Shown: positions 1 through 64,000, numbered from the stretch's first letter. The stretch is 64,000 nt of DNA from an uncultured delta proteobacterium (GCA_963796685.1 CAWCMR010000008.1:608001-672000), one strand, 5' to 3'. Program-made: numbers and translations. The notes: generated by a model not told the origin, from the letters alone.

Positions 1-125
1 GGGGGCGTAGCCGCGAGCGAAGGCAACTCGGGCTCGACCCTCCTCGGCAAGGGCGCCACCGTCGCGCCGGCAATGTTCGCGACGGGCTGGCCGTCCGTGC
101 GACTCTTGGAGGGCGCGCGAGCCAT
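1..125 (-). CDS. Probable ATP-dependent DNA ligase (LigD/LigC-type ligase domain), N-terminal fragment running off the window
   Basis: ATG at 125, just downstream of the ligD stop. Reads MARAPSKSRTDGQPVANIAGATVAPLPRRVEPELPSLAATP, resembling the 'PLP..V.P.LA.L' lead-in of NHEJ ligase domains. Only ~41 codons visible. Confidence 0.45.
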   Translation of the reverse strand, partial: MARAPSKSRTDGQPVANIAGATVAPLPRRVEPELPSLAATP

Positions 126-135
126 GGTCGACGTC

Positions 136-2306
136 TCACCCGCCCCCGCGCTCGAGAGCGGCGCGCGCGGCCTTGATCTTGGCCGCGGTCAGCTTCTGGC
201 GGACTTTTCCGTAGCTCGCCCACGCATCCGGCTCCAGATACCAGCGGTCCACATCGCCGACATGAAATGCGTCGTTGCGGGTTGCGAATCCCAGGTCATC
301 CCATGCCACCGGCACCGAGACCGTCGCGGCCGGATGCGCGCGCGACGAATAGGCGCTGACCGAGGTCGCGCCCCGGCGATTGCGAAGGTAGTCGACGAAG
401 ATCTTGTCGGTGCGCGTGGCCTTGGCCAAGCCCGCGGAAAAGCGCGCAGGCTCGTAGCGCGCCAGCGCCTGGGCCATGACCCGCGAAAACTCGAGCGTGT
501 CCTCCCAGGTCGCGGCAGGGGTCAGGGGAACGACCACGTGCAAACCCTTGCCGCCGGTGGTCTTGACGAAGCTCGAAAGCTCGAGCGTTTCGAGCACGTC
601 GCGCACGCGTTTGGCGCCGTCGACGATGTCCGACCACGGAACCTCCGGTCCGGGATCCAGATCGAAGACGATCCGGTCGGGCCGCTCGAGGTCGCGGGTG
701 CGGGAGCTCCAGGGTGGATCTCGAGGACGTTCATCTGCGCCAGGGCGACGAGGCCGCGCAGATCGTCGACGATCATGGCGGTGCCTGCGCCGGTGCCGCC
801 CACGACCTCGAATTGCCTGAGCTCGGGCGGCGCCCAATCGCCCGCGTGACGGACGAAGAAGCGATGGCCGCCCATGCCATTCGGGGCGCGCACAAGGGTC
901 AAGGGTCGATCCACGAGGTGGGGCAGCATGCGCTCCCCGATGCGCTCGTAGAAGCGCGCGAGGTCGAGCTTGGTGATGCCGCCGTCGGGATAGAGCACCC
1001 GCCCGGGGTGGGTCAACTTCACGCCTGCGACACGCAAAGGGTTGACCACGGAGCCCGCGCGCCCACGCTCCACGCGCGCGATAGCCGTTGCGGCGGGCGC
1101 CGAGCGCTTGCTTCCGGGGGCCGGCGGGCAGCGAACGATTCGCCAGGCCGATGCAGGCGGGGGATAGCGGCTGTCGACCTTCTTCGAGACGATCCCCGTC
1201 GCGCCGAGGGAGCCGGCCTGGGCGAAGATCTCGGGTCCCCGACCGCGGACGTGGTCCGCCAGGCGAAGCGCGGGCCCGGCATGAGAAACCAGGGAAGCCA
1301 AGCGCGCTTTGCGTTCGCCAAGGGGGACCCGGGACAGATCGTATCCATCGAGGTATGGCAGATCGATGGCGTACAGCGTGTCGGCCGGGGCATCCGCGCG
1401 CGCATGCCCGTCCGGCCCCAACGCCGTGGCGATGCCGTCTATGCAAGCCTGGCTCACCGGTATTGACCGAATCGCGCCCACCACGCCCGCCAGCGCGGCC
1501 GTGCGATCGCTTCCGTCGGGGCCGAGCAGTTGAATGCGTCCCCCGTCCACGCGGGCCACGACGCGTTCACCCACGATCTCGATCTCGTGCAGCCAGCCGT
1601 CCCCCGCGGGCACCGTGCGCGCGAGCCTGGGTCGAGTCAGACGGAGCCGTTCCGGCATGGGCGCCGCACGGGCACCGGCCAGGGTGCCGGCGTCGCTGCG
1701 CCCGCGATTCGAATGCCAGACCCGGTCAGAGGCCGCCGCGATGGCGTCCAGATCGCGCCCCGTCACCACGCTCTCGGGGCGAGCCACGGTCACGCTCCAT
1801 TCGGCCTCGGGGCGCGCGTGCTCGTCGCGATCCTTGACCAGGAGCCAACTCCGACCCGCGCTGTCGCCCGCCCGCCCGCGTCCTTTCATCTTGACCAGGG
1901 CCCAGCGTCCGCGCAGCTTCTCGCCCAGAAGCTCGAACTTGAGGTGGCCGCTGGCCAGGCCCGCCGCCGGATCGAAGAGCGGTTTCCATGTCCCCTTGTC
2001 CCACAACAGCACCGTGCCACCGCCGTATTGACCGGCGGGGATGACGCCCTCGAATCCGCCGTAGTCGATGGGATGGTCCTCCACCGCGACCGCCAACCGC
2101 TTGGCCGCGGGATCGAAGCTCGGCCCCTTGGGGATGGACCAGCTCTTGAGAACGCCGTCGAGCTCGAGGCGGAAATCGTAGTGCAATTGGCGCGCGGCGT
2201 GCTTTTGCACCACGAAGCTCCGGCCCGTCGGCGTCGCGCCCACGCGGGCCGGGGGCTCGGCCGTGACCGTGAAGTCGCGCTTGCGCTTGTACTCGTCGAG
2301 GGCCAT
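136..2306 (-). CDS. ligD: NHEJ DNA ligase D (3'-phosphoesterase + degenerate ligase + polymerase domains), frameshifted at ~711
   Basis: PE motifs FVVQKHAARQLHYDFRLE and GGGTVLLWDKG. POL motifs PDRIVFDLDPG, KTTGGKGLHV, IFVDYLRN. ORFs 522..2366 and 136..1446 join at EIHP|WSS with one missing base. Confidence 0.9.
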
Positions 2307-2370
2307 CGATTCAGCAACCGCTCCTGCTCGCGACGTGAAAACACGCGGCTTTCGTGTCAGAAACAATCCC

Positions 2371-3078
2371 GTGAAGACCTGGATCGGAACCAGCGGCTTC
2401 AGCTACCCCGCCTGGCGGGGCAGCTTCTACCCGGCGAAGATGGCGTCGGCGAAGATGCTGGCGTATTACGCCGAGCGGTTGACCACGGTCGAGATCAACA
2501 ACACGTTCTATCGCATGCCCAAGGCCGAGATGCTGGCCGCGTGGGCCGCGACCACGCCGGCCGCGTTCCGCTTCGCGCCCAAGGCACCGCAGCTCATCAC
2601 GCACCGGCAGAAACTGGCGGGGTCCGCCGACTCCGTCGCCTACTTCTTGAAGGCGCTCGCGTCGTTCGGCGAGAAGCTGGGGCCCATCCTCTTTCAGCTG
2701 CCGCCCTTCCTGCGCAAGGATGTCCCGCGCCTGGTGGATTTCCTCGCGCTCTTGCCCCGCGAGACCCGCGCCGCCTTCGAGTTTCGCCACACCTCTTGGT
2801 TCGACGAGGCCGTCTACGAGGCCCTGCGCGCGCACGGCGCGGCCATGTGCGTGGCCGACGCCGAGGATCTGGCCACGCCGCTGGTTTCCACCGCGTCCTG
2901 GGGCTACTTGCGCCTGCGCCGCACCGACTACGACGACGCCGCGCTTGCCGCGTGGGCCAAGAAGCTCGCGGGGCTGGGGGCCGCCTGGTCCGACGCGTTC
3001 GTCTACTTCAAGCACGAGGACGCGGGCCTCGGCCCCAAGCTCGCCGCGCTGTTCGTGGAAAAACTTGCCCAAGGCTGA
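2371..3078 (+). CDS. DUF72 (YecE-like) protein
   Basis: IGTSGFSY, VEINNTFY, GPILFQLPP, AFEFRH, YLRLR motifs. GTG start at 2371. Confidence 0.88.
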   Translation: MKTWIGTSGFSYPAWRGSFYPAKMASAKMLAYYAERLTTVEINNTFYRMPKAEMLAAWAATTPAAFRFAPKAPQLITHRQKLAGSADSVAYFLKALASFGEKLGPILFQLPPFLRKDVPRLVDFLALLPRETRAAFEFRHTSWFDEAVYEALRAHGAAMCVADAEDLATPLVSTASWGYLRLRRTDYDDAALAAWAKKLAGLGAAWSDAFVYFKHEDAGLGPKLAALFVEKLAQG

Positions 3079-3204
3079 TTGGATGTCGCCCGAGCGTTGA
3101 CGTCACGAGTTGCGAAGGCCGCCTAACACAGCGCGCCTCTGCCATAGAGGACCAAAACCGTCTTTTTTTGGCATTGGCGGCCTTTCGGGATCAGAATTTG
3201 CTGC

Positions 3205-4161
3205 ATGGCGCGCGCAATCTCGACCGGGACGATTTCCTTCGGGCTGGTGTCGATTCCAGTCAAGCTCTACTCGGCCACCCAATCCTCGGCAGGGGTTTCC
3301 TTCAACCTGCTGCATGGCAAGTGCGGCTCGCGGCTCAAGCAGCAGTACGTTTGCCCCGTGGACAACGAGGTCGTCTCGCGCGACGAGATGGTCAAGGGCT
3401 ACGAGTTCGCGAAGGATCAGTACGTCACCTTCACCCCCGAGGAGCTGAAGGCACTGGAAGAGAAGGCGACGCAGTCCATCGAGATTGCCCAATTCGTCCC
3501 GCGCGAAAGCGTCGATCCCCTGTACTACGAAAAAGCCTACTACCTAGGTCCCGAGAAGGGCGGGGAAAAGGCGTACCGCCTGCTCGGCACGGTGATGCGC
3601 GATGCGAACCGCGCCGCCGTGGCCCGCTATGCGGCGCGGGGCAAGCAGTACATCGTCATGCTTCGTGTCTCGGACAACGCCCAGGGCGGGATCGGCATCA
3701 TCATGCAGACGTTGTTGTACGCCGATGAGGTTCGCCCCTTCTCCGAGGTTCCCATTCCCGATGCCGAGGTGAAGGAATCCGAGGTCAAGCTCGCCAAGCA
3801 GCTCGTCGATCAGATCGGCTCGGAGACGTTCAACCCCGCGGACTACGAGGACGATGTCCGCAAACGGATCCAGGCCGACATCGAGCGCAAGGTCGCGGGC
3901 AAGGAGATTGCCACGGCGCCGACCGCGCCCGAGACCGGACGGGTGATCGATTTGATGGAGGCCTTGAAGGCGAGCCTGGGCGAAGGCCGCCCGGCCGCCA
4001 AGACGCCAAGTGATGTGGCGGCCGCGCCCATTGCCAGCCTGGCGAAGGCAGCGGAGGCGGAGGGCGTTCTCGAGCGCAAGCCCGCCCGGCGCGCCAATGC
4101 GACGGAGGATGCCGTGTCGGGTACCAAGGCCGAGGCACGGAAGCGGGCGAGCAAACGGTGA
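3205..4161 (+). CDS. ku: NHEJ DNA-end-binding protein Ku
   Basis: MARAISTGTISFGLVSIPVKLY, VKGYE and VIDLMEALKASL motifs with a basic C-terminal tail. Confidence 0.95.
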   Translation: MARAISTGTISFGLVSIPVKLYSATQSSAGVSFNLLHGKCGSRLKQQYVCPVDNEVVSRDEMVKGYEFAKDQYVTFTPEELKALEEKATQSIEIAQFVPRESVDPLYYEKAYYLGPEKGGEKAYRLLGTVMRDANRAAVARYAARGKQYIVMLRVSDNAQGGIGIIMQTLLYADEVRPFSEVPIPDAEVKESEVKLAKQLVDQIGSETFNPADYEDDVRKRIQADIERKVAGKEIATAPTAPETGRVIDLMEALKASLGEGRPAAKTPSDVAAAPIASLAKAAEAEGVLERKPARRANATEDAVSGTKAEARKRASKR

Positions 4162-4197
4162 TCTACCTTTGGCCCCTCACCTTGATCTTTCGGTGCT

Positions 4198-6354
<2,157 letters not shown>

Positions 6355-6527
6355 GGCGACGTCCGGCTTCCGAGTGTACCCCGACCTTAGCCGCGCCGCC
6401 GAGAGGAAGCGCCGCCCAGCGGCCACGACCGCGACACGACCTTCTGCGGCTATGGCGGGATGGTGGCCGGATTTCCGCCGGATTTCCGCCGTGGCGCTGC
6501 AGGGTCTCTGTTGGGTATCATGTCCGG

Positions 6528-7595
6528 ATGAAGATCCGCGGCTTCTCTCGACGGCAGAACGATCCCCTGCGGAACCTTTGCGCGCTTGCGGTCGGCCTTC
6601 TCGCCTCGCTTGCGTTCGCGACGGTCGTGCAGGCCACCACCGTCGAATACCTCTCGCAGCATCCGGTGCCGCACAAGTACGGGGGCGGCTTCTGCTACAT
6701 CGAGGTTCCCCACGTGCACAACTATCCGCCCGACGATCCGCGCATGTACCGACAGAGCAACGGCCAGCTCTACTTCGTCGGGGATCCGGCCCCCTTCGGC
6801 TACGATGGCCCACGCTACACGTACTACGGTGCCCATCCCGTGGTCGATGCCGAGGTTCGATTCGGTCAGCCGGTCTATTGCTACATCAAGGGTCCCCACT
6901 ACCACTGGTACCAACCGCCGCCGCAAGCCCAGTTCCAACTCTCGGGGGGGGCCTTCTGGTACGTCGGCAGCTTTCCGCCCGCCTACTACGACGACCGGCC
7001 CCGCTACGCGGCGATCAACGAGGCCTACGCCCCCATGCCTTACGCACGCCCCGTGGTCGACGTTCAGGTCGCGCCCCCATCGGTGCGCGCGGAGATCTCC
7101 ATCGGTGGCCCGGGCTGGCGAGCCAGGGCCGTGATGGGTGGACCGCCCGCGCCGGTCTATGTGGCGCCGCCTCCCCCGCCCCCACCCGGCCCCGCCTTCC
7201 AGATCGGCGTGGGCATCAACCTGGGTGGGCCAACCATGGTCGGCGGACCCATGATCGAACCCCGCGAGATCGTCGAGGACCGGCGCTACCACGACCACGG
7301 ACGGCACGAGGGCTGGCGAGAGCCGCCGCGTTTCCGCGGGCACGGTCGCCCGGCGCCGGCCCGCTATGCCCCGGTCCGCGCCCCGGTCACCGCGCCCCTG
7401 TTCCACCGCGCAGAGCCGCGGCGGCCTGGTCCAAGCCCTCGCTTTGCACCGGCACCCGCGCCAATGCGCGGCCCAGCCCCGAATCAACCCATGCGCGGCC
7501 CCTCCGCGACCCAGCCAGGCCACGCCATGGGACCGCCCACGCGCGGTCCAGCACCGTCGGCACCGGCCAAACGCGACGACCACCGGCATCGCTGA
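6528..7595 (+). CDS. Hypothetical exported protein, Tyr/His-rich N-domain with Pro-rich tail
   Basis: Hydrophobic signal-like segment, YYGAHP/HYHWY motifs, Pro/Arg-rich C-terminus. First gene of a 3-gene run. Confidence 0.7.
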   Translation: MKIRGFSRRQNDPLRNLCALAVGLLASLAFATVVQATTVEYLSQHPVPHKYGGGFCYIEVPHVHNYPPDDPRMYRQSNGQLYFVGDPAPFGYDGPRYTYYGAHPVVDAEVRFGQPVYCYIKGPHYHWYQPPPQAQFQLSGGAFWYVGSFPPAYYDDRPRYAAINEAYAPMPYARPVVDVQVAPPSVRAEISIGGPGWRARAVMGGPPAPVYVAPPPPPPPGPAFQIGVGINLGGPTMVGGPMIEPREIVEDRRYHDHGRHEGWREPPRFRGHGRPAPARYAPVRAPVTAPLFHRAEPRRPGPSPRFAPAPAPMRGPAPNQPMRGPSATQPGHAMGPPTRGPAPSAPAKRDDHRHR

Positions 7596-7610
7596 GGAAA
7601 GGCCAGACCC

Positions 7611-8051
7611 ATGCGACGATCGCAGTCCCTTCTCTCCGTCCTCTTCCTCGTTGCCGCGATTCCCGCGTGCAGCAAGCACAAGGCTTCCGCGTCGGCGCCG
7701 CCGGCTGCCCACGTACAAGGCACGCCACACACCGACGAGGTCCTGAATGCCTGGCGCAACGCCGGCTTGGCCCCCGAGGGCTTCGCGCGCGTCGACCCCG
7801 CGCCGGACAGCGCCGCCTACTGCGAGCACGGCCAGGTCCGCGGCGTCGACACCCTGGTGTGCGAGTACGCCAGCGAGGAAGCGCTGACCCGCGGAACCCA
7901 ACAGGTGAAGGAAGTTTGGGCGCGCGTGGATGCACACACGGGCGCGATCCTGCGCGCGAAACGCACGACCATGGTGGTGGTGGATCGCGAACGCCGCGAG
8001 CCGAGCGGCAAGACCATCAACCAGATGGCCAAGGTCTTCGAGAAACTCTAG
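7611..8051 (+). CDS. Hypothetical lipoprotein
   Basis: Lipobox-like AIPAC after a hydrophobic signal; operonic spacing. Confidence 0.7.
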   Translation: MRRSQSLLSVLFLVAAIPACSKHKASASAPPAAHVQGTPHTDEVLNAWRNAGLAPEGFARVDPAPDSAAYCEHGQVRGVDTLVCEYASEEALTRGTQQVKEVWARVDAHTGAILRAKRTTMVVVDRERREPSGKTINQMAKVFEKL

Positions 8052-8064
8052 CGGCGAACAATCC

Positions 8065-8754
8065 ATGGATCATTTCGTTCTCGCACTCGCCGCCCTGCTG
8101 GCGGCGAACCATGAAAATGTCACCGCCGAGCCGCGTATCGAAGTGTGGGCCGGCCATCAGGTCCTCACCGGAAAGCGCAAGATCCCGCTTTACGGCGAGA
8201 AGGAGACCCACACCGAGAACTACGTCATCGCGGAGGTGATTCGAACGCCGTCGCGCATCGACATCCGGCAGAAGCTGTGCCGCATCGACGTTCGCCCCAT
8301 CAAGGGCGTGCTGGCGAGCATGAAGCCGGAGACTGTAGCCCACATGCCGAGCACGCGCATCACGTTCGATGAGAGCCCGGACGGGGCGCTGGCCGCCACG
8401 CCGTGGTCCAGCGGCTGGGGCGCCGAGGATATCGACCTCGATGGCAAGCCCGGCGCCACGGTCCAAATTTCCGGTACGAGCTGCTCGGGCGACGTCTACG
8501 TCTCCAACCAGTCCGTGACGACCTTGCTTTCCGGCCACGCCACCGACGATGGCGCCGCGGGCGAAATCGCCGTGAAGCTCAAGCAGAAGATTCTCGGCGC
8601 CAGTGGGCTGTGCCTGAAGCTCCTCGCCGGCGACAGCGACGAAACCCAAACCGGCTGGTTCGCCTACCGCCGCGTCGAGCCTGGCACGACCTGCCATTCC
8701 CTGGCCGGCAAGCCCTGGCCGGCAAAGGCGGGACCACCATCAGCTTCCCACTGA
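8065..8754 (+). CDS. Hypothetical exported protein
   Basis: ATG at 8065 (MDHFVLALAALLAA), several Cys, codon usage like the host genes. Confidence 0.65.
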   Translation: MDHFVLALAALLAANHENVTAEPRIEVWAGHQVLTGKRKIPLYGEKETHTENYVIAEVIRTPSRIDIRQKLCRIDVRPIKGVLASMKPETVAHMPSTRITFDESPDGALAATPWSSGWGAEDIDLDGKPGATVQISGTSCSGDVYVSNQSVTTLLSGHATDDGAAGEIAVKLKQKILGASGLCLKLLAGDSDETQTGWFAYRRVEPGTTCHSLAGKPWPAKAGPPSASH

Positions 8755-8763
8755 CCCGGATCT

Positions 8764-8862
8764 TTCACCACAGAGAGCGCGGAGAAACAGAGGCCGGAAA
8801 GAAGGGGTTTCGAACCCATTCTTCTTCTTCCGACCTCTGTGCTCTCTGCGCCTCTGTGGTTA
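8764..8862. repeat. Intergenic palindromic repeat (CACAGAG-nn unit family), copy 1
   Basis: CACCACAGAGAGCGCGGAGAAACAGAG...CTCTGTGCTCTCTGCGCCTCTGTGGT inverted arms between convergent genes. Related copies at ~32830 and ~34095. Confidence 0.75.
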
Positions 8863-8879
8863 GCTCCGTTCGGCCTAGG

Positions 8880-10188
<1,309 letters not shown>

Positions 10189-10389
10189 CTAGCCTGGCCG
10201 CGGGGAAGCGGCCAGGAGAGGTCGCAGAGAAAGAAAGAGGGCGCGGAGCGTGATGGATTGTAACCGGCTCGTTGCCAAGGACGGGTCGTCTGGCGATGCG
10301 CGGCATGCGGGCCGGGACTATTCACCTTTCTTGGTCGTGAATACCTTGACGATGGTGTAGACAGCTACCGTCTCAAAGGAGGTTCGCGA

Positions 10390-11082
10390 ATGATCTACTC
10401 GACAGAAGTCGAACACATGACGTGCGTGGCGAAAGGGCCGAACCACGGTCCCGCGCCCATCCCCGAGGAGGGCCGCTGGGTCCAGGCCAAGGAGATCAAG
10501 GACATCTCCGGTCTCACCCACGGTGTCGGTTGGTGCGCCCCTCAGCAGGGCGCGTGCAAGCTTACCCTGAACGTGAAGGATGGCGTGATTCAGGAAGCCC
10601 TGGTGGAGACCATCGGCTGCTCCGGCATGACCCACAGCGCGGCCATGGCCGCCGAGATCCTCACGGGCAAGACCATTCTCGAAGCCCTCAACACCGATCT
10701 CGTGTGCGACGCCATCAACACGGCCATGCGCGAGCTGTTCCTGCAGATCGTCTACGGCCGCACACAGACGGCATTCTCCGAGGGCGGCCTGCCCATCGGC
10801 GCCGGTCTGGAAGACCTGGGCAAGGGCCTGCGCAGCACCGTGGGCACCATGTACAGCACTGTGGCCAAGGGCGTGCGCTACCTGGAGATGGCCGAAGGCT
10901 ACGTGACCCGCCTCGGGCTCGACGAAGGCGGCGAGGTCATCGGCTACGAATTCGTCCACATGGGCAAGATGATGGAATCCATCAGCAAGGGCGTGGAGGC
11001 CGGGGAAGCCTTGAAGAAGGCCACCTCGAAGTACGGACGCTTCGACGAAGCGGCCAAGACCATCAACCCCCGCCACCAGTAA
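10390..11082 (+). CDS. NifU/IscU-like Fe-S scaffold-family protein
   Basis: Conserved Cys in GWCAPQQGACKL, ETIGCSGMTHS, LVCDAIN. This family is typically paired with GGGtGRT. Confidence 0.8.
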   Translation: MIYSTEVEHMTCVAKGPNHGPAPIPEEGRWVQAKEIKDISGLTHGVGWCAPQQGACKLTLNVKDGVIQEALVETIGCSGMTHSAAMAAEILTGKTILEALNTDLVCDAINTAMRELFLQIVYGRTQTAFSEGGLPIGAGLEDLGKGLRSTVGTMYSTVAKGVRYLEMAEGYVTRLGLDEGGEVIGYEFVHMGKMMESISKGVEAGEALKKATSKYGRFDEAAKTINPRHQ

Positions 11083-11097
11083 CAGGAGACATCGATC

Positions 11098-12096
11098 ATG
11101 GCTCTGTTTGAATCCTACGAACGCAGAATCGGCCAAATCACCCCGGTGCTGGCCAAGTACGGTATCGCCTCCCTCGAAGAGGCGAAGAAGCTCGTCGATG
11201 CCAAGGGTGTCGACCCGTACAACATCGTGAAGGAGATCCAGCCCATCGCCTTCGAGAACGCCTGCTGGGCGTACATTGTCGGCGCGGCCATCGCTCTCAA
11301 GAAAGGCCAGAAGAAGGCCGTGGACATCGCCTGCTCGCTGGGCGAAGGCATGCAGGCCTTCTGCATTCCCGGCTCGGTCGCCGACGATCGCAAGGTGGGC
11401 ATCGGCCACGGCAACCTGGCATCCATGCTGCTCAAGGAAGAAACCAAGTGCTTCGCTTTCTTGGCTGGCCATGAATCCTTCGCCGCCGCCGAGGGCGCCA
11501 TCGGCCTCGCCCGCAGCGCCAACAAGGCCCGCAAGCAGCCCCTGCGCGTGATCCTGAATGGCCTCGGCAAGGACGCGGCCCAGATCATCAGCCGCATCAA
11601 CGGCTTTACCTACGTGCAGACCAAGTTCGACTACGCCACCAGCAAGTTGAACATCGTCAGGGAAATTGCGTACTCGAAGGGCGAAAAGGCCAAGGTGCGC
11701 TGCTACGGCGCCGACGACGTCCGCGAGGGCGTGGCCATCAACCACCACGAGGGCGTGGACGTGTCCATCACCGGCAACTCCACCAACCCGACGCGCTTCC
11801 AGCACCCGGTGGCCGGCACCTACAAGAAGGAATGCCTCGAACAGGGCAAGAAGTACTTCTCGGTGGCCAGCGGCGGCGGCACCGGCCGCACCCTTCACCC
11901 CGACAACATGGCCGCCGGGCCCGCCAGCTACGGCATGACCGACACCATGGGCCGCATGCACAGCGACGCGCAGTTCGCGGGATCCAGCTCGGTGCCCGCG
12001 CACGTCGAGATGATGGGCTTCCTCGGCATGGGCAACAACCCCATGGTCGGAGCCAGTGTGGCGGTTGCCGTCGCGCTGGAGCAGGCGCAGAAGTAG
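11098..12096 (+). CDS. GGGtGRT protein
   Basis: Signature SVASGGGTGRTLHPD; RBS AGGAG upstream. Confidence 0.93.
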   Translation: MALFESYERRIGQITPVLAKYGIASLEEAKKLVDAKGVDPYNIVKEIQPIAFENACWAYIVGAAIALKKGQKKAVDIACSLGEGMQAFCIPGSVADDRKVGIGHGNLASMLLKEETKCFAFLAGHESFAAAEGAIGLARSANKARKQPLRVILNGLGKDAAQIISRINGFTYVQTKFDYATSKLNIVREIAYSKGEKAKVRCYGADDVREGVAINHHEGVDVSITGNSTNPTRFQHPVAGTYKKECLEQGKKYFSVASGGGTGRTLHPDNMAAGPASYGMTDTMGRMHSDAQFAGSSSVPAHVEMMGFLGMGNNPMVGASVAVAVALEQAQK

Positions 12097-12114
12097 ACGC
12101 GACGCAATCTCATC

Positions 12115-12156
12115 AAAGCCGGCGGTTTGCGAAAGCGGGCCGCCGGCTTTGCTTTC
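12115..12156. terminator. Probable bidirectional intrinsic terminator
   Basis: AAAGCCGGCGG...CCGCCGGCTTT hairpin followed by GCTTTC, between convergent genes. Confidence 0.7.
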
Positions 12157-12162
12157 TGGAGC

Positions 12163-12552
12163 CTACCCTGCCGCCGAACCGAACAAGCTATAGAGAAGCG
12201 TTCCCAGCACCAGGGTCGCGATGACAACATAGGTTCTGTCCCGCATCGCCGCGAATCCGCAAATCGAGAGCACGACCCGCGCGACCGGGGTGCCGATAAG
12301 GACCAGGAGCCCGAATTGGATGATCCCGCGTCCATCCAGTGCGAAGGCAGAACGCAGGATCCCACCCAGCGTGCGCAGCTCGGGAGAATCGTCGCGAAAC
12401 ACCCGATAGGATGCGACCGACTGCCCGTGGCGCCACAAGTAGATGGCGGCCCCCACAACCACCACCGCGCTGGAGAGCAGGACGCCCAGCCGGAGCAGGT
12501 TGCCAATCGTGTTCTCGACGCGCTTGTCGAGGGAAGCTGGTGAGGGTTTCAT
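12163..12552 (-). CDS. DUF1634 membrane protein
   Basis: LLRLGVLLS...GLLVLIGTPVARV with 3 TM segments; usual partner of TauE. Confidence 0.85.
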   Translation of the reverse strand: MKPSPASLDKRVENTIGNLLRLGVLLSSAVVVVGAAIYLWRHGQSVASYRVFRDDSPELRTLGGILRSAFALDGRGIIQFGLLVLIGTPVARVVLSICGFAAMRDRTYVVIATLVLGTLLYSLFGSAAG

Positions 12553-12553
12553 C

Positions 12554-13390
12554 TCATCGAATCCCCTGCACGCCCTTGATGATCATCTCGACCCCAAGCG
12601 CCGCGATCACCACGCTGAACAGCAATCGCAGCCACTTGGTCTGGCCGTGGGTCAGGATGCGCGTGCCCACCGCCGAACCTGCCAGCACGCCCAACACCAC
12701 CGGCATGGCCAGACCGGGATCGATGTAGCCGCGGCCAAGGTAGACTCCGGCGCTCGCCGCCGCGGTGACGCCGATCATGAAGTTGCTGGTGGTGGTGGAG
12801 ACCTTGAAGGGAATGCGCATGGCCCGATCCATGGCCAGGACCTTCATGGCTCCGGAGCCTATTCCGAGCAGACCCGATAAGGCGCCGGCCCCCAGCATGA
12901 GAGCAAATCCCAGGGGCACGTGGGTGACGTTGTACGCGCGAAGCCCTCCTGGCTCGGGAAAGCTGCCGTTCATGTGCAGACGCGTGGCAAGGGAATTGGG
13001 CGGCACGTCGCGCTCCGCGCGCGAGCGCGGCTTGCGCGAAAGGTAGGCGGAGCCGAGCAAAACCACGCCGAGGATGAAAGCCAGGGCGTGGATGGGGACG
13101 TGCGCAGCCAGCAGCGCTCCACCCAGGGCGCCAAGCGTGGTGGCCACTTCCAGGAACATCCCGATGCGGATGTTCGAAAACCCCTCCTTGACGTAGGCGG
13201 CCGCGGCTCCTGAAGAAGTGGCGATGACGGCGATCAAGGAGGCTCCCATCGCGTATCGGATGTCCACTTTGAAGAGCAGTGTGAGCAGCGGGATGAGCAC
13301 CACCCCACCCCCAAGTCCGGTGAGCGCGCCCAGTAGGCCGGCCGTGACCGAGCCGGCAAAGATCGCGACGGTGAATTCCCAGATGATCAT
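12554..13390 (-). CDS. Sulfite exporter TauE/SafE family protein
   Basis: GALTGLGGG, SGLLGIGSG, STTTSNFMIG motifs; multi-TM. Confidence 0.9.
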   Translation of the reverse strand: MIIWEFTVAIFAGSVTAGLLGALTGLGGGVVLIPLLTLLFKVDIRYAMGASLIAVIATSSGAAAAYVKEGFSNIRIGMFLEVATTLGALGGALLAAHVPIHALAFILGVVLLGSAYLSRKPRSRAERDVPPNSLATRLHMNGSFPEPGGLRAYNVTHVPLGFALMLGAGALSGLLGIGSGAMKVLAMDRAMRIPFKVSTTTSNFMIGVTAAASAGVYLGRGYIDPGLAMPVVLGVLAGSAVGTRILTHGQTKWLRLLFSVVIAALGVEMIIKGVQGIR

Positions 13391-13619
13391 TGTCTTCGGG
13401 TCGAGAGACGATGGCGCACTTTCTCACATCGCAACCTCGATCAAAACACACTGTCCCGCCATTCTGGTGGATGTCAACCATGCCGGCAAACGACACGCGC
13501 GCGACGCGTCCTGCACAACCGGCGCCAAACCGCCTACCGGCACGAGCTCCACATCGGCTGTCAGCGGAGCCTAGCCTCCTGTTACCCGGGCATTCGCGCC
13601 GCACCTCGAAAACTCACAC

Positions 13620-15662
13620 TTGAATCGCACCGGTCGAGCTTCTACGCTCGTGCTCGTGCGACCGAAGTACCCACGGAGCCCGGGCCAACGACGTTCCAGG
13701 AAAGGCCCCTCGCCGAGGGGAAGCCTGGCCGCCCTGGCGCTCGTCGGTCTTTGGGAGGGCAGCGGACGCTCGGCACAGCCGGCAGTAGCAGCCAAAGCGG
13801 CGCCAACGGTCCAGCCATCGCCGGCCAGCGGCGAGATCATCGTGGTCGAGGGTGGGCGCGTGGTGGGCCAGACAACGCCCGAAAAGGCGCGCCGGGACGG
13901 GTTGACCGTGGTCGATCTCTCCGACGGCTGGCTGCCTTACATCTTTTCGGAGGAGCCTGGGAAACCACAGCCGCTGCGGCCCGATCTGATCGCCCTGGCC
14001 AACGGGCGTCTGCCCCGCGGAAAGACCTTCGCGCGTGCCCGCGAGGACCGGTACTTCGAAGCCTTCGGGGTGTTCCCCAGCCTGAACCTGATGCGCCGGC
14101 GGCTGGCGGATTCCAGGCGCCACGCGTGCCACGACAAGGTGGCGGACAAGGCCCTGGAGCAGATGTCGCCGAAAAGCGTGATCGTGCCGGAAGAGCCGGA
14201 AAAGACCTCGAGCACGCCGGAGGACGCCGCACCGGGCGATCCGACGCTGGCGCCAGCACCGGAAGTGCCGCCGAGGAAGCCCTTGAGCGCCGCGGCGCAG
14301 CGGGCGGTGATCGCGATGCAGGCGCACCTGCGCTGCGAGGGCTTGCTTTTGCACGGGGCGAAGCGTGCCCGCATGGATCCGCGGACAGTGGCGGGCCTGC
14401 AGATCTACCAGCGCATGCTCATGATCGCGGACAACGGACGCATCGATCTCGAGACTCGCACCGCGCTTCTGGCCGATAGTCGCGAGCACGACTTCCGGGC
14501 TCTGCTGCGCGCGCTTCGCGAACGGGTTGTGGATGCGACCGGGCTGCTCGAGGACGGCTCGGCCATGGGGGTGGTCGGGGAGGTGCAGGGGCGCGTGCTG
14601 GACAGCGCCGAGTTCCAGCCCCTGCCCGTGGAAGCGAGTGCCGTATCTGCAACAGGCAAGGTCACTCGGGCACCGGATCTGATTTCCGCGGCCACCCAAG
14701 CTGCCAGCCAAGCGCTGGGATGGACCGCGCCCGCGGCCGTTCTCGCGAGCACGCTGGTGGTGACGCCCGCGCCGCTGCCAGCCTCGCGAGGGCGGGCGCG
14801 CAAGGTGACCACATCCCATGCGCCTGCTCCCTTGCCCGCGGCCGTGGCCATCCGCCTACCGCCGCTGCCGCCCTACCATAGCCCCAAGATGGACCTGCGG
14901 GCAGAGATCGATCGCGGCGAGGTGGTCCTCAAGCGTCCGGCCCTCGACAAGGACGGCAAGAAGAAGTGGCATCCCCCGGTCAGCGATCGCCCGACCCTCA
15001 CGCTGTACGCGCGCGTGGGCCAGGGCGAGGTGGCGCTGTGCCGCTGGCCAACCACCATCGGAGGTTGGAAGACCATCGAGCGCTCCGACGGTACCATGGC
15101 GCTCAAGTACAAAGAGTCCGTCACGGGTGACGCCCTCTGGCCCGAGATTCTCGCCACCCCGACCTGGCACCCGTCGTCAGGCCTGCCCACGCGCAGGTTG
15201 CTCGTCAAGCGGGGCGACGGCTGGGCGCCCAAGGCCGAGGTCATCGGCCCGGGTTACCGCGCAGCCTACGGGCTGGTGGCCATCACGCACCTGCAGATCG
15301 AGGGGCGGGACGAGCACGGCGAGCCCCTGCTCATGGACCACCGTATTCGGACCCACGGCACGCCGGCCTACCGATCGGTCAAGCGCGGCGAGAGCAGCGG
15401 CTGCCACCGGCTGTTCAACCATCTGGCCCTGCGCCTGGCGGGCTTCCTGGTGCGACACCGGCCGAACATTCGCCAAGGCCTCGTGCCCGAGGACTACGTT
15501 CGACACCTCGAATACAAAGGCCAACAAGTGGACCTGGCGGACGACAACAAAGGCTACCGCTTCGCACTGACGCCGCCCGTGCCGGTGACCATCCTCCACG
15601 GCGACATCCGCGGCAACGCCAGGTCCGTCAGGGGCACGGTGCCGCTGATGGTGACGCCGTAG
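13620..15662 (+). CDS. Putative L,D-transpeptidase (YkuD-like) protein
   Basis: C-terminal HG-x-SSGCHRL resembling the YkuD HG...SHGC motif; PTWHP motif. Start codon uncertain. Confidence 0.6.
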   Translation: MNRTGRASTLVLVRPKYPRSPGQRRSRKGPSPRGSLAALALVGLWEGSGRSAQPAVAAKAAPTVQPSPASGEIIVVEGGRVVGQTTPEKARRDGLTVVDLSDGWLPYIFSEEPGKPQPLRPDLIALANGRLPRGKTFARAREDRYFEAFGVFPSLNLMRRRLADSRRHACHDKVADKALEQMSPKSVIVPEEPEKTSSTPEDAAPGDPTLAPAPEVPPRKPLSAAAQRAVIAMQAHLRCEGLLLHGAKRARMDPRTVAGLQIYQRMLMIADNGRIDLETRTALLADSREHDFRALLRALRERVVDATGLLEDGSAMGVVGEVQGRVLDSAEFQPLPVEASAVSATGKVTRAPDLISAATQAASQALGWTAPAAVLASTLVVTPAPLPASRGRARKVTTSHAPAPLPAAVAIRLPPLPPYHSPKMDLRAEIDRGEVVLKRPALDKDGKKKWHPPVSDRPTLTLYARVGQGEVALCRWPTTIGGWKTIERSDGTMALKYKESVTGDALWPEILATPTWHPSSGLPTRRLLVKRGDGWAPKAEVIGPGYRAAYGLVAITHLQIEGRDEHGEPLLMDHRIRTHGTPAYRSVKRGESSGCHRLFNHLALRLAGFLVRHRPNIRQGLVPEDYVRHLEYKGQQVDLADDNKGYRFALTPPVPVTILHGDIRGNARSVRGTVPLMVTP

Positions 15663-15742
15663 GGGCAGGACACGAAGGACCGGAAAGGCTCGGCCAGCGC
15701 GCAAATCGAGCGTCTCACCCAGTCGGTTGGTTTCCCCGAGCG

Positions 15743-17041
15743 TTAGTTGACTGCTGCGCAGAACTGCTTGGTCGTGAGACCGTCGCCGCCGGACCAGATC
15801 TCGAAGCCGGCGAAGACGAGACTCAAGTACATGCTGCTGGTGACGCCGTACTTGTTGCTTACGGCATCCTTGATGAAGTTGTTCAGGTCGTATGACAGCG
15901 AGTCGAGGGGCGTGCTGCTGACATAGGAGATGCACGGCGGATCGGTGCTGCTATCGACCCACACGTCCCACGTGCCAGGCACGCCGCCGACCGTCATACC
16001 CGGATGGTTCGGCGACGCGCCCGTAGCTGAGCTGGACCCACCCCGGGGCTGGCGATCGGACGGCTTGTACAGCCACACCATCAAATAGGCCCCGCCCTGC
16101 CCCGGCGAATTGGACATGGTACCGAGCTTGGCACTGGTCGCCGTGAACCACACGTCGTAGGTCGCGTTGAAGTTCGAGGTGTCGAGCGTGCTGGCGTTGG
16201 TGGAGAAGATCGTGGGAACCGATTTGATGGCCGACACCTGCATCGGCAGGTTGCTCCCCACCGTGGTGTGGTTCTGGTACGAGCCGATGAAGATCGTGGG
16301 GAACCCCATGGGATTGCCGTCGCTGGCCGGCACCGAAGTACCTTGCGAATTGCCCACGGTCATCGACAGCCCGGTGATGTCCACGGTCTGGCCACCGAAC
16401 TTGTGCCACCAGTTGGTCATCGTGTGGTAGGTCTTGGTCGAGTTGGTTACCGTGATCTCGCCGTCCTGGTACTGCTTGGTGAAGGACAGGGGGGTGGTCG
16501 AGGTGTCGGTGCAGTCGACGGATGCCGTGCTTCCGCCGGTCGCTGTAGTCCCGCCCGCGCCCGCCGAGCCGCCGCTGCCAGCCGCGCCGCTGCCGGCAGC
16601 ACCGCCGCCAGCCGTGCCGCCTGTTTGACCGTTGCCAGCCGAGCCCCCCGTCATGCTCGTGCCGCCGCTGCCGGCCGTGCCACCGCTACCGGCCGTGCCG
16701 CTTGAACCGGCCGAGCCCGTCTTGCCGCCGCTACCGGTCACCCCGCCCGAGTTGCCGCCGCTGGCCGTGGTGCCACCCGTGACAGTGGCCCCACCCGAGC
16801 CCGAGCTACCCCCGCTGGCCGTGGTGCCGCCCGCGCTGGTCGTCCCGCCTGACGCGGTCGTTCCACCCGTGGCCGTTGTTCCACCATTTCCGGTCGTCCC
16901 CCCCGAGCCGCCCTGCCCGCCAGACGCTGCCGACCCACCCGATCCCGAGGTAACCCCCTGGTTATTGACGTTGCACGCGAGAATCGCGCCGGAAAAGACG
17001 ACAAGCATCGCGGCCGTAACGAGTGGTCTCTCGAATATCAT
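15743..17041 (-). CDS. GH12-like glycoside hydrolase lipoprotein with Gly/Thr-rich linker
   Basis: Lipobox ILAC, GGTT-repeat linker, NATYDVWF, YLMVWL, FAGFEIW. Confidence 0.75.
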   Translation of the reverse strand: MIFERPLVTAAMLVVFSGAILACNVNNQGVTSGSGGSAASGGQGGSGGTTGNGGTTATGGTTASGGTTSAGGTTASGGSSGSGGATVTGGTTASGGNSGGVTGSGGKTGSAGSSGTAGSGGTAGSGGTSMTGGSAGNGQTGGTAGGGAAGSGAAGSGGSAGAGGTTATGGSTASVDCTDTSTTPLSFTKQYQDGEITVTNSTKTYHTMTNWWHKFGGQTVDITGLSMTVGNSQGTSVPASDGNPMGFPTIFIGSYQNHTTVGSNLPMQVSAIKSVPTIFSTNASTLDTSNFNATYDVWFTATSAKLGTMSNSPGQGGAYLMVWLYKPSDRQPRGGSSSATGASPNHPGMTVGGVPGTWDVWVDSSTDPPCISYVSSTPLDSLSYDLNNFIKDAVSNKYGVTSSMYLSLVFAGFEIWSGGDGLTTKQFCAAVN

Positions 17042-17361
17042 GGGATGTCCTTCCTTGAACTAGCCAGGGATCCCTCGCTGCTGTCCCGTCATCAGCCTCA
17101 GGTGTTAGAACACGCACGAAGCCGCTTTTGAGCAGATGCAGTTGTCTGGACCAAAGGTGAGCAGCAAGAAATGGCAACTCGGCGCCACTTCTAGCTTGTG
17201 GTTTCCAGATCGTCAGTGCTCTACTTCGTCGCTAGCTAGGCTAGTTTCCGAGTTCTTCTGCATTCCCGACGATACTGTCGCCTGGCCGGCCTCAACGAGG
17301 CGGTCGCGAATTCGACCAATCCCTGAGATCCGTGACTCGGCCTGAATGCCCCGGAGGAGAT

Positions 17362-18870
17362 ATGAAGGTCCAAACTGCGCTAGGAATCCTGGTTGCCGTG
17401 CTTTTCGTCGCGCCAGGCTGCGGAAGCGATAACCCGCAGGCCCAGTCGGGTTCTGGCGGCCGGGGCGTAGGCGGAGGCGCTGGCAACGGCTCCGGAGGCA
17501 GCGGCGTGGGCGGAAACGCCGGCAACAACGTGGGCGGAGGCGCCGGCAGCGGCTCGGGGGGCAGCGCGGGCAACGGCGCGGGGGGCATCGCCTTGGGTGG
17601 TAGCGGCGGCGGTTCGGGCGGCGTCAAGACTGGAGGCACGACGGGCAGCGGCGGCAATGCGACAGGCGGGGCGGGCGGCAACTCGATGGGCGGCGGCGGC
17701 AATCCCGATTCCGCCGCTGGAGGTACCGGCGCTGGTGGTTCGACCGCCCGGGATGGCGGACGAGACACGATTCCAGGTGTTGGTGGCGGCGGGGAAAATG
17801 GCGGCGGGGCGACTGGCACGGGTGGTTCCACGGGCGCGGGCGGCTCCACGAATACCGACGCCGGCAGCGGCGGTCAGAATATCTGCACGTTCGCCAGCGG
17901 TCTGAATGTCGCCTGGGTTCAGTTTGCCGGTGACGTTCCGAATACCAGCTCGAACATCGCGACCTTCAACACGATCTTCAAGAACACCTACGACAGTGGT
18001 GGACGTATTGTGCGTTGGTGGTTCCACACCAATGGCACTGTCACACCGGGTTATCAAACAGATGGAACAGCCCAGAAGCTCCCACAGTCGCACATCGACG
18101 GTCTCAAGGCGATCTTGTCCGCTGCGAACACCAACAAGCTGGGTGTCGTCGTCAGCCTTTGGTCGTTCGACATGCTGCAGGGACCGGGAAGCGGCGAAAA
18201 CATTCCCAGCGGTACTCTAACCAACAATCAGAAGCTCATCACCCAGGACACGAATCGCCAAGCGTACATCGACAACTACCTCACGCCACTGGTCACGGCC
18301 CTCAAGGGGACCCCTGGGCTTTATGCCTACGAAATTTTCAACGAGCCGGAGGGAATGTCGACGGAGAACGGTTGGACGGCGAACAGCTCGAACCAGGGAC
18401 TCTCGGTTCCTGAGAGCGCCATTCAGAAGACGGTGAACTGGTTTGCCGCCGCCATCCACGCCGCGGATCCAAGAACACCGGTTACCAATGGCTCCCAAAC
18501 CATGGACTACCGTACCCTGTACACCGACAGTGCCTTGACCAGCGCGGGCGGAAAATCGACCGGCACGCTCGATTTTTACGAGGTTCACTACTACCAAGTG
18601 AATGGCTCCAACAACGATGTTTTTGCCAACCCGAGGTCGCACTGGGCCATGTCGGACAAGAAGCTTGCGATCGGGGAGTTCGCCGCTTACTCGCAGGACA
18701 CGTCGCCGGTGGCCGTCAACGACTGCTACACCTACCTCTACAGCAATGGCTACGACGGCGCATGGGCCTGGTCGTACACGGAGGGCAACTCGAACTACGC
18801 CTGGCCATCCATGCAGACACCGATGAAGAATCTCCTTGCGGCCCACGCCGACGTGGGAACTTGTCCATAA
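17362..18870 (+). CDS. GH5-family (clan GH-A) glycoside hydrolase lipoprotein, possible mannanase/endoglucanase
   Basis: Lipobox APGC, Gly-rich linker, YEIFNEPE (acid/base), EVHYY, IGEFA (nucleophile), AWAW. RBS GGAGGAG before ATG 17362. Confidence 0.82.
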   Translation: MKVQTALGILVAVLFVAPGCGSDNPQAQSGSGGRGVGGGAGNGSGGSGVGGNAGNNVGGGAGSGSGGSAGNGAGGIALGGSGGGSGGVKTGGTTGSGGNATGGAGGNSMGGGGNPDSAAGGTGAGGSTARDGGRDTIPGVGGGGENGGGATGTGGSTGAGGSTNTDAGSGGQNICTFASGLNVAWVQFAGDVPNTSSNIATFNTIFKNTYDSGGRIVRWWFHTNGTVTPGYQTDGTAQKLPQSHIDGLKAILSAANTNKLGVVVSLWSFDMLQGPGSGENIPSGTLTNNQKLITQDTNRQAYIDNYLTPLVTALKGTPGLYAYEIFNEPEGMSTENGWTANSSNQGLSVPESAIQKTVNWFAAAIHAADPRTPVTNGSQTMDYRTLYTDSALTSAGGKSTGTLDFYEVHYYQVNGSNNDVFANPRSHWAMSDKKLAIGEFAAYSQDTSPVAVNDCYTYLYSNGYDGAWAWSYTEGNSNYAWPSMQTPMKNLLAAHADVGTCP

Positions 18871-18880
18871 GGCGACGGCA

Positions 18881-19459
18881 ATGTTTCGCCGCTACATCAT
18901 CTGGTCGCTTCCCCTGGTCGCGGTAGCGCTCATCTGGCTGCTGCGAACCCAGGCGGCTACCCGCGAGACGACCAAGGCCAAGGATGAACCTTCTGCCGCG
19001 GCTCCGCCTGATCTGCCAACAGCACGACCGCCATTGCTCGCTCGGCCCGCGGATGCAGCGCCGACATCCGGGCCACCTACCGCAGCTCCGGCGCAGAGCG
19101 GATCAGGAAAAGCCAGTACTGTCCATGCGCTCTCGCCCGCGGACCAACTTGCCGAAGCGAGCTTGATGTCCCGTCTGCGCGCGGCCAAAGCGAGCAACCC
19201 AAAGTTGGCCATCGAGCTCGCTCGACAAGGAAACAAGCGTTTCCCGGACAGCGCCCTGGCACCTGAACGGTATTCGATCTTGGTTCACGCCTTGGCCGAC
19301 ACGGAGCAACGCCGCGAGGCACGCGGCGAGGCGGAATTCATGGTGAACCACTATCCCGACTCCGACTGGGTCAGGGAGATCGAACGATTTTCGGGCGCGC
19401 ACCGCCACCGGAATATCCGCCTGACAGACGCTGGAACGATCGAGTACTACGATCCCTAG
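18881..19459 (+). CDS. Hypothetical membrane-anchored protein
   Basis: N-terminal TM, Pro/Ala linker and a helical C-domain containing RFPDS/HYPDS. Confidence 0.6.
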   Translation: MFRRYIIWSLPLVAVALIWLLRTQAATRETTKAKDEPSAAAPPDLPTARPPLLARPADAAPTSGPPTAAPAQSGSGKASTVHALSPADQLAEASLMSRLRAAKASNPKLAIELARQGNKRFPDSALAPERYSILVHALADTEQRREARGEAEFMVNHYPDSDWVREIERFSGAHRHRNIRLTDAGTIEYYDP

Positions 19460-19855
19460 CCTTGGGGCTTGCCCAGAGCGCCCACACGGCTTTGCGACGC
19501 GGTAGAATCCCGGAATCCCGTTTTCGTTCCCCGTCACCGAGGTGTCACGACCCAGGAGTGCCATCGAGCAGGTACTCTAGTGCTTGGCCAGGTCGCGTCA
19601 AGAGGACAGAAATGGGAACCCTCGACGATCCGCCGCGGTGGTAAGCGCAACGGTGCGGCAGAGCGAAAGGCAAGGTCAAGCCCCATGGATGACAGCATTT
19701 CGAAGTAGGCAGGTTCTGCCGCGTGCGAGATCCGCAGTCGGGTGCGAGGTGCAATGGGCGCCCCCGAACATACCCGCCGCGTTTGCTGCCTCGTAGGGCA
19801 CAAGTTTTCCCTCGGATGTGCCGATAGCCCCGTGTCAGGTGCGGAGCGAGACCCC

Positions 19856-22800
19856 GTGACCATCACTTCGATATCGTCGTTCACTCCACAACAGATCCGG
19901 AGCCTCTCCGCGGTCGACCTGCGCAGCGTCTCCACGACGGATATCGCAACCCTTTCGACCACCCAGGTGCAGGCGCTCACGCCGGTCGAAATCACCGAGT
20001 TGACGCCCGAGCAGGTCGCCAATCTGACGGCCATCGAATGGCTCGCGTTTTCGCCCCCGCAACTCTCCGCCTTGACCCCATCGCAGGTCGCGGTCGTCAG
20101 CACGGGCAAGGTCACGGCGTTAACCACCACGCAGATTCAAGGCCTGCGGAGCACCGACATCGCCGAGCTCCTGCCCACGCAGATCGCGGCCCTCGCCGAG
20201 ACCGAGCTCGAAGCCCTGACCAGCGCCCAGATCAAGGGTATCAAGGCGACCCAGCTCGCGGCCTTGACCACCACGCAACTCGGCTACCTCTCCTCGACCC
20301 AGCTCGCCGGAATCACGGCCTTCGCCATCCCCGGCATGACCGACGAGCAGTGGTCCGCGCTGACCACCACCCAATTCGCCGGCTTGCCAGGCGGCTCTAT
20401 CAGCGCGCTCGATGCCGAGACGCTCGGCAAGCTGAGCAATACCCTCCTGGCCGCGCTCTCGACGGCGCAACTGAAGGGCTTGACCAGCACCAACGTCGGC
20501 GCCCTGGGTCTGCCCCAGCTGGCGGCCCTGAGCGAAACCCAGCTCGCCGGATTGACTTCCGCGGCTCTGCGCGGGCTGACCAACGACCAGGTCGTCGCGC
20601 TGACTACCACGCAGCTCGGCGACATGACGTCGTCGCAGCTCGCGGCGCTTACCACCACCGTGATCGCGGCCCTCACCCCGACCCAAATCGCGGGCCTCGC
20701 GACCACCCAGGTCCAAAGCCTCAGCGGCGCGAGTGTAGGGTTGCTGAGCATCGACCAGTTCGCGGCCTTCGTGGGGACGCAGTTGGCGGCGCTGACCACC
20801 ACCCAGCTGCGCGCCTTGAGCAGCACCGATCTCGGCAACCTGACCACCGGCGAGCTGGGCGCCCTGAGCGCCACACAACTGGGGGCATTCAATATGCTAG
20901 CGGTCCAAGGCCTGTCCGCGGACCAGCTGGCATCGCTGACGACCACCCAGACCGCCGGCCTCGGCGCCGGGCAACTTCGAGGGCTCTCCGTCGAGGCCGC
21001 CCAGGGCTTGACGACGTCACAGCTGGCCGCTCTGAGCACCACGCAGATCGTCGGGCTGACCAGCACCCGCATCGGCGCCCTGACATCCTCGGAGATCGCG
21101 ATCTTCAGCTCCACGCAGCTGTCCGCCCTGGTCGCGACCCAACTCAAGGGTCTCACGGCAGACCAGCTCGGCGAGCTGGCCGAGACGCAGCTGGCAGGAC
21201 TGTTGCCGGCGCAGCTTTCGGCCCTCACGACCACGACGGTCGCCGGATTCACCACCTCCCAGCTGACCTCGCTGACGACGACCCAGATCGCCGGTCTCAG
21301 CTCGGCTGGACTGAGCGCCCTGGATGCCGACCAATTCGCGGCGCTGGCCACATCACAATTGGCCGCCGTCACCAGCGCGCAGATGCGCGGCCTCACCAGC
21401 ACCGACATCGGCGATCTCGCGACCACGTCCCTGTGGTCGCTCAGCCCGACACAACTTTCCGCTATCACGAGCAGCGCCGTCGCGGGAATGAGCGAAGACC
21501 AACTCGCGGGCTTCAGCACGACGCAGATCCGGGCGCTCGGCTCCTCGCTTGTCGCCGCGCTGGCCGACACCCAGATCGGCGCCTTGACCACCACGCAAGT
21601 AGCCGCGCTGACGACCACGCAGTTGCGAGGCATCGGAAGCACGAACAGCGACCAGATAGCGGCTCTCGGCACCGACCAGGTCGCGGCCTTGTCGTCCATC
21701 CAGGTGGCCGCCATCACCACCACCGGGATTTCAGGCCTGACGGCGGACCAATGGGCCACCCTCACCACTACCCAAATTGCACGACTCGGCTCCGCAAGCG
21801 TGGGCGCCATATCCTCGGATCAGATGGCGTGGCTGCCCGAGACGCTGCTTGCGGCGCTCGCCAGCACCCAGATAGTCGGGCTGACGGCGACTGGCCTCGC
21901 CGCGCTCGACCTCGACCAGCTTGCCGTGCTCGCCAGCACCCAGCTCGCGGCGCTGGCCACCGGCTCGATCAGGGGACTCACCGACGAGCAGATTGCCGGA
22001 CTTGCGACCTCGCAGATCGCCGGGCTCACCGGCGCGCAACTTGGCGCGCTGACCATGACGGCCGTCGGAGCCCTGACCACGGACCAGTTGGCAGGCCTCA
22101 CCAACACGCAGATCAAAGGATTTGCTGGCGCCGGGGTCAGCGCACTGAGCCCCCAGCAGCTAGCAGCGTTCAGCACCTCGCAGCTGGCGGCACTGTCCAG
22201 CACCCAGCTCCGAAGCCTCACCAGCACCAACGTGAATGACCTGACCGCGGCCGAGCTCGCTGCGCTCGCGAGCACCCAGCTTGGCGCCCTCAGCACGAGC
22301 GCGATCGCCGGCTTGTCCCCGGAACAGCTCACTTGGATGACCACGACCCAGATGCTGGGCTTGACCTCGGCGCAGCTTGGGGCGCTTACGGTCGATACCG
22401 CTTCCGCGCTCGCGCCGACCCAGCCTGGCTGTGTTGACCGCTACCCAGGTCACGGGCCTGAGCAGGACGAGCATCGCAAGCCTGACCGAGGCCGACCTTG
22501 CCACCCTGAACGTGCGGCAGATCGCGGCCCTGACCACGACACAGGTCGCGGCCCTCGATCCCGACCAGCTCTCCCAATTCACGACCACCCAGGTGGCCGC
22601 CTTGAGCGCAACGCAGCTCGCCGGCCTCACTAGCGTTGCCGCCTCGGGCTTCGCCACGACCCAGCTGGCAGCCCTGACCACCGCCCAGCTGCGTGGGCTG
22701 ACTGGGATGGCGCTAAGCGCGCTGGATGCGGACCAGTTTGGAGCCTTGACCACGACGCAGATGGCCGCCCTGACGACCACGCAGGTCCGCGGCCTTGCCA

Positions 22801-25800
22801 GCGCCGATCTGGGCGAGCTCAGCACATCGGCCCTGGCAGCACTGACCTCCACGCAGGTGGCCTCGCTGCAACCAAACGCGTTCGCGGGGATGAGCGAGGA
22901 CCAGGTGTCCAGCCTGACCACGACCCAGGTGCGAGCCTTGACCGCGGCGGTCGTCGGAGCGCTGGCCAACACGCAGTTTGCAGCGCTGAGCACCGGCCAA
23001 TTGACGGTTTTGACCACGTCGCAGATGCGAAGCCTGGCTGCCACGAACCTCAGCTTGCTGACGGCCAGTGATCTCGCCGCGCTGACCTCGACCCAGCTGG
23101 CCGCTTTGACGACCGGTCAGATCCAAAGCCTGAGCGACGAGCAGTTCGCGCTTCTCACCTCGACCCAGATGGCCAGGATGAGCGCGACTCAGCTCAGCGC
23201 CCTTTCCACCACCGTGGTGGCGGCCCTGAGCACCACCCAGCTGGCGGCCTTGAGCACGAACCAGCTACGCGGTCTGAGCGCCGACGCCGTGAGCGATCTG
23301 AGCGAGGACCAGATGGCGGCCCTGGCGACCACACAACTGGCGTGGCTCACCACCACCCAGATCGCCGGCTTGACCGGCACCGACGTCTCCGAGCTGTCCA
23401 CCACCGAGCTTTCGACCCTGACCTCCGCCCAGGTGGGCGCCATCAGCGGCACGGCCTTGTCCGGGCTCAGCGCCGGCCAAGTGGCGCTGCTCACCACCTC
23501 GCAGGTGCGCGGGTTGACCGCGACCTCGGTCGCCGCGCTGGCGGACACGCAACTGAACGCGCTCGCCAGCACCCAGATCGCAGCCTTGTCGTCGAGCGCG
23601 ATGGCAGGGCTGACGTCGCAAGAGGCGGCGGAGCTGAGCACCACCCAGATCGCTGCCTTGCTGCCGGCGCAGATGGCCGCGCTGACCAGGACGGCGGTGG
23701 GTTCTCTCGACAGCACCCAGGTGTCCACGCTGTCGACCACGCAGATCGCCGCTCTGACCTCCGGACAAATCGGCGCGCTGAGCGCCACGGCGGTGGCGAG
23801 CCTGCAGACGACGCAAGTGGCGTCCATGAGCGCCATGCAAATGGTCGGGTTCACGGCCACGGGGCTCGGGTCGATGACCGCGAGCAACCTCGCCGGGTTG
23901 AGCAGCACGCAACTGCATGCCCTCACGGCTACCCAGATTGCCGGACTTTCGGGCGATACCGTGGCCGCCCTGGGCGTCACGGGCTTGTCCGCGTTGAGCG
24001 CCTCGCAGCTGTCCGCACTGAGCACCACCGGAGCGCAGGGCCTGAGCCAGGCGCAACTCCGGTCCCTGTCGACCAACCAGCTCAAAGGATTGACCGCCTC
24101 CGCGGTCGCGTCGTTGGCGTCCACGCAGATGGCCGCCCTGCTCACGACCCAGCTTTCGGGCTTGAGCACCACGGCGATCGCGGGCCTGAGCTCGCAGCAG
24201 GTGGCGGCCTTGAGCAGCGACCAGTTCGCGGCCTTTGGAACGACGCAGCTGGCGGCCTTGTCCGCATCGGGAGCACGGGGCCTGACCGGGGATCAATTGG
24301 GCGGTCTGGACAGCCCCAGGCTGTTCGCCCTCAAGGCATCCCAGCTCGCGGCGCTTTCCACCGCCCAGATGGGCGACCTGGCCGACACCCAACTGGCGGC
24401 CCTGTCCACCACGGGAATCAAGGGCCTCGTGCGTACGCAATTGGGGGCACTGTCGCTGACCCAACTCGGGGGCCTGACCCCGAGCCAGATCGCGGCCCTG
24501 TCGGGCGACGCGCTTTCCGGGCTGACCACCACCGAGGTGGCGGCGCTCACGGGGACCCAGCTCGAGGGGGTGAGCCCGGCCCAACTCGGACTCTTCACGG
24601 ACAGCCAGATTCTCGCCCTGACGCCGACCCAAGTCGGCCAGCTTTCCAGCACGCAGGTCGCAGGCCTGAGGGCATCGCAGATTGGCGATCTCAGCGCGGG
24701 TCAGATCGGCGCCCTCTCCATGACCCAGCTTCTCGCCCTCTCCACCAGCACGCTGGGCGGGCTGACCTCCACGCAAGTCGCCACCCTCGCCACCACGCAG
24801 CTCGCTGGGCTGGGAGAGGCCCAGATCAAAGCCCTGTCGACCACGGCCATCGGTGGGCTCACGAGCAGCGAGCTGCCGGTGTTGACCTCCAGCCAGGTTG
24901 GCGCGCTCACCCTGGCCCAGATCGCCGCCATGTCCGAAAAACAAATCGCCGGGTTGGCAACCACGCAGCTGGCGGCCCTGGGCAACGGCGCCATCGCCGG
25001 ACTCGCCGACACGCAGATTTCTGCCATGTCCACCGACCAGCTCACCAGCTTGTCCAACGCACAAATCGGCTCCCTGACGAACGCCGCGGTAGCCGGCCTC
25101 GGCACCGACGACCTGGCGGCCTTTGCCGACAGCCAGGTGGCCGCCCTTTCCCTGGGCGGTGTGGCGTCCCTTGGCGCGAGCCAGATGGCAGCCCTCAGAT
25201 CGGACCAGCTGGCGTCACTGTCCACGTCCCAGATAGCGTCGTTATCGACGACCGCGGTCGCGGCCATCGCCACGAGCTCCATCGCCAATCTGGCAGCGAG
25301 CCAGTTCGCGGCACTCACCGGCGAGCAATTCGGAGCGCTGACCGTGACCCAGATCGCCTCGTTCTCGACCGATCAAATCGCCCATCTCACGCCGGACCAG
25401 ATCGCCGGCATGGTCGACACCCAGGTGGCTGCGCTGGCCACCACCCAGCTTGCCGCGCTCTCACAAGGGCAGCTGGTCTTGCTCTCGGTGGTGGGCGTGG
25501 AGGGCTTCTCACCCGGCCAGATCGCGACGCTGACGACCAGCCAAATCGCGGCCCTTTCCGGCGACCAGCTGCAAAGCTTCAACCAAGAACAGCTGGCCGC
25601 TTTGACAGCGGGGCAGATCGGCGCCATGTCCGCCGATCAGCTCAACGGTCTCGCCGACACCGAAGTTGCGCTGCTGTCGAATACGCAACTGGGCGGCCTT
25701 ACGGAGACCCAGATGGCGGCGCTGGATACCGCGCAGGTGGGCAGCCTCACCAGCAACCAGCTGGAGGGGTTGACCCAGGGACAGCTTCTGGCGCTGAGCA

Positions 25801-28453
25801 CAGCGCAGATCGCCGCGCTCGGCGGCACGGCCATTGCCGGGATGACCACGGACAAGCTGGCGCTGCTGACCACGCGGCAGCTCGCGAGCCTGACGCCCGA
25901 TCAGTTCGGCGCGCTCGCCACGACGCAGATCGGGCTCTCGATGCGACGCAGCTCGGGGTGTTGACCCCCGCGGAGCTGGGTGGATTGACCGATACCCAGA
26001 TAGGCACCCTGGCAGCGACCCAGCTGGCGGCTCTCAACGGCACCCAGATGGCCGCCTTGCCGGTATCGGCGCTGGATGGCTTGACCGCGACGCAGATCGG
26101 TGGACTGTCGCAGACCCAGCTCAACCAACTGACGGGGGCGCAGCTGGCGGCCCTGAGCACGTCGCAGCTCGCGGTGTTGACGCCGACCCAAGTCGCTTTT
26201 CTGAGCACGACCCAGATACGCGGCTTGACCACCACGGTGGTCGCCGGGCTGACCACCAGCCAGCTCGACGCCCTTGCGCTCACGCAGTTGGCCGAGCTGA
26301 GTACAGGGCAAATCGCCGCCTTGGTCAGCACCGAGGTGGGGGCGCTCTTGGCCACCCAGCTGGCGGCCCTGAGCACGACCCAGATCGCCGCTCTCGGCAC
26401 CTCGGCCATCGTGGGACTGACCGCGGGCTCCCTGGCCGCCCTGAGCACGAAGCAGCTGGCAGCACTTTCGACGACCCAGATGGCAGCTTTGACGACGGCG
26501 CAGGTGGCAGCGCTGTCGACAAGTCAGCTACGTTCTCTTGCCGCCACCCAGATCAACGGGCTCACGTCCACCGCCGTAACGACCATGACCACCACGCAGA
26601 TCGCCGCACTCACCACCACCCAGTTGGCCGGATTGTCCTCCTCGGGCGTGAAGGGCCTCACCCCCGACCAGATCGACGCGCTGTCGTCGAGCCAATTCGC
26701 GGCGTTGACCGCCTCGGAGCTCGGCGCTCTGACCACGACGCAAGTGGGCCTGTTGCTGACAGCGCAAGTCGTCGCCCTTTCCACCACTCAGTTGAGAGGC
26801 TTGCCGGCAACCGCCATCGCCGCCTTGAGCGGCACGCAGCTCGACGCCCTCACCACGTCGCAGGTGGTGGCCTTGACGGCCGGACAGATGGCCGGGCTCA
26901 CGTCGAGCCAGCTTGCAGCGCTTGCCGCCACCCAGCTCGTGGCGCTGACGTCGACCCAGGTCGCGGGGCTGTCCACGACCGGGCTGGTCGGGTTGACGAC
27001 GGATGAGCTGAATGAGCTATCCACCAAACAACTGGCGGCAATCACGGCCGGACAGATGGCGGCGTTGACGTCGTCTCAAGTGGCCGGGATGTCTACGACC
27101 CAGATCTCGGCTCTCTCGCGCATTCAAATGGGCGCCCTCTCAGGCAGCGCGGTGGGGGCCCTCACCTCGACCCAAATCGGCACGCTGACCACCACCCAAG
27201 TTGCCGCCCTGTCCTCCACCGGCGCCACCGGCCTGACCCCGGACCAAGTCGCCGATCTCTCGCCCGACCAGTTGGCGGCCCTCACGTCGACTGCGCTGGC
27301 CGGTTTGTCCTCGACGACCATCGCTGGTTTGGGCTCAGGCGTTCTCGCCGCCCTGACCACCACCCAGTTCACGAGCTTGGGGGCGAGCGGCATCTCCGCC
27401 CTCACCACCAGCGTCCTGCAGGATCTGTCCACGACCCAAGTGGGACTCTTGACCGCCACCGAGATCGCCGGGCTGACGTCCAGTCAGATTGCGGCCTTGA
27501 CCACCGGTCAGATCGGGGCGCTGTCGACCTCGCAGATGTCCGCCATGTCCGCCAGTGGCATCAACGGCCTCACCCCGACCCAGGTTGCCGGACTCGCCGC
27601 GACCCAGCTGGCGGCCCTGTCCGCGACCCAGATGGCCGGTCTGTCCGACGCAGCGGTGTCCGGCCTGACCGGAGATGAATTCTCGGGCCTGACCACGACG
27701 CAGTTCAAGAGCTTGTCGGCAACCGGGGTGGCAGGGTTGTCGGCCGGCCAAATCGCGAGCCTCACCACTTCGCAGCTCGCCCTGCTCAGCGTCACGGAGC
27801 TGAGCGGGCTGACCAGCGCACAGGTCGGCGCCTTGACGCCCGCCCAATTCGCCACGCTGGCCACGAGCCAGATCGGTGCCTTGTCGGAGGAGGGCATCAC
27901 CGGAATGAGCCCGGCGCAGTTTGCGGCGATGAGCTCGACGCAATTCGCGGCCCTGACGTCCGACCAGCTAGCCGCGCTGACCACCGCCGAAGTGGGCATG
28001 TTGTCCACGTCCCAGATAGCCGCGTTGACCCCCGACCAGATTGGCGGTTTGGAGCGAATGCAACTTCGCTCCCTTTCCACGGCGCAGCTGGCCGCGTTGA
28101 CCACGACGCAGGTGGCGGCACTGGACGAGGTGCAGATCTCCAGCCTCACGGCGACCGAATTCCAGAACCTGTCGCCGGCCCAACTGGGAGCGCTAGGGCC
28201 GTGGCAGATGGCGGCCCTGACGGCCACCCAACTCGGCGCATTCGCGCCCACCCAGATAGCCGCGCTGGCGGCGACGCAGTTCAGCGAAATCACGACCACG
28301 ACCATCGCCGCGCTCTCGGTGACGACCTTATCGTCCTTGACGACCGAGGAGCTCGAAGCGCTCGATGCCACCCAAATCGACGCACTCACGGCAACCCAGT
28401 TGGCCAGCATGACGCCGGAACAATTGGCGGCCCTGAGTGACGCCGAAGTTTAG
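19856..28453 (+). CDS. Giant Ser/Thr/Ala/Leu-rich octapeptide-repeat protein (~2,865 aa), two compensating frameshifts (~22424, ~25934)
   Basis: ORFs 19742..22633, 22377..25964 and 23342..28453 carry one continuous L-[TS]-x-x-Q-x-x-x repeat. GTG at 19856 with GGAG upstream. Confidence 0.88.
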
Positions 28454-28467
28454 CGAGAAGACAGCCG

Positions 28468-30531
28468 ATGGCGACCGACCTGTTCACGACTGCTATCATC
28501 CGATCGACCGCACGCAGCTTCAGCGTCGCCGACCTGATCCGCACGGCGGAGATGCTGAAGCAGGAGGCCCAGGCCGACCTGGTCGAGGTGCTGTATGCGA
28601 CCTGGGTCCAGCACAACCAGGACAACCCGCTGCTTTATGCGGTTCTATTCAACCACTCGGTCGTTCTCTCGGATGGCGGCAAGCTGGAGGCTGCTCGCGC
28701 GTGTCTGGAGAAAGCGTTGAAGCTCAATCCCGAGTTCATCCCGGCTCACATCAACCTGGGACGACTCTACGAAAGGCTGGGAAACGTCGCCCCGGCTCTC
28801 GTGCAATGGAGCGTCGCTCTGGCACGCATGGCGCCGGTGAACGGAGCCTCGGTGGGGTACAAGACGACTGCCCTCAATCAAAGCGGACGCGCGCTGGAAG
28901 CCGCCAATCAAGACGAGGCGGCGGAGGAGATGCTGCGACAGAGCCTCGAGCTGGACTCGCACCAAAGCGAGGTCATTCAGCACGTCGTCGCCCTTCGACA
29001 ACGGCAGTGCAAATGGCCAACCGTCCTGCCTTCGGAAAGAGTGTCGGCCAGGGCGCAGGTGGAGGGCATGTCGCCGCTGTCGATGGCCGCGCATACCGAC
29101 GATCCGATCATGCAGCTGGCCGCGGCGTGCAAGTACAACCGAGACGACGTCGGCACGCCCAAGGAGGCACACGTGGAGTGGCCGGCCGCAATCCCCGGCT
29201 CGGGCCGACTGAGGATCGGCTATCTGTCGTCCGATCTGCGCGAGCACGCGGTTGGGTTCCTGATGACCGAGGTGCTGGGTCTGCACGACCGGGAGGCGGT
29301 GGAGGTGTTCGCCTACTATTGTGGACCGGAGGCCAAGGACAAATTGCACGCGCATTTCCGCGAGACCGCGGACCACTTCAAGGACATCACGTCGCTCGGC
29401 GATGAAGCCGCCGCACGCCAGATGGTGGAGGACGGCATTCAGATCCTGGTCGACCTCAACGGTTACACCCGCGAGGCGCGCTTGAAGGTCGTGGCGCGTC
29501 GGCCGGCGCCGGTGATCGTCAACTGGCTGGGATTTCCCGGCACCATGGCCAGCCCCTACCACCACTACATCATTGCCGACGACTGGATCATCCCGCCGTC
29601 CCACGAGGGGTACTTCTCGGAGAAGGTGCTGAGGCTGCCGTGCTACCAGCCAAGCAGTCGCAAGCGCGAAGTCGCGGCCGCGACGCCGTCCCGCCGCGAC
29701 GTGGGTCTGCCGGCCGAGGGCATGGTCTATTGTTGCTTCAACGGCGCCCACAAGATCAATCGCTTCACCTTCAACCGATGGCTCATGATCATCGCCCGTG
29801 TGCCGGGCAGCGTGCTGTGGCTTCTGGGAGGCTCGGAGGCGGCCAATCGACGCTTGCAGGACTACGCCGCCGAGCGCGGCGTGGCCAAAGAACGGATCGT
29901 GTTCGGCGACAAGCTGCCGAATCCGGCGCACCTTGCGCGCTACGCCCTGGCGGATCTATTTCTCGATACGACCCCATACGGAGCCCACACCACCGCCTCC
30001 GATGCCCTGTGGATGGGCTTGCCGGTGCTGACGTTCAGCGGACGCTCGTTCGCCTCGCGGGTGTGCGGCAGCCTGGTGCGCGCGGCGGGAACGCCCGAGA
30101 TGGCGTGCAGCACGGCCGAGGAGCTGGTCGAACGCGCGGTCGAGCTCGGCAGCGAGCCCGGCAAGCTGGCCACGGTAAGGGACAAGCTGCGTGCCCAGCG
30201 CGACACGTGCGTTCTGTTCGACATGCCGCGCTTGGTTCGCCGCTTGGAAGATCTGTTCCGGCAGATGTGGCACGAGCACCAGAGCGGTCAGCTGCCGCAG
30301 CCGGATCTCGCGAACCTTGAAGTCTATCTAGAGGTGGGGAGCGAGGTCGACTACGACGATGTCGAAGTGCAGACCATCGCCGACTACGAGGGCTGGTGGC
30401 GGGCGCGGCTTGCCCGGCGGCATCACCTTCGCCCCATCCCCCACGACCGGCGCCTGGTACAGCCGTCGGAACAGTTTCGCCCTGGGGAATGTTCGCGCCA
30501 CCCGTATCCGGCGGACCACGGGAACCCCTGA
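28468..30531 (+). CDS. O-GlcNAc transferase/SPINDLY-like glycosyltransferase (GT41) with N-terminal TPRs
   Basis: RLRIGYLSSDLREHAVG, LVDLNGYT, NWLGFPGT, CFNGAHKI, DLFLDTTPYGAHTTASDALWMG, FASRV. Confidence 0.92.
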   Translation: MATDLFTTAIIRSTARSFSVADLIRTAEMLKQEAQADLVEVLYATWVQHNQDNPLLYAVLFNHSVVLSDGGKLEAARACLEKALKLNPEFIPAHINLGRLYERLGNVAPALVQWSVALARMAPVNGASVGYKTTALNQSGRALEAANQDEAAEEMLRQSLELDSHQSEVIQHVVALRQRQCKWPTVLPSERVSARAQVEGMSPLSMAAHTDDPIMQLAAACKYNRDDVGTPKEAHVEWPAAIPGSGRLRIGYLSSDLREHAVGFLMTEVLGLHDREAVEVFAYYCGPEAKDKLHAHFRETADHFKDITSLGDEAAARQMVEDGIQILVDLNGYTREARLKVVARRPAPVIVNWLGFPGTMASPYHHYIIADDWIIPPSHEGYFSEKVLRLPCYQPSSRKREVAAATPSRRDVGLPAEGMVYCCFNGAHKINRFTFNRWLMIIARVPGSVLWLLGGSEAANRRLQDYAAERGVAKERIVFGDKLPNPAHLARYALADLFLDTTPYGAHTTASDALWMGLPVLTFSGRSFASRVCGSLVRAAGTPEMACSTAEELVERAVELGSEPGKLATVRDKLRAQRDTCVLFDMPRLVRRLEDLFRQMWHEHQSGQLPQPDLANLEVYLEVGSEVDYDDVEVQTIADYEGWWRARLARRHHLRPIPHDRRLVQPSEQFRPGECSRHPYPADHGNP

Positions 30532-30562
30532 AGGATTCCCATGGCCTGTTTTTCCCGCGTGT

Positions 30563-31213
30563 CTACCCTTCGACTTTGCAGTCGACCACGGTCGCGACCT
30601 CGACCTCTTCCGGGTTGGACCAGGCGCCGGTCGAAAGCCAGCGCACGCGCACGCCGCCGAGCTTGCCGGCGATCTTCAGATTGCACTTGGCGGTGAAGCG
30701 CTTGAGCGTGTCGCGCGGCCGGTTGGGGGGCTCCGCCTTGTAGCGCGCCTCCAGCGCGGGCTGAAGGAAGAGCCCGGGGATGAGGTAGAGGTGGCGATCC
30801 GAGGTGTAGAAGGGTTTGAGCTTGTCCTTCTCGTCGCCGTGCCAGGGCATGTTTTCGTCGGAGAAGCCACAGCGGTAGGATTCGATGCCCGTGGCTGCGG
30901 CGCAGTCGACGTCTGCGCGATCCGACGTCACGAGGGTGATGTCCGCGGCCACCGTGCTGCCGGCCTGTGGGGCTTGATCTCCGGGCGTGTGTTGCATGGC
31001 CAGGGCCGCGCCGATGATGACGACGGCGCCCACCCCGAGTCCGATGAACACTCGGCGTCGAGAGGTACTGGCGGCTTGGGCCTCGGGCGATTTCTCGGGA
31101 GCCTCCCCCGCGGCCTGCGGCTCCTCGCTGGCGACCTTCTGCTCCTCGGCGGGTGCCTTGGGCGATTCGGATTGTGGTTCGGCGCTTGCCTGCTTGTCCT
31201 GTTCGCTGTCCAC
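30563..31213 (-). CDS. Hypothetical single-pass membrane protein
   Basis: GTG at 31213, acidic disordered N-terminus, one TM, Cys-containing C-domain. Confidence 0.6.
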   Translation of the reverse strand: MDSEQDKQASAEPQSESPKAPAEEQKVASEEPQAAGEAPEKSPEAQAASTSRRRVFIGLGVGAVVIIGAALAMQHTPGDQAPQAGSTVAADITLVTSDRADVDCAAATGIESYRCGFSDENMPWHGDEKDKLKPFYTSDRHLYLIPGLFLQPALEARYKAEPPNRPRDTLKRFTAKCNLKIAGKLGGVRVRWLSTGAWSNPEEVEVATVVDCKVEG

Positions 31214-31415
31214 GTTGACTCGTCCTTTCGTCTCGTTTGCATCGGGCCGTATGACTGACCGCCAGCCTTCGGCACTGTGCGACACCTGCGGATGCGCTCG
31301 GCAAGCCGGCGCATCCACCGCAAGGTTACCCACGGAAGGCACTTTTGGGAATGGTATCGTGCAAGCTAGATAGCCTGGTGCCCCCCGCCACCGCAAGGCA
31401 TGATGGCCCGCCCCG

Positions 31416-32732
31416 ATGGATATGACCAGCCAAGAACCTCCAGAAACGCCCGCGCCTCTGCCATCGCCGCAGGCCCCGGTTCCCCCGGCGGCCCCAGCCA
31501 TCGCCAAGCAGGATTCCCTCCGCTTCGCCATCACCGCGCTATGTGTCGGCCTCTTGTGCCTGGGCGTCGTGTGGCGATTCATCGACCTCGACTACCCGCG
31601 AACCTTCAGCTTCGACGAGCACCATTTCGTCAGCAACGCGCGCAACTACATCGGCCACAGACCCGACTGGAACGACCATCCCCCGCTCGGCAAGCTGGTC
31701 CTCATCCCGGCCATGCTGATCTTCGGCGATCGGGGCCTCGGGTGGCGGCTGTCATCGGCGATCTTCGGCCTGGCCATGGTCGTCCTGGCCGGGCTTGCGG
31801 CGGCCAGGATCTTCGGCGACCGGCGGGTTGGGCTTCTGACCGCGACCTTTCTCGCCATCGACGGATTCTTCATCTCCTATGCCCGCACGGCGCTCATCGA
31901 CAACCCGCTGACGGCGTTCATCTACGCGGCCCTGGCCTTGATGCTGTGGGCGCGGTCGTTGCGCTGGTTCGCGGGCGCCGCGCTTTGCGTGGGCCTCGCG
32001 GTGGCGAGCAAGTGGACCGGGGTGTGCGTGCTCCTGCTCGCCCCCATTCTTCTGCGACGAGCGGGGAAGTCGGTCTGGCACACCGTCTGGATGTTCGGGC
32101 TGGCCGCGCTCGTGTATCTCGGCATCGGCGTCGAGGCCCTGCACCTGACTCGGCAGCCCATCTCGATGGCCGGCATGATGCGTTCGAACTGGACCCTCCT
32201 TCAACACCACGCCGGATTCACCACCTGGGACAATCCCGCCAGCTCGAAGTGGTACACCTGGCCCTTGCTCCTCCACCCCATCGTCATGCACCACGAGCAG
32301 GTCGGCCCGGCCACGGTGCGCGCGACCTCGACCATCGGCAACCTACTGCTCTGGTTCGGCACCACGGCTTCCATCGTGCTGGCCCTTGTCGGCCTGGCGC
32401 GCACGGCTTTTCGCTGGTTGCGCGCGCGGGTGGCTGTCGCCGCCCGGCACCGGCAGGACGCCTTGGTGTTGACGGGCATGGTGGCGCTCATGCTGCCATT
32501 CATCGCGACCCACCGGCAGTCCTACATCTTTCACTACCTGGGCGCCTATGGCCTGGGCCTAAGCCTTCTTGCATCCCGCGTGGCACGCCTCGAACGACGC
32601 TCGTCGCTGGCCGCCCTCGCCTTTCTCGCCTGCGCGGCGAGCATCTCGATGCTCTACCTACCGCTGTGGATAGGCACCCCGCAGAGCGTGCACGCGTTCC
32701 TTCTCCGCCTCCCCTTCCCAGGCTGGCGTTAA
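31416..32732 (+). CDS. Protein O-mannosyltransferase-like glycosyltransferase (GT39/PMT)
   Basis: SFDEHHF, DHPPLGK, ASKWTG and S-x-WYTWP motifs; multi-TM. Confidence 0.85.
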   Translation: MDMTSQEPPETPAPLPSPQAPVPPAAPAIAKQDSLRFAITALCVGLLCLGVVWRFIDLDYPRTFSFDEHHFVSNARNYIGHRPDWNDHPPLGKLVLIPAMLIFGDRGLGWRLSSAIFGLAMVVLAGLAAARIFGDRRVGLLTATFLAIDGFFISYARTALIDNPLTAFIYAALALMLWARSLRWFAGAALCVGLAVASKWTGVCVLLLAPILLRRAGKSVWHTVWMFGLAALVYLGIGVEALHLTRQPISMAGMMRSNWTLLQHHAGFTTWDNPASSKWYTWPLLLHPIVMHHEQVGPATVRATSTIGNLLLWFGTTASIVLALVGLARTAFRWLRARVAVAARHRQDALVLTGMVALMLPFIATHRQSYIFHYLGAYGLGLSLLASRVARLERRSSLAALAFLACAASISMLYLPLWIGTPQSVHAFLLRLPFPGWR

Positions 32733-32735
32733 ACC

Positions 32736-32985
32736 CTAGAGCACCGAACGGGTTGAATTCCTCCTGAATCCAAGGGATTGCCTGGCGCCGCCGAGGCCGC
32801 TGTGCAGAGCGCGCACAAGCTTTTTTTTCACCACAGAGAACACAGAGGGCACAGAGGCCCGGAAAAGTAAGGGGTTTCCGGATCTCGATCCGAACCCTTC
32901 ATTTCTCATCCGTCTCTGTGTTCTCTGTGTCCTCTGTGGTTAGAATCCGGAAATTGCTCGGGTTTCAAACCGTTCGGTGCTCTAG
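32736..32985. mobile_element. MITE-like element with 22-bp terminal inverted repeats, enclosing CACAGAG palindrome copy 2
   Basis: Left CTAGAGCACCGAACGGGTTGAA versus right TTCAAACCGTTCGGTGCTCTAG (21/22 match). CTAG at both ends; non-coding. Confidence 0.7.
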
Positions 32986-34007
32986 TAGATCTCGACTTCG
33001 GCCAGGTGGAAGAAGTTGGGCGGGGTGTTCTTGAGGCGCACGTAGCGCCCCTCGGCGTGCAGCCCCTTGACGGTCCACTTGTCGAAGGTCTCTTTGCGCT
33101 CGGCGATCTGCTTGTAGTTCTGGTTGTCGTTGCTGACTTCAATCTTCAGCGGCACGGCCCGTTCCTCGAATCCGTCGGGCCGGTTGTACACGACGATCTT
33201 GTGGAACTTGACCACCTTGCCCAAATCGATCACGACCCACTGCTGGCCGCCTTCCAGGGTATGGAACCCGAGGGTGTCGGGATCGCCGTCGACGAGCAAG
33301 GAATGATCCACGCCTTGGCCCGGGAACTGGCTGCTGACCGTGACCGCGGCATGGAGCGCGAGATCGGGCCCGCTCAGCTTCTTGCTGAGCCACCTGCCGG
33401 ACAACGCGAGGGCCACCGCCAACACCACCCCCACCACGAACACGCGTGACCAGCGGGCGAAGAGCACGCGCCCCAGCCGATTGGCCTCCATCTCGAGCGG
33501 TTCCGCCAGGCGCATCACCAGATCGTGCAACCCGATGGCGAAGGAATCGCGCTCCTCACCGGCAAGCTTTGCAATGGTCGCATCCCGGTCCGGGCCGAGC
33601 AAGGCCATCAAGGTCGCGGAATGCTCGGGTGCGAGCTTGGCCCAGGCGGCCTCCACGATGGGAATTCCTCGCGCACTCTCCCAGTCGCCGGGACCAAGCG
33701 GACCCGTCCCGGTCGGCATACCCGAGCGTGCCAGATACGCGCGCGTGAGCAATTCGACGGCCGTCGTATCGAGCAGCAGCACCGCCCAGCTCCCCTTCCC
33801 GGTTTCGCCGATCTTGACCACATCGTCGCAGATCTGCCGCGCGACCTCGTACCAGGCGAACCCCGGCTTGGAGGGACCGAAGGTCTGCTCCCGCGCCTCG
33901 GCCACGCGCGGCCCCATCCACAACACCCGGCCAAGCCAGCTCGATGCCGGCTTCGCCTGCTCCTCGGTGGTCTGCCCGCTCACGTTCTCGCTGTTGTCGT
34001 CGCTCAT
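32982..34007 (-). CDS. Membrane protein with C-terminal discoidin (F5/8 type C) domain
   Basis: TM followed by VTVSSQ, LVDGD, WVVIDLG, VVYNR, GRYVRL, LAEVEIY. Confidence 0.8.
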   Translation of the reverse strand: MSDDNSENVSGQTTEEQAKPASSWLGRVLWMGPRVAEAREQTFGPSKPGFAWYEVARQICDDVVKIGETGKGSWAVLLLDTTAVELLTRAYLARSGMPTGTGPLGPGDWESARGIPIVEAAWAKLAPEHSATLMALLGPDRDATIAKLAGEERDSFAIGLHDLVMRLAEPLEMEANRLGRVLFARWSRVFVVGVVLAVALALSGRWLSKKLSGPDLALHAAVTVSSQFPGQGVDHSLLVDGDPDTLGFHTLEGGQQWVVIDLGKVVKFHKIVVYNRPDGFEERAVPLKIEVSNDNQNYKQIAERKETFDKWTVKGLHAEGRYVRLKNTPPNFFHLAEVEIY

Positions 34008-34093
34008 GACGCTACCGTTTATACCCCAGACTCGGGCGCCTGGGTACCGTCACCTGCCACCCGAACGTCGGGGCCAGGAACCAAGAAGAGAAA

Positions 34094-34226
34094 GCACGGA
34101 GGACAACCGAGGGTACGGAGGACGCGGAAAGATGCATCTTCCGTCGTCCAAAGGTATCCGCAATCCTTTTGTCTCTGTGCTCTCCGTGTTCTCTGTGTTG
34201 AGAGACTCGGAAGCTGGGTGCTCTAG
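34094..34226. repeat. Degenerate CACAGAG-family palindrome copy 3, ending in GGTGCTCTAG
   Basis: CACGGAGGACAACCGAGGGTACGGAG...CTCTGTGCTCTCCGTGTTCTCTGTG. The terminal motif matches the MITE end. Confidence 0.6.
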
Positions 34227-34726
34227 AACTTGGCGCTGACCTCGGCGTCGGCCTCGAGGACCTTGCGCAGGCGGGCTTCGCGCTCGGCGGCCACGCGCTG
34301 GGAAAGCGCCGCATCCGAAATCGCCACGATCTGCGCGGCCAGAAGACCCGCGTTCTCGGCGCCACCGATGGCAACCGTGGCCACCGGGATGCCAGGCGGC
34401 ATCATCGCGGTGGACAGGAGCGCGTCCATGCCTTGCAAGCTCCCCGACGCAATGGGGATCCCGATCACAGGACGGGTGGTGTGGGCCGCCACACTCCCTG
34501 CCAGGTGCGCGGCTCCGCCCGCCCCGCAGATGAACACCTTGGTTCCCGTGCGTGCGGCCTCGCGCACGAAGGCCGCGGTTTGCTCGGGCGTCCGGTGCGC
34601 AGAGAGCACGCGCACGGCCACGCGCAGACCAAGGGCCTTGAGCACGTCGGCAGCCGGTTTCATGGTGGCGAGGTCGGACTTCGACCCCATCAAAATTGCA
34701 ACGTCGCAGGTGGTATTGTCGCTCAT
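34223..34726 (-). CDS. purE: N5-carboxyaminoimidazole ribonucleotide mutase
   Basis: ILMGSKSD, SAHRTP, GAGGAAHLAG, PVIGIP, PVATVAI. Confidence 0.95.
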   Translation of the reverse strand: MSDNTTCDVAILMGSKSDLATMKPAADVLKALGLRVAVRVLSAHRTPEQTAAFVREAARTGTKVFICGAGGAAHLAGSVAAHTTRPVIGIPIASGSLQGMDALLSTAMMPPGIPVATVAIGGAENAGLLAAQIVAISDAALSQRVAAEREARLRKVLEADAEVSAKF

Positions 34727-36036
34727 GGTGTGCCTCGCAGTCCGATGTCTTTGCGAAAGTGCATGCCGGGCCAAGAGATACGGCCGATGCCGGCGTAGGC
34801 GCGACCGCGCGCCTCGTCCAGGTTGCCCCCGCTGGCCGTCACGCCCAGCACGCGTCCGCCGCTGGTGACCAGGTGGCCGCGGTGACGCTTGGTGCCGGCG
34901 TGAAAAACGACGACCTCGCCGTCCCCGCCGGGGAGCTGTCCGTCGTCGCCCAGGCCCGCGATGGCATCGCCCGAGCGAACCTTTCCGGGATAGCCCTCGG
35001 CGGCCAGCACCACGCACACCGCCAGCCCGGGCAGCCAATCCGGCGAGCGCAGGGGAAGTTGGCCCGAGGCCGCGTCGAGCAGCCAGGGCAGAAGATCCTC
35101 GGCGAGGCGTGGGAGCACGGCCTGGGTTTCGGGGTCCCCGAAGCGGCAGTTCCACTCGATGACCATGGGGCCGCGATCCTTCGTCAACATGAGGCCCCCG
35201 TAGAGCAGGCCACGAAAAGGTCGCCCCTCGTCCGCCATGGCGGCCACCAGCGGCGCGAAGAGGGTGCGCGCGATGCATTCCGCCAGCGCCTTGTCCACCA
35301 ACGGCGAGGGCGAATAGGCGCCCATACCGCCCGTGTTCGGACCACGATCGCCGTCGAGAACCGCCTTGTGATCCTCGGCCGAGTCGAGCAGCACGAAGCG
35401 CGTGCCGTCGCACAGGGCCATCATGGAAACCTCGCGCCCGACCAGCCGTTCCTCGACCACGACCCGCGCGCCGGCCTCGCCGAACACGCGCTCGACCAAC
35501 ATGGAGCGAACGGCCTGCTTCGCTTCATCGTGCGAGGAAGCCACCACCACCCCCTTGCCCGCGCACAGGCCGTCGGCCTTGACCACGACGTCGCCAGGCT
35601 GGGCGTCGATGAAGGCATCCGCGGCAGCGACCTCCGAGAAGCTGCCGTAGGCGGCGGTGGGAATACCGGCCCGGCGCATGAGATCCTTGGCGAACTGCTT
35701 CGAGCCTTCGATCTCGGCGGCCGCACGTGAAGGACCGAAGAAACGAATGCGGGCAGCGGCGCAGGCGTCGCCCAGTCCGGCCATGAGCGGAACCTCCGGA
35801 CCGCACACCACCAGATCGATTCTCTCCTTGCTGGCCAAGGCCACCAAGGCGTCGGTGGCGTCGGCGGCGACCTTGGAAAGGGTAACCCGGCCCTCGGCCA
35901 TACCGCGTCCCAGGGCTTCGATGCCGGGATTGCCCGGCGCCGCGATCAGGCGATCGCACAAGGGGCTTTGCAGAAGCTTCCAGGCCAGGGCGTGCTCGCG
36001 CCCGCCCGAGCCGATCAACAAAACACGGTACCCCAT
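34723..36036 (-). CDS. purD: Phosphoribosylamine--glycine ligase
   Basis: IGSGGREHAL, KADGLCAGKGV, GPNTGGMGAY, RFGDPETQ, TSGGRVL. Confidence 0.96.
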   Translation of the reverse strand: MGYRVLLIGSGGREHALAWKLLQSPLCDRLIAAPGNPGIEALGRGMAEGRVTLSKVAADATDALVALASKERIDLVVCGPEVPLMAGLGDACAAARIRFFGPSRAAAEIEGSKQFAKDLMRRAGIPTAAYGSFSEVAAADAFIDAQPGDVVVKADGLCAGKGVVVASSHDEAKQAVRSMLVERVFGEAGARVVVEERLVGREVSMMALCDGTRFVLLDSAEDHKAVLDGDRGPNTGGMGAYSPSPLVDKALAECIARTLFAPLVAAMADEGRPFRGLLYGGLMLTKDRGPMVIEWNCRFGDPETQAVLPRLAEDLLPWLLDAASGQLPLRSPDWLPGLAVCVVLAAEGYPGKVRSGDAIAGLGDDGQLPGGDGEVVVFHAGTKRHRGHLVTSGGRVLGVTASGGNLDEARGRAYAGIGRISWPGMHFRKDIGLRGTP

Positions 36037-36039
36037 GTT

Positions 36040-37593
36040 CTAATGCCGGAAGTGGCGCTCGCCCGAGAACAGAAGTGCGATCTTGTGCTCGTTGGCCGCG
36101 GCGATGACTTCGTCGTCGCGCACCGAACCGCCGGGCTCGATGACCGCGGTTACCCCGACCTTGGCCGCTTCGTCGAGGCCATCACGGAACGGGAAGAAGG
36201 CGTCCGAGGCCAGCACCGAGCCCTTGAGCGGAAGCAAGGCCTTCGACACCGCCAGCTTGACCGAGTCCACCCGCGACATTTGGCCGGCGCCCACGCCCAG
36301 GGTGCGACCGCCGCCCACGAACACGATGGCGTTCGACTTGACGTGCTTGGCCACGCGCCAGGCGAAGTCCAGATCGTCGATCTCGGTCTGCGTCGGCTTG
36401 CGTTCCGAGACCACCTTGGCCGTACTGGCGGCGCAGGTCGTGGCATCGGTGGCCTGCACCAGGATGCCTCCGGAAACCGTGCGCATGTCGAGCTGCCCTG
36501 GAGCCGGCGGAGCGATGACCGCGCGCAGGAGGCGAAGGTTCTTCTTGGCCGAGAAGATCTTGAGCGCCTCGGGCGAGAACTCCGGCGCCACGATGCACTC
36601 GAGGAAGACCTCGGTCATCAGCTTGGCCAAATCCTCCTCGACCTTGCGGTTGAAGGCCACGATGCCGCCGAACGCGGATACCGGGTCGGTCTCGCGCGCC
36701 AACTTGTAGGCATCGAGCACGCCCTTGCTCGACACCGCGATGCCACAGGGGTTGGTGTGCTTGATGATGCACGCCACGGGCGGCGAGAATTCGGCGCACA
36801 GCTTCATGGCCGCGTCCAGGTCGAGCAGGTTGTTGTAGGAAAGCTCCTTGCCCTGGAGGACGTCGGCGCGCGCGAGCGACATGCCCGAGGGCGCGTCCCA
36901 GGCATAGAAGGCGGCCTTCTGGTGCGGATTTTCGCCGTAGCGGAGCGCGCGGTCGAGGTGCAGCGCCGGGTGCAGCGTGGCGGAGAAATCGGACACGGCC
37001 TCTCCGTTTTCGGTCAGCCGGCCGAGGTGGCTGGCGATGGCGCCGTCGTAGGCCGCGGTGTGCGCGAAGGCCTTGCGGCACAGCTCGAAGCGCAGTGCCT
37101 GCGAGATCTCCCCTCGCGTTTCGATCTCGGTCAGCACGCGATCGTAGTCGGCCGGATCCACGACCACGGTCACGCGCTCGTGGTTCTTGGCCGCCGAGCG
37201 CACCATGGCCGGGCCGCCGATGTCGATGTTCTCGATGATGTCCTCGAAAGAGGCACCCCGCGCGACCGTCTCGCGGAAAGGATAGAGGTTGACCACCACG
37301 AGGTCGATGGCGTCGATGCCGTGCTCGCGCATCTGCCTGCGGTGCTCGTCGGTGGCGCGGCCAAGGATCCCGCCGTGCACGCGCGGGTGCAGGGTCTTGA
37401 CCCGGCCATCGAGCATCTCGGGAAAGCCGGTGAAGTCGCTCACGTCCTTGACGGGCACCTGAGCCTCGCGCAGGGCACGCGCCGTTCCGCCGGTGGAGAG
37501 GATTTCGACGCCCAGCTTGGCCAGGCGCTTGCCGAGATCCAGGATGCCTTTCTTGTCCGAGACCGAAATCAAAGCACGAGCGACCTTTTGCAT
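36040..37593 (-). CDS. purH: Bifunctional AICAR transformylase/IMP cyclohydrolase
   Basis: ALISVSDK, GRVKTLHP, IDIGGP, LRYGENPHQ, SDAFFPF, RHFRH. Confidence 0.97.
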   Translation of the reverse strand: MQKVARALISVSDKKGILDLGKRLAKLGVEILSTGGTARALREAQVPVKDVSDFTGFPEMLDGRVKTLHPRVHGGILGRATDEHRRQMREHGIDAIDLVVVNLYPFRETVARGASFEDIIENIDIGGPAMVRSAAKNHERVTVVVDPADYDRVLTEIETRGEISQALRFELCRKAFAHTAAYDGAIASHLGRLTENGEAVSDFSATLHPALHLDRALRYGENPHQKAAFYAWDAPSGMSLARADVLQGKELSYNNLLDLDAAMKLCAEFSPPVACIIKHTNPCGIAVSSKGVLDAYKLARETDPVSAFGGIVAFNRKVEEDLAKLMTEVFLECIVAPEFSPEALKIFSAKKNLRLLRAVIAPPAPGQLDMRTVSGGILVQATDATTCAASTAKVVSERKPTQTEIDDLDFAWRVAKHVKSNAIVFVGGGRTLGVGAGQMSRVDSVKLAVSKALLPLKGSVLASDAFFPFRDGLDEAAKVGVTAVIEPGGSVRDDEVIAAANEHKIALLFSGERHFRH

Positions 37594-37730
37594 GAGCGGA
37601 TTCTTACCATAGCCGCGCCCGGTTTCGGCCGCTTCCGTACAAAGACGGGCGTCACGATGCGCGATCGCAGCATCGGACGATGGTCCTTGTCATCGCGAGG
37701 TTTTTGTCCCAAAGATCCGGCCCATAAGCC

Positions 37731-39037
<1,307 letters not shown>

Positions 39038-39041
<4 letters not shown>

Positions 39042-39705
39042 CGCCACGCCTTGGCCCGCGCAAAAAGTCGACCTCGGCCTGTGTGAGTACGGCCAGGCTC
39101 TGCGCCTGCAGCAGGAGCTCGTAAGCAAGCGCCAGGCCGGGATCGTTCCTGACACCCTGGTCCTCGTCGAGCACCCTCCCGCGATCACGAAGGGGCGTTC
39201 GGCCCGACCGGAAAACGTCGTCGACGCCGGCGACGTGCCGGTGTTCGCCATCGAGCGCGGAGGCGACGTCACCTACCACGGGCCCGGCCAGCTCGTGGCC
39301 TACCCGATCTTTCTGCTGCGCGAGGCGGAGCGCGACCTGCACGGTTACCTGCGCGGCCTGGAAGAGGCCATCTTGCGCACCCTCGCGGACTTCCGCATCG
39401 CGGGTGCGCGCCGACCGGGCCTGACGGGCGTCTGGACCGCGGATGAAGACACGCCACGCAAGCTGGCCTCCATCGGGGTCGCCGTCCGCAAGTGGGTCAC
39501 GATGCACGGCCTCGCGCTCAACGTGAACACCGATCTCGCGCGCTTCGCCGCCATCCATCCCTGCGGCCTCGACGCCAGGGTGATGACCTCGATGGCGATC
39601 GAGCGCGGACAGTCGACAGACTTCATCGCGGTCAAGGCCACGTTGGCCAACCACCTGGCGGCGGTGTTCGACCGGGCGTGGCTCCCGGCAATCGACTCTC
39701 CTTGA
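39038..39705 (+). CDS. lipB: Octanoyltransferase (lipoate-protein ligase B); 5' end probably frameshifted
   Basis: VEHPP, RGGDVTYHGPGQLV, TGVW, KLASIG, HGLALN, IHPCG. The homologous frame extends upstream without a start codon. A TTG at 39038 overlapping the gltA stop fits if one A is missing from the A5 run at 39062-39066. Confidence 0.88.
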
Positions 39706-39728
39706 CGAATAGGGCAGTATCCCCGTCC

Positions 39729-40973
39729 GTGCACATCGCGGACGACCGACCTTTGCGGCTTCCCATCGCTTGCGTGGCGCTGGCCACGGGCTTCATCGCC
39801 CTGCTCTGTCCCCGGACGCCGCGCGCCCAGCCGCTCCTCGATCTGCCCGACCCCGCCCCGGCGACGGATGTAGCCCCCGCGGTAGTCCCCACCGCACCCG
39901 TCACGCCCGTGGCAAACGTGCCCGTGCCCGCTCCCGGTGACAGCATCACCGCCCAGGTCGGCACACGTGCAGCCCTGCGCGCGCAGAATCCCAACACGCC
40001 GAGCAAGATCGACGACCTGGGCATGGAAGGCGAAGCCGACGTCGTGTTCTGGGGTCAGGTGCACCCCTTCCTGAAGTGGCAGGCCGGCTTCATCGGCGCG
40101 TTCGGTCCCCAGGGTGCGGCCGCCAGCGCGGCGCTGCTCGATCTGGTGGCCAAGCTGGAATTCGCCGAGGCCTTCAATCTGTGGCTCGGCCGCATGCCCG
40201 TCCCCTCCGATCGCGCCAGCCTCAGCACGGTGTGGGCCATCGCGCCTTGGACCCTGCCCGGCAGGTACAGCGTCTTTGCCCCCTTCGCCAGCACCAACAT
40301 CCGCCCTGCCCCTGGGCCGCGCCTGGGCGACGCCAACGATCGAAGCGACGGCGCCACGGTGTGGGGAAAGCTGGGCGGGGGAAAATTCAAGTACTATCTC
40401 GGCATCTTCGGCCTCGACCAGGCGGACACCAGCCCGCTCTACTCGGCGCGGTTGGCCCTGAGCCTGCTTGGCGCCGAGCCCGGCTTCCGCACCAGCAGCA
40501 CGTATTTCGGCACCAAAGACGTCCTCGCACTGGGGGTCGGGGCCCAGCACCGCGCCGGCGACTCGCGACCACCCACGACCGGCGCGACCCCGGCGAGCAA
40601 TTTCAACGAGCTCAATGGCGATTTGCTCTTCGAGAAGGGCAGCAGCGCCGCGGGCGTCCTGGATCTGGAAGGCTCGTTCGCCAAGCTGTGGGGCGACAAC
40701 GAGCTGGCGAGCTACCAGTTCTTCGCCCTGGCCAGCTACCTCATGCCCGTCGAGATTGGCATCGGGAAGTTGCAGCCGCTCGTGCGCGTCCAGCACGCGG
40801 GCAAGGGCAAGGCCGTGGATGCGGGCGACTTCACCAGCCTCGACGCCCAGATCGGCTACATCATCGACGGCTTTCACGCCCGCCTGCTGGGCGTCTACCA
40901 GTACGGCCGCGTCCTGGGTCAGACCGAAAATGCGATCCTCTTCGGCGTGCAGATGCTCTCGCACACGAAGTAG
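39729..40973 (+). CDS. Putative outer-membrane porin (OprO/P-like beta-barrel)
   Basis: Signal-like segment, Pro-rich linker, alternating beta-strand pattern, LWLGRM...DR motif. Confidence 0.6.
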   Translation: MHIADDRPLRLPIACVALATGFIALLCPRTPRAQPLLDLPDPAPATDVAPAVVPTAPVTPVANVPVPAPGDSITAQVGTRAALRAQNPNTPSKIDDLGMEGEADVVFWGQVHPFLKWQAGFIGAFGPQGAAASAALLDLVAKLEFAEAFNLWLGRMPVPSDRASLSTVWAIAPWTLPGRYSVFAPFASTNIRPAPGPRLGDANDRSDGATVWGKLGGGKFKYYLGIFGLDQADTSPLYSARLALSLLGAEPGFRTSSTYFGTKDVLALGVGAQHRAGDSRPPTTGATPASNFNELNGDLLFEKGSSAAGVLDLEGSFAKLWGDNELASYQFFALASYLMPVEIGIGKLQPLVRVQHAGKGKAVDAGDFTSLDAQIGYIIDGFHARLLGVYQYGRVLGQTENAILFGVQMLSHTK

Positions 40974-41411
40974 GACCGGGCAGCGGCGACGATCAAACGA
41001 TAGTCCCCTGGCCGTGGCGACGCACGAGTGCCCGAAGTTCGGATTTTTGTTTTTCCCGGCTTCGGTGTCTAGCATCCAAGATGCCGTTTGCACCAACCCG
41101 GCCACCTGCCCCGATGCCGAATACTCCCCCATCCCCAGCAGCGAAAGTTGGCACTATTCACTGGCCCACTGGGTGGAAGACGATCCCACGGTTGGCGACG
41201 GCGCCTTCAGCAGCCCGGCAAGACCACCTATGGCGTTCTCGCCCGCCACGTTCACGTGACCCTGAGCGGAAACGATCCCCTGGCCATCGCCTCGGTCATC
41301 TGCGGCCGGCTGATCCGCAAAGCCTGGTTCACAGCCACTGCGCAGTAAGAAAGTCAAAGCCTTCGATATCGTACTTTACGTATTTTATTACTGAACGTAT
41401 ACTATGATATC

Positions 41412-42548
41412 ATGCTATCTCGACCCTTCTGGCAAGAGCGCCTCGCCACCGCTTGGCGGGAGGCGCCCATCGCGTGGCTGTGCGGTGTGCGACGCTGTGG
41501 CAAGACCGTTCTCGCCGAGAGCTTCGGGCCAAAGCAAACCCTCTTCGTCAACTGCGATCTGCCCGCCGCGGAGGACATGCTTCGCGATCCACAGGTCTTC
41601 TTTCGCTCGTGCAAGAAGCCGGTGGTGGTGTTCGACGAAATCCATCAGCTTCGCGACCCTGCGCGCGTTCTGAAGATCGGCGCCGATCTCTTCCCGAAGT
41701 TGAGGATCCTGGCCACCGGTTCATCGACCCTGGCCGCGAGCAAGAAGTTCCGCGACACCCTGACCGGCCGCAAGCGAGTCGTGCACCTCTTGCCCGTTCT
41801 GTGGACCGAGCTCGAAACCTTCGGCGCCACGCTGCCTGAGCGCCTCTTCCACGGGGGCCTTCCCCAGGCCCTGCTGGCCAAAGAGAAGAACCCATCCTTC
41901 TACCGCGAGTGGATGGATTCCTTCTTCGCGCGTGACATCCAGCGCCTGTTCGGTTTTCGCGATGTGAACCGATTCAACGCCCTCTTCGACTACCTGCTTC
42001 GGCAAAGTGGCGGGCAACTGGAGAGCACGCGCACGGCCTCGGCCATTGGTATCACGCGACCCACCGTGGAAAGCCATCTACGGGCGCTCGAAATCACCAA
42101 TGCCGCGACCTTGGTGCGGCCGTTCCATGGCGGCGGCCAGAACGAAGTGGTGAAGATGCCCAAAGTCTACGGCTTCGACACCGGTTTCGTCAGCTTCGCC
42201 CGTGGGTGGGATCCGCTGCGCCAGGAGGACTTGGGCCTGCTCTGGGAGCACTTCGTGCTCGAACAGTTGCAAGCGTACTTTCCCGACACGCCGGTACGAT
42301 ACTGGCGTGACAAGGCTGGCCGCGAAATAGACTTCGTGCTCGCCCAGCGCCGCGACCAAATCGACGTTGTCGAGTGCAAATGGAATCCAGACTCGTTCGA
42401 CGCCAACGCACTCAAGCTCTTTCGCGGCTATTACCCCAAGGGCAAGAACTACCTCGTCACGCCCTCCGGAGATCCCGCGTACAGGAAAGTTTACGGCAAG
42501 CTGGAGGTTCGCATCTGCACTCCGTCACACTTTGCCGTGAAGACTTGA
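41412..42548 (+). CDS. AAA_14 ATPase with C-terminal DUF4143 nuclease-like domain
   Basis: Walker A GVRRCGKT, Walker B VFDEIHQ, ATGSS, LTGR, K-x-YGFDTG, YWRD...EIDF...VECK. Confidence 0.88.
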   Translation: MLSRPFWQERLATAWREAPIAWLCGVRRCGKTVLAESFGPKQTLFVNCDLPAAEDMLRDPQVFFRSCKKPVVVFDEIHQLRDPARVLKIGADLFPKLRILATGSSTLAASKKFRDTLTGRKRVVHLLPVLWTELETFGATLPERLFHGGLPQALLAKEKNPSFYREWMDSFFARDIQRLFGFRDVNRFNALFDYLLRQSGGQLESTRTASAIGITRPTVESHLRALEITNAATLVRPFHGGGQNEVVKMPKVYGFDTGFVSFARGWDPLRQEDLGLLWEHFVLEQLQAYFPDTPVRYWRDKAGREIDFVLAQRRDQIDVVECKWNPDSFDANALKLFRGYYPKGKNYLVTPSGDPAYRKVYGKLEVRICTPSHFAVKT

Positions 42549-42635
42549 AGTCGCGCCGACGCCCGGGCTCGTCAGCCCAGGGTCGTAGGCTGCACCGGCA
42601 GATCGAGGATCGACAGTACCTGGATCTCTTCATAA

Positions 42636-42672
42636 CCATGAAAATCCTCAGATCATTTGAGGATTTTCATGG
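42636..42672. terminator. Perfect 15-bp inverted repeat between convergent genes (terminator or operator)
   Basis: CCATGAAAATCCTCA-N7-TGAGGATTTTCATGG. Confidence 0.5.
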
Positions 42673-42718
42673 ATACTCGGAACGCTCGCGGTTGCCCCCT
42701 GGGGGCATGCCGAGCTAT

Positions 42719-43660
42719 TTAGTTGCACGCGTCGTTGACCAGATTGGTCACGCAGGTATCAAGAACGCCGCTTCCACCCACGGTATTGAGGCATGAGGTG
42801 TGACAGGATCCACTGCCCGTGCACGGAGTCGACGACGGCCCGGAAGTCAGCAGGCAGGTGATCATGGTCTGGCACTCGGTTGAAAGGCTTACCGTGTTGT
42901 CATGGCAGCTGCTGCACGGGTCGCTCGAACCCGAGGAGTAGCCCGCGTCGATGATCTGCTGGATGCAGCTGACGGGCGCGGAATCCGCGACATCCGCAGC
43001 CACATCGGGCGTGGAGTCCGGGCCGAGGTCGGGTGCTGTCGGCGCATCGACCGACGACGTGTCGATTTCCGCGTCGAGGAAAACCACGGTCGTGTCGATG
43101 GCCTCGCTGTCGAGGCCTTGGGTGTCCTGCGCGCCGCTGTCGATAAGGATCGGAGCGCCACCGTCCTCGCTCCCGGCTTCGGTCGCCGCGCCATCCTCGC
43201 CGAGGAGAGGTGCATCTTTCGCGTCGCTGGCGGCCTCGCCGCCACCACCGTCGGACAGGGTGCCACCGGCACCGGCGGTGCTACTCCCGCCCGAGCCGCC
43301 TGTGCCCCCGACACCGCCCGTGCCAGCCGTGCCACCCGTGCCACCAGCGCTGCTGGAGCCCCCCGAGCCGCCCGCGCTCGCTCCGCCGAAACCGCCGCTC
43401 CCGCCCGAGCCACTCAATCCGCCGCTTGCGCTCGAGCCACCCGAACCGCTGGTGCCGCCCTTGGCGCTCGAACCGCCTGAACCGCTGCTGCCACCCTTGG
43501 CGCTTGAGCCGCCTGATCCGCCACCGGTGTCCCTCTTTCCGGCGTCGGCCTTGCTGGTTGGACTGCTACCGCTCGAACAACCGAGCGTAAGCAAACTGAT
43601 GGAAAAGAACGCACCGAGCAAGGTGCGAAGGAAGGCTCCTGGTTTCATAGGTGACTCCAT
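42719..43660 (-). CDS. Gly/Ser-rich lipoprotein with small Cys-rich C-terminal domain
   Basis: Lipobox TLGC, GGSSGS repeats, acidic linker, about ten C-terminal Cys. Confidence 0.7.
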   Translation of the reverse strand: MESPMKPGAFLRTLLGAFFSISLLTLGCSSGSSPTSKADAGKRDTGGGSGGSSAKGGSSGSGGSSAKGGTSGSGGSSASGGLSGSGGSGGFGGASAGGSGGSSSAGGTGGTAGTGGVGGTGGSGGSSTAGAGGTLSDGGGGEAASDAKDAPLLGEDGAATEAGSEDGGAPILIDSGAQDTQGLDSEAIDTTVVFLDAEIDTSSVDAPTAPDLGPDSTPDVAADVADSAPVSCIQQIIDAGYSSGSSDPCSSCHDNTVSLSTECQTMITCLLTSGPSSTPCTGSGSCHTSCLNTVGGSGVLDTCVTNLVNDACN

Positions 43661-43764
43661 GGGTGGTTCGTACCCATAACAATGCCCATCCCGTCATTGA
43701 GAATGGGGTGCCCGGAAAAATGCTGTCCGGGCGCAGCACGATCCTGGCTCGATGCGTGCGAGGA

Positions 43765-44463
43765 CTACCCGGCGCGGAATTGGAAATCGCGCTGTCGGAC
43801 GACCTTCTCGTCCTCCAGATCGACGAGAAACGCCGTGCCCTCGCCCACCATTCCGTTGAAGGAACGCAGGTACCAGACATCCACGCCCCAGCGACCGTGA
43901 CCGCTTTCGCTCGGCGGGCACCACTCGGCAGCCTCGAGGTCGCCGAGCCCCGGCGGGCGGGCGCGCGTTTCGCTGGCAACTTCCTTGAAATGGTGGGACG
44001 CGCGCGCGATCTGCTCCGCCTTGCGCGCGGCCTTGGGCTCGATTTCGCGACGCCATTCGCTGACCAGCCGAAACGACTTCAGATCCCCGCCGACCGGGCC
44101 CTCGGCCTCGTAGATCTCGTCGGCGGCCAGGCCGGCAAAGTCCGATACATCGAACTCGGGGAACAGGTCCTCCCTGTCGATCTGCTCGGAACGATCGGCG
44201 AACGAGAGCTCGCCGATGGCCTTGCCTTGCGACGAGTAGTAGGCGTAGAGGCGCAGAACATAGTCGCGTGACGGAATGCGATGATCCCAGTCGAGCACCC
44301 ACATGGCGGCCTTGTAGACCTTGCCCCGAAACGGCATGAACACCGGCAGTGCCGCGGCGATCTTGTCCAGGATCGCGAGATCCTTGAACAGATCCTGCGT
44401 CACGAGGCGCGGGTGAACCTTGACTGCGCGTTTCAGCTCTTCCCGAAGATCCAACTCGGCCAT
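43765..44463 (-). CDS. Hypothetical protein
   Basis: Natural amino-acid composition with host-like codon usage; no recognised motif. Confidence 0.7.
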   Translation of the reverse strand: MAELDLREELKRAVKVHPRLVTQDLFKDLAILDKIAAALPVFMPFRGKVYKAAMWVLDWDHRIPSRDYVLRLYAYYSSQGKAIGELSFADRSEQIDREDLFPEFDVSDFAGLAADEIYEAEGPVGGDLKSFRLVSEWRREIEPKAARKAEQIARASHHFKEVASETRARPPGLGDLEAAEWCPPSESGHGRWGVDVWYLRSFNGMVGEGTAFLVDLEDEKVVRQRDFQFRAG

Positions 44464-44662
44464 GACAGCCGTCTAGGTTAACCGGGAATCCCCATCAGCG
44501 CACAATTCTTGATCCGAATCTGAGAAAGAACCCTGGCCTAATACCACCTCGCCCCGCGTAGCGGACCGCGCAGCAGGCGAGGGCGCGGCGAAGCCGCGGG
44601 GGCAGGGGTAGGGTGTGCAGGTCCCGAAGCGCCCAAGGGGCGGAGAGGTCGCCGAAACGTGT

Positions 44663-45919
<1,257 letters not shown>

Positions 45920-46001
45920 GGATCGAGGTCACAGAGATCGGAATGAACCCGAGCTCACGGAGGTCGGAAAAAGGAGCCCGTATCTTGTGCTCTCTCGGGC
46001 T

Positions 46002-46280
46002 CTAGGCCGCGGGAGCGGCGCCTTCGGCGGTGGCGCCCTTCTTGTGCTCGGCGCACACACCGCCAGCGACGGCGGGCTTGCGACAGCCTTCCTTGCTGCA
46101 GGTGTTGTAGCGTTGCTTCTTGCCGAGCTTGCCGCGACGCCAACTCATGTAGTGCTTGCGGCAGTAGCCCTTCGCCCGCACCGGCTGCTTGCACTTCTCG
46201 ACGCAGCACTTTTCGCCGGCCTCGGCGGCGGGCTTGGTCTTGGCGGGGCTGGTTTTGGCGGTCGCTTTTTCGTCGGCCAT
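46002..46280 (-). CDS. Small basic Zn-finger protein, myxobacterial vegetative protein VegA-like
   Basis: Two C-x4-C...C-x2-H units (KGYCRKHY, GGVCAEH) with Lys/Ala-rich ends. Confidence 0.7.
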   Translation of the reverse strand: MADEKATAKTSPAKTKPAAEAGEKCCVEKCKQPVRAKGYCRKHYMSWRRGKLGKKQRYNTCSKEGCRKPAVAGGVCAEHKKGATAEGAAPAA

Positions 46281-46464
46281 GGGTTCAGAATCCTTTCACT
46301 TGCGTATCGCTGATTCGGGCACCCGAGAATGGATAGCTCGGGCGCCGGAGTCAAGTTGAACGTCGCGGCTCGGCCGTCCGAGCTGCCAAGTAGAGGCATT
46401 TCCCCTGTGCGTCACTCCCCTTCTGTGAGAGCCTGGCCACGTCCTCTTGGGATCGGGATCGCGC

Positions 46465-47349
46465 TCAGGCCGGCATGCCCATGGCGGCGCGGAGGGCGCG
46501 GAACTCGTCGGTGCGTCGCCCCTGCTCGTCGCGCACCACCAGCGGCGGATCCACCACCAGGGGCTCGGCGTCCTCGGGCCTGCGCATGGCGAAGATGCAC
46601 AACAACGGCTCCTTGCCCGCGCGTGGGACGATCTCGCGCCAGCGTACGAGACGCAGGCCGGCCGAGCAAGCCGCGGGCTCGACCCGTTCGCGCTGGATCC
46701 AGGCTTCGCACGCGACGAAGGGAGCGCCTTTCGCCAGCCGTGGCGCGGCGGCGGCGCAGTAAGCTTCGATCCCGCCGCGATGCTCGAACCGGCAGGGCGC
46801 GCGCTGGACCCGATCCGATTCGGGCCCGGCACCGACCGGAAAGTATGGAGGTGTGCCCGTGACGAGATCGAAGGTTGTCTCGACTGCACCGGGCGCACGA
46901 AAATCGTGCACCCGAATCTCGGCACGCTCGGTGATGCCGTTCCAGGCCAGCGAGCGCTTGGCCAGACCGGCGGACACCTCTTGCGCTTCCACGCCGACGA
47001 GGCACGCGGCGGGAAAGCGCCACGCGAGGAACAACAGCACGCTGCCGATGCCGCACCCTAGATCCAGGCAGCGCCCGGGGGGGTTGCCCTCGACCAAGCT
47101 GGCAGCCAAGTGGGCGGTCAAGAGATCGTCGAGGGAAGTGCGATGCCCGTCGAGCCGCTGCAAGAGGCGCCAGTTGCCCGCAAGCCAGCACAGATCTTCC
47201 TCTTGGCTGGGCCACAGCTCGCCCAAGTCCGCGGGCAAGGACGGCGGCGGCCCCTGCGCCACCCACGCGGCCGGTCGGCGCGCTGCCCGCAACACCCCGC
47301 CACGAGGCGAAGTCTGATCGATGGGGAACGGCGCAAGCGTGATCGGCAC
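46465..47349 (-). CDS. SAM-dependent methyltransferase, tRNA1(Val) A37 N6-methylase-like
   Basis: LDLGCGIGS, GVEAQ, DLVTGTPPYF, CRFE. Confidence 0.78.
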   Translation of the reverse strand: MPITLAPFPIDQTSPRGGVLRAARRPAAWVAQGPPPSLPADLGELWPSQEEDLCWLAGNWRLLQRLDGHRTSLDDLLTAHLAASLVEGNPPGRCLDLGCGIGSVLLFLAWRFPAACLVGVEAQEVSAGLAKRSLAWNGITERAEIRVHDFRAPGAVETTFDLVTGTPPYFPVGAGPESDRVQRAPCRFEHRGGIEAYCAAAAPRLAKGAPFVACEAWIQRERVEPAACSAGLRLVRWREIVPRAGKEPLLCIFAMRRPEDAEPLVVDPPLVVRDEQGRRTDEFRALRAAMGMPA

Positions 47350-47420
47350 GGCCGGGAGATAGCACCGGACGGTCGTGCTGGCTAGACCGCCAGCTTTGAC
47401 CGCACCAATCCCGGCATGCG

Positions 47421-49485
47421 TCAGTAGTCGCAGCCTGGCCGTGAGGTGAGGTCAGGACAAGTCCAGCATTGCATTGCGATCTTCGTTCCTCCCACCAGCG
47501 GGCCATCGGCGATTTCAGCGGCCGTCCGGACGACGCTGAAGACCTGTCCGCTGACCGGACATTTTGCGTGGTCGAGGATCAGCTGCCAGCAGTCGGCGGT
47601 GATAGTATCCGGCGTGGCACCGGGCGGACACATGGGCAGCGACTGGGGGGATTCGGTGTACGTGACCTTGCCGGTCGTAGAATCGCTCTCGGGCACGCGA
47701 TAGACCACGCGGCAGTCGGGTTGAAGGCCGGGGGTCACTGGATCGACATCCATCAGCCTCGCATCGATGCAGAGGTTCTGAAGCATCATGGCTACCGAGC
47801 CTCCGATCACGTCCATGGCCGGACCGAAGTCCCGCTCGCAAATGCTGAATTTGAGGCCGTTCGGGCCGAATTCGTCGATGAAGGCAGCGATGCGCAGCCC
47901 ACCTTGTGCGCCCCAGGCCCACGCATCCGCGTCGAACGTGGCGGGGTCCTTCGGCTCGTGGTCGGGATCGTAGCAAACCGGCCAGTAGTCCCACACCAGC
48001 CCCTGCTGGTTGTCGACATCTTCGGGGCGCGGGCCGGGCACGAGATCGATCTTGTACTTGGCATTGGCCAGGGCCTCACCGTTGCGTGGCCAGCCAAAGA
48101 TGCCGGCCACCATGATCTGGTTTGACGGATCGGCCTTGAGCGACATGATCTCCTGGGCCAGGTGGTGGATGTCCTTGAGCGGGCTGCAAGTCGTCGGCCC
48201 GCTGGTGTCGGTCGCGGCGTTGCCGTCGGTGGGATTGGGGCATGCGTCGGTTCGTGCCGCGCAGTCGGCGAAACTGGCTTCGAATTTGGCGCTGGTGGGA
48301 TAGCCGGGAGGCGCGTCGGTCAGGTTCACGCCGTTGCACTGGTGGGCGCGCGTGGCGCACCGGAGGCTGGTCGATTCGCCGCGCAGCTCCGGCTTGTCGC
48401 CGAACATGCCGTCGTTAGTCGCCGCGGAACAGTCGTCCTCGTCGCTGAGGATGACCAGGCCAAGGTAGGCCTGCGGGCGGAGGAAGGTGTTCTGCAAGCC
48501 GCCGCTCTGGCTCTGGTGGAGGTTTGCAGCGAAGGCGAATTCGAAGGCCTGCAGCGGATGCTCTTGCCCACAACCGACGGCGCCGAGATTCCCGGCCAGA
48601 CACCCGAAGACCTGGCCGATGTCCATCGTCGGGTCATAGTTCTTCGGTTTGCCATTGGCATACTCGAGCCAGAGCGCATCGGGGTTGGCGCCGCAGCCGG
48701 CGGCGCCGCGCATTTGAAAGTTGCCGAGGTCGCCGAAGCTGTTGTTCGCGTCGAGACTGGCGGTCGGGCCGCACGCCCCGCTCGGGTACGCCCCGCCCGT
48801 GCCGAGGTCGCTGTCGATGATCGCGACCCTGAGGTCGGGATAGCGCCCGTCGGATGGATCCTCGAGCGCTGCGAGCAGCTTGGGGAACTGTTGCGCGAGC
48901 TTGCTCGCCTTGGGCGCCATGGAAGGCGAGTTGTCGATCATGAAGATCAGGTCGAGTTGGCGGACGGGCGACACGCTTATGTACAGGTCGGTTTCCTGGC
49001 CAACGCCAGCGGCCTCGGCGCTGCCGGCCGCGCTCTGGCAGGCGGCGAGCGCATCCGGCCCCTGGCATGCGACCGACATCTGGGCGCCGCCCTGGCCCAG
49101 GAAATCCTTGCACATGCAATAGTGCTTGCAGCAGAGCGGGCCGACCACGAAGGGCACCCCGCAGACGAAGCCGCCCGTGCAGCGCGTATCCTGCGCGTCG
49201 CCCGGGCTCCGGAAGCTCGCCGCCGCAGTCGGAATCGCGGCTGCACTCGTCGGTGCAGGTCGCGCCGGTAGGCGGTTCGACGATGCTTGACTCGGGGGCC
49301 TGTACCGGCTTGAGGCAAAGGCCCGTCGGGCACGCGCCGGCCTTGAGGTTGACCACCCCTTGGGAAGGCCCGGCGTCTACCGTCAGATTGCAGAGCTGCC
49401 CGACGGTATCGCTTCGCTTGCAGCCGACACCCATCATGAGAAAAGCGGTCCCGAACCACGCAACGGCACAAGGCTTGGTCTTCAT
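47421..49485 (-). CDS. Cys-rich lipoprotein with vWA-like domain (myxobacterial Cgl-type), frameshifted at ~49211
   Basis: Lipobox GVGC, Cys-rich N-domain, MIDAS-like DLIFMIDNSPSM, LSDEDDCS. Removing one extra C joins GEL|RSPGDAQDTRC. Confidence 0.72.
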
Positions 49486-49777
49486 GAGCCGATGACCTTT
49501 CTGCTGGCGGTCCCTGGATTCATCGAGGTCTTGCGGTTGCATCAAAGCAAGAATCGGACCTCGTCCCGAGGCCCGGATGACCAGGAAAGATCGGAAGGAA
49601 CGACCTCCGCACGCCAACCCCGTTGGCATCTTCCATCCCGCCGTTGGCTTTGTGGCTCCCCCACGGAGCTTGCGTCCCGCCAACTCGACCGCATAGCATG
49701 CGGCCCGACTCTCCACGCGAGCCTCGGATCCTTGTCCATCCAAGGGTCCACCGCCCGCACCTCAGATAGGATCGACC

Positions 49778-51427
49778 ATGAAGCCAACGGAGCACAGGAA
49801 ACCCGGTTCCAGAACAGCCTTCGCCCTCGGAGCCGTGCTCGTCGGGCTCGCCGCGTGCGGGAGCGACGGGGGGAGCCGTCCGGACGGCGCCACCCCCATG
49901 GCGGTCGAGGCGGGCCACTTTCCGGCCGAGGTCACGGTCAGCACGTGCGACGACTACGCGAGCGTGACCGTGGGCTCGTACGTCGTGCAGACGAACTATT
50001 GGAACAAGCGAGCCTGCCCCGGCACGCAGTGCATGGAGATCGACAAGGCGACCGGCGCGTTCTCCGTGACCCAGGGCCCCGCCCCGTGCGGCGACACCGT
50101 GGCCACCTACCCCAACGTGCTGTACGGCTGTTCGTTCGGAAACTGCAGCCCGGCCAGCCTGCTTCCCATGCAGATGGGCGCGGTCTCGACGGTGACCAGC
50201 AGCTGGGATTTCAGCGCCGGCGGCGCCGCCAGCGACCAGTACGACGTGGCCTACGACATCTGGTTCTGCCCCGACCAGAGCTGCGGCAGCAACGGATTCC
50301 CCCACGGCGTCGAATTGATGATCTGGCTCGACTACAAGAACCTCGCGGGCTGGAAGACCGACCTCGGCAAGGTGAATCTGTCCGGCCACACCTGGGAGGT
50401 CTGGCAGGCCCCCATGGGCTCGGCCAACAATGGCTGGACCTACCTGGCCTACCTGATCCAGGGCCCGGCGGTGAGCTCGTTGACCGATTTCGACCTGGGT
50501 GCGTTTTTTCGAGACATGGCCGCCCGGGGCATCATCCAGGATTCCTGGTACCTGTACGCGATCCAGGCCGGCGACGAGCTGCGCACCGGCGGCGTCCCGT
50601 ACAACAACAATAGCTTCTCGGTGACCATCAATGGCGTCACCCCCAGCACCGCCCCGATCGCGCCCACTGGCGGCCCGTCGTGCGACGGTGGTGCGCCTGT
50701 CGCGCAGGGCACGTTGAACGTCAGCGACAACTACGTCACCTCGGTTTTGCTCCACGGGTATGCGGCGGCCTGGACCTGGGTGGGTGCCGATTCGAGCGCC
50801 ATCGCCTGCGGCACGCCCACCTGCACGGCGCCTGGCTCGCTGCAGGTCACGGCCATCTTGAACAACGGTGTCGCACCACTGACGGCAGAGCCCGTGTCCT
50901 GTTCGCCTGCGTTTGCGCCGTCCGCGCTCTGCACCTCGGGTACGGTAACGGCGGATGCGAGCTACAGTCAGGCGGCCGGGGTTGGCTTCAACCTCAACCA
51001 GGATCCGGTCGGCGGGGGTGTCGATGCCGGCATGAGCATCGACGCCAGCATCGACGACGGCCTCGACGGCGGCATGAGTCGCGCCGACGGCGGCACAGCG
51101 TCCGACGGCGGCGTGACGAGCGCCCTCGGCACCATCACCATCGGCAACAGCATCACGGTCTCGGTCGCAAGAGCCGGCACGCTTCCCGGCAACTCCGCCT
51201 TGCGCCTTCAACTCACCGACGTGAACGGCAACTACTATTGCTACGGCGGCGCGCTGCAGAGCGGGGTGCCCATCCCCGTCGCTCAGCTCAACACCAAGTG
51301 CGGGGACAACTCGGGCGCCTTCGCCACGTCGAGCACGCTCTTCAAGAGGCTCGACGTTCTCGTCCCCGGCAGCGCATCCACGGAAGAACCGTTCGCGTTC
51401 TGCCTCACCGACGTCTCCGTGCAATAG
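49778..51427 (+). CDS. GH12-family endoglucanase lipoprotein with additional C-terminal domain
   Basis: Lipobox LAAC, VQTNYWN, YPNV, YDVAYDIW, ELMIWL (nucleophile), IQAGDE (acid/base). Confidence 0.82.
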   Translation: MKPTEHRKPGSRTAFALGAVLVGLAACGSDGGSRPDGATPMAVEAGHFPAEVTVSTCDDYASVTVGSYVVQTNYWNKRACPGTQCMEIDKATGAFSVTQGPAPCGDTVATYPNVLYGCSFGNCSPASLLPMQMGAVSTVTSSWDFSAGGAASDQYDVAYDIWFCPDQSCGSNGFPHGVELMIWLDYKNLAGWKTDLGKVNLSGHTWEVWQAPMGSANNGWTYLAYLIQGPAVSSLTDFDLGAFFRDMAARGIIQDSWYLYAIQAGDELRTGGVPYNNNSFSVTINGVTPSTAPIAPTGGPSCDGGAPVAQGTLNVSDNYVTSVLLHGYAAAWTWVGADSSAIACGTPTCTAPGSLQVTAILNNGVAPLTAEPVSCSPAFAPSALCTSGTVTADASYSQAAGVGFNLNQDPVGGGVDAGMSIDASIDDGLDGGMSRADGGTASDGGVTSALGTITIGNSITVSVARAGTLPGNSALRLQLTDVNGNYYCYGGALQSGVPIPVAQLNTKCGDNSGAFATSSTLFKRLDVLVPGSASTEEPFAFCLTDVSVQ

Positions 51428-51654
51428 GGCGCATGGTGGGCGCGCATTCCCAGACCTCTCGACCGCTGAGGACAAGCAGCCCTGCAGCGTTCTGTTATCG
51501 CGTTATCAAGCTTCCCTGGAACCATATCCGGGCTTCGAAAAGCATGGTACCGACCACCGCAAACCTCCAACACCACGGAATCACTTGTTCCCAGCCTCCA
51601 ACCGACCTGCCCAAGCCGCGCGACTCTCGCAGGAATATTGGGGTACGCTCTGCA

Positions 51655-51673
51655 GGCTAATAGTAAGTTCGGT
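51655..51673 (+). other. Candidate attI site at the head of the array
   Basis: GGCTAATAGTAAGTTCGGT. The GTT core complements the next R'' (GCCGAAC), has no upstream attC hairpin, and resembles the CTAA-n-GTT layout of attI cores. Confidence 0.5.
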
Positions 51674-51799
51674 GGGCGCGCGGGCCAGCTTGGAAATCGC
51701 TGGCCGTCGGTGGGTGCGCGGGTCTTCTCTCGCACGTTGGTCTGGAGGAAGCGGACGACAAAGACCGTGCCGGCGAGGTGCTTCAGATGGCTGGCCGCC

Positions 51800-51966
51800 G
51801 CCGAACCGGCCGTTGCAGCGGTCGAGGGCCTGTCAACTCTCGGTCGACGGTCAACGAGCCGGGGCCGCGCGGCTCATCAGACGAACGAAGGCCGCCGCGC
51901 GGCCCCGGCAGTGCTACTATCGATCAGCCGGGACGGCCCTCGCCGCTGAACGGCACGCCGTTATCC
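51800..51966 (+). repeat. attC site 1 (long type, 167 bp)
   Basis: GCCGAAC-CGGCCGTTGCAGCGG...CCGCTGAACGGCACGCC-GTTATCC. Confidence 0.85.
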
Positions 51967-51985
51967 GTACCCAGGGACAAGGATC

Positions 51986-52555
51986 ATGGACGAAGACCGT
52001 ATAGCGATAGTCGACCTTGCCGACGAACTCCAGGTTCGCAAGCAGCGCCTCTTCAAGATCATAAAGAGGCTCGGAATCACGGCGACACAGCGCCGTGATT
52101 CCGAACGTGGAGGTCAGAATGTAGCCGTTGTCAGTGCTAGCGAGGCCGCCGCCATTCGCAAGGAAATCGGAAGCCCTTCCTCGACGGACTCATCCGACGC
52201 GGCGGCGTCGCCGCAGCTTCTCGACGACGTTGGATTCTTCTATTTGATTCGTCTTGAGCCTGATCACGATCCTGGGAGGTTCAAGGTCGGGTTCACTATC
52301 GAACTCGAGGGCAGGCTTCAGAAGCACCGCTGCTCGGCTCCCTTTGCGGCGTACCTCAAAACGTGGCCGTGTCGACGCGTTTGGGAGCGAGCCGCGATCG
52401 ATTGTGCGACCCTCGGTTGCGAGAAGCTCCACACCGAGGTGTTTCGCGCCGACTCGCTGGACATGGTCGCCAGTCGCGCCGATACCTTCTTCTCAGTGAT
52501 GCCGAGCCTTCTTGCGGAGGTGTCAGAGGCCGCGGACCGTGCAGGGGACGGATAA
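51986..52555 (+). CDS. Cassette: N-terminal HTH-like + GIY-YIG/T5orf172-like nuclease
   Basis: GFFYLI...FKVGFT...RLQKH...TEVF pattern. Stop codon lies in the attC R''. Confidence 0.6.
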   Translation: MDEDRIAIVDLADELQVRKQRLFKIIKRLGITATQRRDSERGGQNVAVVSASEAAAIRKEIGSPSSTDSSDAAASPQLLDDVGFFYLIRLEPDHDPGRFKVGFTIELEGRLQKHRCSAPFAAYLKTWPCRRVWERAAIDCATLGCEKLHTEVFRADSLDMVASRADTFFSVMPSLLAEVSEAADRAGDG

Positions 52556-52717
52556 CATGCCGTTGCAGCTGACAAGGGCCTGTCAACTCTCGGTCGACGG
52601 TCAACGAGCCGGGGCCACGCGGCTCTCAACAATTTCCGCGGCCGCCGCGCGGCCCCGGCAGTGCAACTATCGACCATCACGTAACGGCCCTTGCAGCTGA
52701 ACGGCAAGGCGTTGGGC
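52550..52717 (+). repeat. attC site 2 (long type, 168 bp)
   Basis: GGATAAC-ATGCCGTTGCAGCTG...CAGCTGAACGGCAAGGC-GTTGGGC. Confidence 0.88.
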
Positions 52718-52770
52718 AGACAGTAGTGAACAGCGTGGCGTCCCGAACGCCGCAGTCATAGAATCGAGCC

Positions 52771-53166
52771 ATGCTTGCCACCGAGTTCGAAAGCGTCATC
52801 CTGTTCGTGTCGGAGTTGACCGCGGCGCGGGCGTTCTATGTCGAGGGGCTCGGGTTGCCGGTGCGCTATGAGGACGAGATCGTGGTGGTCGTAGGTAGCC
52901 CTCAGGCACGCGTGGTGCTGCACCGTAGGGACCGCAGTCACGACGAGCGCGGCATCTTTCCGGCCGGTATTGGCGTGGGGGCGGCTGCCGTTCGTTTTTC
53001 GGTCGAGGATCCTGACGCGTGCGAGCGCGAGGCAATCGCGCGCGGCTTGCGCGTAGTTTGGCCGACACAGGACGCGTCGTGGGGGCGGTTCGTCGTGTTG
53101 GCGGACCCCGACGGACGCTCCGTCGTCCTCGCCAAGATGCGACCCCTTGCCGGCGCCAGGTCCTGA
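52771..53166 (+). CDS. Cassette: VOC/glyoxalase family protein
   Basis: ARAFYVEGLGL, FSVEDPD, WGRFVVLADPDG. Confidence 0.88.
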   Translation: MLATEFESVILFVSELTAARAFYVEGLGLPVRYEDEIVVVVGSPQARVVLHRRDRSHDERGIFPAGIGVGAAAVRFSVEDPDACEREAIARGLRVVWPTQDASWGRFVVLADPDGRSVVLAKMRPLAGARS

Positions 53167-53185
53167 TGGATTGGACTCCCGCGCT

Positions 53186-53289
53186 GCCCAACAAGCCGTT
53201 GCAGCTGTCAATCCCGCCGCCGGGACATCGTGTAGAATCGTAAGGCCGGCTCGGCGGCGGGCTTGCAGCTGAACGGCAAAGCGTTCGAC
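53186..53289 (+). repeat. attC site 3
   Basis: GCCCAAC-AAGCCGTTGCAGCTG...CAGCTGAACGGCAAAGC-GTTCGAC. Confidence 0.88.
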
Positions 53290-53328
53290 GGACTTGCACA
53301 TTGGATCAAAGCCGGAGACGATGCACAA

Positions 53329-53778
53329 ATGAAGCTGCGAAACCTTCTCATCGTTTGCACGTTGGTCGGTTGTGCCACTGGCTACCACGCGTCTGGGATT
53401 GCAGGCGGCTATTCGGAGCTGCGTCTCAGCGAGCGGGCATGGCAAGTCAGTTTTGCCGGGAACGGCTACACGTCTCCAGAACGAGCTCATACGTTTGCTC
53501 TCCGCCGAGCCGCGGAGCTGACGCTCGCGTCCGGATATCAAGCGTTCTATGTTGCTGGCGAAAACCAAAGTGTCAGGCAGATGAACATCCAACAGCCAGT
53601 GAACTGCTACTCGAACGGGCCCTACACAAACTGCTCCGGTGGCGGCGTGACTACCATAAACAAGCCCAGTCAGCGGCTCGACATTACGATGGTGACCGCT
53701 CAGGAGGCCGCTCAAGCTCCGCCGGGATATCTTGTGTACGACGCTCAAATACTCCTCGCGCAGATTCCTCCGGAATGA
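53329..53778 (+). CDS. Cassette: lipoprotein (CC0125/CC1285-like)
   Basis: Lipobox LVGC, GGYSE, FAGNGYT, ALRRAAELTL. Confidence 0.75.
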   Translation: MKLRNLLIVCTLVGCATGYHASGIAGGYSELRLSERAWQVSFAGNGYTSPERAHTFALRRAAELTLASGYQAFYVAGENQSVRQMNIQQPVNCYSNGPYTNCSGGGVTTINKPSQRLDITMVTAQEAAQAPPGYLVYDAQILLAQIPPE

Positions 53779-53791
53779 GGACGACGAAGCC

Positions 53792-53854
53792 GTCGAACAA
53801 GGCGTTGCAGCGGACGCCGCTTGCGCGGCGCCGCTGAACGCCAAGGCGTTAGCC
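53792..53854 (+). repeat. attC site 4 (short, 63 bp)
   Basis: GTCGAAC-AAGGCGTTGCAGCGG...CCGCTGAACGCCAAGGC-GTTAGCC. Confidence 0.9.
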
Positions 53855-53859
53855 GGACC

Positions 53860-54642
53860 ATGGACACAGCCATAAAGACAGAATCCGAACGGGCATGGAT
53901 CGAACTCGCCATTCGCGGTACAGCCTTCGTCGTGCCCGAAGGCCCACTTGCGGAGCCAGCCCGATCCGTGGGAAGTGCGACGATTCTCCGCAGCCCTGCG
54001 GGCCACGTCTTTCTGCTGACGGCACGACACATCGCTGAGGATTTCCGGCGAGGACAGATCTGGTTCGGCTACTGGGGCTGCTCCAACGCAGTCAAGACTG
54101 GGATCGCTGTCGCGCTCGTCCCCCCGGATGAGGACGTGGACGTTGCTGTGCTGCTGCTGAGGTACAAGGACCAGAGAGTGCTCGAAACGCTCGCTCGGAG
54201 TTCCACCGAGGTTTCGCAGGATGCGACCGTCGCAAATGGAGACTACCTCGCGATTTCAGGATACCCCTCCACCCTTGTGCACCTCGACCGAGCGCTCGGG
54301 CAGGGATTCACGAGTCTCTTCTACAACTGCATGGTGGACGCCCCGATGAATGACGATGTTGGACGGCTGAGGGTCGCGTGGGGAAAGTACGATGAGCAAC
54401 TGTTCGGGCAGGCGCCACCGCCACCGCCGGGCATGAGCGGAGGCGCGCTTTGGCGGCGCCGCGATCCGACTGACCTTATATGGAGTCCAGCAACGGCGAT
54501 TTCGCTGGTCGGAATCCAATCGGCCTGGATTCAGGATAGGAAGGTGGCCTTTGTCGAACCTACAAGCAGGTGGTTCGGCTGGTACGCAGATAGCGTTGGC
54601 AGACTGGACGCGGGAGAATTCGCTGCACAGGAGGCCGGCTAA
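53860..54642 (+). CDS. Cassette: trypsin-like serine protease
   Basis: Catalytic triad motifs LTARH, DVAVL, GMSGG; no signal peptide. Confidence 0.75.
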   Translation: MDTAIKTESERAWIELAIRGTAFVVPEGPLAEPARSVGSATILRSPAGHVFLLTARHIAEDFRRGQIWFGYWGCSNAVKTGIAVALVPPDEDVDVAVLLLRYKDQRVLETLARSSTEVSQDATVANGDYLAISGYPSTLVHLDRALGQGFTSLFYNCMVDAPMNDDVGRLRVAWGKYDEQLFGQAPPPPPGMSGGALWRRRDPTDLIWSPATAISLVGIQSAWIQDRKVAFVEPTSRWFGWYADSVGRLDAGEFAAQEAG

Positions 54643-54815
54643 GTCGGGTCGGGGACCGGCGCGGTGGTGTGCAGGATGACCCTTGGCTGTGTCCGCCGTT
54701 TCCGGCTTCGTGCCCGTTTAGGGGTTCCATCACTCCGTCTCCGGCCCCCGCCACATCGAACCGGACAGGCGGATTTCCCGCATCCGGCTCACCGCGAAGG
54801 CGTCTTCCATCGGGG

Positions 54816-56109
54816 TTATGCGTCCGTTCCGCCGGGGCATGCTTTCGCGCTCCAGTACACCACGCGGTAGTCTCGAAAGAGGCCCCACGTTCCGTACACA
54901 ACGGCGCTACTCCACCGCTTCCAGCCGAATCCCTTGCGCTTGCACTTCTTGGCCGCCAGTCGCCTCACCTTACGTTCGACCTCGTACTTGATTTTGCCGA
55001 ACGCCGTCCCCGAGTTGCCGACACGAAAGTAGTTCACCCAACCCCGCAGGACAGAATTCACCTGCGCAACCGCCACTGGCATGGGCAAGTGGCGGCTCCT
55101 GCGCAAGATTCTCCCAACTTCCTGTAGGACCGCGATGACCTTCTTCGGTCGCGGGGTTCTGCTCGGATACCATCTTCCAGTCTTCGAGGCTCCGCTCCCA
55201 ACGGAACTCGAATCCCAGAAACGCAAAGCTAGCCCCTGGCTCCGTTATCGTCACCAAACGGGTCTTCTCTGCGTTGAGCGACACGCCGATAGCCTCCGTC
55301 TCGCGGCGGATACGCATAAGCGCTCGGTCCGCCCACTGCCGCCCCTTCGGGGTGTCAGCCGCGAGCACGACCATGTCGTCCAGGTATCGGGCATAGGTGA
55401 TAGTGTCGCCTCCTCGGTCAAGGGCGTGGTCCAGGTCGTCGAGCGCGAGGTTCGCGAGAAGCGGTGACAGCGGCGAGCCTTGCGGCACGCCTCGGTCGCC
55501 GGTGCTCTTGAGAAACTGCTTCACCATGGCCAGCACATCGCTGTCGACCACCCGCCCCGCCACCTTCGCCAAGATTCGGTCATGCCGAATCGTATCGAAG
55601 TAGCGGGACAGATCGACGTCGACCACGCGGTGTCGTCCCTGGCGCAATCCCATTCGCACTTTCTCGCTTGCCTCATGCGCGCTTCGTCCCGGCCTCGCCC
55701 CATACGAGCTGTCCGAGAAGTCGGCTTCGAAGATTGGTTCCACAATCAGCCGAAGGGCGCCTTGCACCACGCGGTCTCGAATCGCAGGAATCGAAATCAC
55801 GCGCACTTTGCCGCCCTCCTTGGGAATCTCTCTTCGACGATACGGCCTCGGGTGGTACCCGTCCGTGCGCAGTTCCTCGGCGAGTTTCGCGAGAAACTCT
55901 CCTCGGCCCTGCGCCTCAATCATCTCGAACGTCTCGGCATCTGACCCAGGGGCTCCGCCATTGCGCTTGGCCTCCAGGTACGCCGCTTCGAGCGTTTCGA
56001 GTTTCTTGATGTGGACGTGCAATCCCCAAAAGCGATGCGCAGGGGCGGACTTCGCCCGTTGGCCTATCTTCGCTCGAAGTTCTTGCAAACTGATGGTGGG
56101 CTTTGTCAT
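54816..56109 (-). CDS. ltrA: Group II intron reverse transcriptase/maturase (no endonuclease domain), frameshifted at ~55189
   Basis: APGSD, IPK-x-GGKVR, DRVVQ, SYGARPGRS, PQGSPLSP, RYLDD, FLGF, and X domain LRGWVNYF. Confidence 0.92.
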
Positions 56110-56567
56110 CCCGCTCTTGCCTCGCTTCTCTGCTCCGATTGCCTCCGGCAGGGCCCCTTTGCTCCGCGGGCGTTACCCCGCTTCCTCGCTCATACGGACC
56201 CATCCGTCAGGCTCTCGCCTTCACCGCACTTCGCCTTCCGGCTCGCGCGACTACCTTGCTTCCGTGGGCTTTCTCCACGGGGCGAGGAGCCCTTCCCTGT
56301 TTTCTCCCATGACCTTGAGCGCGTGCTGCCGTCCTTTACCCCGCCGGGCGGTGCCTCCCCAGATCGCGTTTGGAGTCACCTTCTGCCTTCGCCCCTACTT
56401 GGCCAGCTCGGCACCCGGGGTTTCTTCATCTCGAGGCCTTGTCCAGACGTTCACTCGTCGTTGCGGCCCGCGCCCTTGCTCGCCCCGCCATGCGGGGCTT
56501 TGTCGGTGGGCTTCGCCGCCAGGATTTCCCATGTCGGCGCCACCCAAGCTATGCGGCTTCGATCTTC

Positions 56568-57979
56568 GGCTCTCCTGACATCTTCATGGAAGCGCGGGCA
56601 CCTTGAAGACGGGATGAAGGACAACGCCTGAGCAGCAGAGGAAGATGAAGCCAATGAGGGCTTGAGCGTTGTGGAAGCCATAGGCCCTGCGGGTGATGAC
56701 CCTGATCTTGCCATTAAGGCCCTCGGTTCTTCCGTTATTGAGCCCTGTGGCGACAATGGCCACGATGCCGTCCAGGTATTTCTTGATGGTCGCGGCGACC
56801 TTCTTGAAGGAAGGTAGTCTGGATCGCCTGGCCCAACTGATCCATTCTTCGAGCTTCTGTTTGACGACGTTGACCTGGCGACGACCGAGGATGTCGCAGA
56901 TGGCGATCTTGAGCAGGTAGCCGCGATAGAGTCGGGCATTGGTCTTCGGGAGGGTCGAAAGCCTCTCAGACTCGGCCCTGGATAGGTTCCACGGATTCTT
57001 GAGCAGAAGGTACTTGGTCTTCTTCAGTTGCCCGCGTTCGTCGGTGTCCTCCAGGAGTCGGACCTCCGCACGCCGGAAGCTCGTCGAGTGCTTCCTGCAC
57101 GAGTCTCTGAACGTGGAAGCGGTCGAAGACGATCTGCGCTTGTGGCGCTCGCGAGGTGACCGCGTCGATGTAGGCCGCGGACATGTCGATGGTGACGGTC
57201 TTGAGCTTGCTGGTTCGTTCCGGGCCGAGAGCGTCGAAGAAGCAGCCGAGCGTCGCAGCGTTCTTGCCCTCGTGGGCCCAGACGACCCGCTGCGAGACGT
57301 GGTCGACAACGACGGTGACGTACTCATGGTGCCGCCGGTACGACAACTCGTCGACGCCGATGTGTTCGAGGTCCTCGAGGAGAAGGCTAGGATCTCGGTG
57401 CCGCGGCACCACCCGCTGGATGATGGCGCCGACGGTGCGCCACGCGATGCGCATGGTTTCGGCCACCATCGTCTGGCTTGCTTGTTGGGCCAGATAGGCC
57501 ACGTGGTCCTCGAAGTCACGCGTGAAGCCGACCTTCGGCTCGGCCCAAGGGACCATCTCGATGACCACGCCGCACCGAGGACAGTCAACCCTGCGCAGGG
57601 TGTAGCGCAGAAGAACCTCCATCCCGCACGCGTCCAGATGCCGCCAGTTCCGAGCCCGAGCATCGAACACGTCATGGACCCGACATCCGCAGCCTGAGCA
57701 GTAGGGAACGGTCGTCGTTGGCGCCACGTGCACCAATATGCCAAGCAGATCGAATTCGACCGCCAGGACACGGGTATGTGGAAATTGGAGTAGGTTTCGG
57801 AATAGGGTGGTTGCGCGCATGGGCTCCTGGGCTTGTGGGTTCCAGACAAGCCACACGATACCCCAGGTGCCCGTGCGCACTTCGTCTCCACCTCACCCGG
57901 AACTCATGCCGCCCACATCTCCGTCGGCGACGTGCGTCGCACCTACGAGATCTCCCTTTACGAAGATGTCAGGAGAGCC
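56568..57979 (-). mobile_element. ISL3-family insertion sequence (1,412 bp)
   Basis: Terminal IR GGCTCTCCTGACATCTTC at both ends; 8-bp direct repeat CGATCTTC at 56560-56567 and 57980-57987. Confidence 0.95.
56584..57820 (-). CDS. ISL3 transposase, frameshifted at ~57075
   Basis: Zn finger CSGC/CPRC, IGVDE, TIDMS, FDRFHV, EGLNGKI, RRAYGF. Confidence 0.93.
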
Positions 57980-58039
57980 CGATCTTCTACCGCTTCAGGA
58001 CTTTCACCTTATGGTTTCATGGGTACCTCCAGGCATCAC

Positions 58040-58104
58040 CAAGCCGTTGAAGCTGGCAGTCGGCCGCGGACGGCCGCCTGCAGCTTAACGGCAAGGCGTT
58101 AGCC
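58040..58104 (+). repeat. attC site 5 (main part; R'' GGCTAA left at 54637-54642)
   Basis: C-AAGCCGTTGAAGCTG...CAGCTTAACGGCAAGGC-GTTAGCC. Confidence 0.88.
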
Positions 58105-58341
58105 GGAGACACGAGGTTCCCATCAGGGCGAGGCATGAGGACGTTATCAGCCGAGGCGCCAGCTTCGGTCACGCGCGGGAGGGTCGGATCTTGTGCGTCG
58201 AATCGGACATCGAGTCAGGCGTCCACGACCGCTACCGCCGGGCCCTGGGCTTGATCCGCTTTCGTAGGAGTCGACGAAAGCGGATCAAGCCCAACGGCCA
58301 TCGTCTTTCGATCAAGAATCGGGTAGGGTTGACCGTCCTCC

Positions 58342-59562
58342 ATGGCTCAACGCACTCGCTCCTCCGATCCGACGGTCATCGATCTTTTCTGCGGCGCTGG
58401 CGGGCTCTCGGCCGGCCTACAGCGAGCCGGATTCTCCACCGTCGCGGCCTTCGACCACAACAAGGCTGCGGTAGCTACGTATTCGAGGAACCTTGGAGAC
58501 CACGTTTCGGCGATCGAGATCGCCCCTGGCCTGGAACTCCCTCGGGTCGATGTCATCGCCGGTGGTCCGCCGTGCCAAGGATTCTCCTCGGCAGGAATGC
58601 GCCGAACGGGAGATGAACGCAACACGCTGGTGTCTGTCTTTGCGCACATCGTCGCGAGGGCGCGACCATTGGCTTTCCTTTTCGAGAATGTGGAAGGCTT
58701 CCTCACTGGCGAAAACGGCAACCGTGTCCTCGACCTGCTGGATCCGCTGATCGAGGCGGGCTATCGCATTCACTTGCGAAAGATTAACGCCGCGAACTAT
58801 GGGGTTCCGCAGCATCGAAAGCGGGTGATCGCACTTGGAGGTCTCGGTTGGGACCCAATGTTTCCAGAGCCAACCCACAGCGCGTTCGGCGCACCTGGAG
58901 CATCCCAGGCCGCTGGGCGGCAGTTGCCGCTGACTCCGTCGGTGTCGACATACCTTGCCGACCTTCCGACTCCACGGCCATCGCCGCCAGGATGTCCTCA
59001 AGGGCACTACAGTTCGCTGCCCGCAGAGGACGACATAGCCAGGTTTCATGCCCTGAAGATGGGGCAGACGATGCGCGATCTTCCCTCCGACCTATGGCAC
59101 CCGAGCTATCGTCGGCGTGCCTACCGCAGAGTCATGGATGGAACCCCGACCGAACGTCGTGGAGGGGCACCAGCAGGTATACGTAGGCTCCACGCAGCCG
59201 AGCCGTCGAAGGCCATCACAAGTTTCGCACGGAATGAATTTGTCCACCCATACGAGGACAGATTCCTGACGCTTCGTGAGTGCGCCCGGATCCAGACGTT
59301 CGATGACGAGTTCGAGTTCGTGGGCTCCGCGGCCGATCAGGCCTTGCTCATCGGCAATTCCATTCCCCCAACTCTAGGCACCGCAATCGCAAGGAGCCTC
59401 GCTGCGCAGCTGCCCGAGCGGTGTGGACGTGCGAGTCGCGGCGCTCTGCTCAGCTTCGTTCCGACCGCCTCATCCGGTATGAGCCCTGCACTAGAGCGCA
59501 TAACCAATCGGGTGGCGACCGCGTACAGGCCCATGACGACTCAGTTGGAACTATGGGACTAG
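58342..59562 (+). CDS. Cassette: DNA (cytosine-5)-methyltransferase
   Basis: DLFCGAGG, GGPPCQGFS, FENVEG, YGVPQHRKR, LTLRECARIQTF, IGNSIPP. Confidence 0.95.
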   Translation: MAQRTRSSDPTVIDLFCGAGGLSAGLQRAGFSTVAAFDHNKAAVATYSRNLGDHVSAIEIAPGLELPRVDVIAGGPPCQGFSSAGMRRTGDERNTLVSVFAHIVARARPLAFLFENVEGFLTGENGNRVLDLLDPLIEAGYRIHLRKINAANYGVPQHRKRVIALGGLGWDPMFPEPTHSAFGAPGASQAAGRQLPLTPSVSTYLADLPTPRPSPPGCPQGHYSSLPAEDDIARFHALKMGQTMRDLPSDLWHPSYRRRAYRRVMDGTPTERRGGAPAGIRRLHAAEPSKAITSFARNEFVHPYEDRFLTLRECARIQTFDDEFEFVGSAADQALLIGNSIPPTLGTAIARSLAAQLPERCGRASRGALLSFVPTASSGMSPALERITNRVATAYRPMTTQLELWD

Positions 59563-60623
59563 ACAAGCTCCAGCGGGCGGTGTTGGTTCGCGCGAAGACC
59601 GCAAGCAATTCGGAGCTAGCGGTGCCCCTTACTGAAGAGGCCTGCTGCTACCTTGCCGTCGTGATTGCATCAGATCTTCGACTCCAACGCAGGTTCAAAG
59701 ACCTGCCGACCAAGATTCTTCCCTTCTTCTCCGAGGATCCATCACTGCTGGTAGTAGAGGGAATGGATTTCTGGAACTTGATGGAACGGCTTGCCAGTGA
59801 AGATCCGGACACTGTTATGTATTTCGCCTGTCTCGCGGCACTCCACAAAGCACGTCTGAAGTACCAGCAAATCCTGAAGCGACAGCCCATTCCGACCATG
59901 GATCAAGTGGGTCCGCGCGGATTACTCCAATTCGGAACGATGACCGCCAAGGCGCTGACCGGGTTCATGCTCTGGCGAAAGTGGATGTTCGATATCGATA
60001 ACCGTGCCGGCCAGGAAACTGGCTATCTCTTTGAGCCAATAATCGCAAATGCGATCGGTGGTGTAGCGTACAGCGCGACGAAGAGTCCCGTAAGGCGCCA
60101 CGGCGACGCAGGAAAGGGACGACAAGTAGACTGCATCGTTGATCGGCGAGCATATGAGATCAAGATGAGGGTTACTATCGCGGCGTCTGGGCAGGGCAGA
60201 TGGGGTGAAGAACTCGAGTTCCCAATCGACGCCCGGAAGAGCGGCTATCAGCCTGTTCTCATCGTGTTCGATCCGACTGAAAACGACAAGCTCGCACAAC
60301 TTTCCGCGGCCTTTCGGGCGCAGAAGGGTGAGGTTTTCGTCGGAGCGAAAGCGTGGAAACACTTGGATGCTGCGGCTGGTTCAACTATGGCCCAGTTCCT
60401 GGAGCGCTACGTGCGTACGCCAAGCCAGGCTCTGTTGAGGGAAATTCCAGACGTCCCAGGGGATCTTCCTGATCTAACGGTGAGGATGGACGAATCGAGA
60501 TTTTCCATCTGCCTGGGAGACGAGGAGTACTCCGTACCTCGTGAAACAGGGGAGGCAGTCACTGATCCTCCCAATGCGGATGAAATACCAGATGACGCCG
60601 ATGAAGGCGTCCCAGGGCCATGA
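59553..60623 (+). CDS. Cassette: putative type II restriction endonuclease (PD-(D/E)XK, ApaLI-like)
   Basis: FE...QVDC...AYEIK motif. Overlaps the MTase stop and sits between MTase and Vsr. Confidence 0.7.
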   Translation: MGLDKLQRAVLVRAKTASNSELAVPLTEEACCYLAVVIASDLRLQRRFKDLPTKILPFFSEDPSLLVVEGMDFWNLMERLASEDPDTVMYFACLAALHKARLKYQQILKRQPIPTMDQVGPRGLLQFGTMTAKALTGFMLWRKWMFDIDNRAGQETGYLFEPIIANAIGGVAYSATKSPVRRHGDAGKGRQVDCIVDRRAYEIKMRVTIAASGQGRWGEELEFPIDARKSGYQPVLIVFDPTENDKLAQLSAAFRAQKGEVFVGAKAWKHLDAAAGSTMAQFLERYVRTPSQALLREIPDVPGDLPDLTVRMDESRFSICLGDEEYSVPRETGEAVTDPPNADEIPDDADEGVPGP

Positions 60624-61129
60624 CCTGCATTCGACTACGAGCACCGCACTCCAGTTCTGAACTCGTTGGGCGAGTCATGCGAGCAAATGTTGGCCGCGAG
60701 ACCTCACCCGAATTTGCGCTTCGAACGTCTCTTACCCAAGCGGGGCTGAAGTTCGAGACCGCTGTACGACCAGAGCAAGAGATCCGATGCCGCGCAGATT
60801 TTGTCTTTCGACCGGAGATGGTTTGCGTTTTCGTGGATGGCTGCTATTGGCACGCATGTCCGACGCATTTTTCGGTGCCGCGTACCAACACATCATGGTG
60901 GCGAGAAAAGATCGACGCAAACAGGGACCGAGATCAGCGGCAAACGGCGCTACTGCGGGCGCATGGGTGGAGCGTACTTCGAGTATGGGAGCACGACCTT
61001 CGCGCGTCCCAAATCCCGGTCGTGATCCACGCAATCCGCTCAAGGCTACGGCGTCGATGCACCAAATCCAGCCGCCATCTTGGAGTCCCGGCTAACCCGC
61101 CATTGCAGCGGACAGGGCCGCCGCAGTGA
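60620..61129 (+). CDS. vsr: Cassette: very short patch repair endonuclease
   Basis: ETSPE, ADFVF, VFVDGCYWHACP, KIDANRDRD, GWSVLRVWEH. Confidence 0.92.
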   Translation: MTCIRLRAPHSSSELVGRVMRANVGRETSPEFALRTSLTQAGLKFETAVRPEQEIRCRADFVFRPEMVCVFVDGCYWHACPTHFSVPRTNTSWWREKIDANRDRDQRQTALLRAHGWSVLRVWEHDLRASQIPVVIHAIRSRLRRRCTKSSRHLGVPANPPLQRTGPPQ

Positions 61130-61193
61130 AATCGTACAGAATTGAAACGGCAACTCAGCGGCGTCCCTGCCGCTGAATGGCAGAGCGTTAGAC
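61090..61193 (+). repeat. attC site 6
   Basis: GGCTAAC-CCGCCATTGCAGCGG...CCGCTGAATGGCAGAGC-GTTAGAC. Confidence 0.87.
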
Positions 61194-61227
61194 GTACACG
61201 CCCGGCGCGTTTGTGATGCGCGGTGTC

Positions 61228-61258
61228 TTGCCAGACGTATATGCTTGGTATATACATG
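61228..61258 (+). promoter_or_regulatory. Putative sigma70 promoter/autoregulatory operator of the BrnTA cassette
   Basis: TTGCCA...TATACAT with an overlapping GTATAT/ATATAC inverted repeat just upstream of the ATG. Confidence 0.5.
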
Positions 61259-61263
61259 ACGGG

Positions 61264-61572
61264 ATGACTGCCTTCCCTGAGATTCTCGCACATTGCGTTG
61301 GATTTCAGTGGGATGAGGGCAACGCGGACAAGAACTGGGAACTCCATCATGTATCGAGGGCGGAAGCGGAGGAGACGTTTTTCAACCGACCGCTCGTCGT
61401 GGCATCGGACTACAAGCATTCCGAGAAAGAGATTCGCCTGGCGGCCCTTGGAAAGACCAACGCCGACCGCCTACTCGCGATCGTTTTCACGGTTCGAGAA
61501 GACTTGGTGAGGGTCATCTCCGCCCGAGACATGAGTCGAAGAGAACGGGGTCTTTATGAACAAGCGATCTAA
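61264..61572 (+). CDS. brnT: Cassette: BrnT family toxin
   Basis: FQWDEGN...HHVSRAEAEE, EIR...LG, VRVISAR. Confidence 0.88.
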   Translation: MTAFPEILAHCVGFQWDEGNADKNWELHHVSRAEAEETFFNRPLVVASDYKHSEKEIRLAALGKTNADRLLAIVFTVREDLVRVISARDMSRRERGLYEQAI

Positions 61573-61852
61573 GAAGAGCAAAATTTCCGTTCCCCACTTT
61601 GCAAGCGAGGACGCGGAGCGGAAATACTGGGCCGAGAACGATGTCACGGACGCCTTCGATTGGAGCAAGGCCGTGCAGCCGACCTTTCCCAACTTGAAAC
61701 CGTCGACGACCGCCATCTCTCTGCGGCTTCCGATTTCGATGATCGAGGAACTCAAAGCCTTGGCAAACAAGCAGGACGTCCCCTACCAGTCCCTGATGAA
61801 GGTCTATCTCAACGAGCGCATTAGGCGGGAACGTGTTCGTCGAGCGTCGTGA
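61556..61852 (+). CDS. brnA: Cassette: BrnA/CopG-type antitoxin
   Basis: PHFASEDAERKYW, ISLRL, VPYQSLMK; overlaps brnT. Confidence 0.85.
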   Translation: MNKRSKKSKISVPHFASEDAERKYWAENDVTDAFDWSKAVQPTFPNLKPSTTAISLRLPISMIEELKALANKQDVPYQSLMKVYLNERIRRERVRRAS

Positions 61853-61893
61853 TGTCGCAGGTTCCTGATCCGGACCGAAAAGCGAAAGGTGAC

Positions 61894-61964
61894 GTCTAAC
61901 AAGCCGTTGCAGCTGACGGTCGGCCGCGGACGGCCGCCCGCAGCTGAACGGCAAAGCGTTCGAC
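61894..61964 (+). repeat. attC site 7
   Basis: GTCTAAC-AAGCCGTTGCAGCTG...CAGCTGAACGGCAAAGC-GTTCGAC. Confidence 0.9.
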
Positions 61965-61980
61965 AGACGAAAGGGGCAGC

Positions 61981-62862
61981 ATGACCGATGACTTGTGCGA
62001 TCAGCTGAAGGAAACTCAGCAGTCCTGGGCCGGTGCCCGTGGCCTCGTGTTCGACGCGCATGGGTACTGCGAGTCATGCAACGCCAATCTCTTCGAACCA
62101 CTCACATCTTGCTCGCTACGCGATATCGCGAGCGGCGATGGCGCGGAGTTCGGAAGCGGAAGCGCGAAGGGAAAGATTCAAGCCCTGCATTCATCGACGG
62201 CATTGGTATGCAACGTGTTCGACTATTGGCGAGGCCGCAACCTTGCGGTTCTTCAGAAAGCTCTCGACTTGTCGGTGCGGCTTTGTGGATTGGCCTTTGA
62301 GCAGAAGTTCCCAACAGGGGCTGGTGGAAGAGCGAATCTTGACGTGGTCCTGTATGGATGCGACGGCACGATATTGGCGATCGAGAGCAAGTTCACAGAG
62401 CCATTCAAAAGGTCAAAGAACAAGTGTTTCCTCAAGCCCAAGTACTTCCCTTCTAACCGATCGCTCTGGAAGGACGCCGGGCTTTCGGGGTGCCAGGCTG
62501 TTGCCGACAGTCTTCGCAATGGACTCCTTCGATTCGAGACGTTGGATGCCGCACAACTTCTGAAACATATGCTCGGCCTCGGGCGAAGCGGCTCTTCTTG
62601 GACCCTGATGTGCATTTGGTACGCACCTGGTGGGCAGCTTTCCAATCTGCATTCCGAGGAACTGGCAGCGTTCTCTAGGGCCCTGGGCGTAGATTCCCCG
62701 AAGTTTCGCACGACAACATATCAGGACCTTTTCCAGAGCCTGGCGCTCGGACCAGAAGACGCCGACTACGCGGCATACCTACAGGCCCGGTACTTCGCTG
62801 AGTCGCTGTCGAACAAGGCGTTGAACCCGACGGTCGGCCGCGGACGGCCGCCCGCGGGTTAA
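61981..62862 (+). CDS. Cassette: putative restriction-endonuclease-like protein (PGN_0703-like PD-(D/E)XK)
   Basis: LHSSTALVCNVF, FEQK, NLDV, IESKFTE, QLLKH. Confidence 0.68.
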   Translation: MTDDLCDQLKETQQSWAGARGLVFDAHGYCESCNANLFEPLTSCSLRDIASGDGAEFGSGSAKGKIQALHSSTALVCNVFDYWRGRNLAVLQKALDLSVRLCGLAFEQKFPTGAGGRANLDVVLYGCDGTILAIESKFTEPFKRSKNKCFLKPKYFPSNRSLWKDAGLSGCQAVADSLRNGLLRFETLDAAQLLKHMLGLGRSGSSWTLMCIWYAPGGQLSNLHSEELAAFSRALGVDSPKFRTTTYQDLFQSLALGPEDADYAAYLQARYFAESLSNKALNPTVGRGRPPAG

Positions 62863-62878
62863 CGCCAAGCCGTTCGAT
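62808..62878 (+). repeat. attC site 8
   Basis: GTCGAAC-AAGGCGTTGAACCCG...CGGGTTAACGCCAAGCC-GTTCGAT. Confidence 0.88.
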
Positions 62879-62884
62879 GGACCG

Positions 62885-63154
62885 TCAGTGTCCGGCGAGT
62901 AGTCGGTCGTAGTCTTGGTGGTTCCCGATCCAGTACCAGACGATCCCTGCATCCTGAAGAATCCCAACGGCTCGATAGTCACGCGATATGCGCACGGAGT
63001 AGACCGGGCATGCTTGGCTCACGCGCTTGAACTGTAGACCCGGGTGTCTCGGGTTGAGGGTGAACGATCAGTATCCCGCCCGCGCTTGGTCCTGAACTTC
63101 GGCGGGTAGCTGGTGAAACAGCTCCCAGAACCTGGCGGTTGCTCGCGACCTCAC
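62885..63154 (-). pseudogene. Cassette: RelE/ParE-like toxin with internal nonsense codon
   Basis: MRSRATARFWELFHQLPAEVQDQARAGY*SFTLNPRHPGLQFKRV...YSVRISRDYRAVG...WYWIGNHQDYDRLL. TGA at 63070-63068. Confidence 0.8.
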
Positions 63155-63369
63155 ATCTTGTCCGGATCGAGATCGGTTGTTCGACCCGCGGCCAAGTCGG
63201 CCAGGGCTTCGTCGGCCAGTGCGTTCAGCAGGTCTTGGGACTGGGCGAATCGACGGGTCCATCCGTCCTCGGAAACGAGTTCGGATTGCAGCCATCCGGC
63301 AATCCGATCCTGCTCGTCGGCCGGGAGGGACGACAGCTGGGAGAAGACGTTTGCGAGGGCCTGAGTCAT
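63151..63369 (-). CDS. Cassette: small acidic antitoxin
   Basis: LPADEQDRIA...W...F...LADEAL. GTGA overlap with the toxin. Confidence 0.75.
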   Translation of the reverse strand: MTQALANVFSQLSSLPADEQDRIAGWLQSELVSEDGWTRRFAQSQDLLNALADEALADLAAGRTTDLDPDKM

Positions 63370-63395
63370 GCCTCAAGAATACTCTCTGGAAGGCT

Positions 63396-63565
63396 GCCGA
63401 ACAAGCCGTTGCAGCGCTGAACAAGGGCCTGTCAACTCTCGGTCGAAGTTCAACGAGCCGCGGCCGCGCGGCTCGACAGATCAATGAAGGCCGCCGCGCG
63501 GCCACGGCAGTGCTACCATCGACCATCACCTACGGCCTTTGCTGCTGAACGGCAAGGCGTTCGGT
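63396..63565 (+). repeat. attC site 9 (long type, 170 bp)
   Basis: GCCGAAC-AAGCCGTTGCAGCG...GCTGAACGGCAAGGC-GTTCGGT, with the same interior as attC1 and attC2. Confidence 0.85.
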
Positions 63566-63611
63566 GGGCGCGGGAAACCGTCGCAAATAGTATCTCCTGT
63601 GATACCATGAG

Positions 63612-64000
63612 ATGGTGCGTGTGGTTCTAGATACTTGCGTGCTTGTCGCAGCCTGGCGGTCCAGACTGGGCGCATCATTTGAGATCATCCGCCTTCTCCG
63701 ACGGAAAAGGTTCGAGATCGCCGTGTCTGTGCCCTTGGTCGTGGAGTATGAGTCCGCATTGCTGCGCCATCTCTCCTCGACCCGGCGGGCGGCCGACGTC
63801 ACCACCTTCGTTGACTACCTGTGTCTTGTTGCGCACAAGCAGGACATCTTCTTCCTTTGGCGTCCGCTGCTTCGAGACCCGAACGACGATATGGTGGCGG
63901 AGCTTGCGGTCGCGAGTCGTGCTGACGCGATCATCACGCACAACCTGAAGGATTTCTCTGCTGCTGCCAACCTTGGTATTCGAGTCCTTACGCCAGGTTC
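63612..64000 (+). CDS. Cassette: PIN-domain toxin (truncated by the window end)
   Basis: MVRVVLDTCVLVAA...EYE...LRDPNDDMVAELAV...IITHNLKDF. Not in the ORF track because there is no stop in the window. Confidence 0.85.
   Translation, partial: MVRVVLDTCVLVAAWRSRLGASFEIIRLLRRKRFEIAVSVPLVVEYESALLRHLSSTRRAADVTTFVDYLCLVAHKQDIFFLWRPLLRDPNDDMVAELAVASRADAIITHNLKDFSAAANLGIRVLTPG

Follow-up and report, generated by a model that had tools for sequence, protein, structure and literature searches.

An ALTTAQ octapeptide-repeat gene followed by a TPR-GT41 glycosyltransferase gene in an uncultured delta proteobacterium: a candidate O-glycosylated helical screw

Glycosyltransferases of the GT41 family act in the cytoplasm, and a GT41 gene beside the gene of a very large protein is familiar from HMW1/HMW1C of Haemophilus influenzae, in which HMW1C, a GT41 N-glycosyltransferase, modifies the exported HMW1 at many sites in the cytoplasm prior to export. 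HMW1C, which has no TPRs, attaches glucose to the Asn of N-x-S/T sequons, and HMW1 leaves the cell by two-partner secretion (TPS). An O-glycosyltransferase gene next to the gene of a long, Ser/Thr-rich repeat protein is the arrangement of the serine-rich repeat (SRR) glycoproteins of Gram-positive cocci, which are served by GtfA/GtfB and the accessory Sec system, and of AIDA-I/TibA with their dedicated heptosyltransferases; in these systems, the enzyme is cytoplasmic and dedicated to its neighbour, and the repeat adhesin has an export route of its own. As for protein folds built from 8-residue units, a 2025 preprint (bioRxiv 10.64898/2025.12.04.691947) describes the 8-mer helical screw as nearly missing from nature, gives 7QLR as its sole natural example in the PDB, asks why nature seldom uses the fold, and lists S/T/D/N as N-caps and an apolar core as its rules.

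The window analyzed here is a stretch of 64,000 nucleotides from an uncultured delta proteobacterium. The features below comprise a repeat gene, which the sequence divides into three pieces, and the glycosyltransferase gene that follows it.

19843..19846, plus strand: possible ribosome-binding site GGAG, 9 nt 5' of the GTG start (putative, read from the sequence)
19856-28453, plus strand: ALTTAQ-repeat gene, the whole span filled by an array of octapeptide units, ~2,865 residues
19856..22423, plus strand: ALTTAQ piece 1, 856 codons in frame 2; PF20080 E=1.9e-107, 351.1 bits, 23 stretches
22423..22425, plus strand: frame break 1, one extra base near 22424 in ...CCCAGCCTGGCT..., shift +1
22425..25934, plus strand: ALTTAQ piece 2, 1170 codons in frame 0; PF20080 E=3.6e-141, 459.0 bits, 35 stretches
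25932..25936, plus strand: frame break 2, one base missing near 25934 in ...ATCGGGCTCTCGAT..., shift -1
25934..28453, plus strand: ALTTAQ piece 3, 839 codons and TAG (28451-28453) in frame 2; PF20080 E=1.3e-123, 402.8 bits, 28 stretches
28454..28467, plus strand: intergenic spacer, 14 nt between the TAG of the repeat gene and the GT41 start
28468..30531, plus strand: TPR and GT41 glycosyltransferase gene, 687 aa; TPRs at ~44-200, catalytic lobes at ~244-618, intervening domain absent

The repeats run from approximately residue 5 to the last residues of the protein and were divided by our own heuristic register model into 358 eight-residue units with a sole register break at residue 596. The consensus of the unit is L-[TS]-[TS]-[T]-Q-[LIV]-A-[AG], with the following occupancies at positions 1 to 8: L 85%; T 41% and S 33%; T 32%, S 18%, A 17% and P 9%; T 46% and S 15%; Q 68%; L 39%, I 25% and V 21%; A 48% and G 17%; A 45% and G 27%. 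Residue identity at a lag of 8 was 0.326, against a mean of 0.118 (sd 0.006, maximum 0.134) in 500 shuffles, and the periodicity peak at a lag of 32 was slightly above that at a lag of 8. Ser and Thr account for 772 of the 2,865 residues, among which there are no Cys, 32 Asn and 5 N-x-S/T sequons. The GTG start at 19856 is backed by the conserved N-terminus of the relatives, M-T-S-I-x-S-S-L-[ST]-x-x-Q-I.

The first-pass annotation had described a protein of ~2,865 aa made of ~350 octapeptides. The units are indeed present, but they are spread over three frames, not one, and the strict motif given for them, L-[TS]-x-x-Q-[LIVFM]-x-[AG], does not hold for the array as a whole, as it occurs only 103 times and the remaining units are degenerate. 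The divergence of the units at the DNA level, also noted there, is borne out by a mean unit-to-unit nucleotide identity of 0.50, with no 24-nt unit occurring twice. Position-1 Leu is spelled by six codons across the units, longer DNA copies within the gene are 60-81% identical, and Tandem Repeats Finder returned short arrays only (12 of a 24-nt period with 62-83% matches and one of a 9-nt period). Neither an RTX motif nor a globular domain had been seen, and the Pfam search agrees: apart from PF20080, it gave weak CAAP1, Sigma70_r4_2 and LRR_EndoS matches with no qualifying stretch, and no RTX (HemolysinCabind) match. The N-terminus, judged by eye, likewise showed no signal peptide, as had been claimed. 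A leucine-rich repeat (LRR) protein was ruled out by the period of 8, not 20-30, residues and by a structural model without the beta-strand that each LRR unit has on its concave face; the LRR-type matches (34 bits for LRR_EndoS, no stretch of which qualified, and E=5e-9 at best for plant LRR kinases) are attributable to the Leu periodicity of the array.

All three pieces of the gene match Pfam PF20080, "ALTTAQ repeat" (351-459 bits vs a gathering score of 26.4). The repeat family is already catalogued, as a curated Pfam family without a described function, and no mention of the name "ALTTAQ" was found in the literature searched. A profile of the repeats matched 2,755 representative proteins at E<=1e-10, a number that rises to 7,352 at E<=1e-3 and falls to 760 at E<=1e-30. 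In eight of the nine relatives re-scanned with Pfam, the array is accompanied by domains of the TPS, RTX, calpain-protease, LysM/SH3, Calx-beta or F5/8C type, whereas the window protein is repeat-only.

A single open frame of 2,865 codons is not present in the sequence as given: the repeats are in frame 2 to ~22423, change to frame 0 at 22425, and return to frame 2 at ~25934. The 8-residue register is nevertheless uninterrupted over both junctions, and the spacing of the DNA repeats is 577 (24x24+1) over the first break and 863 (24x36-1) over the second. Two frame breaks, a stop 69 codons past the first of them, and relatives in P. asturiensis and Pseudoroseomonas that are likewise annotated as fragments are compatible with a true pseudogene, in which both frameshifts are real mutations and the full-length protein is not made. 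We regard a pseudogene as unlikely, as both breaks are single-base indels sparing the register and the middle 1,170 codons contain no stop and reach 459 bits with PF20080. Furthermore, the enolase gene in the same window bears a one-base insertion within the conserved KVNQIGSLTET stretch, and the Prim-Pol domain of LigD is divided between two frames, pointing to a general indel error rate of the assembly. Thus, the frame breaks of the repeat gene are probably assembly errors, and the organism itself probably carries the gene unbroken. Among the relatives, intact proteins of 2,303-2,913 aa were found.

The AlphaFold2 model of 26777-27544 (256 residues; pLDDT 93.2, pTM 0.83) contains 32 units and as many helices, each of 4-6 residues, but no strands. 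The modelled helix begins at unit position 3, which makes S/T of position 2 its N-cap and places Q of position 5 at N3. This model of a repeat segment, together with a sequence match of the last piece of the gene to 9ZEM_A, the crystal structure "HeliScrew4" of a designed 8-mer alpha-helical screw (phmmer E=1.9e-17 and 4.2e-18), supports the solenoid and the [ST]-x-x-[QE] capping box that the first-pass annotation had put forward. Screws of the HeliScrew type have one short helix per 8-residue unit without other secondary structure and form a right-handed superhelix of 2.5-4 units per turn. The repeat protein shares with 9ZEM the 8-residue period, a core of Leu and a hydrophobic residue, an S/T N-cap with Q or E at N3, and small residues at positions 7-8, a likeness seen in the sequence match and the model. 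The array follows the apolar core and N-cap rules, with L in 85% of the units at position 1, L/I/V in 85% at position 6 and T/S in 74% at position 2. A Foldseek search of the model against the PDB did not return 9ZEM (top TM <=0.36), although it is uncertain whether the fold library includes this entry. HeliScrew4 was derived from random repeats, and its likeness to the repeat protein is therefore convergent. The design, of 120 residues, differs in having P, E or D where the repeat protein has T or S, implying that S/T at the exposed positions is not required by the fold.

According to this model, each unit would form one short helix, with the position-2 Ser/Thr as its cap and the position-5 Gln closing it, while the position-1 Leu and the position-6 hydrophobic residue would pack as a continuous apolar core, so that the 358 units would wind as one HeliScrew-type structure. 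The repeat protein is probably a long rod of tiny helices, from which positions 3 and 4, mostly Thr/Ser, would face outwards.

The neighbouring gene starts at 28468, 14 bp past the TAG at 28451-28453, just where a TPR-GT41 gene had first been reported. No terminator-like site was found between 28380 and 28470, and with the 14-nt spacer this makes co-transcription of the two genes likely. The product matches PF13844 with 262.5 bits (cut-off 25), and TPR_8, TPR_2, TPR_12, TPR_11, TPR_1 and TPR_19 each exceed their Pfam cut-offs. In phmmer searches, it was related to human OGT (1e-88), XcOGT (7e-83), Thermobaculum terrenum OGT (7e-57) and SPINDLY (2e-52), the OGTs being its nearest relatives among solved structures, and its start is supported by homologues that span 95-100% of the query. 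The SSD..H, FN..HK and HTT..D stretches are kept in the alignment with human OGT and presumably hold the catalytic residues. With XcOGT (2JLB/2VSY) and T. terrenum OGT (5DJS), the enzyme shares a short TPR domain followed by two GT-B lobes, and, as in these two, the metazoan intervening domain is absent. It differs from HMW1C in carrying TPRs, in scoring 24.5 bits against the N-glycosyltransferase (NGT) model NF049992 (cut-off 1000) and in having a neighbour with 5 sequons; an HMW1C-like NGT was ruled out accordingly. The SRR and AIDA-I/TibA systems stand further apart, with GT4 and BAHT enzymes, disordered or beta-helical substrates and other export routes. UDP-GlcNAc, GDP-fucose or another donor is not separable from the GT41 sequence alone.

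The two gene families were surveyed in 72,556 plasmid records, 61 of which contain ALTTAQ matches. An ALTTAQ match was present in all 14 records in which GT41 was matched at E<=1e-105, and likewise in all 14 whose GT41 was of the Cereibacter type (E<=1e-100); in the union of both GT41 clades, an ALTTAQ gene was found within ~9 kb in 26 of 26 records. The hosts of the linked pairs are Alpha- and Gammaproteobacteria, and in an alphaproteobacterial MAG (L001), an intact ALTTAQ gene, encoding 1,697 aa, precedes the gene of a GT41 with 50% identity. In the opposite direction, a close GT41 gene accompanied 26 of the 61 ALTTAQ-bearing records and was missing from 35, and the three loci inspected in Shinella, Thioclava and XES5 had neither GT41 nor type I secretion system (T1SS) genes within 15 kb. 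The ALTTAQ family can therefore do without a neighbouring GT41. The co-occurrence foreseen by the first-pass annotation thus stands from GT41 to ALTTAQ, L001 included, but not from ALTTAQ to GT41.

The GT41-linked arrays also differ in composition. As called by our own heuristic register caller in few lineages, the number of S/T per unit at positions 3 and 4 had a median of 1.06 (0.89-1.65) in 10 GT41-linked proteins vs 0.61 (0.16-1.01) in 16 other ALTTAQ proteins, 13 of which are of unascertained GT41 status (one-sided Mann-Whitney p=7e-5 for linked > others, kinship ignored). Nine of the 10 linked proteins have S/T at one of the exposed positions in 73% of the units or more; the exception is the window's own protein, with 50% and 61% S/T at its exposed positions.

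We consider that the adjacent GT41 is probably dedicated to decorating the ALTTAQ rod. The apparently co-transcribed TPR-GT41 would O-glycosylate the hydroxyls at positions 3 and 4 in the cytoplasm. OGT-type enzymes use extended peptides, and the folded screw may therefore be a poor substrate. On the other hand, the two genes may be linked in function without the ALTTAQ protein being the substrate: GT41 would then modify flagellin, a T1SS substrate or many cytoplasmic proteins, and the rod would act either as a co-regulated component of the surface or as a scaffold bound by the TPR domain. Such a relation could explain flagellar genes at two of the 10 linked loci (flagellins and FlgE in Pseudorhizobium, a flh/fli/flg export cluster in Rhodovastum) and the RTX/Calx-beta protein adjoining the Cereibacter pair. 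Moreover, 119 relatives of the window enzyme among the matches listed are 65-73% identical to it and bear names from several phyla; such conservation is unusual for a single-substrate enzyme and would fit a broader role as well. Nevertheless, the ALTTAQ gene is the only partner common to all 26 records and L001, flagellar and RTX genes are missing from most loci, and the S/T enrichment at the exposed positions is confined to GT41-linked arrays. We thus take another substrate to be unlikely.

The ladder of Thr/Ser could also serve unglycosylated as a water/ice-ordering or mineral/polysaccharide-binding surface. The 8-residue period and the Thr richness seem reminiscent of ice-binding repeats, and RefSeq records give the Cereibacter homologue the name "ICE nucleation protein". 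That label looks like an annotation artefact, as other records name this protein "heme utilization protein". Neither Pfam (E<=0.01) nor NCBIfam gave an ice-nucleation match, the model is all-helical, not a beta-solenoid, and the conserved GT41 linkage argues for modified hydroxyls. We regard such a bare surface as very improbable, and the glycosylated rod remains our preferred reading.

The remaining genes around the linked pairs bear on the modification and the fate of the rod. In keeping with a glycosylation island, sugar-nucleotide genes adjoin six of the 10 linked loci (rfbABCD, UDP-glucuronate decarboxylase, glf (twice), gmd and epimerase/dehydratase), varying from one locus to the next, and methyltransferase genes adjoin five. 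The export route, left unexplained in the first-pass annotation, has now found candidates elsewhere, as type I secretion genes adjoin four of the 10 linked loci and ALTTAQ arrays are located inside TPS-domain, RTX, LysM/SH3 and Calx-beta proteins; in the window itself, none of the T1SS families (ABC, MFP, TolC) was found among the 37 ORFs scanned. The T1SS next to the Cereibacter pair could have the neighbouring RTX/Calx-beta protein as its cargo instead. The window protein does not classify as an RTX/type I secreted adhesin, with RTX repeats absent from the protein and a T1SS from the ORFs scanned. The lack of a visible signal peptide and of secretion genes in the scanned ORFs, together with the cytoplasmic location of GT41 enzymes, would suit a rod that remains cytoplasmic, serving as a cytoskeletal element or a structural ruler and modified in the manner of the intracellular targets of eukaryotic OGT. 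The modules that accompany the arrays elsewhere are, however, typical of exported proteins, and with the T1SS genes at linked loci they leave a cytoplasmic rod highly unlikely.

Altogether, the explanation that we favour, and to which we give roughly an even chance of being correct as a whole, is an ALTTAQ helical screw that is O-glycosylated by GT41 in the cytoplasm and then exported, in some relatives via the adjacent type I secretion system, to form a surface or extracellular fibre such as an adhesin or a matrix or coat component. To our knowledge, XcOGT and T. terrenum OGT have no established physiological substrate. In contrast to these enzymes, the conserved ALTTAQ neighbour suggests a substrate for the GT41 of the window.

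The octapeptide repeat proposed in the first-pass annotation for window 19856-28453 (+) is real apart from its reading frame, which is broken: the repeat stands at the protein level, but no entry in the ORF list of the window spans the interval. The listed ORFs are 19742..22633, 22377..25964 and 23342..28453, lying in two different frames, followed by 28468..30531. Translation in frame 2 gave the repeat until ~22423, then Arg/Pro/Gly-rich nonsense with two stops, and the repeat again from ~25934; the middle part of the gene was found to be clean repeat in frame 0. The DNA at the first junction (...ACCCAGCCTGGCTGTGTTGACC...) contains one base in excess for ...T-Q-L-A-V-L-T..., and that at the second (...CAGATCGGGCTCTCGATGCG...) is one base short for ...Q-I-G-A-L-D-A.... 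The 8-residue register is unbroken across both junctions when read through, and the DNA repeat copies straddling them are spaced by 577 (24x24+1) and 863 (24x36-1) bases. As both the register and the DNA spacing continue over the two breaks, we regard the interval as one gene with two single-base indels and rule out three separate genes. Programmed frameshifting was also ruled out, since there is no slippery sequence and housekeeping genes of the same window are broken too. The genes concerned, together with the Ku gene, are as follows.

9117-9174 (-), frameshift in the enolase gene (~8880-10176): one extra A (CAGAATC) in the conserved KVNQIGSLTET stretch
139-2366 (-), LigD gene: Prim-Pol domain over two frames, profile positions 1-91 in one and 89-245 in the other
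3205-4161, Ku gene

The C-terminal part of the enolase carries on in another frame, and the genes for GT41, citrate synthase, PurD and PurH, among others, are whole in the window. The two indels could alternatively mark the repeat gene as a true pseudogene; because enolase and LigD are frame-broken as well, we consider assembly errors the probable cause and a pseudogene the clearly less probable one. In Pseudomonas asturiensis (locus L004, 11885-19176) and Pseudoroseomonas cervicalis (locus L010, 16485-21572), too, the annotation splits the ALTTAQ gene (see below for the family) into several pieces that have out-of-frame tails. Such long, GC-rich repeat genes seem liable to indels or to indel errors.

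The read-through product comprises 2,865 residues and 358 units with a single register break at residue 596, and its lag-8 identity is 0.326 versus 0.118 +/- 0.006 in 500 shuffles. By position, the unit reads (in %) L85 / T41 S33 / T32 S18 A17 P9 / T46 S15 / Q68 / L39 I25 V21 / A48 G17 / A45 G27. The array claimed earlier is thus present, but the strict motif given for it, L-[TS]-x-x-Q-[LIVFM]-x-[AG], occurs only 103 times. Ser and Thr together account for 772 residues; the product contains no Cys and five N-x-S/T sequons, and the repeats end only a few residues before the stop codon. The units are diverged at the DNA level, as first noticed: the units share a mean identity of 0.50, no 24-mer was found twice and six codons are used for Leu. 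TRF detected only short arrays in the gene, 12 with a 24-nt period (62-83% matches) and one with a 9-nt period. Translation likely starts from the GTG at 19856, as the relatives open with M-T-S-I-x-S-S-L-[ST]-x-x-Q-I like the window product. No convincing ORF was recognized in the ~1 kb preceding the repeat gene (18871-19855), where G+C is lower (0.61 for 18001-20000) and no Rfam family was found. The 85-nt tRNA-Arg(gcg) that ARAGORN called within the repeat gene (26810-26894, -) is probably a false positive, as Rfam detected no tRNA in this place at the gathering score.

An alignment of 20 in-register 256-residue pieces from the window and two related loci, L001 and L002 (first row, window 26777-27544), was subjected to AlphaFold2, which yielded a model with a pLDDT of 93.2 and a pTM of 0.83. 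In the model, every unit forms a single helix of 4-6 residues (32 in all) that begins at unit position 3 (position 1 being the Leu). The predicted helix starts would place the position-2 Ser/Thr at the N-cap and Gln-5 at N3, in agreement with the capping box proposed earlier, and the solenoid or rod anticipated for the protein is well supported by the predicted structure of this repeat segment. In phmmer searches against PDB sequences, the repeat matched 9ZEM_A, "HeliScrew4" (E=1.9e-17 and 4.2e-18), of which the units read L-[TS]-P-[ED]-Q-[IFV]-A-A. The source preprint (bioRxiv 10.64898/2025.12.04.691947) presents 8-mer "alpha-helical screws" that have an apolar core and are N-capped by S/T/D/N, and reports a crystal structure at 2.2 Å; its authors found a single natural example in PDB (7QLR) and ask why nature rarely shows the fold. 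Foldseek of the model against PDB gave no meaningful match (best TM ~0.3, with mesothelin, LegL7 and armadillo designs, and none above ~0.36) and 9ZEM was not among the returns, so that the fold assignment rests on the model and the sequence match. On these two grounds, the repeat appears to be a natural counterpart of the "helical screw". Membership in the LRR, RTX and ice-nucleation families was rejected: the period is 8 and the model lacks strands, Pfam gave no RTX match, and neither Pfam nor NCBIfam gave an ice-nucleation match.

The family itself is not new but already catalogued: all three pieces of the gene match Pfam PF20080, "ALTTAQ repeat" (351-459 bits). NCBIfam holds no model for the repeat, and "ALTTAQ" was absent from the literature searched. 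A profile search of 1.84 billion proteins with the alignment used for AlphaFold2 gave 7,352 representative matches at E<=1e-3, 2,755 at E<=1e-10 and 760 at E<=1e-30. The relatives are often giant multidomain proteins. Among nine of them re-scanned with Pfam, eight combine the array with TPS secretion, RTX, LysM and SH3, calpain-type protease, Calx-beta or F5/8-type-C domains; the ninth (P0083) carries G8 and CEMIP beta-helix domains, with no ALTTAQ match at that threshold. These domain partners imply that most ALTTAQ arrays belong to exported or surface proteins. The window protein represents the repeat-only form.

The TPR-GT41 gene was confirmed to follow directly at 28468-30531 (+), after a gap of 14 nt in which no terminator-like site was found. 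Its product bears TPRs and PF13844 (262 bits), and the nearest solved relatives are human OGT (1e-88), XcOGT (7e-83), Thermobaculum terrenum OGT (7e-57) and SPINDLY (2e-52), the alignment passing over the metazoan intervening domain. An HMW1C-type NGT was rejected, as the protein scored 24.5 bits against a model cut-off of 1000. At least 119 relatives (P0122-P0240), named from Desulfovibrionales, Opitutaceae, Lentisphaerota and Polyangiaceae, are 65-73% identical to the window GT41, an unusually high conservation across phyla for a bacterial glycosyltransferase. Bacterial OGT homologues are common, and we know of none with an established substrate.

We then consider whether the repeat and GT41 genes belong together. 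Scanning a genome collection with rare Met-containing octamers as patterns yielded two loci: an alphaproteobacterial MAG (L001) with an intact 1,697-aa ALTTAQ gene followed by a GT41 50% identical to that of the window, and L002, in which the ALTTAQ gene continues past the contig edge. In a plasmid collection, the repeat was found in 61 of 72,556 records. All 14 records with a match to the window GT41 at E<=1e-105 lie within these 61, and so do all 14 with a match to the Cereibacter-type GT41 (a second clade, 35% identical to the former) at E<=1e-100. The union amounts to 26 records, in each of which the gene pair lies within ~9 kb. The hosts are Cereibacter (11), Rhizobium (8), Pseudomonas (2), and Shinella, Pseudorhizobium, Niveispirillum, Pseudoroseomonas and Rhodovastum (1 each); many are related, leaving perhaps a dozen independent lineages. 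The expected co-occurrence therefore held from GT41 to ALTTAQ (26/26) but not in reverse, as no close GT41 was found in 35 of the 61 ALTTAQ records. Even at E<=1e-5, a GT41 match was missing in nine of 17 Rhizobium records, and neither GT41 nor type I secretion system (T1SS) genes were found within 15 kb of the ALTTAQ loci of Shinella, Thioclava and XES5. Shinella sp. PSBB067 carries the pair on a record of 4.6 Mb and another, unpaired ALTTAQ gene on a plasmid, suggesting that action in trans is possible. GT41 tandem pairs, one member from each ALTTAQ-linked clade, were observed in Pseudoroseomonas (L010, 7432-11234) and Niveispirillum (NZ_CP025613.1, 847940-851676).

The exposed unit positions 3 and 4 were compared between 10 GT41-linked proteins and 16 others (three unlinked ALTTAQ-only and 13 multidomain proteins), with units assigned by our heuristic register caller. 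The median number of Ser/Thr per unit at the two positions was 1.06 (0.89-1.65) in the linked proteins versus 0.61 (0.16-1.01) in the others (one-sided Mann-Whitney p=7e-5, uncorrected for relatedness). One exposed position is Ser/Thr in 73-97% of the units in nine of the 10 linked proteins; in the window protein, Ser/Thr are divided over both (50% and 61%). In the designed screw, the two positions are occupied by Pro, Glu or Asp, implying that the fold can do without Ser/Thr there. A complex prediction with the GT41 (687 aa, 18-row alignment) and a 128-residue ALTTAQ fragment scored 0.00 in two runs without controls and is counted neither for nor against the pairing. One-way gene linkage and the Ser/Thr enrichment support the GT41 as the putative enzyme for the ALTTAQ protein, its candidate substrate.

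Among the 10 linked loci examined (the window, L001, L003, L004 and L008-L013), T1SS genes adjoin four (Cereibacter, P. asturiensis, Pseudoroseomonas and Pseudomonas sp.), flagellar genes two, sugar-nucleotide genes six and methyltransferase genes five; scanning the window ORFs revealed none of these four kinds beside the pair. An RTX/Calx-beta protein also adjoins the T1SS in Cereibacter, and thus the ALTTAQ protein may not be what the T1SS exports there. In Cereibacter (L003, 9520-11694) and Pseudoroseomonas (L010, 13765-15906), the ABC transporters of the T1SS are of the C39-peptidase-domain type. Such transporters recognize a double-glycine leader, L-S-x-x-E-L-x-x-I-x-G-G, which superficially resembles one ALTTAQ unit. 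Flagellar export genes adjoin the pair in Rhodovastum (L011, 248-7358), and flagellin and hook genes that in Pseudorhizobium (L008, 10091-14101); given these neighbors, export might proceed by the flagellar type III route, or the GT41 might have flagellin as a second substrate. Other features of the window are listed below.

15743-17041 (-), GH12
17332-18870 (+), GH12
31416-32732 (+), PMT-like GT-C (protein O-mannosyltransferase family), a membrane glycosyltransferase 0.9 kb downstream of GT41
32982-34007 (-), F5/8-type-C (galactose-binding-like) protein
49778-51427 (+), GH5 (cellulase family)
56456-56587 (-), group II intron D1-D4 match (65.6 bits), adjoining an ISL3 transposase fragment (56966-57880, -)

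The PMT-like GT-C, the F5/8-type-C protein and ORFs o339, o299 and o207 were rejected as parts of the system, as tblastn matches were absent in L001-L010; GH12 and GH5 were rejected likewise, with matches absent in L001 and L002, the sole loci compared. The GH12, GH5 and F5/8-type-C genes around the locus suggest a polysaccharide-degrading lifestyle. In the last 12 kb (52000-64000), G+C drops to 0.57-0.62 from ~0.66.

We tentatively propose a joint reading, to which we give somewhat less than even credence. ALTTAQ-only giants would be naturally occurring alpha-helical screws of hundreds of units. Within a subgroup widespread in proteobacteria, an OGT-like TPR-GT41 dedicated to the protein would add sugar to the exposed Thr/Ser of nearly every unit, yielding a rigid bottle-brush fiber, similar to mucin, that would be exported without a signal peptide. 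The novelty lies in connecting a Pfam repeat that is uncharacterized with a fold regarded as all but missing from nature and with an OGT-like partner that is conserved. The literature searched contained nothing relevant joining GT41, type I secretion and repeat proteins, on bacterial GT41 gene neighborhoods, on a helical screw or octapeptide with OGT, or on a sphaeroides plasmid ice nucleation protein.

The regular, conserved neighbor offers a concrete candidate substrate for a bacterial OGT homologue and, if the proposal is true, would be the first physiological one. A helical screw would here span 358 units in a family of thousands of members, giving an abundant natural home to a fold that, according to a recent report, can be designed but has hardly been seen in nature. 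Should the pairing hold, a new kind would join the few dedicated systems of cytoplasmic glycosylation followed by export, as the Gram-negative equivalent of the serine-rich-repeat glycoprotein systems. It would also provide a rigid rod as a natural scaffold, on which the attachment sites are regularly spaced and programmable.
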